A stretch of 64,000 nucleotides of DNA, from positions 4,975 to 68,974 of the forward strand of contig CAZNNM010000009.1 of the NCBI GenBank assembly GCA_964574415.1, read 5' to 3'. A model generated the notes under the pieces. It worked only from the letters and a program-made list of their open reading frames with translations. It was not told the DNA's origin and did no database searches. Of this stretch, positions 1 through 64,000 are shown piece after piece (positions within the stretch are counted from its first letter, which is position 1; every line of letters begins with the position of its first letter). A program made the translations under genes and the position numbers. The stretch is from an uncultured Rickettsiales bacterium. GTDB lineage: Bacteria > Pseudomonadota > Alphaproteobacteria > Rickettsiales > CAZNNM01.

Positions 1-1720
1 CTATATTAATTCCACCACTTATACTCTTACTTATATCCTTATCGTTTAAGTGGGTATAGCTAACACTCCCAGAGTTAAACACCATATTCCCACCATCATG
101 GAAGATACCTTGGTCATCGTAAGTACCCTGCGCAACCACAGAACCAACCAGGTTCGTGTTCCCACTCACATTCCAAACCGTAGATTCCTTGCCGATGATG
201 CTAGTCTGATTCGCCGTAAACACACGATCCGTCTTGCTACTAGACGCACTGATCCCACTCCCAGTCGCCATACCAGGACCATACGTAAAGCTAACCCCAA
301 ACCCACTCGATTTACTATGGAACTGGTTCTGCAACGTGACCACATTCACATCCCCAATAACTCCAACGTCTACTTTATTAACATCCGTAACAACACCCAG
401 GAAGTCCGCACCATTCTGGCTCCTGATAGTGAGCGTACCGTCCGTGATGAGTTGCACTGGGCTATAGGATGTCCCTTTAGATTGGCCCTTACTACCTCCA
501 GCACTAAACGTCAACCCGCCAGCACCATAGCTAACCCCAATACTCGCACTGCTATTCTTACTACTACTCTGCGTAGCCCCAGCCTCAACGATCAGACGGC
601 CAACCCCAGAATCCAGCGTGATACCCTGCTTCGCATCAATAACAGCACCACCCAGCACCTGAGCACCGTGGTCACCCTTGATGATCACCTCTCCAGCAAC
701 GTTAAACATACTCGGATACAACTGCTGCCACTTCGTCGTGCTTTTGTTCGTTCCAAGCGTAATACCAACACTCGGCCCACCAAACAACCCAGCACCAAGG
801 CCAGAGCCGCCGTTAAACATCGATAACTGCGCTCCAACATTCACCAAACTCATCGCAGTACCAATATCACCCTTAGAGTTATTCAGCGTACGTAAGCTAC
901 TGAGGATCGGAGATTGACCAATAAAATCATTATCGCCCGTAAGGCTGTTCGTATTCAAACCCGCAGCGCCCAAAAACCCACCAGCGCTCGCACTAAAGCT
1001 TATTCCTGTCGAACCCTTCTTCAAGTAATAATCCAACAACCCAGCATCAACAATCGTCTGGTTCTTGCCATGCAATATTACATCACCAGTAGTCGTGTTA
1101 AACTGCGTAGCAGTAACACGTACATCATGCTCCGCCTCAAGCACAACACGATCACCATTAAATCCAGTCAGAGCAACCTCATGGCCATTGCTCTGCGTAG
1201 ATGAATACCCAATCCCAATGCCCATCCCACCGAAACCACTCTTCTTGGTTTTGGTCTCAACATGCGTCATATCCGTAATAACATCATGGCCTGCCTTCAG
1301 GTGGATCACACCACCCGTATCCCCCAGCAAACCAGCATTCACAGCAGATCCAAGCACCGTAATATCACCCGTCTGCGTCTGCATACTCACATCGCCATAG
1401 CCAGACGTTATCCCAGACGATTGGATAACCCCAGTCTCCTGGTAGCTCTTCTTAAACGTGCTCTTCTTATTGCGTGACACATACTTATCCGCAACAGCAA
1501 CAACATCGATGCTATTCTGCGCAAGCAGGCTTACATCACCATTCCCCGCAATCTCAGAACCGCGGATCGATATCGAATCTCCCGCCGCCATTGTTATCTT
1601 GCCGCCAGCAAGAACTGTAGAACCCGCAAAGCTGATCGGGTGATAGCCGCCCGCATTCGTGCCAGTGTTCTTAACAACATCATGGATGATCTGGCCCTGG
1701 CCAGAGTAACTCCACCTGCG
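1..1720 (-). pseudogene. 5'-truncated orphan copy of the fhaB/cdiA-like gene (continues past the left edge of the window)
   Basis: nt 1-1710 align colinearly with nt 3540-5250 of the full-length gene (offset 3539). Identity is roughly 80-90% by eye, with a perfect block 1092-1420 = 4631-4959. In the homologous minus frame, translation near 1700 reads YSGQGQIIHDVVKNTGTNAGGYHPISFAG, against GKGQILHDVVKNTGTNAGGYHPISFAG in the full gene. The frame is closed upstream by TAG (1721-1723) and has no obvious start. Confidence 0.7.
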
Positions 1721-1724
1721 CTAC

Positions 1725-2459
1725 TTAATCGCGCCCTAAACGTCTCAAGTTCTCACGATATTTAGCATTACTCACTAACCAATTCTGATATGCCTTAGAA
1801 GTAACTCGATCAACAGGCTTAAACTGAAGGCTTGCCCATATCGGCGCAAGCACTTCAGAGGAATTGGCATAATCTTTATATTCAGAACGCATTGTCTCTT
1901 TATAACTAATCTCAATCGGCGGGAAATCCTTAGGCTGATTGGGTTGATAACAAATAAAATCCTGCGAAAAACTTTTGGGCGCAGGAGGCCTAGGAGTATC
2001 TAAAATCTCTACTAATACACAACGCATACCCGCTCGTGTTATAGTACTAATAAAAATCTCACTGCTTTTGCGTAACTTCACGGTTCTTTTCGCTTCGTCA
2101 TTCTCTCGGCGAAGACGGCGCTCAAAACTTTCTGCGTTACTAAAACCACTAAACGGTGAAATCACAACACTAAGATTTCTCAGAGTGTTGCCGTCCTTAG
2201 AGGCAGTGAGATGAAAGCCTACATCATCAGGGTCTTTATATGTTACTACTTCCCAACTATTTCTATCAGGTGGCAATACTGAGAATCTCTCTCCCTCATA
2301 ACGCTTTCCAGGTACAACTTTCTCTCTTTGATATCCAGTGGAATGGAAACTCATTCCGCAAGCTGAAAGTAAAAGCACAATAGTAGATAAGAAAGTAATA
2401 TAACGCAAAACGAAATTCCTATCGATTAGGATGGCTAATAGGTGATGGAGTAGCTGCAC
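1725..2459 (-). CDS. putative lipoprotein; candidate immunity protein for the upstream C-terminal hydrolase domain
   Basis: 244-aa ORF lying directly after the exoprotein gene, with a 41-nt overlap. A lipobox-like LLLSAC sits near the N-terminus. A TTG at 2408 preceded by AGGA is an alternative start that removes the overlap. No family recognised. Confidence 0.6.
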   Translation of the reverse strand: MQLLHHLLAILIDRNFVLRYITFLSTIVLLLSACGMSFHSTGYQREKVVPGKRYEGERFSVLPPDRNSWEVVTYKDPDDVGFHLTASKDGNTLRNLSVVISPFSGFSNAESFERRLRRENDEAKRTVKLRKSSEIFISTITRAGMRCVLVEILDTPRPPAPKSFSQDFICYQPNQPKDFPPIEISYKETMRSEYKDYANSSEVLAPIWASLQFKPVDRVTSKAYQNWLVSNAKYRENLRRLGRD

Positions 2460-5400
2460 ACATCATACAAGGATAATGGGAATGGTCACTCCATTTGGTT
2501 GCTAGTAATGGCACTCGTAATACACTATATGCAAATTCTATAAGATTACCATTCATTCCAAGCCCCATACCTACGAAATCGCCTTGGTTAATTTGGATAT
2601 GAGCCTCTCCACCTGTGGCGGTATTAACAGCCTTTTGTAAAAAATACTCATTAATCGGCGCACCAGAAAACTGTACTTCACTACCTCCAAGCATATTCTT
2701 AGGTGTGTTATCCATCAACAGATATAACTGTGTTGCACCATTACTATGACCTGCTAACTTAAATGTAGCGGTAGGATTTTGCTCCCTAATAATTGCCTCA
2801 AACTCCCTATCCTGCAACACATTCGACGTCGGGAAAATACCCCCAAATAGTTTCAGCCACGTCGCCTCTAACACATCAGGTATCAACCCTTTTGTTGGAC
2901 TATACGCAATACCATAATTTCCATCGCTAATCCCCAATTGTGACGTGGCATTATTATCCGCTTCGCCGCGCGTATTATTAATTCCATTCCACGAATACGC
3001 TATAATCTCCTGAACAACTTCAGGATTATTACGAACCTCTTCCAAAGCATAGCTCTTTGTAGAACCATCTTTCGTGAGGACATACACACGATCACCTTTT
3101 ATCATCGTACCCGGCAATGATAATAATCCACCATTATTGCTATCAGCAGGGAATATATCCAATAACAATGTATTAGCATACGGAACTTTATCAAGTTGAC
3201 TTCCAACTGCGTATCCTTCTTGGGCCAACTCACTCGGTATCTCAGGTATTTTCGTCACTATCGTCGTCAGATTCGCACCTATCTTCTCGATGGTCCCAAC
3301 CGGATTGTTCACCATCTCCGGCGTAACCGTAATCGTCCCTCGCTGTACATCATGTTCTGTAATGATCTGTGAGCCATTTACGTCTCTATTGATACCGTCG
3401 ATGTTGCCTGCACCAAGCGTAATCTGCCCGTTCCCAAGCGTCGCCAACGTCAGCCCCTTCGTCGTGCTAAAGTCAATACTCAGCGTACCACTCCCACTCG
3501 TCTCCTTATCCTGCGGTGCCTGATTAACAGGGCGCTCACCTATATTAATTCCACCACTTATACTCTTGCTTATATCCTTATCATTCAGATGCGTATAACT
3601 CACAGAGCCACTATTGAAGACCATATTCCCACCATCATGGAACACACCCTGCTCATCATACGTACCCTGCGCAATCACAGACCCTATAAGATTCGTATTC
3701 CCACTAACATTCCAAACCGTAGATTCCTTCCCAATAATACTCGTCTGATTATCCGTAAACACACGATCCACCTTACTACTAGACGCACTGATCCCACTAC
3801 CCGTCGCCATCCCAGGACCATACGTAAAGCTAACCCCAAACCCACTCGATTTACTATGGAACTGGTTCTGCAACGTCACTACATTCACATCACCAATAAC
3901 ACCAACATCAACCTTGTTAACATCCGTAACAACGCCCACCAAATCCGCACCGTTCTGGCTTCTAATCGTCAGCGTACCATCCGTGATCAACTGCACTGGG
4001 CTATAACTTGTCCCTTTGGATTGGCCTTTGCTTGCTCCAGCACTAAACGTCAACCCGCCAGCGCCATAGCTCACACCAATACTCGCACTGCTATTCTTAC
4101 TACTACTCTGCGTAGCCCCAGCCTCAACGATCAGACGACCAACCCCAGAATCCAGCGTGATACCCTGCTTCGCATCAATAACAGCACCACCTTTAATTTG
4201 CGCGCCATGGTCACCCTTAATAATAACCTCGCCAGCAACGTTAAACATACTCGGATATAACTGCTGCCATTTAGTAGTGCTTTTATTCGTACCAAGCGTA
4301 ATACCAACACTAGGCCCACCAAACAACCCAGCGCCAAGACCAGCACCGCCGTTAAACATGGAGAGTTGCGCTCCAACATTCACCAAGCTCATCGCCGTCC
4401 CAATATCACCCTTGGAGTTATTTAATGTACGTAAGCTGCTCAATATCGGAGACTGACCAATAAAATCATTATCGCCAGTAAGGCTGTTCGTGTTCAGCCC
4501 AGCCGCACCAAGGAACCCGCCAGCGCTCGCGCTAAAGCTTATCCCTGTCGAACCCTTCTTCAGGTAATAATCCAACAATCCAGCATCAACAATCGTCTGG
4601 TTCTTACCATGCAGAATCACATCGCCACTCGTCGTGTTAAACTGCGTAGCAGTAACACGTACATCATGCTCCGCCTCAAGCACAACACGATCACCATTAA
4701 ATCCAGTCAGAGCAACCTCATGGCCATTGCTCTGCGTAGATGAATACCCAATCCCAATGCCCATCCCACCGAAACCACTCTTCTTGGTTTTGGTCTCAAC
4801 ATGCGTCATATCCGTAATAACATCATGGCCTGCCTTCAGGTGGATCACACCACCCGTATCCCCCAGCAAACCAGCATTCACAGCAGATCCAAGCACCGTA
4901 ATATCACCCGTCTGCGTCTGCATACTCACATCGCCATAGCCAGACGTTATCCCAGACGACTGTATAACACCCGTCTCCTGGTAGCTCTTCTTGAACGTAC
5001 TCTTCTTGTTCCGAGACACATACTTATCCGCAACAGCCTCAACAGTGATGCTATTCTGAGCCAGCAGCGACACATCTCCATTGCCAGCTAGCTCAGAACC
5101 GCGGATGGATATCGAATCCCCAGCCGCAAGCGTTATCTTGCCGCCAGCCAAAACCGTAGATCCCGCAAAGCTGATCGGATGATAACCACCCGCATTCGTG
5201 CCCGTGTTCTTCACAACATCATGAAGTATCTGACCCTTGCCAGAGTAGTTGAGGCTGCCATCCGCATTCACAGTAACGCCCGCAAGCTCCGTTACATCCC
5301 CGCCAGACACAATCGTCCCGGCCTTATGATGAATTAGCGCATCCGCAATCAGCATAACTCCGCCAGCGCCGCCTACCAGCTGGCCAGTGCCAGTTTGGAT

Positions 5401-8400
5401 AATCTGCTGTGGAGCAACACGACCGCCCTGGCCATTGAGGAACGTGTGTTCCGTCGTCTGAACACCGATGTTCTCGATTACCTTGCCTTTAACAGTCAGG
5501 CTATCCGTGCCTACCAGCTTGCCTGCATTTTTGACCAGATCTGTACCTTCAACATAGGTGACTGCACCTTTGATAACGCCAGTGCCAGCGGCTACTTCAT
5601 GCGTTACTACATCATCCTGCGCAAACATAAAACGGCCCATTTGCTGAGAACCTTGCTCTTGGCGCTTCTCCGTGATAATCGCAGCATTGTCGATGACCTT
5701 ACCCATTACCACTGTTTGGCCTTCGCTTTTAATCTTGCCGCGATTTTTCACCAAATCATCGCCGATAATCGTCAGATTACCGCCAGAGGTGATATTCCCA
5801 CCACCCAGCACTAAATCTTGGCTAGTCGATACTTCCTGCATTTTTGCCTGTGCAGGGAGATAGCCAAATTGGGCGAGATAGCGGTCAGTCGATGTTGAAT
5901 TACCTGCCGTCTGCGTCTTCGTTTTTTCACCCGTAGCTGGCTGGTTATCCACGACTTTGGCATGGATGAGCATATCACTGCCGGAACTTACATCCCCACG
6001 ATTAACAAAGCTGTTATCCGCCAGAATCGTTGCTGTACCACCCGCATGGATCGTACCAAGCTCATTGATCGTATCATTGGTTGTTGCCGTAACCGGAGCA
6101 GGCTGTTGATTAGCACGCAACATCATGCCAGTTGTGGCAGGTTTATTACCCGTTGCAAGCTCACCGCGTGTATTATAATTACGAATGTCACTGGCTTGCA
6201 TATAGAGATCGCCTGTTGCATCAATCTTGCCGCCATAATTGGTGATCGTGCCACTTTCTGCCACAAGCGCCACATCCTTACCACTGAGTTCGCCACGCGA
6301 TAGGGTTTTGCCACTCGTATCAGCAATATTACGGTTCTCAATGGTTTTACCCGAAACGTAGAGGCTGTTCTTGCCTTGAATCAGACCGCCTTGGTTGACT
6401 AAAGCGTTCGCAGCATTGACGCTGACATCATCACCTTTAATCACACCGCCTGTATATGTGCCATCCGCGAGCATGATGCGTTCGTTTTGAATGTCTTTAG
6501 CGTTCAGCAGCATCGTTGTGCCAGTGATTTTACCCCCTATGTTAGAGAGCGTGCCATTAGCTGCGATCATAATGGTATCGCCACTGATCGTGCCTTTTAT
6601 AGTACGGCCATCAGCAGTGACTACTGCATTATTGAAGACATTGTTTGCCGTAATGTCCATAAAATCGACGTTGATGGCACCACCTCTGTTTGACAGATCA
6701 CCCACATTCCCTGTCCACATTTGCGCTGAGATGGTTCCTGATAGTTTGGTTGGGTCGAGGAGGGATTCTGCGTAGTTCTGGATAGAGGCTACTTGGTTTA
6801 GTTTGCGCTGCTCCGCATTATACGCAGCTAGTTGGGTGATGTCCGATGGCGGGGTGGCTCTGGCTTGGGGAGCGGTGTTTGATGCTGTATTGCTCGTCGA
6901 TGGGCGGTATTGGTCGGTGTATTGATAGCCTTCGCCGATTCTTTGGCTTTCCTGATAGCGTGTCGTGCTGGTCATGATGCCGACGTTATTGGCTGTCGTT
7001 GTCGTATTCGTGTTTGGATTGGCATTTTGTTTTATAATCGCACCTTGCACAGCCGCTACGGCTGATGAGGTGGAGCGGTTGGTGATATTGGATACTACAC
7101 CGCTTACGTTGTTTGGGTTATTCGTGTTATTCGGTGCGGTTTGGAACGCGCTTAAGCTCGTGCCGTTCGGGGCTGAACGGTTGTCATTGATGATGGCGTT
7201 TACTTGGGTAAATAGGATAGTCGCGTTTAGCTGGCCGCCGCTGTTGTAAATCTTACCACGGATAAACTCCTGTGGTTTAGGCCCTACGCTGGTGGGATCG
7301 CATTGTGGATCGGCCGTACATTGGGCGTTGGCAGCCATCCATTGATCATAAGCAGGATTGCGGTGTTCCTTGGCAAGTACAATGCTGAGCAAGTTACCCG
7401 CCTCTAACCTGCCGCCGTTTTCGTTATAGACGTGGCCAGCACCGGTATTGCTAATACTCAGATTATTCCCAGCCTCAATCAAACCGCCTGGATTGTTAAG
7501 ATACGAGTTGTTGAGGTCGAGTTCCACCTGGATCGTCGCATCCCTAAGCGCTCTGATCTCACCACCATTAATATTACCAATGCTGTAATCCGTGCTGATA
7601 GAGAGGTCCCAGCCCGACTGGATCAAACCACCATCATTACGGATACCTGTGCCGCTTCTGTCTTGGTTATCGGCTACGATCGTCAGTGTGTCATCCGATT
7701 GCATCGTCCCCAGATAGTTATCCAGGTTACGGGTCGTGAGGTTCAGGAGTCCACCGGATTGCACTGTACCCTGATGGTTGTTGAAGGCAAACGTCTGGGT
7801 ATTATCGATACCCGATAAGCCTGTTCTGATGGTCATATCGCCACCTGAGAGCATCAAACCATTTACATTATTAGTGATATAATCCTGGCTGGTGACACTC
7901 ATGTTACTGCCCGATACCAGTATACCATTGCCGCTATTATCTATCCGCCCTTGGGCTTGCAATGTGAGCAGGCCACCTGCTTGATAGGTGCCGCCCTGGT
8001 TACCAATCCTGCCATTACTGATCGCTGTGATATTACCCACTGCCTGGATCAAGCCGCCATTACCATTACTCAAGTTGGTGGCGAGCGATTCGTTGCCGGT
8101 CGAGGTTAATGTGATATTACCGCCGGAGAGGATTTTGCCGTTATGGCTGTTATCATGCCAGGACGCATTCGAGGTTACATCACCACCCGCCTGGATGCTA
8201 CCGTCTTGGTTAGTGACGCCACCATTATTGGCAGAGAGGATGAGTGTGGTATTGGCTTGTAATGTACCGCCTGTATTAGCGATACCCTGGTTGCCAGTTA
8301 CGTGTAATGAGGAGGCAGAGGCGATGGTGCCATTCGTGTTCGTAATAGCGCCGTTGGAGGCGCTGATAGTAGCCGGGCTTGCACCATACGATGCTATCGT

Positions 8401-11400
8401 ACCGTTACTGTTATTAATACCATTCGTCGTAGCAATGTTTAGGCCATTGCCCGATTGGATCGTGCCGTTGCTATTGCTCAGTGAGTTTATGAGGAGGTTG
8501 ATAAGACCAGGCGTGATAATGCTCGCATTATCATTGATAAACCCGCCTTGGACTAATTGTAAGCTGATGCCGTTCTGTACTGCGAGTATCCCACCTGCAC
8601 TGTTGACCACATCGCCATTGGCACGCATCTGCAAACCTTGGCCTACTTGGATCTGGCCGCCTCGATTCTGTAACCGTAATCCGCTCTCCAGCACCATATC
8701 CTTACTGCTATACACCAAACCGCCAAGGAGCATATCGCCATTGCGAGTCTTTAAGCTCATGCCTTCAGGTGATAAGATACTGCCTTCTGTATCCATCGCA
8801 TTCGCCGCAATGCTTACTGTACCCGTACCCGACTGGATCATCCCGTCTGTGCCTAGATTGCTCCAATTGCCGTTGGTGCTGGTAATCTCTACACCCGCAT
8901 TGCCCGCCAGTTGTGCGCTGTCTGTCGTAATATCACCCGTCGCATTAAGTGTAAGCGAATCTACTGAGGTCACTTCACTGCGCGCCAGATTGAGCAAACC
9001 ACCGCTGTTCATGCTTACATCACCGCTCGATACGATCAACGCATCCTGTGCCGTTGTATTACCGTTGCTGTTGAGAGTGAAACCATCCTCACCCACCAAC
9101 GCCACCAAACGATTCGCTTCCACACTCCCCGCATCCGCCGTAACCTGCTTGGCCACCTGCAGCAAACCCTGGCTAGTGGCTTCAGCACCTAATACCGCAT
9201 CCGTAAGCGTCAGCAAACCGGAGGATTGTAATGCTATATCCTCACTCACTACCTGGCCACCGGAGAGGTTAAGATCACCCGATTGAGCCATAATATTAAT
9301 CGCATCAGGAGCATACCAGATGCTTCCCGTTTGTGTGATGCTGCTACCCGCCTGCGCCACTATATCCGTAGCAGACAGATAGCTCGTACCACCCGTGATG
9401 TTGCCTTGTGCTGCCAGGCTTAACGCTTCATCAGCTAATATCAATGCATTGCTAAGGAGCATATCATCGGCTGCTATCGTCGCCGCACCACCGCTGCGCA
9501 ACTCCAATCCCGTCAGATTCGCATCTCCTTGTGCAGTGACGTGCATATCACTCCCAGAGGTCAGCACACTCCCCTGCGCTACCAGATTGCCTGTCGTAGT
9601 GAGCGTCAGTACACCATCCTTGCTCGACACCATACCCTGGCTAATATCAAGATCACCATTAGCATTCAGTGTAAAATCCTTCGCAGAGGCCAAGATACCA
9701 CCGCGGTTATCACTAATCCCACCTAGGTTTAGTAATAAGGAGCCACTATCACTGGCCACCTCACCAATAAAGTTATCCAACTGCCCAGCTACAGTGAGCG
9801 ATACATCATTCACCGCACCAATCTGCCCCAGCGCGTTAATCAGATCACCGCCTGCAGTAATAGCAAGCGTGTCATTGGACTGTATCAACCCTAAACTGTT
9901 ATCAATAGCATCAGCCGCTTGTATCGCCGCCGCACCATGCGCATTGATCACGCCTTCGCGGTTGTTGAGCTTATCCGCCGCGCTGAGGTTGAGTGTGCTG
10001 TTGCTATGGATAAGACCACGCTCATTGATTACATCACCACGGCTAGCAATCGTGCTACTACCCGCACTCGTAATCGCTCCATCCGTATTATCCAATACGC
10101 CCGTCGTAATAGAGAGTGTGCCATTGCTATTGATAAGGCCGAATCGATTCGTAAGCCCATTCGCCACCGCTATCGATAGGCTGCTACCCTCCGCACTGAT
10201 AATCCCACTATCATTGTTCAGGCTACCTGCCGTAATCGATAAATTACTCAAACTGATAATCGACCCATTGCGATTATCAATCAACCCACCCGCCACCAGG
10301 CTCATATCACCACCGGATTGGATCAGGCTGCCTTCGTCCAGGTTAAGCAGATCACGCACCACATGCACACTTAACGCCCCCTGGCTCCCTAAATACGCCA
10401 CACCTCTATGCACCATATTAGCAGCACGCACATCCATCCCGCCAAAGGCGAACATATCGCTATCCTGGTTTAACAGTGAGCCAGCCAACTGGATATCGGC
10501 TTGGTTGCCTACCGTAATCCGTACATTATCGTTCGTAACATCCCCCGCACCGCGTATCCGCAGATCGCGCCCTACATCCACATAGCCGCTATTATGCATC
10601 GCACCGCCGACAGTAAGCGCCATGTCCTTACCCGCATCCAGCTTGCCCGTGTTGGTGTACGCCCCCTTTACATCAATTGCCACATCATCCTGGCCATCCA
10701 ATCTTCCCGTATTGGTAAAATCACCCGATGCAACAACCTTTGTATCTTCATAGCTATAACTATGCGAATGCTTCGTAACCGAACCCGTGCTGGTAATCTT
10801 GATATCCTTGCGTGCCGTAATAGAAGCCCTCGGCGCATCTTCTCGGCCCATCACGATATTACCATTGGCATCAATCGTAATATCCCCTGCATTGGCCGCC
10901 ATATCACCATCCAGCCGAACACCCGCGCCGGACTCCGTACTCATAATATGGATCTGCCCAGCCTGCATCGCACCCACAGCCGTCGCATCAATCGCAACCG
11001 CAGGAACAATACGGCTCGCATCTGCTGCCGCTCCCGTGCTCTCACCCGTCACCGTATTATACTGCTGTCTACCACCACGAACACCCAGCTTCCCCTGCGG
11101 ATTAACCCGAACCGCACCATCCACAATCACCTTACGCCCAATCAACTCCACATCCGAAGCCGTGCTCGCTCGTAAACCACCTGCCCCCACAGAAACCGTG
11201 CCACGCTCAACGCCTAAGCCAACCAGGTTACCTGCACCATCCACCTGCACAGCACCCGTGCTCAACACCACCTGCGGCGTCTTATAAAAACTACACCCAT
11301 CACACGTCACACCATTCGGGTTCGCAACAACAACCGCAGCTTCCTTCCCCACAACCTCCGTCATACCAGCCAAACGAGACGCATTACCACCCGTAACCTC

Positions 11401-28732: not shown

Positions 28733-31700
28733 TTAACGACTGTTACCGCTGTGCCTTTCTTCTGGCTGTTGCGATTGGCTTTGCAAGTAGCGGGAAGCAA
28801 ATGCACCGGCTTCTTGAACATAAGGCCTCACCAGCGATACACTGGCTTGCGCAGCAAGTACAGTAAACGATGCAGTATTCAGCATTAACTGCTCAAACGC
28901 CGTGTTAACAATCGTTTTTACCATACCGCCAATAGTCGGATTATAGGAAGATACTACCTCTGAACCCAACTGACTCACCTTGCATACCGCCGCCCATGGG
29001 CCGTATAGCGCGGTTTTGGCTACCAGATCAACGGTTTCAACTCCAAGTGTTGTCTTCCATGATGAGCCGAAATGCTCACGGGCAAAGCCGCGTATGAATT
29101 GTTCAGCAATACCAACTGCCGCAGAAGAACAAAATACCTGCGCGTTGCTTTGTATCAGCAAACTTTGCAGATCGGCTGTGGTTTGCGGAGTGAAATCAAT
29201 CGTATCACCGTTTTGCGTATAACCACCATTGCGCAGCAATACCTCCTGCACATCATCCGCTTTCAACTCATAACCGCGCGCTTGCGCTTGCGCAGCAAAG
29301 GCTGTGGCTATAGGTGCAATGATCTCTATAGATTCATCCGCATTAAAGTTGACCACCGTGGCGTGGGATGGAACTACATCGCTCGGCGTCTCAACCACAG
29401 GATTAGGATTAGGATTAGACTTAGGCTCTGCATTCGTATGGGCAGACGATAAGAGATTCGGCATTTTCAGTGTCACCGTATTCAGGGCAACATTACGCAA
29501 CGCATATAGCGCAACACCCAACTCCACATACAATGATTGAGAGATGCCACGCGAAGCACTACTCGTCACTGGAGGAGGCGTCACCTCACCTGATGGCGGC
29601 TGTGCGCTTGGTGTTGGGGGTGGGGTGACGGGTGGGGTCGTTGGTGATACAGGCACTTCAGTCGGCGGCGAAGATGGCTCTTCGCCTGGCGTTGGAGGTG
29701 ATACTGGCTCTTCCAGGGGAGGAGTCGGCGTAGGTGTTGGAGTAGGAACAGGCACTGGTGTTGGTTCTTCCGGGGTTGGAGGCGAAGATGGCTGCGGTAA
29801 TGGATCATCATTCTGCACAATCAATCCCTGTGTTCCCACAAAATCCACCTCGTCTATACCCAAATCCTGAGTCACATCCACTCCACCGGCGAGTATTTCA
29901 AAAACTATATCCTCAAATATCGGGCTACTTCTATTATACCCTATAGTCACTGCTTGCTGTTCTGCAATCTCTATTTGCTCTTGTGGAAAATCATGAATGA
30001 CGACATATCTTCCCGTAAATCTTGGATCACTACAGTTTGGAAGATTGCTATAAGATATAAATAACGACTGATGGGATGGATTCATCACGCACCAATTATC
30101 CGCAAACTCTCCATATAGCAATGCCGCTGGCACCGGCACTGTAAGATCTATTGCCGTGCCATTAAGAAAAGCCAGATCATTTTGCCAGTTGCCATCATTA
30201 GTTCCTAATAGTCCATAAACAGTATTGCTCGCACGATTACGGGAAAGAAATGGATATATATTCAGATGATCACGCACATAACGGGTCTTAAATCCGTCTC
30301 CCTCCTCAGTGACAATAGTATACTGCTCCATTACGCTCGTACTGCGATATATCAACCCCTCGCCCAATGCCTTCATCTCTCCACGTTGCAGTGACAGAGG
30401 ATTCCCGCCGAAACGCACTCGATAAAACGGCACCACCGTACCACTCACACATTCTACCGGAATAGTCGTCGTATCCGTAAAATTAATACGAGACACAAGC
30501 GCTTCTGGGCTGACATTTTCCACCAACATCCCGCCAATAATGCCGGTAGACGATGTGGTGCTAATAAAGGTTCCTTCATCTGTGGGCAACAGTTCAAAAT
30601 GTTCGGATGATGTATCACCATGCAGGATAATACTATCTTGCGCCACATCAAATTGCTGAATGCGGTCAACACCATCGCGCCCGATGTGATATCCAAATGT
30701 ATCAGGCGCAGCGCCGCCAATCAGTGTATCTCCATATGTCGCAAACGGGAACCCATGCACATTCTCAGCCACAATCACCGATGTATGGCATCCCTCAAAA
30801 TGATGTTCATGATTCGTATGTTGATAGGTGCCATACCCCTCCCTGTTAAAAGCCGTGTCGCTATATACAGCATGCATCGGAGACGAATTGAGATAGCCCT
30901 GACAGAACGCTTTTATCATCGTGCCATTAATGCTCGGCGCCCATTGAATAAAAGAACCGGACGTTGTGGGCAATAACTGGAATGTAATAGACACACCATC
31001 GGCAAGGCCACGGTTGAGATTATCTGCATGAGAGCCGCCGGGTATCATAAAATAGCCCAACTCTTCAGCAGGAACACTCAGGCTAATATTAAACGTACTC
31101 CCCAGCGGCACTGTATTCAGATTCGCCCAGATAATTTGCCCTAAAACAGGCGCTGTTCCATTGCTCACATAATACCCAAAGCTTGGCGATCTATCGGCAT
31201 CGCTCTCCAGCAATGCCGCCTCGCCTTCCACAAATATCTGCGCATTGCCCGTATCAGGCCCGCCATAGATAACCGTCGGTGAGACATCAGATCCCCGAAT
31301 CACATCATTCCGTTCCGTGCTACACTCCACCCCACGCGGCGGTAGATAAAACTCAATAGGTGTTTCACCTATACGCGATGCAGCAGCCGTAATAACTGAC
31401 ACACCCATACTGATCATCCGGTGAAAAGTCTGTATCTCAAATCTATCATCAACCCCATGACCCTTCACCGCAACATACGGCCCAGGTGCCTGGAAATCAT
31501 ACTTCAAACGGTCAAATGTAATAATATTAGGGTCGCGCCAGATTTGGGGTTTCGCACCAGGCCGCGCAAGGAGTTTGCTGAAGAGAGAATGCTTTAGGTC
31601 ATCCAGAATGTCTTCAACATCTTGATCAAGGTAAAGGCCTATTTCTTTGCCAATATCATAAACTCTTAAAAATACCTCTTCACCCGCTATACCACCAACT

Positions 31701-31933
31701 ATTCCCGCGCCAATAGTTAACACGCCACCCGCAATAACGCCAGGCAGACCTAGCGCTAATAAGGGCGCTAGCGCTTGTGCGGTCATGGTTGCTGCAAACG
31801 CACCACCTGCAACACCACCCCCAAAACCAACGGCCCATTGTGCCATAATATCCGCAGCACCTTGCACATCACCAGATTGATACGCAGCATTAGCATCCGT
31901 GGCTGCCATCGGCGATGCACGCAAGCACATCAC
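28733..31933 (-). CDS. giant modular protein (Gly-zipper-like head, split VWD-like domain with RTX-like insert, Pro-rich linker, C-terminal module shared with protein E)
   Basis: 1066-aa ORF. Head: WAVGFGGGVAGGAFAATMTAQALAPLLALGLPGVIAGGVLTIGAGIVGGIAG. VWD-like start DPNIITFDRLKYDFQAPGPYV and end YGLLGTNDGNWQNDL. RTX-like GDTLIGGAAPDTFGYHIGRDGVD. Linker PVPVPTPTPTPTPP. The last ~280 aa are about 90% identical by eye to the end of protein E. Confidence 0.75.
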   Translation of the reverse strand: MMCLRASPMAATDANAAYQSGDVQGAADIMAQWAVGFGGGVAGGAFAATMTAQALAPLLALGLPGVIAGGVLTIGAGIVGGIAGEEVFLRVYDIGKEIGLYLDQDVEDILDDLKHSLFSKLLARPGAKPQIWRDPNIITFDRLKYDFQAPGPYVAVKGHGVDDRFEIQTFHRMISMGVSVITAAASRIGETPIEFYLPPRGVECSTERNDVIRGSDVSPTVIYGGPDTGNAQIFVEGEAALLESDADRSPSFGYYVSNGTAPVLGQIIWANLNTVPLGSTFNISLSVPAEELGYFMIPGGSHADNLNRGLADGVSITFQLLPTTSGSFIQWAPSINGTMIKAFCQGYLNSSPMHAVYSDTAFNREGYGTYQHTNHEHHFEGCHTSVIVAENVHGFPFATYGDTLIGGAAPDTFGYHIGRDGVDRIQQFDVAQDSIILHGDTSSEHFELLPTDEGTFISTTSSTGIIGGMLVENVSPEALVSRINFTDTTTIPVECVSGTVVPFYRVRFGGNPLSLQRGEMKALGEGLIYRSTSVMEQYTIVTEEGDGFKTRYVRDHLNIYPFLSRNRASNTVYGLLGTNDGNWQNDLAFLNGTAIDLTVPVPAALLYGEFADNWCVMNPSHQSLFISYSNLPNCSDPRFTGRYVVIHDFPQEQIEIAEQQAVTIGYNRSSPIFEDIVFEILAGGVDVTQDLGIDEVDFVGTQGLIVQNDDPLPQPSSPPTPEEPTPVPVPTPTPTPTPPLEEPVSPPTPGEEPSSPPTEVPVSPTTPPVTPPPTPSAQPPSGEVTPPPVTSSASRGISQSLYVELGVALYALRNVALNTVTLKMPNLLSSAHTNAEPKSNPNPNPVVETPSDVVPSHATVVNFNADESIEIIAPIATAFAAQAQARGYELKADDVQEVLLRNGGYTQNGDTIDFTPQTTADLQSLLIQSNAQVFCSSAAVGIAEQFIRGFAREHFGSSWKTTLGVETVDLVAKTALYGPWAAVCKVSQLGSEVVSSYNPTIGGMVKTIVNTAFEQLMLNTASFTVLAAQASVSLVRPYVQEAGAFASRYLQSQSQQPEERHSGNSR

Positions 31934-31980
31934 GTTATTTCATTATTATCATTTAACCCTGGAAATATTATAAACGACTA

Positions 31981-34900
31981 TCAACGGCTGCTGGCAAGTT
32001 GCTTTTCTTCCTGCTGTTGCGCGTGACCTTGCAAGTAACGGGAAGCAAATGCGCCCACTTCTTGGACATAAGGCCCTATCAACGATACAGTGGCTTGCGC
32101 AGCGAGTACAGGCAGAGATGCAGTATTCAGCATTAGCTGCTCAAACGCCGTATCAACAACCGTTTTCACCATGCCGCCAATCCTCGGATCATAGGCCGAT
32201 ACCACTTCTGAACCCAACTGGCTCACCTTGCATACCGCCGCCCATGGGCCGTATAACGCCGTTTTGGCTACCAGATCAATGGCTTCAACCCCCAGCGCAG
32301 TCTTCCACGATGGGCCGAAATGCTCACGGGCGAAGCCGCGTATAAATTGCTCAGCAAGACCCATCGCCGCAGAAGAACCAAACGCCTGCGCGTTGCTCTT
32401 TATCAGCAAGCTTTGTAGATCGGCTGCGGTCTGCGGGGTAAAATCAACCATATCACCTTTTTGCGTATAGCCACCATGGCGCAGCAATACTTCCTGCACA
32501 TCATCCGCATTCACCTCATAACCGCGTGCATGCGCTTGAGTGGCAAAGGCGGTGGCAATCGGTGCAATGACATCGATAGATTCATCCGCATTAAGGTTAC
32601 GCACCGTGACCGTCGCTTTGGATGATACTACACCGCTCGAACCTGGCGTCTCAACCACAGGCTTAGGTTCGGCATTGGTATTCGCAGGCGCTAAGAGGTT
32701 TTGCACCTTAAGTTTTACTGTACTGAATGACGTTTTACCAAGTGCAAGTGCATATGATACAACAACTGTATCTATCCAACTCATATAGAATGGCTCAGAA
32801 ATACTAGGCGAAGCACTGCTCGTCATCGGCGGAGGCGTCACCTCACCTGATGGCGGCTGCGCGCTTGGTGTTGTGGTCGTGGTGACTGGTGGCGTCGTTG
32901 GTGGCACAGGCACCTGCCCAGGCTGCCCCATAGGCTCTGAACCAGGCATAGGCGAGAAGCCGGGTTCCGGGACAAAACCGGGCTCTGGTGTTGGCTCCCC
33001 GACAGGAGGAGGTGGTAGTGGCGTCAGTAATGGTAACGTCCCCTCCAATACAGATACACTAGCAGCTGGAATCGACTCGACACGATACGGATTATACAAC
33101 ACAGTTGAAAACTCTATATCCGCCAACGATAACATCTGCGCATCACGCTTCTGCCCAGGCGCGAATGCTATATTAATACGTGTGCGTGGCAATGCATTGA
33201 ATTGCTCTAATGTCCGGCCAATATTTTCTACGTAATGATGATAAGTAAAATCTACCAACGATATCTGGGCATAAGGTCTTTCTGCTGTAGGTTGGCTTAA
33301 ATAAACGCCTGGTGGATAGCCTTCTGCAAAATAACTCAGCACCACCTCTATTTTATCACCGGCCGAGAAATCGTTAAAGTTATACACTACATCCGGAGTC
33401 CCCTCTGGATTGTTACTTGCATAGAACATCCTTAACTTATCTGGATATGGCCCGCTTATAAATGTAGCATTCTTCGCCCACCCACATTCCAGTATAGTAG
33501 AAAAAGCTCTATCTGCCATTACCGGAACCTCCAGCTCTGTCCGAACATCTACCGGTTGGTGATATTTAGTAGACGAGATAATCTCTAAGTATGTCACCAC
33601 ACTAGATACAACCTCTGTATTTCTAATATCCATTTGTGTTGCCATAATAAATGCATGCTTCTGCAATGTTTGATGCACGATAGCTGCACGCATCTGTAGA
33701 TTATGCGAATACCAAGAGAGATTTACTGGAAATGCTGAAGATTGCGTATAGGATGGCAGATTACACATTTCTAGATTACGAGAACCATAGGCACAGCCGC
33801 GGATTAACAATGATGTAGCAGCCGCTTTATAATCAGACGTAGATGCACTACCTACCCCCCATTCCACCAGCTTCTTATCACTGAACATCATTCTACCAAA
33901 GGTATGAGTATATCCGGCATCTATAACATCAAACGGAAAAGTAGGAGATACTTTAAGAACATCTTCTGGCCCAAGATATTGAACTTCACCACCAGGTAAT
34001 ATACTTGCAGCCCCACTCACTCCAGTAGCCGTCACAACATTAGACCAATGCACATCCACTACACCATCAGGCTGCGCAACCGCTCCAGTCCTAAATGGAA
34101 AATTAGCAAATGTTGTGGTATGCAGTAGCACTGGCTCAGCCTTAGGCTCACCTGTATTCGCAAAATACCGTATAAACACGCGTACCGTATTACTGCCTAG
34201 CTCAGGCAAAACATCAGCCCAGCTAACCGCAAACCCCTCCTCCTCTCCTTCTAATGCGGCACAACCAAACTCTTTTACAAACGTAGTTGAATATAACGGC
34301 ACCACCTCCTGCAAATGCCCACCTTCAGCTGCCACCACCGTCCCCACCCTAAACGGCGCCACCACAACCTGCATCTGCGCATTCACAATCATGCCCTTAA
34401 GAATATTCCCATCCGTACGATGCACAAACCCAATAAAGCTATTCCCATTACTCAGCTTTATACTCTTTAAAGCCTCATATTCCTCAGACGTTGAGAGTGC
34501 TGAAAAGGAAGTAGTATCAGCCGTCAGAAGACGCGTGCTCCCCTGCACCAGACCACCATTCATATTACGTATCTGATACGATACATGCGGGGTTATCATA
34601 TTCTCAGGCGATGGCACTAAATCCGATAAACGCCTCCCCAATAATGCTATATTTCCATTCCCTAGAGATACTATAGCATCAACTCGCAAATCGGGAATCT
34701 CAACCCGCCGCTTGCTCAAATCTATCCCAAAATCACCATTCTCAAATTCCTCCACACGAACACTATGCGAAGAACTCTGCGCTTGAATAACCAGGTCACT
34801 CCCCTGCATCCCAAGATTAAACGTCCGCCCGTCATGCACCATCGTGCACGAAACCTCGCTCACACACGTAGGCGCATCCGTGCCAAAAAGACGGTCGCCC

Positions 34901-36108
34901 ATAAAAATCTGGTTAGCAGGAGCATTCTCGTCAGCAATAACATCCTCATCGGCAGTCACACTATCAGGCAAAAACTTATACTTATTAACAGCTCTCACAT
35001 TCTCATAACGATCACTACCACCAAAATCAGGGATGTCATAATTCCCTTCCGTAGTGATAACCCTATCTCGTTTATTCGTCGTGCCGAATATCTCAGCATT
35101 AGATAAACCATGCGTCAGGATCGTTACGCCAGTTTGAAGTTCAGGATTGGGAAGATGGTTAAGATTTGCTATAAATGCAGCACGATATGCAGAAAAGTCA
35201 CCGTCATATAGCGTCTGCAAACGTGGAGGAACCAAGTCGCCCGTCAACGGATTTGCAGCCCAACGGGCTTTCATGTATTCTTCCCAGTAGTAGGGGTTTT
35301 CATCGTAATTTTCATAATGACCACGCCCACCAAGTACACCTTGTGGCCATGCATAGGGTTCACTATATACAGCTGGAAAATCCTGACCGGGTTGGAATTG
35401 TTGGAAAATAGGTCCCATACGATGCTGGCCAGTAAAAGAAAAATACCATGCATAATATACACTAGCAGGCTGTGCCGTTGTACCATCAATCGTAGTATAT
35501 GAAGGATAAGCACGATAAACCTTACCAACCTGACGATTGGCGGTATTAATTGCATTGGACGCAGCATTAAATGTTGTAACGTGTCCTTCCGCCCATTCTA
35601 ATGCCCCAGCAGTAAAGCTACCCCCAATCACAAGTTCTTGAATATTAGGACGAGAACCAGGGCTATCGAAACTTACAACAGGAGAACGGTCTCTTGCGCC
35701 ACACAATTCCGCTAGAAAACCACCCAATGAGTGACCTGTATGACTTACATGTTCATAAGGATTTAAACCAGTAATGCGTATATACTCTATAGCAACAGCA
35801 TCAATAAATGGTACTGCACTTGCCCAGAATTGCTCTGTTGCAGATGATAATAACGCTAACCATACATCATCACCTATATCCTTTACTACTTCAAATCCCG
35901 GACTTGTTCCTCTATGAGCAATAATCAGTTGCTTGGTTTCCGAATTAAAGTATGCCGACCCAAAATAGCCATTTCCTTGTAACTCTGGCGCAGCATCTAG
36001 AAGGATGGACCATCCAGTAGGTAGCCTCCCAGGTGGTAATAACAGCGTATCATCTTCATCGCGATAAACTTCAACGCTTAATAAAGCATAATCATAATTC
36101 TTTGCCAT
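31981..36108 (-). CDS. giant modular protein E with N-terminal class-3-lipase-like head
   Basis: 1375-aa ORF. The head contains HTGHSLGGFLAELCG (a GxSxG nucleophile elbow). The core contains ENGDFGIDL and SLGNGNIALLG / LSNGNSFIGF blades. The EPGFVPEPGFSP linker matches A and the C-terminal module matches the 1066-aa protein. GGAG lies 8 nt upstream of the ATG. Confidence 0.8.
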   Translation of the reverse strand: MAKNYDYALLSVEVYRDEDDTLLLPPGRLPTGWSILLDAAPELQGNGYFGSAYFNSETKQLIIAHRGTSPGFEVVKDIGDDVWLALLSSATEQFWASAVPFIDAVAIEYIRITGLNPYEHVSHTGHSLGGFLAELCGARDRSPVVSFDSPGSRPNIQELVIGGSFTAGALEWAEGHVTTFNAASNAINTANRQVGKVYRAYPSYTTIDGTTAQPASVYYAWYFSFTGQHRMGPIFQQFQPGQDFPAVYSEPYAWPQGVLGGRGHYENYDENPYYWEEYMKARWAANPLTGDLVPPRLQTLYDGDFSAYRAAFIANLNHLPNPELQTGVTILTHGLSNAEIFGTTNKRDRVITTEGNYDIPDFGGSDRYENVRAVNKYKFLPDSVTADEDVIADENAPANQIFMGDRLFGTDAPTCVSEVSCTMVHDGRTFNLGMQGSDLVIQAQSSSHSVRVEEFENGDFGIDLSKRRVEIPDLRVDAIVSLGNGNIALLGRRLSDLVPSPENMITPHVSYQIRNMNGGLVQGSTRLLTADTTSFSALSTSEEYEALKSIKLSNGNSFIGFVHRTDGNILKGMIVNAQMQVVVAPFRVGTVVAAEGGHLQEVVPLYSTTFVKEFGCAALEGEEEGFAVSWADVLPELGSNTVRVFIRYFANTGEPKAEPVLLHTTTFANFPFRTGAVAQPDGVVDVHWSNVVTATGVSGAASILPGGEVQYLGPEDVLKVSPTFPFDVIDAGYTHTFGRMMFSDKKLVEWGVGSASTSDYKAAATSLLIRGCAYGSRNLEMCNLPSYTQSSAFPVNLSWYSHNLQMRAAIVHQTLQKHAFIMATQMDIRNTEVVSSVVTYLEIISSTKYHQPVDVRTELEVPVMADRAFSTILECGWAKNATFISGPYPDKLRMFYASNNPEGTPDVVYNFNDFSAGDKIEVVLSYFAEGYPPGVYLSQPTAERPYAQISLVDFTYHHYVENIGRTLEQFNALPRTRINIAFAPGQKRDAQMLSLADIEFSTVLYNPYRVESIPAASVSVLEGTLPLLTPLPPPPVGEPTPEPGFVPEPGFSPMPGSEPMGQPGQVPVPPTTPPVTTTTTPSAQPPSGEVTPPPMTSSASPSISEPFYMSWIDTVVVSYALALGKTSFSTVKLKVQNLLAPANTNAEPKPVVETPGSSGVVSSKATVTVRNLNADESIDVIAPIATAFATQAHARGYEVNADDVQEVLLRHGGYTQKGDMVDFTPQTAADLQSLLIKSNAQAFGSSAAMGLAEQFIRGFAREHFGPSWKTALGVEAIDLVAKTALYGPWAAVCKVSQLGSEVVSAYDPRIGGMVKTVVDTAFEQLMLNTASLPVLAAQATVSLIGPYVQEVGAFASRYLQGHAQQQEEKQLASSR

Positions 36109-36123
36109 TCACTACTCCATTAT

Positions 36124-36555
36124 TTAATGCAAACTACGCTGAGCCGCTAACCACCATATAAAAGTTATTGCTATTAATGCCAGCGGTACAACTATAATTA
36201 TTGCTCCTCTGGTTAAGATATGCATATAGCTCAATTTTGTATTGCCGCTATTCCTCCATAAAAAAACTCCAACTACTAATTCATATAAAAGAAATACGCC
36301 TACCAATATACTTGCAATAACATAATCGACATCCTTACTAAAAGCAGTGTCTGAACCTGCTAATCTATCTGGATTTAAAGATGACAACAGAATATCAAAC
36401 ATATAATTCCATAGAATATTTGTTATATAGAATAGAAAGATACTTCCAACAACTCCCCACCCCCAAAACACAATCCAGAGCCTTACCTCACCTTTCCAGC
36501 ATCGTTTTAAATGATTAACAATAGACATACCCACTCCTATCAACACCCCCATCAC
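36124..36555 (-). CDS. small polytopic membrane protein (immunity-like candidate) upstream of lipase protein E
   Basis: About four hydrophobic segments. The likely true start is ATG 36528 (MSIVNHLKRCW), preceded by GGAG. It is a paralogue of the frameshifted gene at 38029..38410. Confidence 0.6.
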   Translation of the reverse strand: MMGVLIGVGMSIVNHLKRCWKGEVRLWIVFWGWGVVGSIFLFYITNILWNYMFDILLSSLNPDRLAGSDTAFSKDVDYVIASILVGVFLLYELVVGVFLWRNSGNTKLSYMHILTRGAIIIVVPLALIAITFIWWLAAQRSLH

Positions 36556-38014
36556 CCAGCGACACTAACGCATCCACTCGCAAGCCCACAATCTCAACCC
36601 GCCGCTTGCTCAAATCTATCCCAAAATCACCATTCTCAAATTCCTCCACACGAACACTATGCGAAGAACTCTGCGCTTGAATAACCAGGTCACTCCCCTG
36701 CATCCCAAGATTAAACGTCCGCCCGTCATGCACCATCGTGCACGAAACCTCGCTCACACACGTAGGCGCATCCGTGCCAAAAAGACGGTCGCCCATAAAA
36801 ATCTGGTTAGCAGGAGCATTCTCGTCAGCAATAACATCCTCATCGGCAGTCACACTATCAGGCAAAAACTTATACTTATTAACAGCTCTCACATTCTCAT
36901 AACGATCACTACCACCAAAATCAGGGATGTCATAATTCCCTTCCGTAGTGATAACCCTATCTCGTTTATTCGTCGTGCCGAATATCTCAGCATTAGATAA
37001 ACCATGCGTCAGGATCGTTACGCCAGTTTGAAGTTCAGGGCTTGGCAAGCGGTTTAGTTTCTCGGAAATAAAGGCACTACGATACGCGGCAAAATTATTC
37101 CCATAATGCTCTTGAACGCTTATCGAGACACCATTAATATTCGCCCACTCAGGATCAGCGGCCCAACGGGCAGCTATGTATTTTTCCCAGTAGTAAGGGT
37201 TCTGGTCATAATTCTTGTACTGATTATAACCACTCGTATCCACTAACGTTCCAAACGGCCAAACATCAGGCTCGCTATATACTGTTGGCAAATCTTGGCC
37301 AGGCTGGAATTGTTGGAAGATAGGAATCATACGGTGCTGGCCCGTAAAAGAAAAACTATATCCATAATAAATATTACCAGGTTGATCGCTCATGCCGTCA
37401 ATGGTCATATATGGTGAATATACCCTATACATCTTCCCAACATGAGTATTGGCAGTACTAACTGCATTAGGGGCCGCATTAAACGTCACCGTATTTGCAT
37501 CAATCCATGCCATAGCATCTGAAGCAAATGTACCATCAATAATAAGATTTTGGATATTGGGACGCGAACCAGGACTTTCAAAATTCCGAACGGGAACTTT
37601 ATCCATTGCTCCAGATAGCTCCGCCAGAAATGCCCCTAATGAATGTCCCGTGTAACTCAAATGCTCACGTGGCCCTAAACCGGTAACGCGGAAATATTCT
37701 GCTTTTGCGGCATTGATGAAGGGGATGGCATTCTCATGAAATTGTTGGGTTTGCCAATCTAGTAATGCCAACGCTATATCATCGCCAACATCAGCAAAAA
37801 TATTATCTGTTCCAGCATGTGCTATAATAAGCTGCTTTGTAAAATTATTTATATACGCTCTGCCAAAATAGCCATTTGCAGACCATCCTCCATCTTGGGA
37901 ACTGAGCAAAATAGACCAATCACTGGGAAGCCGTCCTTCAGGCAAGAAAACATCATCTTCCGGATTATTGTAACACTCAACACTAAATAATGCATATTCA
38001 TAGTTCTTAACCAT
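36515..38014 (-). CDS. truncated lipase-head paralogue (second class-3-lipase-like head plus constant region, truncated at the first NGN blade)
   Basis: 499-aa ORF. The head contains YTGHSLGAFLAELSG and is about 60% identical by eye to the E head. nt 36590-37039 are identical to E nt 34696-35145. The ORF ends in a short unrelated tail (DGGVDRSGYVYC*) where E has GNGNIALLG. Confidence 0.7.
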   Translation of the reverse strand: MVKNYEYALFSVECYNNPEDDVFLPEGRLPSDWSILLSSQDGGWSANGYFGRAYINNFTKQLIIAHAGTDNIFADVGDDIALALLDWQTQQFHENAIPFINAAKAEYFRVTGLGPREHLSYTGHSLGAFLAELSGAMDKVPVRNFESPGSRPNIQNLIIDGTFASDAMAWIDANTVTFNAAPNAVSTANTHVGKMYRVYSPYMTIDGMSDQPGNIYYGYSFSFTGQHRMIPIFQQFQPGQDLPTVYSEPDVWPFGTLVDTSGYNQYKNYDQNPYYWEKYIAARWAADPEWANINGVSISVQEHYGNNFAAYRSAFISEKLNRLPSPELQTGVTILTHGLSNAEIFGTTNKRDRVITTEGNYDIPDFGGSDRYENVRAVNKYKFLPDSVTADEDVIADENAPANQIFMGDRLFGTDAPTCVSEVSCTMVHDGRTFNLGMQGSDLVIQAQSSSHSVRVEEFENGDFGIDLSKRRVEIVGLRVDALVSLGDGGVDRSGYVYC

Positions 38015-38028
38015 ATTAATTCTCTATC

Positions 38029-38410
38029 TTAGCTATGATTAAAAGTTAAAAACTGTTGCATGAACCATCCTAAAAGCAGCAACAACCCTCCCAAAAAACC
38101 GATTAGAATAACACTTACTCGTGTTAGAGTTTTCAGAAACTGGCTACTTGTATTGGCGCTGTTTTTCCATATTATAAAAAGTGCAAGTAAGCAGTAGCAT
38201 ACAGCTATAGAAAAATATATTGTACCAAACCAAAATTCATTATACCGACCAAATGCCTCATGAATAGACGGATACAGATAGCTCCACAGATAAATCATAG
38301 CTGTTACAAGAGCACTTGATACAGCTACCCCCCCAACCCCAGAACACAATCCAGAGCTTTTCCTCGCCTCTCCAACACCGTTTTATATGATTTACAAATC
38401 CAGACAACAT
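38029..38410 (-). pseudogene. frameshifted paralogue of the 36124..36528 membrane protein (G7 tract)
   Basis: ATG 38410 opens MLSGFVNHIKRCWRGEEKLWIVFWGWG, matching MSIVNHLKRCWKGEVRLWIVFWGWG in the paralogue. The frame is then lost at a run of 7 G on the minus strand (7 C on the plus strand, 38328-38334). The rest of the homologue (the 106-aa ORF 38029..38349) is in the adjacent frame, and G6 would restore a single ORF. Confidence 0.7.
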
Positions 38411-38442
38411 CTTCTCTTCCCATAGTTGTATTTCGCAACCGC

Positions 38443-38471
38443 ACCATACCTAACAGCCCAACCACTGTCAA
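38443..38471 (-). promoter_or_regulatory. sigma70-type promoter, cassette copy 4
   Basis: On the minus strand: TTGACA, a 17-nt spacer, then TATGGT, about 33 nt upstream of ATG 38410. GGAAGAG lies before the ATG. Confidence 0.55.
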
Positions 38472-38595
38472 CTTTACCGATTCACCAATAAGTTATACTT
38501 TCTGGCGGATATCCGCTCGCATGATGCTATAACTCTCTGGTATATAAAAAGAGTAATGGTTGTGTTTTTAGCGCTTTGGCATAAATAGAATATTG

Positions 38596-39096
38596 CTAGG
38601 CAGCTGATGAATACGTTGTATTCCCATTCGCCAAGGAAATCATCGCATCCACCCGTAAATCAGGAATAGCATAACGGCGCTGGCTCAAATCTATCCCAAA
38701 ATCACCGCTCTCATAACCCTTAACCTTGATGCTATGCGTAGAGTCCTGGGCTTGGATGACTAAATCTCCATTCTGAACGGAGACGCTATAGGTTTTTCCC
38801 TTATGGGTCGTGGTGCAGGATATTTCGCTGGCACATTCAAAGCTGCTTGTGCCGAACTGCCCTTCATCAATATCAATACAGTACGATGGCCAGTAAGCGG
38901 CAAGGTGAGATACGATGCAGGAAGGTGAATACCAAAATAGGTACTGACTTATTTTGAAATAATTGCCGTCATTTTTGGACTTGATCGGCGTTGTTGCATG
39001 GCGATAAAATACCCTGTCATCAGCCCAAGGATGACAAGCATTCATAACACCTATGTATTTTTCTAATGTTATCTTGGGACTGTCACATTCTGACAA
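38596..39096 (-). pseudogene. chimeric remnant ORF F (unrelated 5' part with MITE fragment, out-of-frame patch of gene A, E-like segment)
   Basis: nt 38874-38938 are identical to gene A nt 23033-23097 but are read in a different frame. Downstream, FGTSSFECASEISCTTTHKGKTYSVSVQNGDLVIQAQDSTHSIKVKGYESGDFGIDLSQRRYAIPDLRVDAMISLANGN is colinear with E. It ends with the tail TYSSAA*. nt ~38975-39000 match the MITE terminal sequence CTTGATCGGCGTTGTTGCATGG. Confidence 0.65.
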
Positions 39097-39162
39097 CGAC
39101 TCAAACGGTCAGGCACTCAACCCAGAATACACGAAACGTATCGCGTTTCTGAGTAAGTGGAT

Positions 39163-39190
39163 GGGACGGCGAAACCGTCCCTTTTTGCTT
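39163..39190. terminator. GC-rich hairpin immediately after the 798-aa gene
   Basis: GGGACGG-cgaaa-CCGTCCC followed by TTTTTGCTT on the plus strand. On the minus strand, which is the coding strand of the flanking genes, an A-run precedes the stem and no U-tract follows it. Confidence 0.45.
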
Positions 39191-41585
39191 AGGAGATGAC
39201 ACAGTGGTCATGCTTCCGCTGCTTTTGTACTTTTTCGGTATGCAGTGACTGTGAGGAACTTGCGATACCTCCCATGGCTCCATTTGAAGATGATGCTTGC
39301 AGAGAAGGCTGCGGAGATTCATCAGGTGTCAACACTGAGACAGCAGGCATGGCACGGCTAAGCAGGGCAGATGGCGCATCCCTGCCTAATATTGCCCTCA
39401 GATTTCCCGATGCCCCCAATGCATCACGCGTTGCTTGTGCCAGCCTGCTTGCATCTTGTAGGGTGAGATAGGATGCCAGACTCTCCATAACAGATTGTGC
39501 CGTATGAATAAGAGGCTGCTGTACAGAGCGGGATTGCACATAAAAACTTGTCCAAACAGGGCCTGGCACATTACCCGAAACACCTAAAACAGAGCTATGA
39601 TATTCATAGGCTAGTTCTGTAGGCCTTATCTGTATCTGCTGTATAAAATGCATACATGTTGCAGGATATTTTTCTAATCTCGTAAGGAGATTTATATACG
39701 CCGCAGGATTCTCCTGTAACTGTCGAAGGAAATCAGCATATTTCGCATCATGCTCTTGTAACTGTACCAGGAAATCAGCACATGCTACAGGGCCCTTCTG
39801 TAGCTCGACAAGAAAATCAGCATATGTATCAGGGTAGCGCCCTAATATTGTGAGAAACTGAGTACATACACCATCCAGCGATAAAATATTTTCTTTTATT
39901 CCAGCTATTGTCCAACCTTTTGCTACTAATATGGATAGGCTGAAACATCCTCCCCCCAATATCTTTTCCAATGTTTCAAAGTCATCTTTATAACACTCTA
40001 TGATAAACTGAGGAGCAACACCTATATCTGCTAACAGCATCGCTCCATGCATCATCTTTCCGAGCAATACAGGTTGTGTTTTAGATAGCGATATAATGTA
40101 CTCATTAGGAACATTGAGTCTTTGCAAATCCTCAATAGCCCCAATCCCAGCAGCATATAAGATTTTACTCCAACCTGTTGGTTCTGTAATGCATCCATTC
40201 ACAAGCTGCGCATTAATGATGCCAAGTTCCTTGAGTACCCGAAGTCCTTCCAACCCATCTCCAGTAATCATTTGGCACAGGAGATGCGGGGTATGCATAA
40301 AAAGCTCGTGTATTTCCGGCATTCGGAATACCATAATTTGTAAGGATCGCAGCCCTCGCAACCCATCTTTACTTATCATCTGACACAGGAGATGCGGGGT
40401 ATGCATAAAAAGCTTTTGTATTCCCTCCATTGGGAATCCTGTATCTATTAAAGCTCCCAGTCCTTTCAACCTATTTTCTACAATTATCTGATAGAGCAGA
40501 TATGGCTCATTCACAACAAGATTTCGTACACCTTCCTTAGAAAGATATCCCTCTCTTAATATACACATTACGTACTGCCCAGCGTTGCTCATTATCTGCG
40601 CCAGAATATCTGGTTTCTCCGTAAAGAGTGTTTGCACCTCTTCTCCCGTAACCCCCATCTCCTGGAATACTTGCGGACACTCTAAGCTAATCGACGCCAG
40701 CATATCGCTTAAAAGAGCAGGGTTAGCTTTAAATAGATTCACAATATTATCATTATGAATACCCAATTGCTGCAATACCAGCACCCCATCCTGATTAACA
40801 TACCTTAATACATTAACAAAAGCGTATGGATTCGTTTCCAATACTTTCAGGATCGACCCTTTCCGCACACCTAAATTCTGCAATAATATGATGGTTTCCA
40901 GCCCCATGGGACTACCTATAGAAACGAATAGTGTTATATCCGTCTGAAACACGCCTGTAATCGTTTTATTATATACCCCTAATGCTCTGAATGCTATAAG
41001 ACCATCTAATAGTTTTTCATATGACAGCCTTGAATTCTCCATAAGCACATGAAAAATATCTAACGGAGAGATGCCAATATCCTGAAACCCCCGCAACTCC
41101 CCTTGTTCTACTTTAGATACCAGCGCCTTTAACAATGAATAGAGATGCCGAGCATCCTGTTGGTACCATTGCTCAATCTGGCCCTTCGTAGCTCCCCAGC
41201 TATGCAACACCCAAAATCCTTCCAGCTGAGAACGCCATCTTTGTTGATTGGCAGAATCACGCACAATCTTCTCCAGTACCTCACTCAGAAATACGGGAGC
41301 CTCGCGAAACAACTCACCTACCTGTTCAATACTCACACCAGCATCACGCAATTGCTTTAATTCACCAGCATACTTAACTATCTTACTAAAGAGTTGGTCA
41401 TACTTAGAAAACAGCGCAATAATATCATCGCGATTAATTCCCGCACCCTCTAATGCTTGAAGTACCCCCTGTCTCCTATACCCATCCATCGCCTCCGGCC
41501 ATTCTCTGACTGGATTCTGTACAGGGGTGACTGGCGCGGTAGCAGAAGATGAGGCAGTAGGCGTGTTTTTTGTTTTTTTAGGCAT
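39189..41585 (-). CDS. mTERF-like repeat protein (eukaryote-like effector candidate)
   Basis: 798-aa ORF made of more than 12 consecutive ~36-aa units of the form LxxLG(I/V)xxxxIxxLFxxxPxLLxxMxxxxxxxxxx, for example LQQLGIHNDNIVNLFKANPALLSDML and LIDTGFPMEGIQKLFMHTPHLLCQMI. Five or six ~12-aa YADFLxxLQxxP units follow. The C-terminus has an F-box-half-like LASYLTLQDASRLAQAT. Confidence 0.6.
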   Translation of the reverse strand: MPKKTKNTPTASSSATAPVTPVQNPVREWPEAMDGYRRQGVLQALEGAGINRDDIIALFSKYDQLFSKIVKYAGELKQLRDAGVSIEQVGELFREAPVFLSEVLEKIVRDSANQQRWRSQLEGFWVLHSWGATKGQIEQWYQQDARHLYSLLKALVSKVEQGELRGFQDIGISPLDIFHVLMENSRLSYEKLLDGLIAFRALGVYNKTITGVFQTDITLFVSIGSPMGLETIILLQNLGVRKGSILKVLETNPYAFVNVLRYVNQDGVLVLQQLGIHNDNIVNLFKANPALLSDMLASISLECPQVFQEMGVTGEEVQTLFTEKPDILAQIMSNAGQYVMCILREGYLSKEGVRNLVVNEPYLLYQIIVENRLKGLGALIDTGFPMEGIQKLFMHTPHLLCQMISKDGLRGLRSLQIMVFRMPEIHELFMHTPHLLCQMITGDGLEGLRVLKELGIINAQLVNGCITEPTGWSKILYAAGIGAIEDLQRLNVPNEYIISLSKTQPVLLGKMMHGAMLLADIGVAPQFIIECYKDDFETLEKILGGGCFSLSILVAKGWTIAGIKENILSLDGVCTQFLTILGRYPDTYADFLVELQKGPVACADFLVQLQEHDAKYADFLRQLQENPAAYINLLTRLEKYPATCMHFIQQIQIRPTELAYEYHSSVLGVSGNVPGPVWTSFYVQSRSVQQPLIHTAQSVMESLASYLTLQDASRLAQATRDALGASGNLRAILGRDAPSALLSRAMPAVSVLTPDESPQPSLQASSSNGAMGGIASSSQSLHTEKVQKQRKHDHCVIS

Positions 41586-41768
41586 GATGTATCCGCTTTA
41601 TGTTTGCTATCTACTGACAGAAGTCAGCATATGGCTATTCATGAAAGAAAATACAATATTATTATGTACAATATACGCCAACAACAAATATTGAAATATT
41701 TACCATGCATTCAAAAAGAATAAATAATATATTGTTATATCAAGAAAGATCGAGCTATCAACTCACAC

Positions 41769-42230
41769 CTATATCCTCATAAACTCCGAATACACCCCAT
41801 CCTTAAGCTGGTAAATAATGAACGGAGCTTCTTTGGGGCCGGGCATACCTGGAGTGCCGATTGGCATTCCAGGTAGCGCGATACCATCAATATCGGGGTT
41901 TTCTTCCAGAAGTTTACTCACGGCTTTAAGGGGGACATGACCTTCAATGAAATATTTACCGATAATGGTGGTATGACAAGAACGCATTTCTGCGGGGATG
42001 TTATGGGTATCTTTTACCGCATCCACCGCTTCCGTATTAGTCGAGCGCACCTTCCAACCCTTCTCCTCAAGAACACGAACGTAACCTGTACAGCAGCTAC
42101 AACTTGGTGATTTAAAGACTTCTGCGGAATAGGTCACTTCTTGCTGATCCTGGCTGATATCAAGAACATATAAACCAGTACCCAGCAGGATTGATGCTCC
42201 TAGGAAGAAGAGAAATAAGGTGCCTTTCAT
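41769..42230 (-). CDS. copG: DUF411 (CopG-type) periplasmic metal-binding protein
   Basis: Signal/anchor helix, a Cys cluster SPSCSCCTGY, and the conserved ...FIEGHVPLKAV... and GMPIGTPGMPG segments typical of DUF411 proteins in cop clusters. Confidence 0.75.
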   Translation of the reverse strand: MKGTLFLFFLGASILLGTGLYVLDISQDQQEVTYSAEVFKSPSCSCCTGYVRVLEEKGWKVRSTNTEAVDAVKDTHNIPAEMRSCHTTIIGKYFIEGHVPLKAVSKLLEENPDIDGIALPGMPIGTPGMPGPKEAPFIIYQLKDGVYSEFMRI

Positions 42231-42251
42231 TATACTATCCTCGGCTTAACG

Positions 42252-42491
42252 TTACTGCTTTTTCATTTTTTCATGATCCATGGTGCTCATATCACCATCA
42301 GCTTGCTTAGAACATTTTTCTTTTTCTGCGCAATCTTTAGAACAATCTTTTCCCTTAGCACATTCCATCATGCAATCTTTCCCTTGCGGGCATGCTTCTT
42401 TGCTTGCATGGTCATGTGCTGATCCTGCATAACCTATAGCAGGTGTCATAATAACTGAGGCAATAAGTAGTTTTCTCATGATATTTTTCAT
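42252..42491 (-). CDS. small secreted Cys/Met/His-rich protein (putative metal binding)
   Basis: 79-aa ORF with a signal peptide (ending GYAGSA). It has repeated KDC/KEKC motifs and an HDHxxK...MDHEKM segment, and it lies within the cop cluster. Confidence 0.5.
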   Translation of the reverse strand: MKNIMRKLLIASVIMTPAIGYAGSAHDHASKEACPQGKDCMMECAKGKDCSKDCAEKEKCSKQADGDMSTMDHEKMKKQ

Positions 42492-42514
42492 AGTCTTTCT
42501 CCTTTTTGTTATGG

Positions 42515-43039
42515 TTAGTGGGGTTGTTTATCCGTCGTCGTAGGATCTTGTGAACTTGTCTCTTCATGGCTATGGCTACCATGGCCACCATCGCCTTGCA
42601 CCTCTGGTATCCGCATGACACCGAGTCCATACCGATACACTGCCTCGCCTCCCTTATAACCCGTCACGGCTAAAAGCGCAGATGTACCTATCATTGCAAC
42701 TAAGAACACAGCACTTACTGTTCTCGCACCGCGTTGTTTCCATAAAGACCAGAATGTGAGTATTATAACTATAGCAGCCGTTACCAGTGCCCAGTTACGG
42801 TGATCTGTCATTGCAGCATGGGAAGGCGCATCATGAGTAACGGTATTATAGGCATAAAAACCAGCCAGCACCGTGCCTATTGTTATGAAGCCACCTATCC
42901 ATAAATTCCATCGTGCAATCATCAGTAGATGCTCCTGCCGAAAGACGCGTCCGAGACAATAGAGAGCCGTTGATATAGCCACTAACCCTATTGTAAAATG
43001 CACAAATATCGGATGCCAGTTAGGAATTATTTCGATCAT
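42515..43039 (-). CDS. DUF2231-type membrane protein of copper-resistance clusters
   Basis: N-terminal WHPIFVHFTIGL motif, four to five TM helices, and a His-rich C-terminus (GDGGHGSHSHEE). Confidence 0.65.
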   Translation of the reverse strand: MIEIIPNWHPIFVHFTIGLVAISTALYCLGRVFRQEHLLMIARWNLWIGGFITIGTVLAGFYAYNTVTHDAPSHAAMTDHRNWALVTAAIVIILTFWSLWKQRGARTVSAVFLVAMIGTSALLAVTGYKGGEAVYRYGLGVMRIPEVQGDGGHGSHSHEETSSQDPTTTDKQPH

Positions 43040-43048
43040 TTCTATCTC

Positions 43049-43783
43049 CTAAAACATTACACGTAAACCCACGCTCGCAACGGCACTATCACGGTTTTCA
43101 CCAGACTGTTTTGCCATACGCGCGGTTTCACCAAAAGTGCTTTCGTAGCTTAAATCAATATAAGGAGCGAATTTCCGAGTAAATTCATAACGGGTTTGAA
43201 TACCGAACCCACCATTGGTGATACCCGCTCCGATCTCCTGCTCAGGCACATCCTGAGCAGAGAGATTGATCTCTAGATACGGCTGGGTGATAAGCTTCTG
43301 GGTAAGAAGAAAATCATTTTCCTGCCGGAGCCTAGCAGTTACATCGCCTTTATCACTGATAAAAAGATGGGCTTCGGTTTCAAAGAAATACGGCGCCAGC
43401 CCTTCTACGCCCGCCACCATATAGGTAGTGGATTCTGGCTGGTCATCGAAGCGTATGCCTATTTGTGCATCCCAAAATGCAGAGACATTACGGCTATACA
43501 TCGCCCAGTATTCCGCTTGTTCTGCCACCTCACCTTCCAGCTTTTCACCTTCGGATTTGAGCCATAATTTATTCTCATCCGTTCCAATCCACCCATCGAA
43601 ATCCCAAGAGTAGAGCGCACCATCACGGCTAGCGCCTATATCAGTTTCAAGCTTCATAGCATGGAACACCTCCCCGCCATGTTCTTTTTTATGCGCTTCA
43701 TCTGCGAAGGCTGCGAACGGGGCTAGGCATGCTATAGATATAGCAATACTATATAATTTAGTGCGCATGCTGAGGCCTTTCAT
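43049..43783 (-). CDS. copB: copper resistance protein B (outer-membrane CopB/PcoB family)
   Basis: Signal peptide MRTKLYSIAISIACLAPFAAFA, so the start is probably ATG 43768. CopB-type segments FDGWIGTDENKLWLKSEGE and WDAQIGIRFD are present, and the protein ends in a terminal F. Confidence 0.85.
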   Translation of the reverse strand: MKGLSMRTKLYSIAISIACLAPFAAFADEAHKKEHGGEVFHAMKLETDIGASRDGALYSWDFDGWIGTDENKLWLKSEGEKLEGEVAEQAEYWAMYSRNVSAFWDAQIGIRFDDQPESTTYMVAGVEGLAPYFFETEAHLFISDKGDVTARLRQENDFLLTQKLITQPYLEINLSAQDVPEQEIGAGITNGGFGIQTRYEFTRKFAPYIDLSYESTFGETARMAKQSGENRDSAVASVGLRVMF

Positions 43784-45386
43784 TCTCTGGTGCGTTTGGC
43801 ATATCTTTTGTATCCAATTTTGCTACCACAACTTTATTCATCATTCCTGCCATCATGTGATAGAGCAAATGGCAATGGAATGCCCATTCGCCCACCTCAT
43901 CGGCGGTAAGAAGCACAGAATAACTTTGGCCTGGCGGCACAATCACCGTATGTTTATTCGGAAGTTTCTCGGCTGGCTGGCCATTTTCCAGCTGCACGAA
44001 CATGCCATGGAGATGCATAGGATGTGCCATCATCGTATCATTCACAAATGTCAAACGCACACGCTCACCATAGCGCAACTGCATCGGGCCGGCTTCGGAG
44101 TATTTTTTGCCGTTGATCGTCCATATATAACGCTCCATATTGCCGCCTAAACGCACTTCCAGCGTACGTTCTGGCGCACGTGTATCTTTTTGGATGCCGA
44201 GATAGCGTAAATCGGCATAAGAGAGCGCTTTATCACCTTGCGGTGTACCAGCCTTGGCCCAACCGCTTTGCATGTCCTCGCGCATGGCTTGCATTTCTTC
44301 TGCACTCATGGCGCTATGATCCATGCCAGACATATCATGTTCCATACCCATATCCGTCATTGTAAGCAAGGCACGTGGACGCGGTGCTGGCACCTCGCCT
44401 TTCATATTTTCGCGCGGTGCAAGGGTGCTTAAGGCAAAGCCTGTGCGGTCGATGGGTTCGGCTACGATCGTATAGGCTTTATCTTCTTTAGGCGTGACAA
44501 CCACATCATAGGTTTCTGCTACACCAAAGCGGAATTCATCCACGCCAACCGGCTCAACATTCTGCCCATCGGCAGATACAACTTGCATTTTTAATCCGGG
44601 AATCCGCACATCATAAAATGACATCGCCGAAGCATTAATAAACCGCAAGCGCACACGCTCACCAGGCTTAAATAACGCTGTCCAGTTTTGATCAGGGGTT
44701 TTGCCGTTGGTGAGGAACGTATAGCCAGTAACATCCGATAAATCAGTAGGCAACATCCGCATCTCACCCCACATTTTGGCATTCTGCCAGGCTTTGCCGA
44801 AACCTTGATCTTTCACATCGGCAAAGAAATCTCCCACTGTACGGCGGGCATATTGATAATATTCAGCGGACATTTTAAGGTTCTTCATGATGGTGCTGGA
44901 TTCTTCCTCATGGAAATCGGAGAGTACAACAACATAATCCTTATCCGCTTTGATAGGATCCACATCTTTTGGTGTAATCACCATCGCACCATAAAGCCCA
45001 TCCTGCTCCTGCCCCATACTATGGGCATGATACCAATAAGTGCCGGCTTGGCGCAGGGTGAAACGATAGGGAAATGTCTTGCCAGGTTTTATCCCTGAAA
45101 AACCATTAAACCCTGGCACACCATCCATCTCACCCGGCAATAACAATCCATGCCAGTGGAGCGAAGTATCTTCCCTTAAATGATTTGTCACATTAAGCGT
45201 GACCTCTTCACCTTCCTTAAAACGGAGTGTTGGGCCTGGAATACTGCCGTTTATCGTCAATTTCTCGACAGGTTTGCCAGTAATAGTGACTTTCTCACGA
45301 GCAATATCCAACGCATATACACCTGCCCATGCGGGTGTAGCGAATAGGAGCGATATCGCGATGACTGTATTACGCATATATGTCAT
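43758..45386 (-). CDS. copA: multicopper oxidase CopA/PcoA
   Basis: Cu-site motifs HWHGLLLP, YWYHAHS, HPMHLHGMF and HCHLLYHMMAGMM, plus a Met-rich insert (MGMEHDMSGMDHSAMSAEEMQAM). Confidence 0.9.
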   Translation of the reverse strand: MTYMRNTVIAISLLFATPAWAGVYALDIAREKVTITGKPVEKLTINGSIPGPTLRFKEGEEVTLNVTNHLREDTSLHWHGLLLPGEMDGVPGFNGFSGIKPGKTFPYRFTLRQAGTYWYHAHSMGQEQDGLYGAMVITPKDVDPIKADKDYVVVLSDFHEEESSTIMKNLKMSAEYYQYARRTVGDFFADVKDQGFGKAWQNAKMWGEMRMLPTDLSDVTGYTFLTNGKTPDQNWTALFKPGERVRLRFINASAMSFYDVRIPGLKMQVVSADGQNVEPVGVDEFRFGVAETYDVVVTPKEDKAYTIVAEPIDRTGFALSTLAPRENMKGEVPAPRPRALLTMTDMGMEHDMSGMDHSAMSAEEMQAMREDMQSGWAKAGTPQGDKALSYADLRYLGIQKDTRAPERTLEVRLGGNMERYIWTINGKKYSEAGPMQLRYGERVRLTFVNDTMMAHPMHLHGMFVQLENGQPAEKLPNKHTVIVPPGQSYSVLLTADEVGEWAFHCHLLYHMMAGMMNKVVVAKLDTKDMPNAPENERPQHAH

Positions 45387-45405
45387 ATGTTCTTTTTCTC
45401 CATCA

Positions 45406-46026
45406 CTATGCTATAAAATTTCTTGAAGGATTCGCTAATTGCTCTGCAAGTATCTTGCGGGCGCGATAGACGCGTGTTTCCACGGTTTTAGCCGTTACGC
45501 CCAGAAGCTCAGCGCATTTTTCCTGCGAATATTCTTCTACTGCAAACAGAATAAGCGCGGTTTTGAGTTTATGTGGGAGTCTTTGGATAGCTTTATCAAG
45601 CACGGAAAGGTTCCGCCGCAACTCCACAATATCTTCTGTAACGGCGCCTGAATCTGGGATCGTATCATAATAACCAGCCCCTTCATTATCCTCTTTGCTA
45701 TCCAATGAAAATATCTGCCGTATTTTTTCCTTCCGTGCCATATCACGGCACATATTAATAGCAATGTGGTAAAGCCACGTGGAAAATGCATAATCAGGAT
45801 TATAGCTATCTGCCTTAAAATGCACCCGTATAAACACTTCCTGTAGAATATCATAGGCCGTATCTGCATCTTTTACATAACGGCTAATAAATGCATACAG
45901 CTTGTGTTTATAACGCTGCATCAGCACACATAAAGCAGGTTCGCTGCCCTGTGCAATGTAGGACATTAATACGCCATCAGATAGTGTATCATTAATGGGA
46001 TGAGTGTGCATTTTCGTACAACGCAT
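45406..46026 (-). CDS. ECF-type RNA polymerase sigma factor (CnrH-like position)
   Basis: Sigma70 region 2 (LYAFISRYVKDADTAYDILQEVFIRVH...FSTWLYHIAINMCRDMARK) and region 4 (ALILFAVEEYSQEKCAELLGVTAKTVETRVYRARKIL). Confidence 0.85.
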   Translation of the reverse strand: MRCTKMHTHPINDTLSDGVLMSYIAQGSEPALCVLMQRYKHKLYAFISRYVKDADTAYDILQEVFIRVHFKADSYNPDYAFSTWLYHIAINMCRDMARKEKIRQIFSLDSKEDNEGAGYYDTIPDSGAVTEDIVELRRNLSVLDKAIQRLPHKLKTALILFAVEEYSQEKCAELLGVTAKTVETRVYRARKILAEQLANPSRNFIA

Positions 46027-46435
46027 CCGTTATCAGAGTATTGAGCTGCTTGTTTTGCTCTGGCGTTAATATAGGCCGCATCTCAAACAGATGCTCAAGG
46101 CTCAACTTCTGCAACTCGCCCATCGCATTATGAATCTTATCGATAGCTTGTTGCACCTTAGGCGAAAATGATGGATTTTCATTAATAGCATCCGCCAACT
46201 CCCTATTGGCAAGGCGGATGGTTTCTTCCAGACGTAATTTACGTTTCTGATATTTCACCTCAATCTCTTCAAGCTGTTTATCTTGTTCAGGCGTTAGGTT
46301 GAGTTTCTCATGCAAGTAACGATGTGTATCCACCGCATCATGCCCTGCATAACGCTGGCTGATATACATTGCACCCAATCCAACGACTAATACTATAATA
46401 CTAAGCAATAAACTGCTGAAATAACGTCTTTTCAT
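45992..46435 (-). CDS. CnrX-like periplasmic metal-sensor protein
   Basis: One N-terminal TM helix, then HRYLHEKL...LEEIEVKY...ANRELADAINENPSFSPKV...LEHLFEMRPILTPEQ...LITDAL. By my recollection of CnrX, this aligns with LHEILHE...ANGKLADAIAKNPAWSPEV...HVFEMR...LIDAL, including the His/His/Glu/His/Met ligand positions. Confidence 0.65.
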   Translation of the reverse strand: MKRRYFSSLLLSIIVLVVGLGAMYISQRYAGHDAVDTHRYLHEKLNLTPEQDKQLEEIEVKYQKRKLRLEETIRLANRELADAINENPSFSPKVQQAIDKIHNAMGELQKLSLEHLFEMRPILTPEQNKQLNTLITDALYENAHSSH

Positions 46436-46728
46436 TTTGTTCCCTCTAATAATGTAGATGGTAAATATCCGACTTGGGCAGAAAATATATGCAATCCCAT
46501 TTCACGGCTGAGAGATTGCCCCTGCTGCAGCACATTCCCTGCGCCCAATCCCACCACCAATGCCAAGGCAATAGACGCCACACTAAGCTCCCGCCATGAG
46601 AAGCCTGATGAGGCTTGCCTCGTATGCACTCTCTGCAAAACATCCTGCTCCAGCATATCCAACTTATAGGCTTTCCGTTCATGTTTAAAATGCAAAGATA
46701 TAAGTTTATCAATTGGTTCCCTTGGCAT
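46432..46728 (-). CDS. small single-pass membrane protein, CnrY-like anti-sigma candidate
   Basis: 98 aa with one central TM helix (VASIALALVVGLGAG). It is the first gene of the three-gene set and overlaps the next gene by 4 nt. Size and position match cnrY in cnrYXH. Confidence 0.5.
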   Translation of the reverse strand: MPREPIDKLISLHFKHERKAYKLDMLEQDVLQRVHTRQASSGFSWRELSVASIALALVVGLGAGNVLQQGQSLSREMGLHIFSAQVGYLPSTLLEGTK

Positions 46729-46826
46729 AATGCATCCTTATATATTCCGCTTATATATAGTATACGAATATAACAGAACTATCCCTCAAAAAAAATAATC
46801 CGCCCCACTCCTCCCTAAACACCCTC

Positions 46827-46855
46827 TTGACGAATTATATATGCAACGTTATAAC
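46827..46855 (+). promoter_or_regulatory. putative sigma70 promoter for the 46885 operon
   Basis: TTGACG (46827-46832), a 17-nt spacer, then TATAAC (46850-46855). AAGGATAGG lies before ATG 46885. Confidence 0.45.
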
Positions 46856-46884
46856 ATTACATGTATAAAAAACAAGGATAGGCT

Positions 46885-48195
46885 ATGTCATCATTCGCAC
46901 AACGATTTGGTTTGACCACAAAAGACAGTGGAAACAACAGCATCCAGCAAGAAATTATCCTCGAAACTATGAGAGACGCACAAGAAAGCCTGGCGGAGCA
47001 GATGTCTGAAAGCACACGCTCGGCTGATAATCTTGCCTCTATCCTTACTCCTCAGGAAGAAAACTTAGCCGAACCTGATACAGACACCCTCTCCCTCACA
47101 CAGCTGCTCAAAGCAATAGACGATGTAACATCGCTAGAAGAACTGTCTACCTTAGTACAGCATTATGAAGAACTCTTACAAAGCTGGAGCGAAAAAGCGG
47201 CCACTCTGCGCAGTAAAGAGCATCTGAAAGAATATCTCTCCATTACAGCGGCACTTTCCATGTTACAGAAAATGATCCAGCAACCTGGGTTCATAGTAGG
47301 CAAAACACTCTCTGAAACCCTCCATACTAACCTGCTAACACAGCAGAAACCTATAGAACATCAGATCAATACCTTGCTTGCTGAACAACCGCATGTAAGG
47401 GTAAGCCATCTTGCGAACATCGCCCCACTTCTCCACACTCCCGCGCCATTAGCCACCCAGGATGCTGCGGTTAGGCATCTGCATCATACCAGCAAACCAT
47501 TATCTGCTCAGGATATTGCGGTAAAACATACACACCCTGCCACACAGCATCGTGCTGAAATAGCCACCGTAGCACAGCTACCCAAGAACCAGAACCCAAA
47601 GGAACAGACAATCCCTCACACGACTACACCGTCTGCACACATAACACAGCAACCACAGGAAACACGCACTACAACTACCCTTACTGTGGTGCAACCCCTT
47701 ATCCAACCGACCAAAGTACAGACACAGCCACAGGAAAAGCTTATCCCAACCGCCATTGCTATACAGCCTGCCACAGCCAAGCAATCTTTGCCGCTATTGC
47801 CTAAAGAAATATCCACTACTAAGCCCCATGATCACCCACAGGCTTTGGCGAACTCCACCTATAAACCGCTTGCCCGCGACACCTTAAGCCATGCTCATAT
47901 TTGCACGGCAAGCTGTAATCACACCCAGGCCGTTACCGCACCGCAACCCAAAGCACTGGGGACAGACACTGTCAGCAAAGCCCAGGCACATGGCCCTGGC
48001 TGTGGTTGTTCATCTTGCAGTGGACATCAGCACATTACGCACCAACACCAGCCTCAACCTCAGCAGCCTCAACCTCAACCGCAACCCACGCCTACCCCAC
48101 CAGCACATGAACACGGCCCCTCCTGTTCATGCTGTGGACATGGCGCAAGAGCAACGGAAATCCAGACATCACAACATATGGCACGCATCAACTAA
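46885..48195 (+). CDS. hypothetical Gln/Pro/Thr/His-rich protein with C-terminal Cys-His metal-binding-like motifs
   Basis: 436-aa ORF. It has an acidic helical N-terminal half and a low-complexity middle (HTxxP/QPQ repeats). The C-terminus has HGPGCGCSSCSGHQH and HEHGPSCSCCGHG. No family recognised. Confidence 0.55.
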   Translation: MSSFAQRFGLTTKDSGNNSIQQEIILETMRDAQESLAEQMSESTRSADNLASILTPQEENLAEPDTDTLSLTQLLKAIDDVTSLEELSTLVQHYEELLQSWSEKAATLRSKEHLKEYLSITAALSMLQKMIQQPGFIVGKTLSETLHTNLLTQQKPIEHQINTLLAEQPHVRVSHLANIAPLLHTPAPLATQDAAVRHLHHTSKPLSAQDIAVKHTHPATQHRAEIATVAQLPKNQNPKEQTIPHTTTPSAHITQQPQETRTTTTLTVVQPLIQPTKVQTQPQEKLIPTAIAIQPATAKQSLPLLPKEISTTKPHDHPQALANSTYKPLARDTLSHAHICTASCNHTQAVTAPQPKALGTDTVSKAQAHGPGCGCSSCSGHQHITHQHQPQPQQPQPQPQPTPTPPAHEHGPSCSCCGHGARATEIQTSQHMARIN

Positions 48196-48204
48196 AGGAT
48201 AATT

Positions 48205-48897
48205 ATGACAAAACCTCATCATCACTCTCACCCTCTTACACGCCCAGCAACCTCTCAAGGCTTTGACTGGTTGCTCACTTTGCTCAAACATCTTCTCCAA
48301 GCAAAGCCCAGCAAACATGGCCTGATAAAAGGGAATTTTTCTTGCCAAGAGGCGAGTTATGTGAACCCCATCATCAATGAATACCGAAAGAAATCCGGCA
48401 ACATCTTGCTCGATCAACACGAGCATCACCCTGAGTTCACACTGGAAGAACAGCATTTCGCAATCAAAACAATCGCTAAAGAGGTTCAAAAGAATGCGAT
48501 ACCCATGCCAGTTATCAGCCAAGAACCGCATAAAATTATATATGGCGATGCCCACAATCCTGATGCCCAGATCACCTATACCTTCTCACAAGGCGCATGG
48601 GTGATTACCCCAGGCAAAAATGCAGAGGCTGTGATTATTGACCCCGCGGGCAAAATCATCGAAATCAAACCAGGCCTGCATGTCGAGCAGCATGGCAATG
48701 GCGGGCATTTAAAAGTAGCACATGCACATGACCACCAACATGCCCCCACGCATCATCACTCTGAACATGACCATCATAAAGCACATAAACACAGCCACCA
48801 CCATGACGGCCCCTGCTCACATGCATGTGGCCATGGAGCCACCTCCCATGAACATCATCACCATCACGGCCATCAGTGCGGCCATCACCATCATTAG
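48205..48897 (+). CDS. histidine-rich putative metal-binding protein
   Basis: 230-aa ORF. The C-terminal 60 aa are more than 40% His, with HHHDGPCSHACGHG and HHHHHGHQCGHHHH. It starts 10 nt after the preceding gene. Confidence 0.6.
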   Translation: MTKPHHHSHPLTRPATSQGFDWLLTLLKHLLQAKPSKHGLIKGNFSCQEASYVNPIINEYRKKSGNILLDQHEHHPEFTLEEQHFAIKTIAKEVQKNAIPMPVISQEPHKIIYGDAHNPDAQITYTFSQGAWVITPGKNAEAVIIDPAGKIIEIKPGLHVEQHGNGGHLKVAHAHDHQHAPTHHHSEHDHHKAHKHSHHHDGPCSHACGHGATSHEHHHHHGHQCGHHHH

Positions 48898-48907
48898 AAA
48901 GTAAGCC

Positions 48908-49153
48908 ATGCAACCCTCTTTCTTAAAGAAGAATGACATTATTATCCTGGTGGAATCCACCGATAATGGCAAACCTGCCTGGTGGTATGTCAAATGCCAT
49001 AACCGCATTCTGGCCGAAAAACTCAAAGGCGTATGCCGCTTAGGGCATTTGGATACTATTCCCTTAGAGGAATACGGCCAGATCATCCTCTCCGGCTGGG
49101 GAACCACCCCTCCGCCTGAGGCTATCAAACATATAGAAGATTACCATCTTTAG
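48908..49153 (+). CDS. small hypothetical protein (paralogue of 13564..13818)
   Basis: 81-aa ORF with WWYVKCH...LEEYGQIILSGWGTTPPPEAI, the same signature as the 84-aa ORF at 13564..13818. Confidence 0.5.
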   Translation: MQPSFLKKNDIIILVESTDNGKPAWWYVKCHNRILAEKLKGVCRLGHLDTIPLEEYGQIILSGWGTTPPPEAIKHIEDYHL

Positions 49154-49176
49154 GATTTTATAGTGTCAAACACTTA

Positions 49177-49359
49177 CTTGATCGGCGTTGTTGCCTGGCT
49201 CTAAAAAATGTCATTCCAGCGTAGGCTGGAATCCAGTTATAGACTGGTGAGCATAGCGAGCTCTTTATATCATATAGTGTTCACTAACGCTCACAAGCAT
49301 TACGCTGGATTCCAGCCTTCGCTGGAATGACGAAAAAAGAACCATGCAACAACGCATCC
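49177..49359. mobile_element. MITE-like palindromic element (~55-bp terminal inverted repeats)
   Basis: The left end is CTTGATCGGCGTTGTTGCCTGGCTCT...GTCATTCCAGCGTAGGCTGGAATCCAG. The right end is its near-perfect reverse complement, CTGGATTCCAGCCTTCGCTGGAATGAC...GAACCATGCAACAACGCATCC. Confidence 0.6.
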
Positions 49360-49384
49360 AAAACCCCCATATTAGGAGATAAGA

Positions 49385-49978
49385 ATGACCGTTTTTATAG
49401 GCCTGCCAGCCCCTGAGTTCACCTCACCCACCCTCATGCCCGATGCGAGCATAGACTATAATTTTGCACTCACCGCCTACCGTGCACAGCAAAAATGCGT
49501 TTTATTCTTCTATGCTATGAACTTCGCCCAAGTTGATCCCACCGAATTAATCGCGCTTAGCCAAGCCTATCAGGAATTTACCCAGCGTAACACCAAGCTC
49601 ATTGCCATCAGCACCGATAGCTTCCTCGCCCATCAAATGTGGCAGAAAATCCCTGCTGGCAAAGGCGGTGTCGGCAGGCTCCCTTTCCCGCTTGTGTCTG
49701 ACTACACCAAAGCCATCGCTAAAGGTTATGACGTGATTATGAACAACACTTTCGCGATGCGCGCCACCTTCATCATGGATAACGAAGGCTATGTGCGCCA
49801 CCAATCCATCAATGATTTCCCGATTGGTCGAAGCATACACGAAATCCTCCGCATCCTCGATGCCATGGACTTCCACACTCAACACAACCAACTCTGCCCC
49901 GCCAACTGGCAAAAAAATCAAAAAGGCATAGCCCAGCATGATGAATTTGCACGGGAGTATTTGAGCGCAGCGAGTTAG
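49385..49978 (+). CDS. AhpC/Prx1-family peroxiredoxin homologue lacking the peroxidatic cysteine
   Basis: Colinear with typical 2-Cys Prx (LVSD...RATFIMD...ILRILDA...CPANW). The active-site block FYPxDFTFVCPTE reads FYAMNFAQVDPTE, with Asp at codon 49535-49537. Confidence 0.75.
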   Translation: MTVFIGLPAPEFTSPTLMPDASIDYNFALTAYRAQQKCVLFFYAMNFAQVDPTELIALSQAYQEFTQRNTKLIAISTDSFLAHQMWQKIPAGKGGVGRLPFPLVSDYTKAIAKGYDVIMNNTFAMRATFIMDNEGYVRHQSINDFPIGRSIHEILRILDAMDFHTQHNQLCPANWQKNQKGIAQHDEFAREYLSAAS

Positions 49979-49981
49979 ACA

Positions 49982-51424
49982 TTACTGCCAGAGATACAGC
50001 ACCGCATAACTACGCCATGGCCGCCAGGCTTGGGAGATAGACTCAGCTTGTTTAGCCGTCACCCCGCCTAAATGCTTGCGGATGGCGATATCTTCTTTGG
50101 GAAAAGCATCCGGCCATTGCAAGGCTCGCATGGCGATATAATGGGCCGTCCACGGGCCAATGCCTGGCAGGGCTATAAGTTTGGCCATAGTTTCATCAGG
50201 ATGCGCACCTGCTTCGAGCAGAAGCTCTTCTGCCACATAGGCTTTTGCAAGCGCAATAATACTCTCTGCACGCGTGCGAATAATGCCAAGCTTTGCAATA
50301 TCATCAACGGTGGCCTGCGCGATACGTTCAGGTGATGGAGTAAGAGAGGTGAGCGTTGTATAGGGCGTATGATAGGCCTCACCAAAGGCCTCCACAAACC
50401 GGCAGGCAAGTGTCGTTGCAGCTTTGACCGTTATTTGCTGACCAAGAATTGCCCGTATCGCCATCTCAAACCCATCAAATGCACCTGGCACGCGTAAGCC
50501 AGGATAGGCGCGGATACGTGCTTGCAAATGAGGGTCTTGCTGCAAATGTTCTGCAATACTATCCGGCCGTGCATTAAGATCAAATAAATGACGCACCCGT
50601 TGCAGCACAATTGGCAATACCGGCACTAACGAAGAGGCACATTCGAGCATAAGTGCATGTTTCTCAGGCGCGTGGGTTACTTTTATCCAACCGGTATATT
50701 CCCCAATCCGCACTGTTCTTGCATAAAAGCTTTCGGTTACAGACTCCACTTTTTGAATCATCCGCCCTTGCAGGAAACGGAGGATACTCTGCCAATCATA
50801 CGGTGGGCGATAGGCAAGCTGTACGGTAAAGGTATCATGCGTTGCCAACATGGGGGCATATTGGGTGACGGTTTTGCGTAGCTGAGTGGGGGGCATACGG
50901 TAATGGGTATGGAAAGCATCATTAAACCGCCTTACACTCGCAAAACCGCTGGCAAAAGCAATTTCGGTAATAGGTAATTGGGTTTCAGTGAGGAGTTGCT
51001 TGGCTAATAAGAGCCGTCTGGTTTGCAATAACTCGAGGGGAGAGACGCCTAATTCTTGTTGGATAATCCGCCGTAACTGCCGCGAGCTGAGTTGGAATTG
51101 CGCGGCAACTTCTTCTAAACCTTGGCCATCTTCTATCATGATGTGTTCCATGCGTTGCATCATAGACTGAGCAATACGTTGCATATCATCCACAGGCGCA
51201 GCGCCTGGCGCTAATTCGGGGCGGCAACGTAAACAGGGGCGAAAACCCACTTTCTCTGCACGTTCTGGCGAGGAGAAAAACAAACAATTTTCCTGTTTTG
51301 GCGTTCTAGCAGGGCAGATAGGCCTGCAATAGATATGAGTTGAAGTTACGCCCACAAAAAATAATCCATCAAAACGCGGATCACGGGATTTTAGGGCGTT
51401 ATAGGCTATAGTAGGGTCAATCAT
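49982..51424 (-). CDS. Ada-like Zn-finger/AraC regulator fused to AlkA-type DNA-3-methyladenine glycosylase II
   Basis: N-terminal Ada Zn-binding motif (YCRPICPARTPKQENCLFF...GFRPCLRCRPE), an AraC HTH (IAFASGFASVRRFNDAF), and a C-terminal HhH-GPD region (LIALPGIGPWTAHYIAMRAL...PDAFPKED). Confidence 0.85.
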   Translation of the reverse strand: MIDPTIAYNALKSRDPRFDGLFFVGVTSTHIYCRPICPARTPKQENCLFFSSPERAEKVGFRPCLRCRPELAPGAAPVDDMQRIAQSMMQRMEHIMIEDGQGLEEVAAQFQLSSRQLRRIIQQELGVSPLELLQTRRLLLAKQLLTETQLPITEIAFASGFASVRRFNDAFHTHYRMPPTQLRKTVTQYAPMLATHDTFTVQLAYRPPYDWQSILRFLQGRMIQKVESVTESFYARTVRIGEYTGWIKVTHAPEKHALMLECASSLVPVLPIVLQRVRHLFDLNARPDSIAEHLQQDPHLQARIRAYPGLRVPGAFDGFEMAIRAILGQQITVKAATTLACRFVEAFGEAYHTPYTTLTSLTPSPERIAQATVDDIAKLGIIRTRAESIIALAKAYVAEELLLEAGAHPDETMAKLIALPGIGPWTAHYIAMRALQWPDAFPKEDIAIRKHLGGVTAKQAESISQAWRPWRSYAVLYLWQ

Positions 51425-51481
51425 GGTGGTGGCTTGATATAAAAATACATCCTGTCATTGATAGTGTATCATCTTGAATTT

Positions 51482-51590
51482 TTGTCATCCCGGACTTGAT
51501 ACAGGATCCACCGCTATGGGGGCACTCTTTAGAAGAACTAAGCTCTTAGCGCCAGTCTTAGTGGATTCCGGATCAAGTCCGGAATGACAA
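51482..51590. mobile_element. MITE-like palindromic element
   Basis: 30-bp terminal inverted repeats: TTGTCATCCCGGACTTGATACAGGATCCAC and GTGGATTCCGGATCAAGTCCGGAATGACAA. Confidence 0.6.
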
Positions 51591-51738
51591 GTTATAAAGA
51601 TGATACTCTACCCCATTCCCCCTCCCATAACCAGCCATTTTCGGACATGGCAATTTCTTCAAACACCCCGTCCGAAAATGGCTAGTAATATCTGCCTCAC
51701 GCTTTATAGTAATACCAAGATCATCGCAGGAGGCGTTT

Positions 51739-52230
51739 ATGCAATATGTTTATAAAACCTTATCATCCCCTGTAGGCAAGTTGAAACTTGTGGCCAGTGC
51801 GCAAGGGCTTGCGGGAGTGTTATGGGAGAATGATAAGGCATCACGCGTACCGCATCTTGCTACCCCCACCGAACAACCACAGCACCCAGTCTTGCTCATC
51901 GCAGAGCAGCAATTACAGGAATATTTTGCAGGCACTCGCACGGTATTTGATCTACCTTTGGATTTTTGCGGCAATGATTTCAGCCAAAAAGTATGGCACG
52001 CCCTGCTGACCATACCCTATGGCCAAACCCGAACCTATAGCCAGATTGCAGAGGCTATTGGCAGTCCAAAGGCCGCCCGTGCGGTAGGTATGGCCAATTC
52101 AAAGAACCCTATCTCTATTATCGCACCCTGCCACCGTGTTATTGGGGCGAATGGAAAGCTGACAGGATTTGCAGGCGGGATGGAGGCGAAGGCGTATTTA
52201 TTGCAGCTTGAGGGGATTCATATACTGTAA
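51739..52230 (+). CDS. ogt: methylated-DNA-protein-cysteine methyltransferase
   Basis: The active-site motif PCHRVIG and the surrounding IPYGQTRTYSQIA...NPISIIAPCHRVIGANGKLTGFAGG are present. Confidence 0.9.
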   Translation: MQYVYKTLSSPVGKLKLVASAQGLAGVLWENDKASRVPHLATPTEQPQHPVLLIAEQQLQEYFAGTRTVFDLPLDFCGNDFSQKVWHALLTIPYGQTRTYSQIAEAIGSPKAARAVGMANSKNPISIIAPCHRVIGANGKLTGFAGGMEAKAYLLQLEGIHIL

Positions 52231-52243
52231 TAAGCAAATAAAA

Positions 52244-52273
52244 ATGCCGGTACGCCACCTGACGTACCGGCAT
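52244..52273. terminator. rho-independent terminator between convergent genes
   Basis: ATGCCGGTACG-ccacctga-CGTACCGGCAT. On the minus strand it is followed by TTTTTATTTG, so it serves 52292..52882. An A-run on the plus side precedes it. Confidence 0.7.
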
Positions 52274-52291
52274 TATCGGTGTAAGGTAATC

Positions 52292-52882
52292 TTATGGCTG
52301 TTGTACACTGCCCGTAATATTGACAACCTGGCCATTTTGGAAATGCACAAAGCCATTTGGCATACGCTTATACCAATATTGCCATGCATTAGCTTCCAAA
52401 GATGGGGTTTGATGTGCCGGTGGATAACCGCGAGCCAGTATCACCTCATCTTTGGTCATGCCCTTTACAATACGGCATTTATTAATAGCCGCTAACGCCT
52501 CAGCACTATGCCCTGCAAGTGAGGTTGGCTCTTTTGAGAACATACGGCTCATAATATCATCGTCAGAGACCTTGGTATATTTCTCTACGTTCTGAATCGT
52601 AAAGCTGCTATTATCGCTTAGGCTTTTAACATGTATTTCTTTCCCAAACAAACGCGTCACCGTTTTCACTTCTAACTTGCTATTCACAGGATAGCAGTAC
52701 TGCACACCATAATTGGTGGTGATATGACGGTTTTTCTCTACATAGAAACCATGTCTTGCATAAACAATCTCGCCTTTGGATTCTACGACTTGCTGGTTAT
52801 TCTTATTTCTAGCATGTCCCTCTACAGCAAAGCTTGCTATGCATAGGGTTGCAGCTATTAGTATAAAAACACTTTTCTTCAT
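52292..52882 (-). CDS. secreted protein with SmpA/OmlA(BamE)-like C-terminal segment
   Basis: I prefer the start ATG 52882 (MKKSVFILIAATLCIASFAVEG, a signal peptide). The C-terminus has GMTKDEVILARGYPP. The longer 286-aa call reads through MITE sequence. Confidence 0.55.
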   Translation of the reverse strand: MKKSVFILIAATLCIASFAVEGHARNKNNQQVVESKGEIVYARHGFYVEKNRHITTNYGVQYCYPVNSKLEVKTVTRLFGKEIHVKSLSDNSSFTIQNVEKYTKVSDDDIMSRMFSKEPTSLAGHSAEALAAINKCRIVKGMTKDEVILARGYPPAHQTPSLEANAWQYWYKRMPNGFVHFQNGQVVNITGSVQQP

Positions 52883-52984
52883 AACGTTTCCTATTATCGC
52901 TATTGGTATTACTACACAGTGCCTAAAACTACTGTAAGTAGTAGGAGACTGCAATAGGTTTTGTATTCTAATGTGAACTTCCTT

Positions 52985-53320
52985 GAACTTGGCCGGATTG
53001 TTGCATAGTTCTCCGTCATTGCGAGGCCACAGAGTGGCCGTGGCAATCCAGGGACAGGTTTCTCGGTTCTTTATAGGCACCTGGATCGCCACGCTACGCT
53101 CGCGATGACGGGTATATGCCTTGTCATCCTTGGACTTGATCCAAGGATCCATCCTAAACAGAGAGCAACAATACGGCTTTGAATGATGCTATGTATTTCA
53201 GATGGATTCTTGGATCAAGTCCAAGAATGACAGTGCTAATATTTTCATGCAAAAAATATAAATAGGAGTAGATGACGATACAACAAGAATATATGAAGCC
53301 AGGCAACAACACCAAGCAAG
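52985..53320. mobile_element. nested cluster of MITE-like palindromic elements
   Basis: Inner element 53015-53110: CGTCATTGCGAG...GCAATCCAGG / CCTGGATCGC...CTCGCGATGACG. Inner element 53121-53233: TTGTCATCCTTGGACTTGATCCAAGGATCCAT / ATGGATTCTTGGATCAAGTCCAAGAATGACAG. The outer arms resemble the GTTGTTGC(A/C)TGG ends of the 49177 element. Confidence 0.55.
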
Positions 53321-53342
53321 TTGACCTATGACAAAAGTAAAA

Positions 53343-54566
53343 CTACCACGCCCTAAAAATCAGCGACGTATTCACCCCACCAAAAGCAAAATTATTCGAC
53401 ATAACATAACGCACCTTCGCCTGGAGCGGTTCGCCCTGTATATACGCAAGCTTTCCACATTCTGGATCAATTTCAGTTAAGTTCAGATTAGGTGCGAACC
53501 AGCCCTCTTCCATCATCTTTAAACTCATCCAGGCCTCTAGGCTACCTGCCGCGCCGAGTGTATGGCCCATATAGCTCTTTAAGGAAGAGAAAGGCACAGT
53601 ATCGCCGAACACCTCTGCCGTTGCCCGTGTTTCGGCAACATCACCGGAATCCGTTGCAGTGCCATGGCCATTGATATAGCCAATATCTTGTGCGGTGAGA
53701 TTGGCATCTGCCAATGCCAGCTCCATGGCTTTACGCATTGTATGCTGGGTTGGCTTGGTGACATGATTACCATCAGAGTTCGTACCAAACCCGACTACTT
53801 CTGCATAGATACGCGCCCCACGCGCCTGGGCGTGTTCTAATTCTTCGAGAATCAATGTTCCCCCGCCTTCACCAATCACCAATCCACCCCGTTTAGCATC
53901 AAAAGGCTTCGGGCAGAGTTCTGGATGAGCATTATTGGTTTCGGTGGCATAGAGAATATCAAAAACAGCCGCTTCTGTTGCACATAACTCCTCCGCACCA
54001 CCTGCGACCATCACCGTCTGCTTACCATGCTTAATCGCTTCATAAGCATACCCAATAGAAATACTGCCGGACGTACACGCCGTTGAGCTAGGGATAATGC
54101 GGCCTGTGACACCAAAAAATACACCTATATTGGTTGAGGTTGTATGCGGCATCATTTTGATATAGGTATTAGCGGTAATATTATCCAGCACCTTATGCGT
54201 CAGCATTAGGCTGAAATTGGCAAGCGCTTCTGGCGTGCCTGTGGAAGATCCATAGGCTATACCGGTTTGGCCATTGGTGATAATATCATGGCCGAGCAAG
54301 CCTGCATCGATAAGCGCCAGCTCTGTTGTATAGGTCGCATAGAGCGACACCCGCCCCATGCTACGCATGGTTTTGCGGTTATAATGTTCAGGCAGGTTTA
54401 AAGGCTTAATCGGAGCGCCTAAGCGGGTGCGTAGATCATCATAACAATCCCACGCATCCATATATACAACACCGTTTTTACCAGCAAGCAAATGCTCCTT
54501 CACCTCCGCCCAATGATTTCCAATAGGCGAAACACCTGCCATTCCGGTAACAACAACACGTTTCAT
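53343..54566 (-). CDS. beta-ketoacyl-ACP synthase (FabF/FabB-like KS of an aryl-polyene-type cluster)
   Basis: The active-site Cys context PSSTACTSGS, the His motifs NGHGTATDSGD and MGHTLGAAG, and a C-terminal FAFGGVNTSLIF are present. Confidence 0.85.
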   Translation of the reverse strand: MKRVVVTGMAGVSPIGNHWAEVKEHLLAGKNGVVYMDAWDCYDDLRTRLGAPIKPLNLPEHYNRKTMRSMGRVSLYATYTTELALIDAGLLGHDIITNGQTGIAYGSSTGTPEALANFSLMLTHKVLDNITANTYIKMMPHTTSTNIGVFFGVTGRIIPSSTACTSGSISIGYAYEAIKHGKQTVMVAGGAEELCATEAAVFDILYATETNNAHPELCPKPFDAKRGGLVIGEGGGTLILEELEHAQARGARIYAEVVGFGTNSDGNHVTKPTQHTMRKAMELALADANLTAQDIGYINGHGTATDSGDVAETRATAEVFGDTVPFSSLKSYMGHTLGAAGSLEAWMSLKMMEEGWFAPNLNLTEIDPECGKLAYIQGEPLQAKVRYVMSNNFAFGGVNTSLIFRAW

Positions 54567-55300
54567 TACACCATCCCTCCGTTCACAGAGAGTACTTGCC
54601 GCGTAATATAGGCTGCGCCATCCGAACAGAGGAAGGATACAGCAGCTGCAACATCTTCCACCGTGCCAGTACGGCGCAGCGGGATGAGTTCTTTGACATA
54701 AGAGGGATCAATATGCTCGGTCATATCCGTATCAATCAACCCAGGCGCTACGCAATTAACCGTAATATGCCGTTTGCCAAGCTCGACTGCTAATGCTTTC
54801 ACCGCACCAATAATCCCAGCCTTCGACGCGCTATAATTCACCTGCCCACGATTGCCTGCAATGCCTGAAACTGAGGAAAGTGCTACGATTCTTCCGCCTT
54901 GTTTAGTGCGGATCATGGGCATAATGATAGGCTGTAATACATTATAAAACCCATCCAGATTCGTATGAAGCACCTGATCCCACTCCTCACCTGTCATCGC
55001 AGGAAACGCCGTATCCTTCGTTACACCCGCATTGCACACCACACCATAATATGCGCCATGCTGCTCCATATCCGCCTCAATAGCCAATTGGGTTTGCTGG
55101 CGGTTTGCAATATCAAAGGGTAATAGACGGGCTGCTCTACCTAGCTGGATAATTTCCTGTGCTACCTGCGCTGCCTGAGCTTGGTTGGAACGGAAATTTA
55201 AGACGAGATCAAATCCATCTCTGGCTAATTGCAAGGCAATTGCTGCGCCAATGCCTCGGCTGGCGCCAGTCACAAGAATGGTACGGGTTACAGGGGTCAT
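54566..55300 (-). CDS. fabG: 3-oxoacyl-ACP reductase (SDR, FabG family)
   Basis: The cofactor-binding motif TGASRGIG, the catalytic YSASKAG, and the C-terminal ITRQVLSVNGGM are present. Confidence 0.85.
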   Translation of the reverse strand: MTPVTRTILVTGASRGIGAAIALQLARDGFDLVLNFRSNQAQAAQVAQEIIQLGRAARLLPFDIANRQQTQLAIEADMEQHGAYYGVVCNAGVTKDTAFPAMTGEEWDQVLHTNLDGFYNVLQPIIMPMIRTKQGGRIVALSSVSGIAGNRGQVNYSASKAGIIGAVKALAVELGKRHITVNCVAPGLIDTDMTEHIDPSYVKELIPLRRTGTVEDVAAAVSFLCSDGAAYITRQVLSVNGGMV

Positions 55301-55740
55301 ACTTTAAATATATCTCCAATATTTTCAGGAACATATGCACTTATAGTGGTAGTGGCAACACAATTATCCTGCTGATCATATATCGCACAGGCATATACGC
55401 CCATATTATTATCGCGGAACTCTTCCTTCACCGTAATCCGCAATGTCATACCGACAGGAAATTCTTCAATACTGGGTGTATAATTACGGCATCCCAGCAA
55501 TAGGCCTACTTTGGTTGCACGCCCTGATTGCTTTTCATACATACCCGCATAGGCCGCCACCCCTTGCGCGGCATATTCCATCCCTACCCATATAGGCACA
55601 GCACCTTTGGCACAAAAGGTAGAATCCTCACGGATAGTGGTTTCCACCTCGGCATAGCCATCCGCATAGCTTAGCAACCGCTCAATCAGCAGCATACCAC
55701 GCCGATGCTGCACCAGCGCTTCAATTGGAGGATAGGTCAT
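55297..55740 (-). CDS. hotdog-fold 3-hydroxyacyl-ACP dehydratase-like protein
   Basis: 147 aa. It sits between the KS and KR genes, as in ape/xanthomonadin-type clusters, and has 4-nt overlaps on both sides. The assignment rests mainly on size and context. Confidence 0.55.
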   Translation of the reverse strand: MTYPPIEALVQHRRGMLLIERLLSYADGYAEVETTIREDSTFCAKGAVPIWVGMEYAAQGVAAYAGMYEKQSGRATKVGLLLGCRNYTPSIEEFPVGMTLRITVKEEFRDNNMGVYACAIYDQQDNCVATTTISAYVPENIGDIFKV

Positions 55741-56945
55741 GATGGCTTCCCTAATAATACACAGGCATTGCTTCCTCCAAATGCGAAGGAATTACTCGCC
55801 ACATACCGCACCGCATCAGATGACACATCGCCTGGTGCGATAAAATTCTTTAACATCACATCCTCTGCTTTGATACCATCCCATATATGCGGCGGCAGTT
55901 TATGGTCAGGGTTATGGATATCCGATAAGACAAGCCAGCATAATGCCGCCTCAATCGCACCTGCTGCACCGAGCGTATGCCCTGTGAGGGCTTTTGTGGA
56001 GCTACAGGCGATTGCAGGGCCAAACACCTTGCTCACCGCCTTGGATTCCATACTATCATTATGCAGCGTCCCAGTACCATGCAGGTTAATATAACCAATA
56101 TCCTCTGACGATAACTTCGCTTTCTTTAGTGCATCCAGCATGGCTGCTATGGCACCTTCACCTTCTGGTTCTGGGGCTGTCATGCTATAGGCATCGGAAG
56201 ATTCACCGACGCTGAGATAGTGAATTCCCTCATCACCTCTAATCATAAGAAAAAGCGCCGCCCCTTCACCAATGGAAATGCCCGCCCTATTCGCACTAAA
56301 CGGATTACACAACTCTGAAGATAGCGCACCTAATGAATGAAAACCATTAAGGGTCATGCGGCAGAGGCTATCTACACCTCCCACTAACACCGCATCACAC
56401 ACACCCATTTGCAATAATCCTGCCGCACTAGAGAACGTTTTAGCGCTGGAGCTACAGGCAGTAGAGACGGTCATCGCAAGATTGCTGAGTTGTAAATACT
56501 CCGCCAGAAACTCCGCTGCGTTCCCAATGGTTTGGACAAGAAATGAATAACCCGATGGAAAAGCACCCTGGCGCATATAATGCTCTAATGCTTTTTCGCC
56601 TTCATCAATACCGGATGTACTCGTCCCAATCACCACTGCGACACGGTCACGCCCATAGGTATGAATAGCACGCTCGGCTTCTTCCTGGATTTGCTGATAG
56701 GCCGTTAGTAATAACTGGTTATTACGGCTCTGATGCTGGCTATAGCCAGCGGGAATATCCACTAGTTTTCCATGCACACGGCCAAGATAGCACCCTTCTT
56801 CCGTCCGCAACAACTCCCGATCCTTAACCATGCCCGTCGTTTCCCCACGAAACAATGCATCTGCAACGCTTTGCTTATCCATACCTAAGGCACAGCAGAT
56901 GCCTAAAGCTGAAAGGGAAAAAGATGGTGAGACAGACTTAATCAT
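55737..56945 (-). CDS. beta-ketoacyl synthase (second KS)
   Basis: The active-site context TVSTACSSSAKTF, NLHGTGTLHND, TGHTLGAAG and FAFGGSNACVLL are present. Confidence 0.85.
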   Translation of the reverse strand: MIKSVSPSFSLSALGICCALGMDKQSVADALFRGETTGMVKDRELLRTEEGCYLGRVHGKLVDIPAGYSQHQSRNNQLLLTAYQQIQEEAERAIHTYGRDRVAVVIGTSTSGIDEGEKALEHYMRQGAFPSGYSFLVQTIGNAAEFLAEYLQLSNLAMTVSTACSSSAKTFSSAAGLLQMGVCDAVLVGGVDSLCRMTLNGFHSLGALSSELCNPFSANRAGISIGEGAALFLMIRGDEGIHYLSVGESSDAYSMTAPEPEGEGAIAAMLDALKKAKLSSEDIGYINLHGTGTLHNDSMESKAVSKVFGPAIACSSTKALTGHTLGAAGAIEAALCWLVLSDIHNPDHKLPPHIWDGIKAEDVMLKNFIAPGDVSSDAVRYVASNSFAFGGSNACVLLGKPS

Positions 56946-57518
56946 TTAGGATTCGCTATGCAGGTTTTCTAGGATAAGGGTGTAATGATGGTGCAAATTG
57001 TTCAGAGTAATAACCGATTGCCATGCATTTCGATGGCTATAGGTAATCACCGCATAAGGCTTTCCATTATAGGTAATGATGCGTTTCTGCGTTTCATCAA
57101 CCACCACAAACCCCGACCCCTGCAATACGGCTTGCAAGGATGCATGTGGCCAGAAGATTAACTGGAAATCACTTGCCATTTTTTGCGCGGAAAGCCAGGT
57201 GCTATGGCCGTGTGATACTATACCTTGCGCATCAATAGCCACATCAAATCGCGCCCGCCCCATAGTGGCAAAGCCAAGCATTGCCATACGGCCTGGGGCG
57301 ATTTCTGTGCGTAATAAGAAACGGTCTTTCGTATCATCATTCTCAACGGTAATATTCTGATCCACCGCTATAAACGCTTTCCCTTCCAACACTACTGCCG
57401 GTATCACCCGATCCAGTGGCGGAGTAACATTATCGACCATTGCCCTCTGTATATGACCACAGGCGGTAAGCAACGGTATAGCAATGAGGATCACGAACAA
57501 ACGCTTCATTGGCGGCAC
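56946..57518 (-). CDS. lipoprotein (DUF3261-like position in aryl-polyene clusters)
   Basis: Signal peptide plus lipobox IAIPLLTAC. The family assignment is by position and size only. Confidence 0.5.
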   Translation of the reverse strand: MPPMKRLFVILIAIPLLTACGHIQRAMVDNVTPPLDRVIPAVVLEGKAFIAVDQNITVENDDTKDRFLLRTEIAPGRMAMLGFATMGRARFDVAIDAQGIVSHGHSTWLSAQKMASDFQLIFWPHASLQAVLQGSGFVVVDETQKRIITYNGKPYAVITYSHRNAWQSVITLNNLHHHYTLILENLHSES

Positions 57519-58738
57519 AGCTCAGCCAGTGTTTTGAGTCGGCGGGAGGATTGTGTGTGGGTATAGGGATTCTCAGCATCCCATGCATATCCTGCTAAAA
57601 TAGAGCAAATATAACGCTTCACCTCCGGCTGTTGGGCATGGGAGGCAAAGAAGATATCAATCAAATCCCCCGCATACCACGCATCCACAAATGCACGGAA
57701 TGTATTCACCCCAACCATCAACTTATCCGCAAACTCCGTTTGCCAATCCACGGCTTGGCCTTGTAAGTGCTTATCTAGTGCATTGGCTGCTAAAGATGAT
57801 GATTTCATTGCAATCGTCATGCCTGATGAAAAAATAGGATCGAGGAACTCGCCCGCATTGCCAAGCAGCGCAAAATTCTTGCCATGTAATGAACTCACAG
57901 AACAGGCATAGCCAGTAATCGTCTGGACGTCCCTATGGTAATTTGCTTGGCCTAAGATTTTCCGTAGATACGGATCATCATGGATATGTTTCTGGAGTAT
58001 TTCTTTATGAGATTTACCCGCATAATCCGCAAAATAACTCGCATTACCCACCACACCAATGGAAGATGTACCGTTAGAGAACGGAATCAACCAATACCAC
58101 ACATCCTTATGCTCAGGATGCACGGTGATTAAGATACGGTCACGGTTAAAGGAAGACTCGGTAATATGATCTTCCACATGCGTGAAATAGGCATTACGTG
58201 GAGGGAACTCGGAGGGTGTATCCAGTTTGAGCAAGCGTGGCAATGTACGGCCAAATCCACTTGCATCCAAACAGAATCGGGCGGATATCTGGGCTGGCCC
58301 TTTATCATCATGTTCGACATGCAGGATAACACCATCATCCTGCAAAGTAATATCCTTGACCGCAACACCATAGGATACTTCTGCACCCATAGATGCAGCT
58401 GTATCAATCAACACCTTATCAAAATCTGCCCGCACCACTTGATATGTCTCAAACGGCCCTTCCGCACTTTTTTGCTCAAACTCGAAGGCCACTTTGCGCA
58501 TCAGATAGTTAAACTCTGCTCCATCTTTATACTGGAACCCTGTCTTATTCACCGCCCCTAACAGGCCAGCCTCCTCTAAAAACACCATGGCTTGCGGCAA
58601 CAGGCTCTCGCCGATAGAGAAGCGCGGGAAATACTGTCGCTCTACCACGCATATACGGTATCCTTTTTTGCATAGCAGCGCCGCCGCAACCGCACCAGCG
58701 GGGCCGGCGCCAATAATTGCAACATCATAATGGGTCAT
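57506..58738 (-). CDS. FAD-dependent halogenase-like oxidoreductase
   Basis: An N-terminal GxGxxG (YDVAIIGAGPAGAVAA), FPRFSIGESLLPQ, and the WxWxIP-type motif VWYWLIPF characteristic of flavin-dependent halogenases. Confidence 0.7.
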   Translation of the reverse strand: MTHYDVAIIGAGPAGAVAAALLCKKGYRICVVERQYFPRFSIGESLLPQAMVFLEEAGLLGAVNKTGFQYKDGAEFNYLMRKVAFEFEQKSAEGPFETYQVVRADFDKVLIDTAASMGAEVSYGVAVKDITLQDDGVILHVEHDDKGPAQISARFCLDASGFGRTLPRLLKLDTPSEFPPRNAYFTHVEDHITESSFNRDRILITVHPEHKDVWYWLIPFSNGTSSIGVVGNASYFADYAGKSHKEILQKHIHDDPYLRKILGQANYHRDVQTITGYACSVSSLHGKNFALLGNAGEFLDPIFSSGMTIAMKSSSLAANALDKHLQGQAVDWQTEFADKLMVGVNTFRAFVDAWYAGDLIDIFFASHAQQPEVKRYICSILAGYAWDAENPYTHTQSSRRLKTLAELCRQ

Positions 58739-61122
58739 GACTTAAACCTATGGGTATAAAGTGTTGTTAAAGGCGTGAAGAGAAGTGTTAGCGTCAGGCC
58801 AATACATACCACAACCCCAAAATCACGCAAGACGGTTGTGGCACTTAACGATAATAAACCAAATGATAGCAATGTGGTTACCGTAGACAAGAACACCGCC
58901 ACCATCGTCGCACGGCTACTCTCCTCTGCTTCGGAGAGGAATAGAGTATAATCCACCGCAATCCCCATCACCAAGAACAATGCCATGATATTGAATAAGG
59001 TATAGGAACCAAATATCACACTCGCAATCACAATACTAAACACCGCCGCAAACACAGAGGGCAATATAATCACCAATCCCTTTTTAAACCCATAACGCTT
59101 CCACAAAAATACACCGATGATGAGGTAAGAAAGGGTAATGCAGATCGATATCCAGTAGCGGTACTGTGATAGCAGCAATGAAATATCGTTAATCTTATCC
59201 AAGAACTCCACCCCATTCTCTGGCGAATGCAATGCGCGCAGCGCAGTCACATCATGAATGGTCTCAAGCGTCACCAATGCCAGCACCTTGCCACGGAATT
59301 CACCTAACCATAAGGCGGATAGAGGCGTATCTGCTATATAAGGCGCTATCTCCTCGATAGTTGCCTGGGGTTGGGTCGGGATGGAGGCAGCATAATGCTC
59401 CAATACATCTGGCGCGATGCCTATTTGCTCCCATGTATTTGTTAAAACATCGTTATTCTTAGCTATAAAATGGCTTAGAAGATTGCGATTCTCTGTTTGT
59501 GCTTTGATTGAAGGTATAAATTGGCTCATCGCCTGATAGCCTGCAAGCTTCCCTTCTGTGATCAATCCGTCCAATTGCCGCGTGAGCTGCTCTTGGCGCA
59601 GCAATACCTCATCTGTCGTACGCCCCGAAATCACAAAGAACTGTGGAGAGAATTGTTTATGGAGTAGCTTGGAGACACGGAGATCATTCTGCAATAAAGC
59701 AGCCGAAATAGGCTGCATTCCTCGCACCTCGTCCTTACCTTGCACAAAGAATAAGGCAATTCCACCTATAACAGTTGTGGCTACCAACACAGGCAATGCG
59801 TAACGCTTCAGCCAAGGATGCGACCAGCAGGTGAGGTATATCGTAGCATAGCGGTATAATGCTGGGCTAGGCTGCCGCCGTAGATTCTTGAAACCATAAG
59901 GAAACCAGAATAATACGCTACCACACGAAAATATCAGCCCCGCACAACAGAATACTGCCATTTGCTGTAATCCAGGGAATGGAACAATGCAAATCCCCAA
60001 AAAGCCAATCAGGCTGGTGATTAATCCGAGTACAATACAGGTACGTATATGATCCACCGCCTCCCTAGGCGACCATACGGTTTGCCGGTAGCGTTCGGTA
60101 AAGAAATGCAGTGCATAATCAACCGATATACCAATAAGGCTCGTACCAAACACCATGGTTAACAAATGCACCTTACCAAAAATAAGTAAACAGGATGCAA
60201 AACCGACAATACATCCTAACACCACCATCACCATCGTAGCCGCAAAAGGCTGCACTGACCGGAATGCCAGAATTAGCACCAAACACGTACCTATAAAGGA
60301 TAACGACCCCATCCAGCTAATTTCATCCTGCGCCATTTGGGAGCCGTTAAAGAGATGGAACAGCAAACCACTCCGAATAATCTCCACCTCAGGATAGGCC
60401 TGCTTGATCTCCTTTTCTATGGTATCAAGCCCCTGTTTTGCCCTTTCTTGAAAATCCAAGTGAAACGCACTTTCGTTTAAGGTGAGACCTATATAGGCAT
60501 AATACACACCCTCATCCGCCACAACAGCCACATCCTCCACCATCTCAAAATGGTTGAGGGTTGAAAGCAGTTTGTCCTGGATATAATGCGAAAAAAGCGT
60601 GAGTGGGTCATGCGTAATATCGGAGAATAACGGCAAAGCACCAATACCATAAAGCTGGAGTAATACCTGATTACGGATGGCCTCAACATCCCCCTCTTCT
60701 AGCATCTGACGTTGTTTAGGCGTGAGTAAGCCGGATTGATGCTGCGCTAGTTTTTCAATAAGCTTGCGCATTCTGGCACTGTTCTTGCCCATATTATCAA
60801 CGTCAACACCCGCCACATTGCCTAGTGCCTTTTGATAATCATGTGCCGCATTCACTGCACGGATTTTATCCTTATCGCCGATTAGCACAAAGATTTTCTG
60901 CCCAAACCCTTCGGTGATTTTTTGCTGGGCGTAGCGTGCTGTCTCTGATTGTTTTTCTTTGGGGAAGAGTGAGAAAATGTCGGTATCAAATACCGGCCCT
61001 TGCGTCGCACGCCAGCCGCTATACCCTACCATGGATAGTAATATTACCACCCATAAAACCGCAAAAAATGCCGAAGCTCTAAGGGATAAGTGCATGTTGC
61101 AATACCGGATCAATAGAAACAC
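58735..61122 (-). CDS. MMPL/RND-superfamily membrane exporter
   Basis: 795 aa with two blocks of ~6 TM helices separated by soluble loops, next to a LolA-like gene. The start is possibly ATG 61095 (MHLSLRAS). Confidence 0.75.
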   Translation of the reverse strand: MFLLIRYCNMHLSLRASAFFAVLWVVILLSMVGYSGWRATQGPVFDTDIFSLFPKEKQSETARYAQQKITEGFGQKIFVLIGDKDKIRAVNAAHDYQKALGNVAGVDVDNMGKNSARMRKLIEKLAQHQSGLLTPKQRQMLEEGDVEAIRNQVLLQLYGIGALPLFSDITHDPLTLFSHYIQDKLLSTLNHFEMVEDVAVVADEGVYYAYIGLTLNESAFHLDFQERAKQGLDTIEKEIKQAYPEVEIIRSGLLFHLFNGSQMAQDEISWMGSLSFIGTCLVLILAFRSVQPFAATMVMVVLGCIVGFASCLLIFGKVHLLTMVFGTSLIGISVDYALHFFTERYRQTVWSPREAVDHIRTCIVLGLITSLIGFLGICIVPFPGLQQMAVFCCAGLIFSCGSVLFWFPYGFKNLRRQPSPALYRYATIYLTCWSHPWLKRYALPVLVATTVIGGIALFFVQGKDEVRGMQPISAALLQNDLRVSKLLHKQFSPQFFVISGRTTDEVLLRQEQLTRQLDGLITEGKLAGYQAMSQFIPSIKAQTENRNLLSHFIAKNNDVLTNTWEQIGIAPDVLEHYAASIPTQPQATIEEIAPYIADTPLSALWLGEFRGKVLALVTLETIHDVTALRALHSPENGVEFLDKINDISLLLSQYRYWISICITLSYLIIGVFLWKRYGFKKGLVIILPSVFAAVFSIVIASVIFGSYTLFNIMALFLVMGIAVDYTLFLSEAEESSRATMVAVFLSTVTTLLSFGLLSLSATTVLRDFGVVVCIGLTLTLLFTPLTTLYTHRFKS

Positions 61123-61735
61123 TATGCTGGGATAACATCACATGTGTATGTTTCCCGTCTTTTTCGTAAATATCCACCTGTAGCGGATATTCTTCACCGC
61201 GCAAGACAATACCAGATACATATTGCTTTACCAAAGCCAGCCGTGGCTCCAGGGCAATCACCCATGTTGTGTCAGAAAGCTGGCCCTTAATCTCAAAATC
61301 CCGCAAGACTTTGTCATAACGCCCGGAAAAAATATCCGTCAGGTTGCGCGCTAGTGATGTAAGGTAGACTGGCTTATCTGTCATACTCTCTGTACGCTTA
61401 TCTCCTACCCATTGCTGTATATTATCCTTTGTAATAACAGTCGTTAGCACAAACGGCGTCTCACGTTGCCAGACAATGCCTTTATCTTTGAGGAGAAGAA
61501 TTTTTCCCTTAGAGACTAATGGGCGCACCAAAGGTGGTAATGTTCGCGTCTCCTCAAAGGCCATTTGTACTTTAGCAGGTTGCGGAAAACGCTGAATATA
61601 CTGTTGCACCTGCTCTTCTGTGAGCAGTGGTAGCTGCGCTTGCGATAGATACTCCTCAAAACTCTCCGCATGCGCTGAGGAGATGCCCCCTATAAGGGTC
61701 AGCACCATGATTACTATGGTATAGAGATGTTTCAT
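61079..61735 (-). CDS. LolA-like outer-membrane lipoprotein-carrier family protein
   Basis: Signal peptide ending SSAHA. It is ~200 aa and sits between the thioesterase and MMPL genes, as in ape clusters. Confidence 0.55.
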   Translation of the reverse strand: MKHLYTIVIMVLTLIGGISSAHAESFEEYLSQAQLPLLTEEQVQQYIQRFPQPAKVQMAFEETRTLPPLVRPLVSKGKILLLKDKGIVWQRETPFVLTTVITKDNIQQWVGDKRTESMTDKPVYLTSLARNLTDIFSGRYDKVLRDFEIKGQLSDTTWVIALEPRLALVKQYVSGIVLRGEEYPLQVDIYEKDGKHTHVMLSQHSVSIDPVLQHALIP

Positions 61736-62157
61736 GCTACCCCCAATTTTTCTAATAATATCGATGGCGATGTCAGCAGCATCTCATTATGCTCCAAATC
61801 CACCGCCACTTGATCGGTTCTTCCTTTGGTCAACCGCTCACCTGTGTGCTTATCGCGGATGACATAGAGAATCCGTAAGCGGTATTCATATTCCACCACT
61901 TCTGCCGTCACCACAACCACCTGGCCGAACATAATCGGGCGGATGTAGCGTATATGCATATCAATCACCGGCCATGCATAGCCAGAGGCTTTCATCTGGC
62001 CGTAGCTGTAATCGATCTTATCCAATAAGGCACATCGCGCCTCTTCAAAAAAGCGGGCATAATGACCATGCCACACGACATTCATCGGGTCTATGTCATA
62101 AAACTGCGCTTTGATCTCAACAGATGCAGCGATCTGTATTTTGGCACTATTTTTCAT
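61732..62157 (-). CDS. acyl-CoA/ACP thioesterase (4HBT/YbgC-like hotdog)
   Basis: 141 aa with an N-terminal YDIDPMNVVWHGHYARFFEEAR motif typical of the YbgC/4HBT family. Confidence 0.75.
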   Translation of the reverse strand: MKNSAKIQIAASVEIKAQFYDIDPMNVVWHGHYARFFEEARCALLDKIDYSYGQMKASGYAWPVIDMHIRYIRPIMFGQVVVVTAEVVEYEYRLRILYVIRDKHTGERLTKGRTDQVAVDLEHNEMLLTSPSILLEKLGVA

Positions 62158-63085
62158 CTAACCAATACCCAAAAAAATTGAACCATTGCAACGGATAACG
62201 GCAGACATAATATTCCAGCCGTGCCACATAACGCTCCATTTCCTGACGCAACCGCACTTCTCGTTCCCGACGGGGAATCTGCAACCCATCGGAGAATTTC
62301 TCAAAATAGATATGATAGCGCTTTCCTTCTTTCAGGCAGAATAGCAATAAGATCGGGCATGAGAATAACGCCCCAAGAAATAACGGCCCTTGCGCAAACT
62401 CTGCCTTGCGTCCGAGGAAGGGAATAGCTTCACACCGGCCTGTAATGTCAACAGGGTAGCGGTCACCTGCTATAATCACATATTCACCCCGATTTAAGCC
62501 TTCCTGCAACTGCATTGCTAGCCCTGCATTAATATCCTCAATCGAAATAATTTTCACATTCTCTGTGCTTTGCGTCATTTCTGATAAGAGACGTTGGAAC
62601 GTCGGTGTATTTTTATGATAGGAAAGAATCGTTAACCCTATCCCCTTAAACGCCCCTATCACACGGCAAATCTCCACATTGCCTAAATGCGACATAATCA
62701 CAAGAGCGCCTTGCTTCTTTTCTTGTAGAGCTTCATGATGTTCCAGACCTGTGAATAGCAAGTCTTCCGCTTTATAATACCCTAACCAGACAATACATTT
62801 ATCTACCAAGGCATTTGCAAACGTCATAAAATGCCGAAAACTCTGCCCTAGGCCTGGCCTATGTTTCCATGGGCTATGTTCTTTGGTAAATATATGCACT
62901 TGCCTTAAGAATTCCAGCGAATGCTTGCGCGCATCTGCACGCATTAGGAAATAAAACAGCACCACACCATAGAGGCAAAACGCCATAAGCGGTCTGCCGC
63001 CATAGCGTAAGATTAGCAATAGCAGTTTCATACCTGTATAACTGCTGCGCTCCTTCACCTCACTCCAGCGTTTTTTCTCTGTCAT
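62147..63085 (-). CDS. lysophospholipid/lipid A-type acyltransferase (LpxL/HtrB-like)
   Basis: 312 aa with an N-terminal TM helix and a conserved-looking MSHLGNVE segment (H-containing acyltransferase motif). The call is supported by cluster context. Confidence 0.6.
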   Translation of the reverse strand: MTEKKRWSEVKERSSYTGMKLLLLILRYGGRPLMAFCLYGVVLFYFLMRADARKHSLEFLRQVHIFTKEHSPWKHRPGLGQSFRHFMTFANALVDKCIVWLGYYKAEDLLFTGLEHHEALQEKKQGALVIMSHLGNVEICRVIGAFKGIGLTILSYHKNTPTFQRLLSEMTQSTENVKIISIEDINAGLAMQLQEGLNRGEYVIIAGDRYPVDITGRCEAIPFLGRKAEFAQGPLFLGALFSCPILLLFCLKEGKRYHIYFEKFSDGLQIPRREREVRLRQEMERYVARLEYYVCRYPLQWFNFFGYWLDEK

Positions 63086-63831
63086 ATATTATTCTTACAT
63101 TTTCTGGCTAATAACAGAGGCAGGCGCATTAGCATACCTAGACATAAACGCGTATGCATATAGGATATGCGGCAATTATCCCTTACCATCTTAAAATGTG
63201 ATATTCCGTCTTCGGGATAAATCACCTTGGTATCAATAAACCGTGTTTTCACACCACGCCAATAGAGGCGGACGAGTATTTCTGTATCGAAATCCATCCT
63301 CGTTCCCAGTGTGCAGCGCTCTATCAAAACACAGCAAGCCGCTAGTGGATAGACCCTAAACCCGCACATCGAATCCTTGATCGAAAAAGACAGCGTTTCC
63401 ACCCACACCCAGAAATGCGTGATATAACGGCCATATAACCGGCCTTTCGGTATCGAATCATCATAAATAGGCCGCCCCGAAATCACCTCATCGGGATGGG
63501 CTTGTGATAACTCTATAAAACGCCCGATATCATCAATAGCGTGCTGCCCATCTGCATCCACTTGTAGCGCATGTGTATACCCTCTAGCATAAGCCTCTGC
63601 CATGCCACGCATGACCGCCGCTCCTTTTCCTTGGTTAGGTTCTAAACGGAACAGGGTAATGGCGCTGTTATGTCCGGCCAAGGCACGCAATACCTGCTGG
63701 CATTCCTCATTGCTACCATCATCCACCATGATAACATCCAACCCATAGACACTCAGCCGCTCCAGGGTTTTGGCGATAAAACGGTGGTGGTTATAGACAG
63801 GAATGAGAATACACGCGCGATACATGGTCAT
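63082..63831 (-). CDS. family-2 glycosyltransferase
   Basis: ILIPVYNH...VIMVDDGSNE...ALQVDADGQH (the DxD region), typical of GT2. Confidence 0.8.
   Translation of the reverse strand: MTMYRACILIPVYNHHRFIAKTLERLSVYGLDVIMVDDGSNEECQQVLRALAGHNSAITLFRLEPNQGKGAAVMRGMAEAYARGYTHALQVDADGQHAIDDIGRFIELSQAHPDEVISGRPIYDDSIPKGRLYGRYITHFWVWVETLSFSIKDSMCGFRVYPLAACCVLIERCTLGTRMDFDTEILVRLYWRGVKTRFIDTKVIYPEDGISHFKMVRDNCRISYMHTRLCLGMLMRLPLLLARKCKNNI

Positions 63832-64000: not shown

What the first reader, a model, noticed from the sequence alone, without database searches (positions are those of the whole stretch)
1..5250. Orphan 5'-truncated fhaB/cdiA copy downstream of the exoprotein-lipoprotein pair, with a 329-bp gene-conversion patch
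- On the minus strand the order is the full-length exoprotein gene, then the lipoprotein gene, then a start-less copy of exoprotein codons ~2190-2756 that continues beyond the window.
- This is the arrangement of cdiA-CT/cdiI orphan modules.
- Identity between the two copies is mosaic, at roughly 80-90% overall by eye, with 1092-1420 perfectly identical to 4631-4959. That implies ongoing recombination between them.
- The orphan presumably ends in a different C-terminal domain with its own immunity gene to the left of the window.
- No TpsB/CdiB transporter gene flanks the locus on the right. It may lie further downstream on the left, as in the Burkholderia-type cdiAIB order.
Basis: partly seen in the sequence, partly recalled or inferred. 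Interest (0 to 1): 0.6.

Follow-up and report, generated by a model that had tools for sequence, protein, structure and literature searches.

The report
Silent toxin cassette behind secreted exoprotein
A bacterial gene for a huge secreted "contact-killing" protein and its small protective lipoprotein gene is followed by a start-less spare copy of the gene's tail; this is a known way for bacteria to store and swap toxin tips, here in a poorly sampled lineage with an uncharacterised esterase/lipase-like toxin.

Summary
On the minus strand lie a 3,123-3,129-aa TpsA exoprotein gene (11808/11790..2419), a lipoprotein gene (2408..1725), an in-frame TAG (1723..1721), then an open frame (1720..1 and beyond). 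That frame copies exoprotein codons 2188-2757 without gaps (offset 3,539 nt, 89% identity). Window 1092-1420 equals 4631-4959 exactly; 20,000 codon-aware shuffles gave at most 125.

The reading as an orphan cdiA-CT/tpsC-type cassette holds, but one prediction fails. The orphan's full product was recovered from a protein database (P0001, 906 aa, same 87.8-kb contig). It ends in the same toxin domain as the main gene (88% identical), not a different one.

The same contig also encodes a 59%-identical paralogue of the lipoprotein (P0006). It also encodes a second truncated copy with a different, Tle1-like DUF2235 tip (P0002).

The shared tip is a rare alpha/beta-hydrolase domain with invariant Ser, Asp and His, and its model resembles cutinases. 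An independent assembly (L002) has the same lipoprotein-to-orphan junction and is a mosaic of these alleles.

No TpsB gene lies in the window. The left flank DNA could not be retrieved. This is a new member of a known kind.

The parts
2419..11808 (-). Full-length TpsA/CdiA-like exoprotein gene (3,129 aa from GTG 11808; 3,123 aa from ATG 11790 as called in NCBI, P0003).
   Evidence: ORF list. Pfam TPS domain PF05860 at residues 67-319 (E 1.6e-41) and Fil_haemagg_2 PF13332. TIGR01901 and TIGR01731.
3313..3396 (-). Pre-toxin boundary GINRDVNGSQIITEHDVQRGTITVTPEM (residues 2805-2832). It takes the place of VENN.
   Evidence: Orphan 2 (P0002) matches the other two copies up to about 15 residues past this motif (through PVGTV.KIG.NL), then differs. 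An (L/I/V)NRD...Q.I motif recurs before the same CT family in unrelated TpsA proteins. Coordinates.
2422..3324 (-). C-terminal toxin region CT1a. It is an alpha/beta-hydrolase domain with GHSNG at residues 3020-3024 (window 2751..2737).
   Evidence: No Pfam or PDB sequence hit. 49 family representatives in 1.84 billion proteins. Invariant NG, HS.G, D and H. AF2 pLDDT 84.7. Best Foldseek PDB hits are cutinases, E 3e-4.
1725..2408 (-). Lipoprotein gene, the presumed immunity gene (227 aa, TTG start, lipobox LLSAC; the mechanical ORF extends to GTG 2459).
   Evidence: Sequence. Exact match to P0004. Homologues sit directly after the same CT family in L001, L002 and L003. AF2 pLDDT 83.5, PsbP/Mog1-like fold, weak match to Tli4/TplEi.
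1721..1723 (-). In-frame TAG that closes the orphan frame on its 5' side, one base after the lipoprotein stop codon.
1..1720 (-). 5' part of orphan 1. The open frame has no start codon at its beginning (first ATG at 1591). It copies exoprotein codons 2188-2757 and continues left of the window to give at least 949 codons.
   Evidence: Pfam Fil_haemagg_2 E 4e-23. P0001 is 100% identical over 530 aa. dN/dS 0.06, dS 0.49.
3540..5248 (-). Segment of the full-length gene that the orphan duplicates (offset 3,539 nt, no gaps).
1092..1420 (.). Exact 329-nt tract in the orphan, the putative gene-conversion patch.
   Evidence: Shuffle test (maximum 125 in 20,000). pS = 0 here against 0.25-0.59 in the flanks.
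4631..4959 (.). Partner of the exact 329-nt tract in the full-length gene.
537..652 (.). Second near-identical tract (1 mismatch in 116 nt; partner 4076-4191).

Best explanation
This is the distal end of a two-partner-secretion (CDI-type) polymorphic toxin locus.

The main system:
- The expressed gene encodes a ~3,100-aa TpsA whose last ~300 residues form a Ser-Asp-His alpha/beta-hydrolase toxin (CT1a).
- The lipoprotein gene that overlaps its stop region is the presumed cognate immunity gene. A lipoprotein is exported, so the toxin probably acts in the target's cell envelope. This step is inferred.

The orphan:
- Window 1720..1 is the first of at least two silent cassettes. It is a 5'-truncated tpsA segment starting at codon 2188, with no start codon, signal peptide or TPS domain, so it cannot be exported on its own.
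- It carries an allelic variant of the same toxin (CT1b, 88% identical). The differences cluster around the catalytic serine.
- It is probably followed by its own diverged lipoprotein (P0006, 59% identical to the first), then by a second cassette with a Tle1-like DUF2235 tip (P0002).

How it likely works:
- The ~1.7 kb or more of shaft homology lets RecA-type recombination act between the cassette and the expressed gene.
- Non-reciprocal exchange leaves patches such as the exact 329-nt tract.
- A single crossover between these direct repeats would fuse the expressed gene to CT1b and delete CT1a with its immunity gene, switching the toxin.
- Meanwhile the downstream immunity genes, which have their own start signals, could protect against neighbours that use those toxins.

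Shown: gene order, truncation, homology, the exact tract, the orphan's C-terminus, the paralogues on the same contig, and the junction in a second assembly.
Inferred: toxicity, immunity, site of action, silence of the cassette, and adjacency and order to the left of the window.
For: Family and architecture:
- TPS domain and FHA repeats in the full-length protein.
- The orphan frame is closed by TAG one base after the lipoprotein stop, and its first ATG lies 43 codons in.
- The repeat is gap-free at 89% identity with a 329-nt exact run, against a shuffle maximum of 125.
- Mismatches fall 27/11/144 by codon position, dN/dS is 0.06, and at least 949 codons stay open despite dS 0.49.

The rest of the array:
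- P0001 (orphan 1 product), P0002 (second truncated copy, PF09994 at 59 bits against a cut-off of 27), P0003 (full-length) and the lipoproteins P0004 and P0006 all report a longest contig of 87,806 nt from NCBI.
- P0002's tip is absent from the window.

Toxin and immunity:
- The CT family sits at the C-terminus of at least six other full-length TPS-domain proteins and of further FHA-repeat proteins without a TPS-domain hit.
- It has invariant NG, HS.G, D and H. Its confident model best matches cutinases.
- Lipoprotein homologues directly follow this CT in three other contigs, and their divergence tracks CT divergence.

Recombination:
- L002, an independent assembly, has the same lipoprotein-stop-to-orphan junction. 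It is 98-99% identical from mid-lipoprotein through the junction but ~70% identical in the lipoprotein's 5' part.
- This matches the 'cassette + immunity ORF + 5' end of next cassette' recombination unit of Arenas et al. 2013 (PMC3848433).
- Orphans that lack translation initiation signals are described by Poole et al. 2011 (PMC3150448).
Against: - No TpsB/CdiB gene lies in the 64-kb window, so a working secretion pair is not shown.
- No PT-VENN or DUF637 hit was found.
- Orphan 1's tip is the same domain as the main gene's, so a switch would change allele, not toxin type. The arrangement is also what a plain tandem duplication of [3' tpsA + tpsI] would give.
- The low dN/dS may have accrued while both copies were parts of full-length genes in other strains, so it does not prove selection on the cassette in place.
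- That P0006 and P0002 lie left of the window and in that order rests only on a shared contig length. The DNA could not be retrieved.
- The fold match to cutinases is modest (TM about 0.5 on the target), and the substrate is unknown.
Confidence: 0.8

Rival explanations
1. It is a decaying tandem duplication. The segment [tpsA codons 2188-end + lipoprotein gene] was duplicated head to tail, and the second copy is an unexpressed remnant with no role. Occasional gene conversion is merely a by-product of the repeat.
For: - The repeat period (3,539 nt) equals one unit, and copy 2 starts exactly where unit 1 ends.
- The orphan's tip is the same domain as the main gene's.
- There is no start codon.
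- De Gregorio et al. 2019 describe cdi orphans that are tandem copies of the resident CT/I region (PMC6336857).
Against: - dS of 0.49 with at least 949 codons still open and dN/dS 0.06.
- The lipoprotein paralogue has diverged to 59% while staying full-length with an intact lipobox.
- A second truncated copy has an unrelated tip.
- The same junction is kept in an independent, diverged assembly.
Confidence: 0.12
2. It is an assembly artefact. Two strain variants of one tpsA 3' end were joined in tandem in a draft or metagenome-derived contig, and the exact 329-nt tract is a collapsed or chimeric consensus.
For: - The source is a draft contig of 87.8 kb.
- Exact internal repeats are error-prone in short-read assemblies.
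Against: - The junction is specific: lipoprotein stop, 1 nt, TAG, then codon 2188. It is reproduced in a separately assembled Logan contig from another sequencing run (L002).
- The two lipoproteins are only 59% identical, which is far beyond strain-level variation.
Confidence: 0.03
3. The fragment is a gene in its own right. It is translated from the internal ATG at 1591, as annotated (P0001, 906 aa), and gives an intracellular protein with hydrolase activity.
For: - A gene caller produced this 906-aa product.
- The L-to-M change that creates the ATG is specific to the orphan.
- There is no terminator-like site between the lipoprotein gene and the fragment, so it is probably co-transcribed.
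Against: - There is no convincing ribosome-binding site before the ATG (GCTGGCGGCAAGATAACAATG).
- The product would be mostly beta-helical shaft with no export signal.
- The homology starts 39 codons upstream of that ATG, so the ATG is not the unit's boundary.
- Poole et al. 2011 found that the E. coli EC93 orphan CT was not synthesised although it was transcribed (PMC3150448).
Confidence: 0.05

Closest known systems
Orphan cdiA-CT/cdiI modules of CDI loci (E. coli EC93 and EC869, Yersinia pseudotuberculosis; Poole et al. 2011, PMC3150448)
   Same: - A 5'-truncated cdiA fragment without translation initiation signals lies directly after the main cdiA-cdiI pair in the same orientation.
- It keeps a variable length of upstream shaft homology.
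- It is followed by its own small immunity gene.
- Arrays of several modules occur.
- Some orphans are related to the adjacent main CT.
   Different: - There is no VENN motif or PT-VENN domain; the boundary is an NRD...TPEM motif.
- The retained shaft homology is long (at least 620 codons upstream of the boundary).
- The tips are alpha/beta hydrolases with lipoprotein partners, not the nucleases, pore-formers and cytoplasmic immunity proteins studied so far.
- cdiB is not upstream of cdiA.
tpsC cassettes and IORFs of Neisseria meningitidis TPS islands (Arenas et al. 2013, PMC3848433)
   Same: - N-terminally truncated tpsA homologues are interspersed with immunity ORFs downstream of tpsA.
- The recombination unit is cassette + IORF + 5' region of the next cassette, which is the pattern seen between L002 and the window.
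   Different: - tpsC cassettes carry entirely different C-termini, whereas orphan 1 here carries an 88%-identical allele.
- Neisseria has tpsB upstream and DNA uptake sequences; neither was seen here.
Acinetobacter type-II cdi orphan regions (De Gregorio et al. 2019, PMC6336857)
   Same: - Orphan regions include tandem copies of the resident CT/I pair.
- Alternative pre-toxin modules replace PT-VENN.
   Different: The pre-toxin motif (PT-LPEN there) and the toxin types differ, and the lineage is unrelated.
Burkholderia-type bcpAIOB/cdiAIB loci (reviewed in PMC9086364)
   Same: The transporter gene is not upstream of the exoprotein gene, and a lipoprotein gene lies in the locus.
   Different: - The lipoprotein here immediately follows the toxin tip and varies with it, as an immunity gene would. 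This is unlike the accessory BcpO, which follows bcpI.
- Whether tpsB lies downstream is unknown.
T6SS lipase effectors Tle1-Tle4 with periplasmic Tli immunity proteins (own knowledge; PF09994; PDB 4r1d and 5h7z)
   Same: - Orphan 2's tip hits the Tle1-like catalytic domain.
- CT1 is a GxSxG Ser-Asp-His hydrolase.
- The partner is an exported lipoprotein whose model weakly resembles Tli4/TplEi.
   Different: - Delivery is by a TpsA shaft, not T6SS.
- CT1 has no sequence match to any Tle family in Pfam.
- Lipase activity is untested.
Tox-ABhydrolase-2 of Zhang et al. 2012 (PMC3482391)
   Same: - The listed signature NG, [DE], [KR], HSxG, D, H matches the order of invariant residues in CT1.
- That family is reported on T5SS proteins with filamentous-haemagglutinin repeats.
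   Different: - The reported immunity partner is Imm-SUKH, not a lipoprotein.
- No profile was available, so identity of the two families was not tested.

Membership tests
CDI / TpsA polymorphic toxin system (CdiB-CdiA-CdiI) | N-terminal TPS secretion domain | tested here: met
   PF05860 at residues 67-319, E 1.6e-41 (143 bits, cut-off 33.5). TIGR01901 E 6.5e-16.
CDI / TpsA polymorphic toxin system (CdiB-CdiA-CdiI) | Filamentous-haemagglutinin beta-helical repeats (FHA-1 / FHA-2) | tested here: met
   PF13332 E 6.6e-11. TIGR01731 E 9e-18. PF05594 is just below its cut-off.
CDI / TpsA polymorphic toxin system (CdiB-CdiA-CdiI) | PT-VENN pre-toxin domain (PF04829) demarcating the CT | tested here: not met
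   No PF04829 or PF04830 hit at E <= 0.01. A different conserved boundary, (L/I/V)NRD...Q.I...TPEM, is present. Non-VENN boundaries are known in Burkholderia, Pseudomonas and Acinetobacter.
CDI / TpsA polymorphic toxin system (CdiB-CdiA-CdiI) | Variable C-terminal toxin after a conserved boundary | tested here: met
   P0002 is 88-98% identical to the other copies up to the boundary and unrelated after it (14/67 and 12/66 identities).
CDI / TpsA polymorphic toxin system (CdiB-CdiA-CdiI) | Cognate immunity gene immediately downstream of the CT | tested here: inconclusive
   The lipoprotein gene starts 10 nt after the tpsA stop. Homologues follow the same CT family in L001-L003. Binding and protection were not tested.
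CDI / TpsA polymorphic toxin system (CdiB-CdiA-CdiI) | Adjacent TpsB/CdiB Omp85-type transporter gene | tested here: not met
   No ShlB/POTRA hit in any of the larger window ORFs scanned with Pfam or NCBIfam. Up to 23.8 kb of the contig lies outside the window and could not be read.
CDI / TpsA polymorphic toxin system (CdiB-CdiA-CdiI) | Contact-dependent growth inhibition of neighbouring cells | not testable with these tools
   Needs competition assays.
Orphan cdiA-CT/cdiI (tpsC/IORF) cassette | 5'-truncated exoprotein fragment without start codon or secretion signals, downstream of and co-oriented with the main gene | tested here: met
   TAG 1723..1721, open frame from 1720, first ATG at 1591, homology from codon 2188.
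Orphan cdiA-CT/cdiI (tpsC/IORF) cassette | Shares sequence with the main gene upstream of the pre-toxin boundary | tested here: met
   89% nt identity over 1,709 nt with no gaps. 96.5% aa identity over 570 aa.
Orphan cdiA-CT/cdiI (tpsC/IORF) cassette | C-terminal toxin differs from that of the main gene (typical, not universal) | tested here: not met
   Orphan 1's CT is 88% identical to the main CT (265/301). The feature is met by the second truncated copy, P0002.
Orphan cdiA-CT/cdiI (tpsC/IORF) cassette | Followed by its own immunity gene | tested here: inconclusive
   The paralogue P0006 (59% identity) reports the same 87,806-nt contig.
Alpha/beta-hydrolase (esterase/lipase-like) toxin domain | Nucleophile elbow G-x-S-x-G with conserved Asp and His in Ser-Asp-His order | tested here: met
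   H168, S169, G171, D224 and H256 are invariant in 19 sequences at 24-90% identity.
Alpha/beta-hydrolase (esterase/lipase-like) toxin domain | Alpha/beta-hydrolase fold | tested here: met
Alpha/beta-hydrolase (esterase/lipase-like) toxin domain | Lipid or ester hydrolysis that damages the target cell | not testable with these tools
   Needs enzyme and toxicity assays.
Tle1-like DUF2235 phospholipase domain (orphan 2 only) | Match to PF09994 above the gathering score | tested here: met
   P0002 scores 59.1 bits against a cut-off of 27, E 5.9e-16, with partial profile coverage.

The most novel reading that the evidence does not exclude
The locus may be a CDI-type system whose payloads act in the target's envelope rather than its cytoplasm. 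Two unrelated alpha/beta-hydrolase tips (a rare cutinase-like family and a Tle1-like DUF2235 domain) sit on interchangeable TpsA cassettes, each neutralised by an exported lipoprotein. No experimentally characterised CDI toxin is of this type: a 2022 review of CDI effectors has no occurrence of the words lipase, phospholipase or hydrolase. The main and orphan copies would also form a natural allelic series. The toxins are 88% identical and the lipoproteins 59% identical, and the toxin differences are confined to three or four patches around the catalytic serine. That pattern would map the determinants of toxin-immunity specificity.
Probability: 0.45. Interest if true: 0.5.

Novelty: new member of a known kind. 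Interest (0 to 1): 0.3.

Why it matters
Orphan toxin cassettes behind CDI/TPS genes are an established phenomenon, so the arrangement itself adds little. Three things are useful here.
- It is a clean example in a lineage almost absent from public collections. Scans of GTDB species representatives, JGI metagenomes and plasmids found nothing.
- The exact 329-nt tract and a mosaic allele from a second sample give direct sequence evidence of recombination between the cassette and the expressed gene.
- The payloads are hydrolase domains paired with lipoproteins. This combination is predicted in silico but untested for type V secretion, and could extend CDI to envelope-acting lipase-like toxins.

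Tried and rejected
Leftward extension failed by every route:
- Exact-protein look-ups of the lipoprotein (three start variants), P0001, P0002, P0003 and P0006 all returned 'not on record'.
- Two genome-contig scans, with the lipoprotein and with its alignment, found nothing.
- Two metagenome-contig scans, with the CT alignment and the shaft alignment, found nothing.
- tblastn of P0001 against plasmids found nothing.

Other dead ends:
The exhaustive HMMER search worked instead.
- The CT and the lipoprotein have no Pfam, NCBIfam or PDB-sequence hits.

Considered and rejected:
- A second complete gene with its 5' end elsewhere is excluded by the in-frame TAG and abrupt homology start one base after the lipoprotein stop, reproduced in L002.
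- A functional plus-strand gene under the repeat is unlikely: antisense ORFs 50-826 and 3589-4260 have no family hits.
- No RNA element was found: no Rfam hit in 1-14000.
- No terminator or clear promoter separates the lipoprotein gene from the orphan.
- The lipoprotein as a BcpO-like accessory factor rather than an immunity protein is disfavoured, because it directly follows the CT in four loci and diverges with it.

Full report
**Observation**

On the minus strand the window holds a 3,129-codon ORF (11808..2419). The 244-codon mechanical ORF 2459..1725 follows it.
- The real start of that second ORF is almost certainly TTG 2408. An AGGAA lies 7 nt upstream and overlaps the exoprotein stop, and the product begins MRYITFLSTIVLLLSAC, a lipoprotein signal with a lipobox.
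- This 227-aa product is exactly database protein P0004.
- The lipoprotein stop is TAA 1727..1725. One base later comes TAG 1723..1721, and from 1720 a frame stays open to window position 1 and beyond.

- Window 1-1720 aligns without gaps to 3540-5259 at 89.0% identity.
- Homology starts abruptly at TACTCTGGC (window 1709), which is codon 2188 of the exoprotein. The window edge is codon ~2757.
- The longest exact run is 329 nt, 1092-1420 = 4631-4959.
- Shuffling the 182 mismatches within their codon positions gives a longest run of 48 +/- 10, with a maximum of 125 in 20,000 trials.
- Synonymous divergence is zero inside the tract and 0.25-0.59 in the flanks.
- A second tract, 537-652, has one mismatch in 116 nt.

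**What the genes are**

The long protein has a TPS secretion domain (PF05860, residues 67-319, E 1.6e-41) and filamentous-haemagglutinin repeats. It is therefore a TpsA of the FhaB/CdiA kind. It has no PT-VENN or DUF637 hit.

The fragment hits only the FHA-2-type repeat (PF13332, E 4e-23). Its first in-frame start codon is an ATG 43 codons in (1591). The full-length gene has CTT at that position, and no convincing ribosome-binding site precedes it. The fragment has no signal peptide or TPS domain, so it could not be exported by itself.

**The orphan's missing end**

The DNA left of the window could not be obtained (see tried and rejected). A protein search with the 573-aa fragment did return two products.
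- P0001 (906 aa) is 100% identical to the fragment. It is the fragment as called from ATG 1591.
- P0002 (694 aa) is 98% identical over its first 236 residues.
- Both report a single NCBI contig of 87,806 nt, as does the full-length protein P0003, which shares P0001's cluster.

The orphan frame is therefore at least 949 codons long. Its C-terminus is not a different domain.
- From the TPEM boundary it is 88% identical to the main gene's tip (265/301).
- It is identical over the last 22 residues and over about 140 residues at the start of the domain.
- The differences are confined to the linker and three patches flanking the GHSNG motif.

P0002 matches both copies up to ...GINRDVNGSQIITEHDVQRGTITVTPEMLTDPVGTV.KIG.NL and then diverges completely. 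Its tip hits the Tle1-like T6SS phospholipase catalytic domain (PF09994, 59 bits against a cut-off of 27). That tip is not in the window.

**The toxin tip**

The main tip (276 aa) has no Pfam or PDB sequence match. An exhaustive HMMER search of 1.84 billion cluster representatives found only 49 relatives at E <= 1e-3.
- Of the eleven relatives scanned with Pfam, six are full-length TPS-domain proteins of 2,100-3,000 aa carrying the domain at their C-terminus.
- Four are shorter FHA-repeat proteins, and one has DUF637.
- Upstream of the domain these proteins share an (L/I/V)NRD...Q.I motif, which plays the role of VENN.
- In an alignment of 19 members (24-90% identity) the invariant residues include N88-G89, H168-S169-x-G171, D224 and H256. 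This is a nucleophile elbow with Asp and His in alpha/beta-hydrolase order.

The AlphaFold model is confident (pLDDT 84.7, pTM 0.84). Its best PDB matches are fungal cutinases, the minimal Ser-Asp-His esterases (E 3e-4, TM about 0.5 on the target).

The invariant pattern matches the signature that Zhang et al. 2012 list for 'Tox-ABhydrolase-2'. They found that family on T5SS proteins with filamentous-haemagglutinin repeats and left its substrate open (PMC3482391). I could not test identity with that family.

**The lipoprotein**

It has no family hit. A homologue search found only four relatives.
- P0006 is 59% identical and reports the same 87,806-nt contig.
- P0005 is 85% identical (Logan contig L002).
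- P0007 is 43% identical (L001).
- P0008 is 37% identical (L003).

In L001, L002 and L003 the lipoprotein gene directly follows an ORF ending in the same hydrolase domain. Lipoprotein divergence broadly tracks tip divergence: 86%/85% for L002 and 50%/43% for L001.

Its model (pLDDT 83.5) is a PsbP/Mog1-like sandwich. That fold is common among periplasmic lipoproteins. There are weaker matches to TplEi/Tli4, the immunity protein of the T6SS lipase Tle4 (5h7z E 7e-3; 4r1d_B E 0.09).

Position, co-occurrence and co-divergence make it the best immunity candidate. Its export suggests the toxin acts in the envelope. Both points are inferences.

**Recombination**

The two copies differ mostly at third codon positions (27/11/144). 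dS is 0.49 and dN/dS is 0.06. They are therefore old relative to each other, yet the orphan is uninterrupted.
- The low dN/dS may date from a time when each copy sat in a full-length gene.
- The exact 329-nt tract must be recent, and gene conversion between the copies explains it best.

L002 comes from a different sequencing run and adds independent evidence.
- It ends with the same junction: lipoprotein TAA, G, TAG, CGCAGGTGGAGTTACTC....
- It is 98-99% identical to the window from about 2200 through the junction, but ~70% identical in the 5' quarter of the lipoprotein gene, and patchy across the tip.
- At the protein level, P0005 has the signal peptide of P0006 and the body of P0004.
- This matches the recombination unit proposed for meningococcal tpsC cassettes: cassette, immunity ORF and 5' end of the next cassette (PMC3848433).
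- It also rules out a private assembly artefact.

**Mechanism proposed**

The expressed TpsA delivers CT1a, and the lipoprotein protects the producer. The downstream cassettes are silent for toxin but probably co-transcribed, since no terminator-like site follows the lipoprotein gene. Their immunity genes have their own start signals.

The copies are direct repeats of at least 1.7 kb, 3,539 nt apart.
- Non-reciprocal exchange leaves patches.
- A single crossover would fuse tpsA to CT1b and delete CT1a and its immunity gene.

Orphans without initiation signals, their transcription, and expression of orphan immunity are documented for E. coli EC93 (PMC3150448). Orphans that are copies of the resident CT/I pair are documented in Acinetobacter (PMC6336857).

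**What remains open**

No TpsB is encoded in the window. The genes upstream of tpsA are two divergent XRE-type HTH genes. Up to 23.8 kb of the contig lies outside the window, so a downstream tpsB, as in Burkholderia-type loci, is possible but untested.

The order orphan 1, then P0006, then P0002 is inferred only from shared contig length and from analogy with the first unit.

**Verdict**

The orphan-cassette interpretation is right in kind but wrong in its specific prediction for this cassette. The phenomenon is well known, so this is a new member of a known kind. The modest extra interest comes from the hydrolase/lipoprotein payloads and the direct traces of recombination.

Noticed in passing
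window 11988-12888 (+): Two overlapping XRE/Cro-type helix-turn-helix genes (170 and 131 aa; HTH_19 E 1e-10 and 1e-11) lie divergent from the tpsA start. They are possible local regulators, sitting in the place where cdiB/tpsB would be in E. coli-type loci.
   Followed up: partly
window 13826-36108 (-): A run of very large ORFs (1,707, 1,395, 1,066 and 1,375 aa) has almost no family matches. The only hits are a weak glycosyltransferase-like stretch and a partial von Willebrand type D match. Their function is unknown.
   Followed up: no
window 39189-41585 (-): A 798-aa protein has an mTERF domain (PF02536, E 7e-17). This is a mainly eukaryotic organellar family and is unusual in bacteria. It could be a eukaryote-like effector and hints at a host-associated lifestyle.
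   Followed up: no
window 53343-63831 (-): A cluster of two FabF-like beta-ketoacyl-ACP synthases (PRK09116, PRK09185), an FAD-dependent halogenase/reductase-like protein, an RND/HpnN-like exporter, an acyltransferase and a glycosyltransferase. It looks like an aryl-polyene-type lipid pigment cluster; that reading is from my own knowledge and was not tested.
   Followed up: no
window 43758-45386 (-) and 49982-51424 (-): A multicopper oxidase (three Cu-oxidase domains) and an Ada/AlkA-like fusion of an AraC-type regulator with DNA-3-methyladenine glycosylase 2. These are ordinary chromosomal genes, so the window is chromosomal context rather than a plasmid or phage.
   Followed up: no
window 1-64000: GC skew is negative in every 4-kb bin (-0.10 to -0.29) at 40-51% GC, and nearly all large ORFs are on the minus strand. 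This is consistent with one replichore with co-oriented genes.
   Followed up: no
window 7988-10585 (+), 50-826 (+), 3589-4260 (+): Long antisense ORFs (up to 432 aa) lie inside tpsA and the orphan. They have no family hits and are most likely by-products of the repetitive, skewed composition of the coding strand.
   Followed up: yes
L003 1056-1748 (+): In a distant relative's contig, the lipoprotein homologue P0008 is followed by a second, unrelated predicted lipoprotein (230 aa, LFLCAC lipobox) and then a further ORF. This could be another immunity-type gene in an array.
   Followed up: no
exoprotein residues ~1760-1900 (window ~6100-6530, -): An Asn/Thr/Ser/Pro-rich low-complexity stretch in the middle of the TpsA. 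It lies where CdiA proteins carry their receptor-binding and linker regions. It was not analysed.
   Followed up: no
(tool behaviour): The word-indexed homologue search with the 276-aa tip returned no hit, although P0001 in the same database contains an 88-90% identical domain. Negative results from that tool should be read with care.
   Followed up: partly

Follow-up and report, generated by a model that had tools for sequence, protein, structure and literature searches.

Organization of the locus

Three large neighboring genes, designated A, P1066, and E, lie on the reverse strand of the analyzed 64-kb stretch of DNA (hereafter, the window) from a poorly sampled Gram-negative bacterium, and their products carry a common short peptide motif (the junction) ahead of either of two unrelated tail domains, designated C1 and C2 (Table 1). 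From the N- to the C-terminus, E consists of an Mbeg1/Rlip-like lipase region (GHSLGG), a β-rich middle, a Pro-rich linker, a helix, the junction, and C1. In P1066, a glycine-zipper hydrophobic hairpin (residues ~41–89, from hydropathy) and a region resembling VWD and Calx-beta proteins precede the linker, helix, a variant junction, and C1. Protein A begins with a glycine-zipper hydrophobic segment (residues 81–120), a sub-threshold RTX-like motif, and a β-rich core common to A and E, and continues through the linker, helix, and junction into C2. Fragmentary paralogs accompany the three genes; the 499-aa paralog upstream of E keeps the GHSLG motif, and neither it nor the 437-aa paralog of A possesses a linker, junction, or tail. 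On the 3′ side, E is separated by 48 bp from P1066, which is in turn separated by 26 bp from the family fragment, and A is followed by a convergent gene for a 344-aa repeat protein. Small membrane/lipoprotein genes adjoin the large genes, one of them overlapping the start codon of A (ATGA), and 10 kb away lies a CdiA-like TpsA gene whose 3′ part is duplicated. Other neighboring genes encode effector-like or eukaryote-like domains (mTERF repeats, a GT2-like glycosyltransferase segment, and a lipase).

Table 1. Positions of the genes, cassette segments, and paralogous pieces within the window
Feature	Positions	Strand	Description
Gene E	31981..36108	−	1375 aa
Gene P1066	28733..31933	−	1066 aa; 1065 aa counted from ATG
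Gene A	20077..24264	−	1395 aa
E junction	32659..32724	−	STVKLKVQNLLAPANTNAEPKP, aa 1129–1150
P1066 junction	29417..29482	−	NTVTLKMPNLLSSAHTNAEPKS, aa 818–839; most divergent of the three copies
A junction	20887..20952	−	NTAKLQVQNLLSPANTNAEPKP, aa 1105–1126
E C1 tail	31981..32658	−	aa 1151–1375 and stop
P1066 C1 tail	28733..29416	−	aa 840–1066 and stop
A C2 tail	20077..20886	−	aa 1127–1395 and stop
E linker and helix	32725..33036	−	Pro-rich linker, aa 1025–1096; moderately hydrophobic helix segment, aa 1097–1128
P1066 linker and helix	29483..29803	−	Pro-rich linker, aa 711–790; helix segment, aa 791–817
A linker and helix	20953..21294	−	Pro-rich linker, aa 991–1077; helix segment, aa 1078–1104
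Truncated E paralog	36515..38014	−	499 aa; matches the N-terminal 491 aa of E, 70% identity
Paralog of A aa 82–404	25299..26612	−	437 aa; 42% identity; weak RTX matches
Fragment ORF	27957..28706	−	Like E aa 316–530 (47%) and A aa 381–495 (51%); just downstream of P1066

N-terminal regions and protein properties

Residues 31–227 of E match the NCBIfam Rlip_lipase model (7.6e-15; 54.7 bits against an equivalog cut-off of 440 bits), as does the 499-aa paralog (2.7e-13; both scores, at about 50–55 bits, fall far below the cut-off), and the tblastn matches of E are plasmid genes annotated as Mbeg1-like/DUF2974. Judged by these scores, the lipase region fits the broad Rlip/Mbeg1-like group rather than the equivalog. 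The GHSLG nucleophile motif of this group is kept in both proteins. The lipase makes up only the first ~300 of the 1375 residues of E, and the likeness concerns the payload and not the junction or tail. Rlip itself is a secreted effector of Rickettsia (PMC12507273). P1066 matches Pfam VWD (8.3e-08), and its tblastn matches are large proteins annotated as Calx-beta domain-containing; its sequence is identical to that of P0001, encoded on an NCBI contig of 87,806 bp. A single HemolysinCabind match was obtained in A (residues 266–292; 19.2 bits, cut-off 23), and no such RTX repeats were detected in E or P1066. All three proteins are acidic (pI 4.6–4.9), and inspection of their translations by eye revealed no Sec-type signal at the N-terminus. 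Together with the Rlip-like lipase, the VWD/Calx-beta matches, and the polar EE...R tails described below, these properties suggest that the family probably carries exported payloads. Apart from an unrelated two-partner-secretion exoprotein, those ORFs of the window that were scanned yielded no secretion system genes.

Extent of similarity among the three proteins

The similarity between E and P1066 is confined to the C-terminal ~329 aa (71% identity, E = 5e-116; 79.4% over 933 nt at the DNA level); nothing was detected N-terminal of the linker, in agreement with the first-pass annotation, which had considered their N-termini unrelated. It begins abruptly within the Pro-rich linker (~E 33030–32913), dips over the helix and junction, which together form the least similar stretch (52% amino acid identity, with indels), and then resumes. 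A sharp rather than gradual boundary at the junction, as had been proposed from the letters, is present only between A and E; the breakpoint between E and P1066 is located in the linker instead. A and E additionally share a ~300-aa central region (26% identity) that is absent from P1066; what all three have in common is limited to the linker, helix, and junction, some 100 aa in total. Of the earlier picture of a family shuffled at both ends around a common core, the exchange of C-terminal domains among the paralogs A, E, and P1066 is supported by these sequence comparisons, and the three-way core shrinks to these short segments.

The C1 and C2 tails

C1 comprises 225–227 aa in E and P1066 with 80% amino acid identity, so that the shared module is shorter and less conserved than the ~280 aa and ~90% first estimated. 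C2 of A, initially described as a wholly different helical C-terminus of ~290 aa, measures 269 aa; its composition indeed favors helices, and no significant similarity to C1 was detected (BLASTP, E = 2.3; hhalign, E = 0.08 over 44 columns). Between the two C1 copies, dS is 0.45 and dN/dS is 0.24, showing, at the level of codon substitutions, that C1 is under purifying selection. No match to C1 was found in Pfam, NCBIfam, or the PDB, and thus the objection that the shared tail might be a housekeeping domain found no domain in its favor; nor did C1 or C2 match a known signal, targeting, anchoring, or other domain. The AlphaFold2 (AF2) models are poor (pLDDT, 42.8 and 54.6), with C1 mostly helical at low confidence and Foldseek matches only at E values of at least 1, i.e., noise.

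An exhaustive HMMER search of 1.84 × 10^9 representative proteins yielded one credible relative of C1, the metagenomic protein P0003 (26% identity, E = 1.4e-8), in which yet another N-terminus is followed by a ~250-aa Pro-rich linker, a hydrophobic helix, and C1. The module occupies the extreme C-terminus in 3/3 proteins (E, P1066, and P0003) and in each ends as ...EE(x)6R, a polar stretch with Glu-Glu at positions −9/−8 and a terminal Arg; the C-terminus of A has ERED at −19 to −16. A pore-forming colicin C-terminal domain was considered for C1 and rejected: no such domain was matched in Pfam, even at E ≤ 10, and the hydropathy profile of C1 contains one weakly hydrophobic stretch of ~20 residues (peak, 1.35), as against the ~40-residue hydrophobic helical hairpin of the colicins.

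The junction peptide

In the six-frame translation of the window, TNAEPK occurs exactly three times, once each near the C-terminus of A, P1066, and E, against a chance expectation of ~0.002 occurrences. The junction spans 22 codons in each protein, and its three DNA copies lie where the first-pass annotation had placed them (Table 1); the proposed consensus NLLxPANTNAEPKP retains TNAEPK throughout, but P1066 departs from the remainder, reading NLLSSAHTNAEPKS. Between A and E, the boundary is a sharp 64-bp island of 83% identity (82.8% for the E junction against A 20887–20950) that ends directly after AEPKP; on either side of it, identity is at background level. The codons of the two copies differ by six synonymous and four non-synonymous changes over 22 codons, which points to constraint on the peptide rather than on the DNA; purifying selection on the junction peptide is shown by this codon pattern. 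P0003, the sole distant homolog of C1, has no junction motif; the motif is therefore not integral to the C1 module and cannot be essential to the role of C1.

Mosaic ancestry of the C-terminal regions

Along the C-terminal region of E, informative sites fall into blocks of A-like and P1066-like character (52 runs; permutation p = 0.00055 in a runs test). The linker/helix segment of E holds one A-like and one P1066-like island, the former (E 32899–33014) being 79% identical to A 21103–21215, and dS between E and P1066 is uneven (1.41 in the helix and junction, 0.56 in the linker, and 0.45 in C1). Elsewhere in the cluster, a 456-bp tract of the 499-aa paralog (36590–37045) differs from E 34696–35151 at 3 positions (99.3% identity), whereas the two genes are ~55–80% alike outside it, and A shares 65 bp at 100% identity with a fragment ORF. 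This mosaic ancestry points to paralogs that have exchanged sequence by gene conversion or recombination, with breakpoints in the linker and on both sides of the junction; the numbers behind this reading are small, as the cassette is carried by only four sequences. Faster divergence of the P1066 junction could mimic part of the mosaic pattern.

Proposed role of the cassette

Based on the above comparisons, we tentatively favor, at slightly less than even confidence, the reading that A, E, and P1066 are lineage-restricted, recombining tandem paralogs encoding large acidic and probably exported proteins, in which the linker, helix, junction, and tail constitute a portable delivery or targeting cassette. 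The most likely role of C1 would be to act as a movable C-terminal cassette that delivers or targets variable payloads (e.g., lipase or adhesin-like domains). Each protein would then consist of a variable N-terminal payload (the lipase in E; the VWD/Calx-beta-protein-like region that follows the glycine-zipper hairpin in P1066; the glycine-zipper, RTX-like, and β-rich segments in A), a Pro-rich spacer, the moderately hydrophobic helix with NLLxPANTNAEPKP, and one of two unrelated helical tails, the last three parts forming the constant, portable portion. This portion may be recognized at the free C-terminus for export and/or may localize the payload, and the brief conserved stretches within the linker and at the junction may also act as homology patches by which tails and payloads are re-assorted. 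That the polar, acidic end of C1 serves as a secretion or translocation signal is speculative: its extreme C-terminal position and the EE(x)6R ending would suit such a signal, whereas as an E Block it is weak. A more specific version, in which the spacer, helix, and C1 form an as yet undescribed export/translocation cassette, a new class of signal that could take along unrelated payloads (e.g., a lipase, an adhesin-like region, or a calcium-binding domain), and C2 an alternative with a different route or destination, appears doubtful to us.

Bacteria are well known to diversify their toxins and effectors by recombination that re-assorts the modules of large secreted proteins. At this locus the usual polarity is reversed, with the N-terminal payloads varying and the spacer–helix–tail cassette being the portable constant, and C1 is nearly without relatives. 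If the cassette is a delivery or targeting device, it would offer a new handle for spotting exported proteins in poorly sampled bacteria and could become a new carrier to which reporters or cargoes are fused. Even if the cassette is no more than a structural domain specific to this lineage, the locus provides a clear, small-scale case of mosaic genes assembled by gene conversion.

Alternative explanations

The tails need not have been swapped at all, if C1 and C2 are very diverged forms of one ancestral tail and the sharp boundary merely reflects a constrained junction peptide beside a fast-evolving domain. Both MAFFT and hhalign align the tail starts alike (LNADES...ARGY...VQEVLLRHG with LSPEES...ERGI...AHKILEEHG), P0003 reads LSPETS at this position as A does, and both tails are helical by composition and similar in size; however, the C1/C2 similarity is not significant by either hhalign or BLASTP, and the junction of E is closer to A while its flanks are closer to P1066, synonymous sites included, which simple vertical divergence does not predict. 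We consider a common origin of the tails improbable. A similarly low probability is given to the cassette being a cell-envelope anchor, in which the helix and tail would hold the protein, the Pro-rich spacer would be a rigid stalk projecting the payload, and a swap of tails would change the anchoring partner. Stalk-like Pro-rich spacers are known from TonB and from the wall-spanning regions of surface proteins, and spacers of 70–250 aa stand directly before the hydrophobic helix in 4/4 cassette-bearing proteins, whose payloads include adhesin-like ones (VWD, Calx-beta-protein-like, and RTX-like). The helix is, however, too weakly hydrophobic to count as a classical membrane-spanning segment (all of its 19-residue windows stay below 1.3 on the Kyte–Doolittle scale), there is no signal peptide that would take most of the protein through the inner membrane, and neither tail matches a known anchoring domain.

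It is also unlikely that the family is polymorphic-toxin-like, with C1 and C2 as alternative toxic warheads (e.g., membrane-active helical domains), NLLxPANTNAEPKP as the mark of the variable tail, and the truncated paralogs as orphan recombination pieces. In polymorphic toxins of the CdiA-CT, Rhs, and MafB types, a short conserved peptide stands where alternative C-terminal domains start (VENN in CdiA and PxxxxDPxGL in Rhs mark the variable tail), and the genes lie in clusters alongside truncated paralogous pieces, with recombination and gene conversion among copies. Here, the junction stands directly before C1 (in E) or C2 (in A), being analogous to but not among the known motifs, and the cluster contains fragmentary paralogs, gene-conversion tracts, small membrane/lipoprotein genes beside the large ones (including that overlapping the start of A), and, at 10 kb, the CdiA-like gene. 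Nevertheless, no candidate immunity ORF lies 3′ of either C1 copy or of C2, and for none of the three proteins did Pfam or NCBIfam give a match to a TPS, Rhs, PAAR, or LXG domain, so that the family is without such a delivery domain. In place of a conserved N-terminal trunk, one tail (C1) is joined to the unrelated N-termini of E and P1066, two adjacent genes thereby bearing the same tail at 80% identity; the orphans are all N-terminal or middle pieces rather than tails; and the recognizable enzymatic domain of E, the lipase, sits N-terminally.

Comparison with secreted protein families

With MARTX and other modular type I secreted toxins, the family shares large acidic proteins whose interchangeable domains are re-assorted by recombination beside a constant C-terminal region, and traces of RTX-type calcium-binding motifs. 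Unlike these toxins, it has no GGxGxD nonapeptide arrays near the C-terminus, as only A and the 437-aa paralog give matches, both sub-threshold. Assignment to the type I secreted RTX class was rejected, since no tandem GGxGxDxUx nonapeptides precede a C-terminal signal and the one match in A is sub-threshold. The scanned ORFs of the window included no genes for an ABC transporter or a membrane-fusion protein; such genes could lie elsewhere in the genome.

The Dot/Icm (type IVB) effectors of Legionellales differ from the present proteins in several respects: type IV secretion genes were not seen in the window, acidic residues in the C1 tail number only two, and the payloads look extracellular (VWD, RTX-like, and Calx-beta-protein-like). 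Published E Blocks have 3–6 acidic residues in 6–10 positions, mostly starting 11–18 residues from the end, and the Glu-Glu pair of C1 satisfies only the loosest published definition (PMC3096851). Resemblance to these effectors is seen in the modular paralog families, the polar, Glu-containing extreme C-terminus, and the effector-like domains encoded by the neighboring genes.

Organization of the paralog cluster

Three large neighbouring genes, designated A, P1066 and E, encode proteins carrying near the C-terminus a 22-codon segment with the motif NLLxPANTNAEPKP (the junction), which is preceded by a Pro-rich linker and a helix. The tail that follows the junction is termed C1 in E and P1066 and C2 in A. 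Truncated paralogs sit between and around the three genes, as listed in the table.

Coordinates of the paralog cluster, its junctions, and the large exoprotein gene of the window
Feature	Position (nt)	Strand	Length	Remark
TPS exoprotein	2419-11808	-	3129 aa	two-partner secretion/filamentous haemagglutinin
Gene A	20077-24264	-	1395 aa	
Junction of A	20887-20952	-	22 codons	
Truncated paralog	25299-26612	-	437-aa ORF	42% identical to A aa 82-404
Fragment	27315-27779	-		resembles middle parts of A and E
Fragment	27957-28706	-		resembles middle parts of A and E
Gene P1066	28733-31933	-	1066 aa	
Junction of P1066	29417-29482	-	22 codons	
Gene E	31981-36108	-	1375 aa	
Junction of E	32659-32724	-	22 codons	
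Truncated paralog	36515-38014	-	499-aa ORF	70% identical to E aa 1-491
Fragment	38596-39096	-		resembles middle parts of A and E

A lipoprotein-like gene of 291 aa (24261-25136, -), with a signal ending in LVSC, overlaps the start codon of A in an ATGA, and a gene for a 143-aa multi-pass membrane protein (36124-36555, -) lies directly upstream of E; neither gave a family match, and both could be partner, chaperone or immunity candidates. A further adjacent gene, at 26627-27268, encodes a 213-aa membrane protein. A promoter-like element (TTGACA, 17 nt, TATGGT) is present on the reverse strand in three identical copies (38471-38443, 27833-27805, and 25190-25162), each within a ~70-95-bp repeat ahead of a family gene unit, suggesting that whole units were duplicated along with the promoter. 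A hairpin, GATGCAGATAAAA(A)TCTGCATT, occurs twice ahead of a T-run (27269-27248 and 25253-25233); it is terminator-like and falls in a 157-bp repeat (25186-25341, similar to 27201-27357). Two fragment ORFs (27957-28535 and 38596-39096, -) have the same end peptide, ...NGNT(V/T)YSSAA, and the DNA past both ends is similar (27803-27869 and 38441-38506); apparently, a shared repeat cut both off at one and the same position.

Junction and C-terminal tails

Translated in all six frames, the window contains the peptide TNAEPK exactly three times, against ~0.002 occurrences expected by chance. The proteins E and P1066 align only over their C-terminal 329 aa (71%, E = 5e-116; 79.4% over 933 nt for the DNA), A and E over 110 aa of linker and junction at 50% and a 302-aa central region at 26%, and A and P1066 over 81 aa and nowhere else. 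Between the tail of A and C1, BLASTP gave an E-value of 2.3 and hhalign 0.08 over 44 columns. The TNAEPK count, the junction positions and these pairwise comparisons uphold the core of the first-pass annotation, namely three TNAEPK junctions, an E/P1066 alignment confined to the C-terminus, and a tail of A without significant similarity to C1. Its dimensions were overestimated: the tail shared by E and P1066, given as ~280 aa at ~90% identity, comprises 225-227 aa past the junction at 80% identity, and the different C-terminus of A, put at ~290 aa, is 269 aa long. The junction consensus described for all three proteins applies to A and E, whereas P1066 reads NLLSSAHTNAEPKS, and the proposed common core is shared by the three in the linker and junction region, its remainder being common to A and E only.

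The similarity of E and P1066 had been placed as starting at the junction, but sliding DNA identity locates its start upstream. Identity remains at a background of ~30-40% up to about position 33030-32913 of E, within the Pro-rich linker, climbs past this point to 82-87%, falls to 42-67% with indels over the helix and junction, and then runs at 80-95% as far as the stop codon, collapsing just past it. The E/P1066 breakpoint is located in the linker, not in the junction. The DNA of A and E shares two isolated islands, a linker piece (EPGFxPEPGFxPxPxSEPMGQPGQ; 79% over 116 bp) and the junction (83% over 64 bp), with background identity between and after them; for this pair, therefore, the junction is a sharp boundary.

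Selection and mosaic ancestry

Purifying selection acts on C1, with a dS of 0.45 and a dN of 0.106 (ratio, 0.24) over 222 codons between E and P1066. What is conserved in the junction is the peptide and not the DNA, the copies of A and E showing six synonymous and four non-synonymous codon changes in 22 codons. A DNA-level constraint on this segment, such as a regulatory site, was ruled out because most differences between the copies are synonymous.

In a three-way codon alignment, E is A-like in the first linker island, P1066-like in the second, A-like again in the junction, and P1066-like from PVVETP onward, and its informative sites are distributed in 52 runs (permutation p = 0.00055). The dS between E and P1066 amounts to 1.41 in the helix and junction, as compared with values of 0.45 for C1 and 0.56 for the linker. 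The C-terminal region of E is read as a probable recombinant patchwork, although the site numbers at the junction are small and a faster divergence of the P1066 copy could contribute to the pattern. Gene conversion in the cluster also looks recent outside this region: a 456-bp tract at 34696-35151 in E differs at three positions from its counterpart at 36590-37045 in the 499-aa paralog and, being set amid sequences 55-80% alike, looks like a recent gene-conversion tract, and gene A (23023-23087) is 100% identical over 65 bp to a 166-aa fragment ORF 15 kb apart (38874-38938). An assembly artefact was ruled out, since the paralogous regions, at 70-85% identity, are too divergent to collapse. Altogether, it is well supported that the tandem paralogs recombine, and that variable payloads are joined via a Pro-rich spacer, the helix and the junction to one of two unrelated tails.

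Relatives and predicted structure of the tails

Neither C1 nor C2 matched any entry in Pfam (even at E ≤ 10), NCBIfam, PADLOC or the PDB sequences. When 1.84 billion representatives were searched exhaustively by HMMER with an E+P1066 profile, P1066 itself and one credible relative emerged, the 586-aa metagenomic protein P0003 (E = 1.4e-8), whose homology to C1 was confirmed by tblastn (28% over 203 aa, 6.7e-13); two other matches, P0002 and P0004, were judged to be spurious, as long repeat proteins scoring via many weak stretches. In P0003, encoded in its metagenome assembly between a peptidase gene and secF, a short N-terminal region bearing a calcium-binding-like motif precedes a Pro-rich linker of ~250 aa, a hydrophobic helix and, at 26% identity, a C1 domain; NLLxPANTNAEPKP is absent from this protein. 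Pattern scans for the junction and module retrieved no relatives from 185,579 species genomes or from JGI metagenomes, and tblastn of C1 and whole A gave no match among 72,556 plasmids. A word-indexed protein search with C1, the C1+P0003 alignment and C2 also gave no match; the query proteins themselves were missed as well, and the negative is a weak one. Each window protein looked up was a singleton when about 15 billion proteins were grouped at 90% identity, indicating that the lineage is very poorly sampled.

The AF2 models of C1 were poor (pLDDT, 42.8 with two sequences and 54.6 with three); only the first ~80 residues, modeled as a β-α-α-β-β-α unit, reached a pLDDT of 60-83, and long helices come after them. 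A Foldseek search of the model against PDB yielded only noise (E ≥ 1, TM < 0.26). The composition of C2 is helix-favouring.

Payloads and possible role of the C-terminal cassette

E begins directly with a lipase region containing GHSLGG, and was matched by the NCBIfam model Rlip_lipase (7.6e-15, with a score far short of the equivalog cut-off) and, in tblastn, to Mbeg1-like/DUF2974 genes. P1066 has a VWD match and one segment resembling large proteins annotated as Calx-beta domain-containing, and A and the 437-aa paralog carry sub-threshold RTX-type motifs. Glycine-zipper hydrophobic hairpins are found at the N-termini of A and P1066 and are absent from E. All three proteins are acidic (pI 4.6-4.9), and inspection of their translations revealed no Sec-type signal at the start. 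The helix ahead of the junction is moderately hydrophobic and forms no classical membrane span.

We tentatively favour the view that the linker-helix-junction-tail cassette serves in delivery or targeting, a reading that falls slightly short of probable, because C1, always extreme C-terminal, is joined to N-termini of three unrelated kinds and evolves under purifying selection, and because the proteins look exported yet have no N-terminal signals. That the cassette would constitute a new portable C-terminal export device is considered unlikely. All three C1 tails (E, P1066, and P0003) have a polar end, with a Glu-Glu pair at -9/-8 and Arg as the last residue, and the C-terminus of A has ERED at -19 to -16. 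The published E Block of Dot/Icm effectors comprises 3-6 acidic residues within 6-10 positions and in most cases begins 11-18 residues before the C-terminus (PMC3096851); the tail of A is compatible with this description, and the C1 tails are so only loosely.

A polymorphic-toxin system is made attractive by the motif that marks off the tails and by the many fragments in the cluster, but this reading fails on three features: there is neither a conserved trunk nor an immunity gene downstream, and orphan tails are absent. If the cassette instead held the proteins to the envelope, the Pro-rich part would fit as a stalk, although an anchor of this kind is at odds with the lack of both a membrane span and a signal peptide. 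C1 and C2 could also be divergent forms of a single domain, a view for which the one supporting alignment, of their first ~45 residues, is not significant. Re-assortment of modules among secreted proteins is known already, but the present architecture and its tail domain are undescribed, and the domain has hardly any relatives.

Other features of the window

Part of the 3' region of the TPS exoprotein gene recurs just downstream (1-1708 and 3540-5247; 1.7 kb, 89% identical), and this second copy, which runs off the window, resembles a CdiA-type orphan module. The last ~150 aa of the exoprotein contain a GHSNG hydrolase motif, and no TpsB partner was found among the nearby ORFs scanned. A 1707-aa protein (13826-18949, -), with a GT2-like glycosyltransferase segment (aa 175-309) as its sole family match, may be another large effector-like protein. 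The paralog cluster is flanked by a 798-aa protein (39189-41585, -) with an mTERF domain (Pfam, 7e-17), a mainly eukaryotic organelle family, and by a 344-aa protein (18968-20002, +) with related tandem repeats (18988-19342). The window also holds an aryl-polyene-type lipid cluster and a copper-resistance operon, the CopA of which shares ~60% identity with plasmid-borne copies from Acinetobacter. The gene content of the window suggests that the organism is Gram-negative and probably gammaproteobacterial. The 230-aa protein encoded at 48205-48897 (+), at a distance of a few kb from the copper-resistance operon, has no Pfam family match and a very histidine-rich C-terminus with long HHHH runs. 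Scanning the window with Rfam and for tRNAs gave no match, and self-comparison revealed two intergenic imperfect palindromes, at 49185-49355 (171 bp at 72%) and 53122-53232 (111 bp at 79%).

Follow-up and report, generated by a model that had tools for sequence, protein, structure and literature searches.

Two neighbouring genes in the 64,000-nt stretch of DNA analysed here (the window), the full-length lipase gene E and its truncated upstream paralogue T499, carry a 450-nt block that is identical base for base, and this identity is probably the trace of a recent gene conversion from one tandem paralogue to the other. Conversion is the best reading because the synonymous sites of the block vary between species, and not within this genome.

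The identical block and the genes that share it

The two genes, the two copies of the block and their immediate surroundings lie as follows.

31981..36108, minus strand: gene E, an open reading frame of 1375 aa
34696..35145, minus strand: block copy 1, inside E (aa 322-471); exact identity, pS 0
34650..34695 (partner 36544-36589), minus strand: tail end of the duplicated unit, homologous but diverged, ~70% identical, pS 0.69
36124..36528, minus strand: M143, a small predicted three-TM membrane protein, between T499 and E
36515..38014, minus strand: T499, an open reading frame of 499 aa consisting of head 2, the block and 24 codons
36590..37039, minus strand: block copy 2, inside the 499-aa gene T499 (aa 326-475)
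38029..38431, minus strand: M2 (also M106), a paralogue of M143 upstream of T499, frameshifted at a 7-G run (38328-38334)
38441..38506, minus strand: conserved intergenic element with TTGACA-17 nt-TATGGT at 38471-38443 (from alignment, blastn and a promoter scan, 10/12)

Window positions 34696-35145 and 36590-37039 agree at 450 of 450 nucleotides, as the preliminary description of this DNA had stated for a base-for-base repeat at an offset of 1894. At this offset the block is the longest run of identity, and identity drops sharply at both of its edges. With the aligned heads at 63% nucleotide identity, an unbroken run of 450 matches would have a probability of ~1e-91 at any one position. Both copies are in frame in their respective genes, E and T499, and encode a linker module with an N-terminal class-3/Rlip-like lipase head on one side and an orphan "NGN" body on the other.

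What makes the block stand out is that homologous, diverged DNA borders it on each side, with the head upstream and a tail of 15 codons downstream. The heads of E and T499 are 58.5% identical in amino acids, so the "about 60%" given earlier was correct, and 63% identical in nucleotides, with saturated synonymous sites. The pS between the two genes is 0.74 in the head, 0 in the block (~100 synonymous sites) and 0.69 in the 15-codon tail, and an alignment of the whole unit gives nucleotide identities of ~45% for the membrane gene, 55-65% for the head and 100% for the block. The homology outlasts the perfect identity by 46 nt and runs up to the GNGN/GDGG motif, which marks the duplication junction. 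The earlier placement of the breakaway at the start of the NGN blade of E is right in that the upstream copy diverges at GNGN/GDGG, but perfect identity has by then already ended 46 nt earlier. No RNA genes turned up when the window was scanned with Rfam and for tRNAs.

Gene E encodes a lipase head (aa 1-321), the block (aa 322-471), an NGN-repeat body, a Pro/Thr-rich linker and a helical C-terminal domain of ~320 aa that is common to two other genes nearby, g1066 and g1395. An exhaustive search of 1.84e9 representatives with the body and C-terminus of E gave four matches, namely g1066, g1395, P0071 and P0103. AF2 produced no usable fold for the C-terminal domain from a three-sequence alignment (pLDDT 39). 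The open reading frame of T499 is intact; the first 15 of its last 24 codons form the diverged tail homologous to E, and the gene ends a few codons past GDGG, which occupies the NGN position.

The pairwise dN/dS of the two heads is ~0.1, pointing to divergence under purifying selection, and dN/dS gave no sign of diversifying selection on the heads. The nucleophile elbow of the GXSXG type reads GHSLGG in E and GHSLGA in T499, and T499 has an R67A replacement in a near-invariant HRGT motif. In the AF2 model of the T499 head the pLDDT exceeds 90 for most of aa 1-200, and a Foldseek search with the model retrieved class-3 lipases, a feruloyl esterase and a T6SS lipase effector, all with prob 1.0. 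The GXSXG motif and the predicted fold together place the heads among the class-3 lipase-like alpha/beta hydrolases. By profile they match Rlip_lipase NF052630 (E-value 7.6e-15 for gene E; 54.7 and 49.6 bits for the heads, with a cutoff of 440) and Pfam Lipase_3 (11 bits vs a cutoff of 22), in each case below the cutoff; to judge by these scores, they are distant Rlip relatives, not equivalogs.

Probable gene conversion in a modular cluster

The preliminary description treated the pair in isolation and missed several mosaic paralogues, fragments and other conversion patches in a cluster of 22 kb. The genes of this cluster follow one plan, that of a variable N-terminal head, the block, an NGN body and a shared C-terminal domain, and its further members are these.

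38596..39096, minus strand: U3, a scrambled third remnant (from ORF, paralogy and blastn)
28733..31933, minus strand: g1066, with a different N-terminal region (VWD match) and an E-type C-terminal domain
27957..28713, minus strand: headless fragment, block and first blade, 78% identical in nucleotides to the block start; ends in KNGN/TVYSSAA and a stop
25299..26612, minus strand: g437, a second "short head + block" ORF with a TM/RTX-type head; ends right after RFANGN
20077..24264, downstream of g437: g1395, the full-length paralogue of g437, with the lipoprotein-like g291 between the two

The C-terminal part of U3 is a lipase-type block with ~55% amino acid identity to E that ends in SLANGN/TTYSSAA and a stop, and upstream of it, out of frame, lies a patch of 65 nt that is 100% identical to g1395. 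The 5' breakpoint of the headless fragment is at most ~25 nt from the 5' edge of the identical block. The C-terminal domains of g1066 and E are 71% identical in amino acids and 79% in nucleotides over ~933 nt, and g437 and g154 have in common a patch of 162 nt at 90%. Every truncated ORF ends just after an NGN or SGN motif, and behind it comes a common promoter-like intergenic element, which is the pattern that duplicated units should leave.

In front of each head-bearing gene of the cluster stands a gene for a small membrane protein or lipoprotein (M2, M143, g213 and g291); these small partner genes showed no homology to any known immunity family. The spacing is tight: the ATG of T499 lies 14 nt past the stop of M2, M143, from its ATG, has its first 14 nt in common with the 3' end of T499, and the stop of M143 is 15 nt before the start of E. 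Six Gs instead of seven in the G run of M2 would restore a three-TM protein of 126 aa. Copies of the intergenic element follow U3, g192, g154 and g437, with a partial copy after T499, and the element is likely the promoter of each unit. On the minus strand, the promoter element, M2, T499, M143 and E appear to form one operon.

In the most probable course of events, the short upstream gene arose long ago, when a unit comprising the promoter, the small membrane gene, the head and the block was duplicated in tandem. This partial duplication began on the left before the small membrane-protein gene, and on the right it reached into E as far as the first NGN motif of the body. The two copies then diverged to synonymous saturation, the heads remaining under purifying selection, and recently homologous recombination probably pasted the linker module from one copy over the other. 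The conversion tract is bounded upstream by the indel-rich junction between head and linker, and stops 46 nt short of the end of the homology. Repeated conversion or recombination across the 22-kb modular cluster has probably left the further patches and the truncated fragments. The geometry of a truncated copy lying upstream follows from partial tandem duplication, and a swap function is not required for it.

Compared with a related Logan contig (L080), the block has a pS of 0.57 and a pN of 0.10. Zero synonymous divergence inside the block, saturated flanks and this distance to a related species together support the recent gene conversion put forward in the preliminary description. Mosaics of this type in other members of the head family (L001 and L031, described below) add to the case for conversion. 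We also considered sequence-level selection that would hold the block constant; it is ruled out by the between-species pS of 0.57. Segmental gene conversion and concerted evolution are familiar from secreted and surface genes, among them the babA/babB chimeras of Helicobacter pylori and the opa genes of Neisseria. As in those genes, an identity tract sits in diverged paralogues, the synonymous sites are homogenised, the edges fall at module borders and chimeras are possible; here, however, one of the partners is a tandem copy that lacks its 3' part and appears to belong to the same operon, and the body is an orphan.

The search for relatives covered several collections. A genome-contig search with the head alignment returned 79 loci, none of them above 35% identity and the home genome not among them, and contained no sister or recombinant; two metagenome scans, one with E and one with the block alignment, gave no sister genome or recombinant; and exact look-ups of E and T499 returned no contig on record. 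The pre-conversion state was not found in any sister genome by the genome-contig search or the metagenome scans. In the sole relative found in Logan (P0071; L080/L081) the E-like body is split and lacks a head, and this relative is uninformative on the array. Its tail alleles were considered as evidence of past exchange and proved equally uninformative, with 28/36 nt matching T499 and 25/36 nt matching E.

A possible exchange of heads across the block

A broader reading, which we hold to be rather unlikely, is that the cluster is a selected system of head exchange. The upstream units of small envelope-protein gene, lipase head and linker would serve as reserve cassettes, and the identical block would be kept as a recombination handle at which deletion or conversion mounts a different head on the constant body. 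The export or anchoring determinant of the effector would then be C-terminal, and the cassettes would mirror the orphan toxin-immunity modules of CDI/Rhs loci.

The geometry of such an event is clear. Deleting 35146..37039 in silico yields a single open frame of 1379 codons, made up of the T499 head, the block and the E body. This 1894-bp deletion, which the preliminary description had foreseen, would take out the E head together with the membrane gene at 36124..36528 (M143) and keep the reading frame; M2 stays with the T499 head, and this pairing of heads and small genes in the chimera is what head exchange would call for. As a substrate for a RecA-type deletion the repeat is competent, and such a deletion may mount the T499 head on the E body. 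The head-swap mechanism that was also proposed finds no such backing: no recombinant or sister genome has turned up, which counts against head exchange as well, and nothing shows that the deletion occurs or is selected. A swap by deletion would, moreover, be irreversible.

Within the cluster the evidence is divided. In favour of head exchange, T499 is intact, with a head under purifying selection despite saturated dS; a second short/long pair, g437 and g1395, ends at the same NGN boundary; and breakpoints are concentrated at the two block edges. Yet g437 and g1395 lack a high-identity handle (67% in nucleotides), and a frameshift interrupts M2, which is taken to be the partner of the T499 head. 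T499 is probably not silent, since it has its own ATG and lies on the same apparent transcript. The R67A replacement in its HRGT motif and the lack of diversifying selection by dN/dS also speak against head exchange, as does the finding that M143 has no homologue beside other members of the head family. M143 was rejected as a conserved partner on that ground; conservation extends to the place of a small envelope-protein gene and no further.

Further points in favour come from other lineages, where diverged heads again stand beside near-identical linker blocks (L001, L031, L067 and L071). In a Legionellales MAG (L001) the dS is 0.78, 0.09 and 0.01 across successive segments; near-identity starts at the same head/linker junction, with a perfect tract of 1602 nt just downstream of it. 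In Sulfuricella (L031) the heads are identical at ~50% of nucleotides and are followed by ~360 nt at 93-100%, ending at the start of the RTX body. Each lipase gene in these loci is tightly preceded by a small lipoprotein or membrane-protein gene, which corresponds to the layout of X-T4SS effectors, with the immunity gene upstream of the effector (PMC6759196); the preceding small genes of L031, L067 and L038 are mutually homologous. The recurrence of near-identical blocks behind the head in independent lineages could mean that the homology is selected, and is not a neutral by-product.

The order of genes in adjacent pairs was considered too. About ten pairs are short upstream and long downstream and none is the reverse, in a head-based search to which headless downstream copies are invisible. 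This polarity was rejected as a sign of selection because no other order can result when a partial tandem duplication keeps the head.

Among known systems, the comparison with CDI/Rhs loci made in the preliminary description holds only as a mirror image, and the defining orphan features fail. Alike are the truncated paralogue beside a full-length gene, with a few hundred bp of near-identity (here 450 bp at 100%), and a recombination that would fuse a reserve domain to the delivery part while deleting the resident domain and the adjacent small gene. The length of the repeat is also comparable to that in Salmonella, where an Rhs orphan was fused by recombination across 522 bp at 95% (PMC3967940). 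However, the variable domain is N-terminal here, and each head has its small gene in front of it and not behind. An orphan of CDI/Rhs loci is 5'-truncated, located downstream and without initiation signals, whereas T499 is upstream, 3'-truncated, equipped with its own ATG and probably expressed; it appears to share an operon with E, and purifying selection has acted on its head during divergence. E and T499 are without VENN-type motifs, no recombinants are known here, and a Pfam search of both proteins found no TPS/FHA, YD or PAAR domains.

The X-Tfe/X-Tfi pairs of Xanthomonadales-like T4SSs (X-T4SSs) also resemble the cluster in layout. Their enzymatic toxin domain is N-terminal, and in some of them (P0092, P0094 and P0098) it is a lipase homologous to the present head. 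They have a conserved C-terminal domain behind different heads, a glutamine-rich C-terminal tail and a small envelope-protein gene directly upstream in the same operon (here an apparent operon with gaps of 14-15 nt). That these three head homologues carry XVIPCD export domains, with Pfam scores of 1e-31 to 1e-33, is a point for head exchange. The XVIPCD (PF20410) was also considered for the C-termini of E, g1066 and g1395 and rejected, with no Pfam match at E<=10 and an hhalign probability of 0.06%. E is far larger than these effectors, with its NGN-repeat body, and M143 is a polytopic membrane protein dissimilar to known X-Tfis; within the 64-kb window there are no X-T4SS (VirB/VirD4) genes. 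Among named families, that of RLip, a secreted lipase of Rickettsia (NF052630; PMC12507273), scores best with both heads. It shares with them the GXSXG motif of serine hydrolases, and the family shows an enrichment in intracellular bacteria (Legionellales, Rickettsiales, Amoebophilus), but RLip is a single-domain protein of ~360 aa without block, body or tandem array.

It is conceivable, though in our view rather unlikely, that the cluster is a set of mirror-image orphan toxin cassettes, and that the similar arrays of Sulfuricella, of further Betaproteobacteria and of Legionellales MAGs are of this kind too. Such cassettes may suit effectors with a C-terminal export or anchoring part (T1SS-RTX, T4SS-type or an unknown domain), for a linker that is kept near-identical would allow recombination to mount a new head and its partner gene on the delivery body.

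Remaining alternatives and meaning

It is improbable, in our view, that the block is the remnant of a recent duplication, with T499 a young copy of the 5' part of E whose head was later replaced by a diverged one from a third paralogue or by transfer. Heads have clearly been shuffled in the cluster: U3 mixes g1395-type and lipase-type pieces, and E, g1395 and g1066 have common C-termini behind unrelated N-termini. However, the 46 nt between the block and the old duplication junction have diverged as far as the head (pS 0.69), and this junction and the intergenic element are common to the older U3, g192 and g437 fragments, so that the truncated unit is old on both sides of the block. A young duplication also requires two events, conversion one.

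Less probable still is an assembly or polishing artefact, with one consensus written into both of two merely similar copies or the repeat mis-joined: the assembly is a draft with an 87.8-kb contig and singleton proteins, a repeat resolved through a single collapsed graph node would be reported as 100% identical by construction, and the adjacent 7-G frameshift could be a homopolymer error, but each copy is bordered on either side by unique, homologous sequence that is in frame, which argues for two real copies, the edges of identity lie inside continuous reading frames, an identity of 60-70% cannot become 100% across 450 nt through collapse, and mosaics of the same type occur in independent assemblies of other organisms. 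The figure of exactly 100% could itself be inflated by graph collapse or polishing.

By itself the 450-nt block is a textbook case of a conversion tract, nothing that a specialist would find surprising. It is the context of the gene conversion that is worth attention: the heads are N-terminal, the upstream partial copies come with their own small envelope-protein genes and are under purifying selection, the full-length gene and the partial copies share only the linker behind the head, and a comparable layout is seen in unrelated lineages. If exchange through the linker is not selected, the cluster would be a clean natural case of how, as tandem duplications decay, conversion tracts come to be restricted to the borders of modules. 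If it is selected, orphan cassettes would diversify polymorphic effectors beyond the C-terminal toxins of CDI, Rhs and MafB, and cassettes in mirror form would extend to effectors with C-terminal export signals.

The identical block and probable gene conversion

All genes discussed here lie on the minus strand. The two that carry the block are the full-length lipase-head gene, E, and its upstream paralogue, T499.

31981..36108, minus strand: E, 1375 aa; block in frame at aa 322-471
36515..38014, minus strand: T499, 499 aa; block in frame at aa 326-475

The preliminary description had pointed to a base-for-base 450-bp repeat at an offset of 1894, lying next to head regions of about 60% amino acid identity, and both observations were borne out. 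Positions 34696-35145 and 36590-37039 agree at 450 of 450 sites, the longest run at that offset, in a draft assembly where one graph node traversed twice can yield exact identity, so that the true value might be slightly below 100%. The heads, which precede the block, match at 58.5% of amino acids and 63% of nucleotides; with the latter identity, an uninterrupted run of 450 matches would have a probability of ~1e-91. Beyond the block the identity is ~70% over the next tens of bases and then falls to background. The preliminary description needs correction in one detail: the upstream copy breaks away at the GNGN/GDGG motif and not at the edge of the block, as perfect identity ends 46 nt before the homology does.

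Divergence in the head, block and tail was counted by the Nei-Gojobori method. Synonymous sites are saturated in the heads (pS 0.74, pN 0.27; dN/dS ~0.1) and the 15 codons from the block to the breakpoint have a pS of 0.69, while pS within the block is 0 across ~100 synonymous sites. The block is not unusually constrained, since the same codons reach pS 0.57 and pN 0.10 against the only relative found, P0071 of Logan contigs L080/L081. Zero synonymous change between old homologous flanks on both sides is the signature of recent non-reciprocal exchange, and the earlier proposal of recent gene conversion is supported. When the whole units are aligned, identity climbs from ~45% of nucleotides in the membrane gene to 55-65% in the head and 100% in the block, with a small island at 85% where the membrane genes begin. 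Every testable feature of a conversion tract was found at the E/T499 locus, and we consider it quite likely that the block is a plain conversion tract within a recombination-prone tandem family.

Origin of the T499 unit in a mosaic cluster

The minus-strand order, 5' to 3', is a mTERF-like gene, U3 (a 166-aa remnant), M2, T499, M143 and E, where M2 and M143 are small membrane-protein genes. The first of these (39189-41585) codes for a 798-aa protein with internal repeats that matches the mTERF family of eukaryotic type in Pfam (E 7e-17). Such a protein is unusual in a bacterium and fits the effectors typically made by protist-associated bacteria. Farther along the window lie a CopA-type multicopper oxidase (43758-45386) and a gene run (53343-63831) that resembles an aryl-polyene-type lipid biosynthesis cluster, with two beta-ketoacyl-ACP synthases, a flavin-dependent halogenase/reductase-like protein, an HpnN-like RND exporter and a lysophospholipid acyltransferase.

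The spacing is tight: 14 nt from the M2 stop to the T499 start, a 14-nt overlap of the M143 ATG with the T499 end, and 15 nt from the M143 stop to the E start. E and T499 sit in one apparent operon and are presumably co-transcribed. M2 is a frameshifted paralogue of M143 with a run of seven G at 38328-38334, where six would restore a 126-aa, 3-TM protein; the run could mark a pseudogene or a phase-variable tract, or be a sequencing error in a homopolymer. M143 and the repaired M2 have three hydrophobic segments each and are only ~30% identical outside a conserved N-terminal motif.

Upstream of M2 is a conserved intergenic element of ~130 nt, with TTGACA-17 nt-TATGGT at 38471-38443, which recurs 3' of four other truncated ORFs of the cluster. 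One copy follows each truncated ORF:

38441-38506
27803-27869
25120-25214
27201-27357

Two copies have the common start 'VLYMAT', and what is annotated as the N-terminus of ORF 26627..27268 is the element translated. Each duplicated unit probably begins with this element and takes its promoter from it. T499 probably arose by partial tandem duplication of promoter, small gene, head and block, with the right end of the duplication inside E. After such an event the 3'-truncated copy always comes first and the full gene second, as is the case with T499 and E.

E and T499 belong to a larger mosaic cluster of 22 kb (window ~20-42 kb), in which a second sub-array at 20077-28713, comprising g437, g291, g1395 and the g154 and g192 region, follows the same logic.

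25299..26612, minus strand: g437, second ORF of 'short head + block' design, with a TM/RTX-type head

Downstream of this ORF come the lipoprotein-like g291 and then g1395, the full-length paralogue of g437. g437, T499 and U3 all end just past an NGN motif, and g154 and the g192 region are fragments that end after the second NGN/SGN. The junction 'T(T/V)YSSAA*' is common to U3 and g192, and '(I/A)FDLR..Q.Q*' to g437 and g154; the latter two share a 162-nt patch at 90% identity, and aa 7-60 of g154 are 94% identical to aa 376-429 of g437. The g192 fragment is block plus blade with no head, its 5' breakpoint at most ~25 nt from the 5' edge of the identical block. Such recurrent breakpoints at both edges mark the block as a discrete module. 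Positions 23023-23087 of g1395 ('GIHLPASYLTLPLTGHRTVL') and 38874-38938, 5' of U3, are perfectly identical over 65 nt in different frames and form a second recent recombination patch; U3 itself is a scrambled mosaic from two paralogue types. In a neutral account, indels at the head/linker junction would stop heteroduplex extension on the head side, and short repeats at the start of the body would favour illegitimate or unequal exchange on the other.

Lipase heads, the E body and related loci

The nucleophile-elbow motif GHSLG(G/A) reads GHSLGG in the E head and GHSLGA in that of T499. Both match NCBIfam Rlip_lipase, named for the secreted lipase RLip of Rickettsia (PMC12507273), with 54.7 and 49.6 bits, far under the cutoff of 440. 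In an AlphaFold model of T499 built with 69 homologues, pLDDT is mostly >90 over aa 1-200 and poor in the block; the Foldseek neighbours of the head are class-3 lipases, feruloyl esterases and one T6SS lipase effector. It is a putative lipase head, distantly related to RLip and the class-3 lipases and not an equivalog. At ~30% identity, related heads are found in Legionellales, Rickettsiales, Amoebophilus and many Betaproteobacteria, where they are joined to ankyrin/NACHT, RTX repeats or XVIPCD export domains. No obvious N-terminal signal peptide could be seen by eye in E or T499.

The body and C-terminus of E (aa 472-1375) have only four matches among 1.84 billion representatives: g1066 and g1395, both in the window, the Logan relative P0071, and one weak match. 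After a Pro/Thr-rich linker, E, g1066 and g1395 have a common helical C-terminal domain, closed in E and g1066 by a Gln-rich tail.

28752-29656 (g1066) and 32000-32913 (E), minus strand: shared C-terminal domain, ~320 aa, 79% nt and 71% aa identity

The N-terminal parts of E and g1066 are unrelated, and g1066 has a VWD match. P0103, a weak external match, also has this C-terminal domain. An XVIPCD identity was considered for it and rejected, as none is detectable in the three proteins.

Loci compared with E/T499
L001 (Legionellales MAG JAHFSI010000056.1), 2904-5559 and 7826-10473: two full-length tandem lipase paralogues
L031 (Sulfuricella MAG CAZGOY010000013.1), 7129-11400: 452-aa lipase followed downstream by a lipase-RTX protein (1457 aa or more)
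L080/L081 (Logan SRR21902431, SRR21902432), L080 3475-5570: only close relative of the E body

L001 has the closest head. Successive head segments of its pair have dS 0.78, 0.09 and 0.78, and hence three different ages; the two genes become nearly identical again at the very head/linker junction found in the window ('NPTQQTGITI' there, 'NPELQTGVTI' here), just 3' of which a 1602-nt perfect tract extends to the stop codon. In L031 the heads are ~50% identical in nucleotides, followed by ~360 nt at 93-100% (266 nt perfect), and the short ORF breaks off at the start of the RTX repeats; L067 and L071 share this design. Each lipase gene in loci of this type has a small lipoprotein gene tightly coupled upstream, whereas the upstream genes of L001 code for polytopic membrane proteins. 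The lipoproteins are homologous among L031, L067 and L038, another array in which a short upstream lipase has a near-identical post-head block in common with a long RTX lipase, and matched no known family. These arrays resemble the upstream-immunity gene layout described for X-T4SS effectors (PMC6759196), and an immunity role may be suggested here. The Logan copy begins inside the block (E aa 357), has unrelated genes upstream and is split in two ORFs; it is a headless and probably decaying copy in a related organism.

Proposed head exchange and the comparison with CDI/Rhs

It had also been proposed that a repeat-mediated deletion would graft the T499 head on the E body. Deleting 35146..37039 in silico takes out the E head and M143, and leaves, as predicted, an unbroken reading frame of 1379 aa in which the T499 head is followed by the block and the E body. 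The block (450 bp, 100%) is as suitable for recombination as the stretch of 522 bp with 95% identity through which Rhs orphans are fused in Salmonella (PMC3967940). That a selected head-exchange system works through the block is nevertheless unlikely in our judgement. Three points favour a function: T499 has kept its reading frame although divergence is saturated, its rate of change against the family consensus is no higher than that of E (16 versus 10 unique losses, p = 0.33), and comparable architecture recurs in other lineages. On the other hand, no recombinant is known, a swap by deletion cannot be reversed, M2 is out of frame at its 7-G run, and T499 has R67A within a near-invariant motif. 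Nor is T499 silent, as it starts from an ATG of its own and shares an apparent operon with E. g437 and g1395 lack a high-identity handle, and dN/dS indicates purifying and no diversifying selection. The short-upstream, long-downstream polarity seen in ~10 adjacent pairs in a head-only search is not independent evidence, because duplication geometry and head-only searching produce such an order. Conversion is the mechanism under both readings; our judgements of a plain tract and of selected exchange rate different claims.

The analogy to orphan-toxin displacement in CDI/Rhs loci holds for the homology handle, which is the only feature in common, and fails for domain order, position, truncation polarity and delivery domains.

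2419-11808, minus strand: CdiA/FHA-like gene, 3129 aa, with TPS secretion domain and haemagglutinin repeats

Downstream of its stop come a 244-aa ORF (1725..2459) and then 1-1708, which repeats 3540-5247 of the CdiA-like gene at 89% identity, continues past the window end and resembles a CDI-type orphan module in the usual downstream position. The CdiA-like gene and its apparent downstream orphan at the left end of the window illustrate the canonical arrangement in the same genome, for contrast with E/T499.

What the first reader, a model, noticed from the sequence alone, without database searches (positions are those of the whole stretch)
35600..38410. Two divergent lipase heads, each preceded by its own polytopic membrane protein
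The two class-3-lipase-like heads (HTGHSLGGFLAELCG in E and YTGHSLGAFLAELSG in the 499-aa gene) are about 60% identical by eye. The gene immediately upstream of each is a member of the same small ~4-TM family (36124..36528, and the frameshifted 38029..38410), with comparable divergence. Co-divergence of an enzyme head and an adjacent small membrane protein is the signature of cognate toxin/immunity or effector/chaperone pairs. Here the small gene is upstream and tightly coupled, with a 14-16-nt gap or overlap. The other heads are likewise preceded by small genes: a DUF3592-like protein before B and a lipoprotein before A.
Basis: inference. Interest (0 to 1): 0.6.

Follow-up and report, generated by a model that had tools for sequence, protein, structure and literature searches.

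The report
Tandem lipase-head cassettes with membrane partners
Upstream of a giant secreted-protein gene sits a cut-off older copy of its lipase "head"; each head has its own small membrane-protein gene in front, which looks like swappable toxin/immunity cassettes placed at the front of the gene rather than the back, though no function has been tested.

Summary
The sequence facts mostly hold. Two lipase-like heads are 57% identical. Each lies 14-15 nt downstream of a small membrane-protein gene of one family.

Four details need correcting:
- The membrane proteins have 3 predicted TM helices, not 4.
- They are far more diverged than the heads (32% identity; dN 0.65 against 0.34).
- The "frameshift" in the second one is a G7 versus G6 homopolymer difference. 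An independent assembly has the intact 126-aa gene.
- The "499-aa gene" is a truncated copy: head plus linker, with no body or C-terminus. It ends inside the start of the next membrane-protein gene.

A 445-nt block that is 100% identical joins the truncated copy to the full-length gene E. Other truncated heads in the window break at the same "NGN" site. A conserved promoter-like element follows two of these breaks, and a third copy lies upstream of g154. So [small envelope-protein gene + head + linker] behaves as a cassette, stacked 5' of the full-length gene.

Head relatives elsewhere include a T4SS-toxin-like group with upstream lipoprotein genes, and N-terminal domains of giant RTX (T1SS-type) proteins. 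Distant relatives of the membrane protein are never next to lipases.

Toxin/immunity is the best reading, but it rests on gene architecture only. It is a new variant of a known kind.

The parts
38596..39096 (-). g166: remnant ORF ending in a linker module (…LRVDAMISLANGN|TTYSSAA*). It is the oldest displaced fragment of the array.
   Evidence: 56% identical to E aa 397-486. It breaks right after 'NGN'. It is also present on the independent contig L004.
38441..38506 (-). Conserved intergenic element with a promoter-like site (TTGACA-17-TATGGT, 38471..38443) upstream of TM2. Other copies lie at about 27869..27803 and 25214..25160.
   Evidence: The 31-nt core occurs 3 times with at most 3 mismatches, against 0 expected.
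38029..38410 (-). TM2: small 3-TM protein gene, read as frameshifted in the window because of a G7 run at 38334..38328. The G6 version encodes an intact 126-aa protein.
36515..38014 (-). g499: displaced, truncated copy. It consists of lipase-like head 2 (38014..37043) plus the linker (37042..about 36545) and has no body or C-terminal region. Its stop codon lies inside the TM1 start region.
36594..37042 (-). Upstream copy of a 445-nt, 100% identical direct repeat (linker). Its partner is at 35148..34700.
   Evidence: dS is 0.06 here against 2.7 in the adjoining heads.
36124..36528 (-). TM1: 134-aa 3-TM protein. It has the N-terminal motif NHLKRCWKGEVRLWIVFWGWG and an AGGAG RBS lying inside the 3' end of g499.
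31981..36108 (-). E: full-length 1375-aa acidic protein with no signal peptide. Regions: lipase-like head 1 (36108..35149; S127, H229, N185), linker (35148..34609), body (34608..33019), then a Pro/Thr-rich spacer and helical C-terminal domain (33018..31981).
34700..35148 (-). Downstream copy of the 445-nt identical linker repeat, inside E.
28733..31933 (-). g1066: paralogue sharing the C-terminal 320 aa with E (71% identity). Its head is different: Gly-zipper-like hydrophobic stretch plus VWD. It has no small gene of its own upstream.
20077..28687 (-). Second array of the same design. In order: linker remnants g192 and g154; g213 (2-TM protein) with g437 (truncated Gly-zipper/RTX head + linker); a g213-like start remnant; g291 (lipoprotein-like) with g1395 (full length).

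Best explanation
The region is the 5' end of a modular giant-protein locus in which N-terminal 'head' cassettes are stacked.

What the sequence shows:
- A cassette consists of a small envelope-protein gene (here a 3-TM inner-membrane protein), a translationally coupled enzymatic head (here a class-3-lipase-like Ser/His hydrolase), and a linker that ends at an 'NGN' motif. Some cassettes also start with a promoter-bearing intergenic element.
- Only the last cassette (TM1 + head 1) continues into the body and C-terminal region, as gene E.
- The cassette in front of it (TM2 + head 2 = g499) and the g166 fragment are displaced, truncated predecessors.
- A 445-nt block of perfect identity links g499 to E.

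What is inferred:
- The head is a membrane-lipid hydrolase that is exported by a C-terminal-signal pathway. Type I (RTX-like) secretion is the best guess.
- The upstream membrane protein protects the producer's own membrane from its cognate head, that is, it acts as an immunity protein.
- The identical linker repeat would let RecA-type recombination delete 1,894 nt and fuse head 2 onto the body of E, so the array stores alternative head/immunity pairs.

This is a mirror image of the 3' 'orphan' toxin/immunity arrays of CDI and Rhs loci.
For: Array structure:
- g499 aligns to E aa 1-491 and then stops.
- The linker repeat is 100% identical over 445 nt and is flanked by about 55-65% identity.
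- dS is 2.7 in the heads against 0.06 in the linker.
- g499, g166 and g437 all break just after 'NGN'.
- The conserved promoter-like element occurs 3 times against 0 expected.
- A second array of the same design lies at 20-28.7 kb.
- An independent array exists in L018, downstream of a HlyB-size ABC exporter.
- The independent unitig L004 ends about 31 nt inside the repeats, as expected if they are real.

Head is a hydrolase:
- S127 and H229 are invariant in 33 homologues.
- The AF2 core is confident for aa 30-180. The best Foldseek hits are a T6SS lipase effector (9cys_A) and fungal class-3 lipases.
- NCBIfam Rlip_lipase matches at E=7.6e-15.
- dN/dS is about 0.12, so both heads have been under purifying selection.

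Export by a C-terminal signal:
- The proteins have no signal peptide and pI 4.3-4.9.
- g1395 and g437 carry RTX nonapeptides.
- Homologous heads sit at the N-terminus of >2000-aa RTX proteins L012 and L027.

Immunity-like partner:
- The gaps are 14-15 nt and the TM1 RBS lies inside g499.
- Every truncated or full head except g1066 has its own envelope-protein gene in front.
- Relatives shaped like X-Tfe effectors have upstream lipoprotein genes (PMC6536674).
- A 3-TM immunity protein, CdzI, serves T1SS-exported membrane toxins (PMC5380434).
Against: - No functional data of any kind exist for these genes.
- Relatives of the TM family elsewhere are in housekeeping-like contexts and never beside lipases. 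The family as a whole is therefore not an immunity family.
- The canonical acid position of the catalytic triad is Asn185 in both heads; it is Asp in 24 of 33 homologues. Activity is unproven.
- The closest curated family, RLip, is a host-directed effector with no immunity partner (PMC12507273).
- The window also encodes eukaryote-like proteins (mTERF repeats, VWD), which points towards host targeting.
- No T1SS, T4SS or T6SS genes are in the window.
- E itself has no RTX match in the Pfam scan. The match of the linker to HCBP_related repeats is weak (hhalign probability 14.5%).
- The C-terminal domain has no recognisable fold (pLDDT 46.8).
- g1066 lacks an upstream partner.
Confidence: 0.45

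Rival explanations
1. E is a host-directed effector and the rest is recombination debris. On this reading E is an RLip-like phospholipase effector aimed at eukaryotic cells, and g499, g166, g437, g154 and g192 are pseudogene remnants of paralogue shuffling. The small membrane-protein genes are hitch-hikers or have an unrelated envelope role, and do not provide immunity.
For: - The best curated family for the head is the Rickettsia secreted lipase RLip. RLip acts in the host cytosol and lacks a signal peptide (PMC12507273).
- Neighbouring genes carry eukaryote-like mTERF and VWD domains, and g1707 has a GT-A-like region.
- TM-family relatives sit in housekeeping contexts.
- The TM genes show relaxed constraint, with dN/dS about 0.5-0.6.
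Against: - Both heads show purifying selection (dN/dS about 0.12).
- TM2 is intact in an independent assembly.
- Gene spacing, an RBS and a conserved promoter element are retained.
- Four different heads each keep an envelope-protein gene in front.
- The same window carries a TpsA/CdiA-like protein, which is an interbacterial weapon.
Confidence: 0.3
2. The upstream membrane protein is an accessory factor for the head, needed for its activation, membrane targeting or export, rather than (or as well as) an inhibitor.
For: - The closest solved structural neighbour of the head is the E. cloacae T6SS lipase Tle. Its immunity protein Tli is also required to activate it (PMC11470151, PMC10294624).
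- The genes are tightly translationally coupled.
Against: - A 126-134-aa 3-TM protein exposes very little soluble surface.
- Its conserved parts are predicted to face the cytoplasm (positive-inside reasoning, 55 data), and no enzyme-like motif is seen.
- No homology to known chaperones or activators was found.
Confidence: 0.12
3. The tandem arrangement is an assembly artefact: a mis-join through the repeated linker. The two lipase genes would really lie at separate loci.
For: - A 445-nt perfect repeat is the kind of sequence that confuses assemblers.
- The window has at least one probable homopolymer error.
Against: - A mis-join through the repeat would give head2-linker-body. It would not give the observed unique junction from the g499 tail into the TM1 start, which has a sensible RBS.
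- The same break point and design recur at three other places in the window.
- The independent unitig L004 confirms the g166-TM2-head2 order and stops at the repeat boundary.
Confidence: 0.05

Closest known systems
X-Tfe / X-Tfi effector-immunity pairs of Xanthomonadales-like bacteria-killing T4SS
   Same: - The toxic domain is variable and N-terminal, and Lipase_3/DUF2974 types are among those used.
- The export determinant is C-terminal.
- The immunity gene lies immediately upstream and is co-transcribed (PMC6536674).
- Distant homologues of this head, found here in Xanthomonas, Stenotrophomonas, Luteibacter, Dyella and Hydrogenophaga, have this layout: an overlapping upstream gene and a Gln-rich C-terminus. 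The upstream gene has a clear lipobox in 4 of them, and XVIPCD was scored only in P0008 (E=0.00048, below cut-off).
   Different: - E and g1066 have no XVIPCD (Pfam shows nothing up to E=10; hhalign probability 0.1%).
- The proteins are 3 times larger, with a body and a Pro/Thr-rich spacer.
- The partners are polytopic membrane proteins, not lipoproteins.
- No T4SS genes are in the window.
- I do not know of stacked or truncated cassettes being described for X-Tfes (from my own knowledge, not checked).
Orphan toxin/immunity cassette arrays of CDI (cdiA-CT/cdiI) and Rhs polymorphic toxin loci
   Same: - Divergent toxin+partner modules abut a conserved stretch that allows recombination.
- Displaced modules lack the delivery part of the protein.
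- Module diversity is old while the flanks are young (PMC3482391).
   Different: - The polarity is reversed. Here the variable module is N-terminal, the partner gene is upstream, and the displaced copies lie 5' and keep start codons and a promoter-like element.
- There is no homology to CdiA or Rhs cores.
Type I-secreted RTX proteins with an N-terminal functional domain (family I.3 lipases, FrpC-like and giant RTX proteins); Cdz system with its 3-TM immunity protein CdzI
   Same: - The proteins are acidic and lack a signal peptide, with the functional domain first and the export signal expected last.
- g1395 and g437 have RTX nonapeptides.
- Homologous lipase heads top genuine RTX giants L012 and L027, and in L018 such a gene lies beside an ABC exporter.
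- CdzI is a small 3-TM immunity protein for T1SS-exported membrane toxins (PMC5380434).
   Different: - E has no RTX match in the Pfam scan (E<=0.01).
- No ABC, MFP or TolC genes are in the window.
- No sequence similarity to CdzI was tested or claimed.
- Classical RTX loci do not carry stacked head cassettes.
RLip, secreted lipase of Rickettsia (NCBIfam NF052630)
   Same: - It is the best curated sequence-family match of head 1 (aa 31-227, E=7.6e-15).
- It has a GHSLG-type serine hydrolase motif and no Sec signal, and is secreted by an unidentified route (PMC12507273).
   Different: - The score of 54.7 bits is far below the 440-bit family cut-off, so this is homology only.
- RLip is a 353-aa stand-alone, host-directed protein with no described partner gene.
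Tle/Tli T6SS phospholipase-immunity pair of Enterobacter cloacae (PDB 9cys)
   Same: It is the top structural neighbour of the head model (Foldseek E=1.5e-5). It is an antibacterial class-3-type lipase with a dedicated partner protein.
   Different: - The structural overlap is low (TM 0.34-0.39, 18% identity) and only half of the model is confident.
- Tli is a periplasmic lipoprotein, and delivery is by T6SS.

Membership tests
Class 3 lipase (Pfam Lipase_3, PF01764) | Sequence reaches the Pfam gathering score | tested here: not met
   E head scores 11.3 bits against a cut-off of 22. The g499 head has no hit. Homologues P0002, P0003 and P0008 do reach it.
Class 3 lipase (Pfam Lipase_3, PF01764) | Nucleophile elbow G-H-S-L-G on a strand-turn-helix of an alpha/beta-hydrolase core | tested here: met
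   TGHSLG is invariant in 33 homologues. In the model, strand 121-126 is followed by helix 128-140 at pLDDT about 90. The top Foldseek hits are class-3 lipases.
Class 3 lipase (Pfam Lipase_3, PF01764) | Catalytic His and Asp completing the Ser-Asp-His triad | tested here: inconclusive
   H229 is invariant (33/33). The usual Asp position is N185 in E and g499; it is D in 24 of 33, N in 7 and S in 1. The model is unreliable for aa 182-283, so the geometry could not be checked.
RLip secreted effector lipase (NCBIfam NF052630, equivalog) | Whole-protein score at or above the curated cut-off (440 bits) | tested here: not met
   54.7 bits, E=7.6e-15, covering only aa 31-227.
X-Tfe (X-T4SS effector) | C-terminal XVIPCD domain (PF20410) with a Gln-rich tail | tested here: not met
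   Pfam gives no hit on the C-termini of E, g1066, g1395, g1707 or g3129 up to E=10. hhalign of the E/g1066 C-terminus against XVIPCD-type C-termini gives probability 0.1%. Only a short QQQEE stretch is present.
X-Tfe (X-T4SS effector) | Cognate immunity gene immediately upstream and co-oriented | tested here: met
   The position is met (15-nt and 14-nt gaps). Immunity function is not tested.
X-Tfe (X-T4SS effector) | An X-T4SS (virB/virD4) in the genome | not testable with these tools
   None is present in the 64-kb window. The rest of the genome is not available.
Polymorphic toxin system (sensu Zhang et al. 2012) | Variable toxin domain at the C-terminus, followed by an immunity gene | tested here: not met
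   The variable domain is N-terminal and the partner gene is upstream. The definition is taken from PMC3482391.
Polymorphic toxin system (sensu Zhang et al. 2012) | Diversification by recombination with stand-alone or displaced cassettes that share a conserved flank | tested here: met
   The 445-nt identical linker lies beside saturated head divergence. The break point is shared and remnants are present.
Polymorphic toxin system (sensu Zhang et al. 2012) | Partner protein neutralises the toxin specifically | not testable with these tools
   This needs co-expression or binding experiments.
Type I-secreted RTX protein | RTX nonapeptide repeats (PF00353) at the gathering score | tested here: not met
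   E: no match at the E<=0.01 limit used. g1395 scores 19.2 bits and g437 17.4 bits against a cut-off of 23. Motifs such as GNDTLRGGYGDDHHDGGRGDD are visible by eye in g1395.
Type I-secreted RTX protein | Acidic protein, no N-terminal signal peptide, export signal at the C-terminus | tested here: inconclusive
   pI is 4.3-4.9 and no N-terminal hydrophobic segment is found. The C-terminal signal cannot be recognised from sequence.
Type I-secreted RTX protein | Dedicated ABC/MFP export genes | not testable with these tools
   None is in the window. The related array in L018 lies 1.5 kb from a 754-aa ABC exporter.
Small 3-TM 'RCW-GEE-LW-VFWGWG' membrane protein family (no database model) | N-terminal W-x-G-x(3)-[LC]-[WS]-x(2)-FW motif, 3 TM segments, and a W[RK][CN][AS]xN motif after TM2 | tested here: met
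   TM1 and TM2 align with P0011-P0015 and with the full-length metagenome members; most of the 17 loci matched only at the N-terminal motif, residues 7-29. No Pfam or NCBIfam model exists.

The most novel reading that the evidence does not exclude
This may be a previously undescribed, mirror-image polymorphic toxin system.
- Giant proteins with a C-terminal export signal (probably type I-exported, RTX-like) would carry exchangeable N-terminal toxin heads: lipase or glycine-zipper types.
- Each head would be paired with an upstream envelope immunity gene.
- Older head/immunity cassettes would be displaced to the 5' side, where they stay promoter-equipped and recombination-ready through a perfectly conserved linker. 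The cell could then switch heads by a simple deletion while keeping the immunity genes.
- The G7 tract in TM2 could add on/off switching.
Probability: 0.3. Interest if true: 0.72.

Novelty: new variant of a known kind. Interest (0 to 1): 0.52.

Why it matters
Interbacterial toxin loci known so far diversify at the 3' end, with C-terminal toxins, downstream immunity genes and 3' orphan arrays. If the cassettes here are real toxin/immunity pairs, the same evolutionary logic operates in reverse polarity on proteins with C-terminal export signals. That would widen where such systems can be looked for, for example in RTX giants and T4SS substrates. It would also add a new polytopic-membrane immunity type for a phospholipase, and a natural example of head switching through a defined linker. 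Even without the functional claim, the locus is a clear case of modular recombination among otherwise orphan giant proteins.

Tried and rejected
- **XVIPCD / X-Tfe membership.** Pfam at E up to 10 and hhalign against six XVIPCD-type C-termini found no similarity. Rejected.
- **Structure of the E/g1066 C-terminal domain.** The AF2 model has pLDDT 46.8 and is all-helical. It is too poor for a fold search, so a colicin-like pore domain could be neither supported nor excluded.
- **Linker as an HCBP_related/RTX module.** hhalign probability is 14.5%. Inconclusive.
- **Homologues of the linker, body and C-terminus of E.** Only E itself was found among 5.8 billion proteins, and the candidate list was probably swamped by the Pro/Thr-rich spacer. 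PDB gave nothing and plasmids gave nothing.
- **Homologues of TM1.**
  - The word-indexed search found only TM1 itself.
  - The exhaustive search found 6 relatives.
  - Their contexts, and those of 17 metagenome loci, show no lipase neighbours.
  - The idea of a conserved TM-lipase pairing is therefore rejected.
- **Organism identification.**
  - Exact look-ups returned no names.
  - The run accession is not in the literature.
  - CopA is closest to Acinetobacter plasmids at 60%, so only 'probably a gammaproteobacterium' can be said.
- **Recombination as the cause of the 82%-identical TM N-terminus.** Rejected. The motif is the family-wide conserved part.
- **Alignments too divergent for locus scans.** Searches failed and were repeated with fewer sequences.

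Full report
**1. What is at the coordinates**

All genes of interest lie on the minus strand. Reading 5'→3' on that strand:

| Element | Coordinates | Notes |
|---|---|---|
| g798 | 41585..39189 | mTERF-repeat protein |
| g166 | 39096..38596 | remnant ORF |
| conserved intergenic element | about 38506..38441 | promoter-like site |
| TM2 | 38410..38029 | frameshifted in the window |
| g499 | 38014..36515 | the "499-aa gene" |
| TM1 | 36528..36124 | 134 aa |
| E | 36108..31981 | 1375 aa |
| g1066 | 31933..28733 | paralogue of E |

The TM1 stop to E start gap is 15 nt. The TM2 stop to g499 start gap is 14 nt. The g499 stop overlaps the TM1 start by 14 nt, and an AGGAG box for TM1 lies inside the end of g499.

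**2. Corrections to the observation**

- *Divergence of heads and linker.* The heads (aa 1-320) are 57% identical. From E aa about 322 to 471 the two genes are identical. At the DNA level this is a 445-nt block of 100% identity (35148..34700 = 37042..36594). It is flanked on both sides by about 55-65% identity.
- *g499 is truncated.* After that block, g499 diverges and stops (…LRVDALVSLGDGGVDRSGYVYC*), while E continues for another 880 residues. So g499 is a truncated head-plus-linker copy and not a complete member of the family.
- *The membrane proteins diverge faster.* TM1 and frame-repaired TM2 are 32% identical (E=1e-26). The first about 25 residues are 82% identical and the rest about 25%. 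Nei-Gojobori estimates are as follows:

| Region | dN | dS |
|---|---|---|
| Heads | 0.34 | 2.7 (saturated) |
| TM genes, whole | 0.65 | 1.4 |
| TM genes, outside the N-terminal motif | 0.90 | about 1.5 |
| Linker | 0.014 | 0.06 |

  "Comparable divergence" is therefore wrong. The membrane proteins changed about twice as fast at non-synonymous sites, and the heads have been under purifying selection.
- *Number of TM helices.* A hydropathy scan finds three TM segments in each protein.
- *The frameshift.* It is one extra G in a G7 run. An independent unitig from a public read set (L004, SRR9107545) is 99.95% identical over 1,893 nt. Its only difference is G6, which encodes an intact 126-aa protein, P0010. 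That unitig ends about 31 nt inside the 445-nt repeat. It also ends about 30 nt inside a second 65-nt perfect repeat (38874..38938 = 23023..23087). This is what a k-mer graph does at real repeats.

**3. The wider pattern: stacked cassettes**

- All-against-all comparisons show that the linker module occurs in E, g499, g166, g192, g154, g437 and g1395.
- Three truncated copies (g499, g166, g437) end within a few residues after the same "NGN" motif.
- After the g166 and g437 breaks comes a roughly 170-nt conserved element carrying TTGACA-17-TATGGT. A third copy lies upstream of g154. Its 31-nt core occurs three times with at most 3 mismatches, against none expected.
- A second array has the same design at 28.7..20.1 kb:
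  - It runs: remnants g192 and g154, then g213 (2-TM, weak DUF3592 match) with g437 (truncated), then a g213-like start remnant, then g291 (lipobox-like SLVSC) with g1395 (full length).
  - The g437 and g1395 heads are 38-42% identical.
  - These heads, and that of g1066, are glycine-zipper-like hydrophobic domains rather than lipases.
- The recurring unit is therefore [small envelope-protein gene + head + linker up to NGN], in some copies preceded by the promoter element. Only the last unit of each array runs on into a body and C-terminal region.
- An unrelated MAG (L018) shows the same thing independently:
  - The order is: a 364-aa secreted protein, a 684-aa truncated lipase-head gene, an identical 364-aa gene, and a lipase-head gene of more than 1084 aa with cadherin-like domains.
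  - The array lies 1.5 kb downstream of a 754-aa ABC exporter.

**4. What the head is**

- Pfam does not recognise either head. The few homologues carry Lipase_3, Mbeg1-like or "phospholipase-like" annotations.
- NCBIfam's model for the Rickettsia secreted lipase RLip matches E aa 31-227 (E=7.6e-15, 54.7 bits, cut-off 440). RLip has lipase activity that depends on its GXSXG serine, lacks a Sec signal and reaches the host cytosol by an unknown route (PMC12507273).
- An AF2 model from a 9-sequence alignment is confident only for aa about 30-180 (mean pLDDT 59.7). Its best PDB neighbours are a T6SS lipase effector (9cys_A, E=1.5e-5) and fungal class-3 lipases and feruloyl esterases.
- In a 33-sequence alignment, S127 and H229 are invariant. 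The usual acid position is Asn185 in both window heads; it is Asp in 24 of 33, Asn in 7 and Ser in 1.
- "Class-3-lipase-like Ser/His hydrolase" is therefore supported. Full triad and activity are not established.

**5. Where related heads occur**

The genome scan found three settings.

- *Proteins shaped like X-Tfe effectors.* These are about 440-aa proteins of Xanthomonas, Stenotrophomonas, Luteibacter, Dyella and Hydrogenophaga with an N-terminal head and a Gln-rich C-terminus. An upstream gene overlaps by 4 nt, and it has a clear lipobox in L021, L030, L033 and L038. This is the X-Tfe/X-Tfi design (PMC6536674). The metagenomic P0008 adds a weak XVIPCD match and an upstream lipoprotein gene.
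- *Giant RTX proteins with the head at the extreme N-terminus.* L012 has 20 HemolysinCabind stretches (E=7e-125). L027 has HemolysinCabind plus HCBP_related domains.
- *Stand-alone lipases.*

So this head family is used repeatedly as the N-terminal payload of proteins that are exported through C-terminal determinants.

**6. How E might be exported**

- E, g1066 and g1395 lack signal peptides and are acidic, with pI 4.6-4.9.
- g1395 and g437 have sub-threshold RTX nonapeptides, and weak matches to RTX regions of family I.3 lipases and hemolysins.
- The E/g1066 C-terminal 320 aa (71% identical) is not an XVIPCD. It could not be modelled.
- The linker resembles HCBP_related repeats only weakly.
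- No secretion-system genes are in the window. The flanks hold copper-resistance, Ada/Ogt and aryl-polyene genes.
- Type I export is my best guess. It is an inference from analogy.

**7. What the membrane protein is**

- TM1 and TM2 belong to a family with no Pfam or NCBIfam model. The family is defined by an N-terminal motif (K/R)CW(K/R)GEExLWxVFWGWG, three TM segments and a W(R/K)(C/N)(A/S)xN motif after the second.
- By the positive-inside rule (my inference), the N-terminus and the TM2-TM3 loop are cytoplasmic. The loop between TM segments 1 and 2, which differs most between TM1 and TM2, would then be periplasmic.
- Relatives elsewhere show no link to lipases. Of the 12 metagenome loci with enough downstream DNA, 10 have a thiolase gene next; an acyl-CoA dehydrogenase gene is evident upstream in only a few (L042-L044, L053), and L054 and L055 differ. 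P0011 lies beside sugar-nucleotide genes and P0013 beside a relaxase.
- The pairing with a lipase head is therefore specific to this locus and is not a family trait.

**8. Interpretation**

*Shown by the sequence:* the cassette architecture, the truncation of g499, the perfect linker repeat, the shared break point, the conserved promoter-like element and the intactness of TM2 elsewhere.

*Inferred:*
- The heads are membrane-active toxins.
- The upstream envelope proteins are their cognate protectors.
- The array stores displaced head/partner pairs.
- Recombination across the 445-nt repeat could fuse head 2 to the body of E.

This works like an X-Tfe/X-Tfi pair or a CDI/Rhs orphan array. The small 3-TM immunity protein CdzI, which serves a T1SS-exported membrane toxin, is a further parallel (PMC5380434). 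The locus fails the defining tests for membership of each of those families (see the membership table).

The main rival is that E is a host-directed RLip-like effector and the rest is recombination debris. It is favoured by the eukaryote-like neighbours (mTERF, VWD). It is disfavoured by four observations:
- Both heads are under purifying selection.
- Coupling signals and the promoter element are retained.
- Four different heads each keep an envelope-protein partner.
- A TpsA/CdiA-like weapon is present in the same window.

**9. Verdict**

The toxin/immunity reading is plausible but rests on architecture only. I rate it a new variant of a known kind, of moderate interest.

Noticed in passing
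window 2419..11808 (-) and 1725..2459 (-): A 3129-aa TpsA/CdiA-like protein with a TPS secretion domain (E=1.6e-41) and haemagglutinin repeats. Its C-terminus carries a GHSNG alpha/beta-hydrolase-like motif. It is followed by an overlapping 244-aa gene with a lipobox-like LLLSAC. This looks like a conventional C-terminal toxin/immunity pair in the same window.
   Followed up: partly
window 38328..38334: The G7 homopolymer inside TM2 causes the apparent frameshift, and an independent assembly has G6. It could be a sequencing error or a slippage-prone tract that switches TM2 on and off.
   Followed up: partly
window 38443..38494, 27805..27856, 25160..25213 (-): There are three copies of a conserved intergenic element with a TTGACA-17-TATGGT promoter-like site. 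In two copies it also supplies the start codon, so g154 and g291 both begin MLYMAT.
   Followed up: yes
window 23023..23087 and 38874..38938: A 65-nt perfect repeat joins the g1395 linker region to the g166 remnant 15 kb away. This suggests recent exchange between the two arrays.
   Followed up: no
window 20077..24264, 25299..26612, 28733..31933 (-): The heads of g1395, g437 and g1066 contain long glycine-zipper-like hydrophobic stretches (for example GGGVAGGAFAATMTAQALAPLLALGLPGVIAGGVLTIGAGIVGGIAG). These suggest membrane-inserting toxins. g1066 also has a VWD domain match (E=8e-8).
   Followed up: partly
window 39189..41585 (-) and 18968..20002 (+): A 798-aa protein has mTERF repeats (E=7e-17), a mostly eukaryotic family. 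A 344-aa protein has paralogous repeats. The organism may be host-associated.
   Followed up: no
window 13826..18949 (-): A 1707-aa orphan protein has a GT-A glycosyltransferase-like region at aa 175-309 (NCBIfam E=3e-9, far below the cut-off). It may be a large glycosylating toxin or effector.
   Followed up: no
L018:4811-12346: An unrelated MAG carries [364-aa secreted protein + truncated 684-aa lipase-head gene] followed by an identical 364-aa gene and a longer lipase-head/cadherin-like gene. This array lies downstream of a 754-aa ABC exporter and a GNAT gene. It is an independent instance of the same stacked design, unless it is a MAG assembly duplication.
   Followed up: partly
L039-L053 (metagenome loci): The TM1/TM2 family is widespread in metagenome contigs (several from TARA ocean samples), usually just upstream of a thiolase gene and in a few loci downstream of an acyl-CoA dehydrogenase gene. 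Sometimes there are two tandem paralogues. No Pfam or NCBIfam model exists, so it is an uncharacterised conserved small membrane protein.
   Followed up: partly
L015, L017, L027 (after the lipase heads): Several homologous head proteins carry motifs of the type 'PLVLDL-GDG…'. By eye these resemble the Ca-dependent self-processing module of FrpC-like RTX proteins. Such a module could release the N-terminal head after export. This was not tested with a model.
   Followed up: no
window 42000..46500 and 53300..63900 (-): The flanking genes are ordinary: a copper-resistance cluster (CopA/CopB-like, ECF sigma factor) and an aryl-polyene-type biosynthesis cluster (KS, KR, ApeP-like dehydratase, halogenase-like, MMPL, LolA-like).
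   Followed up: no
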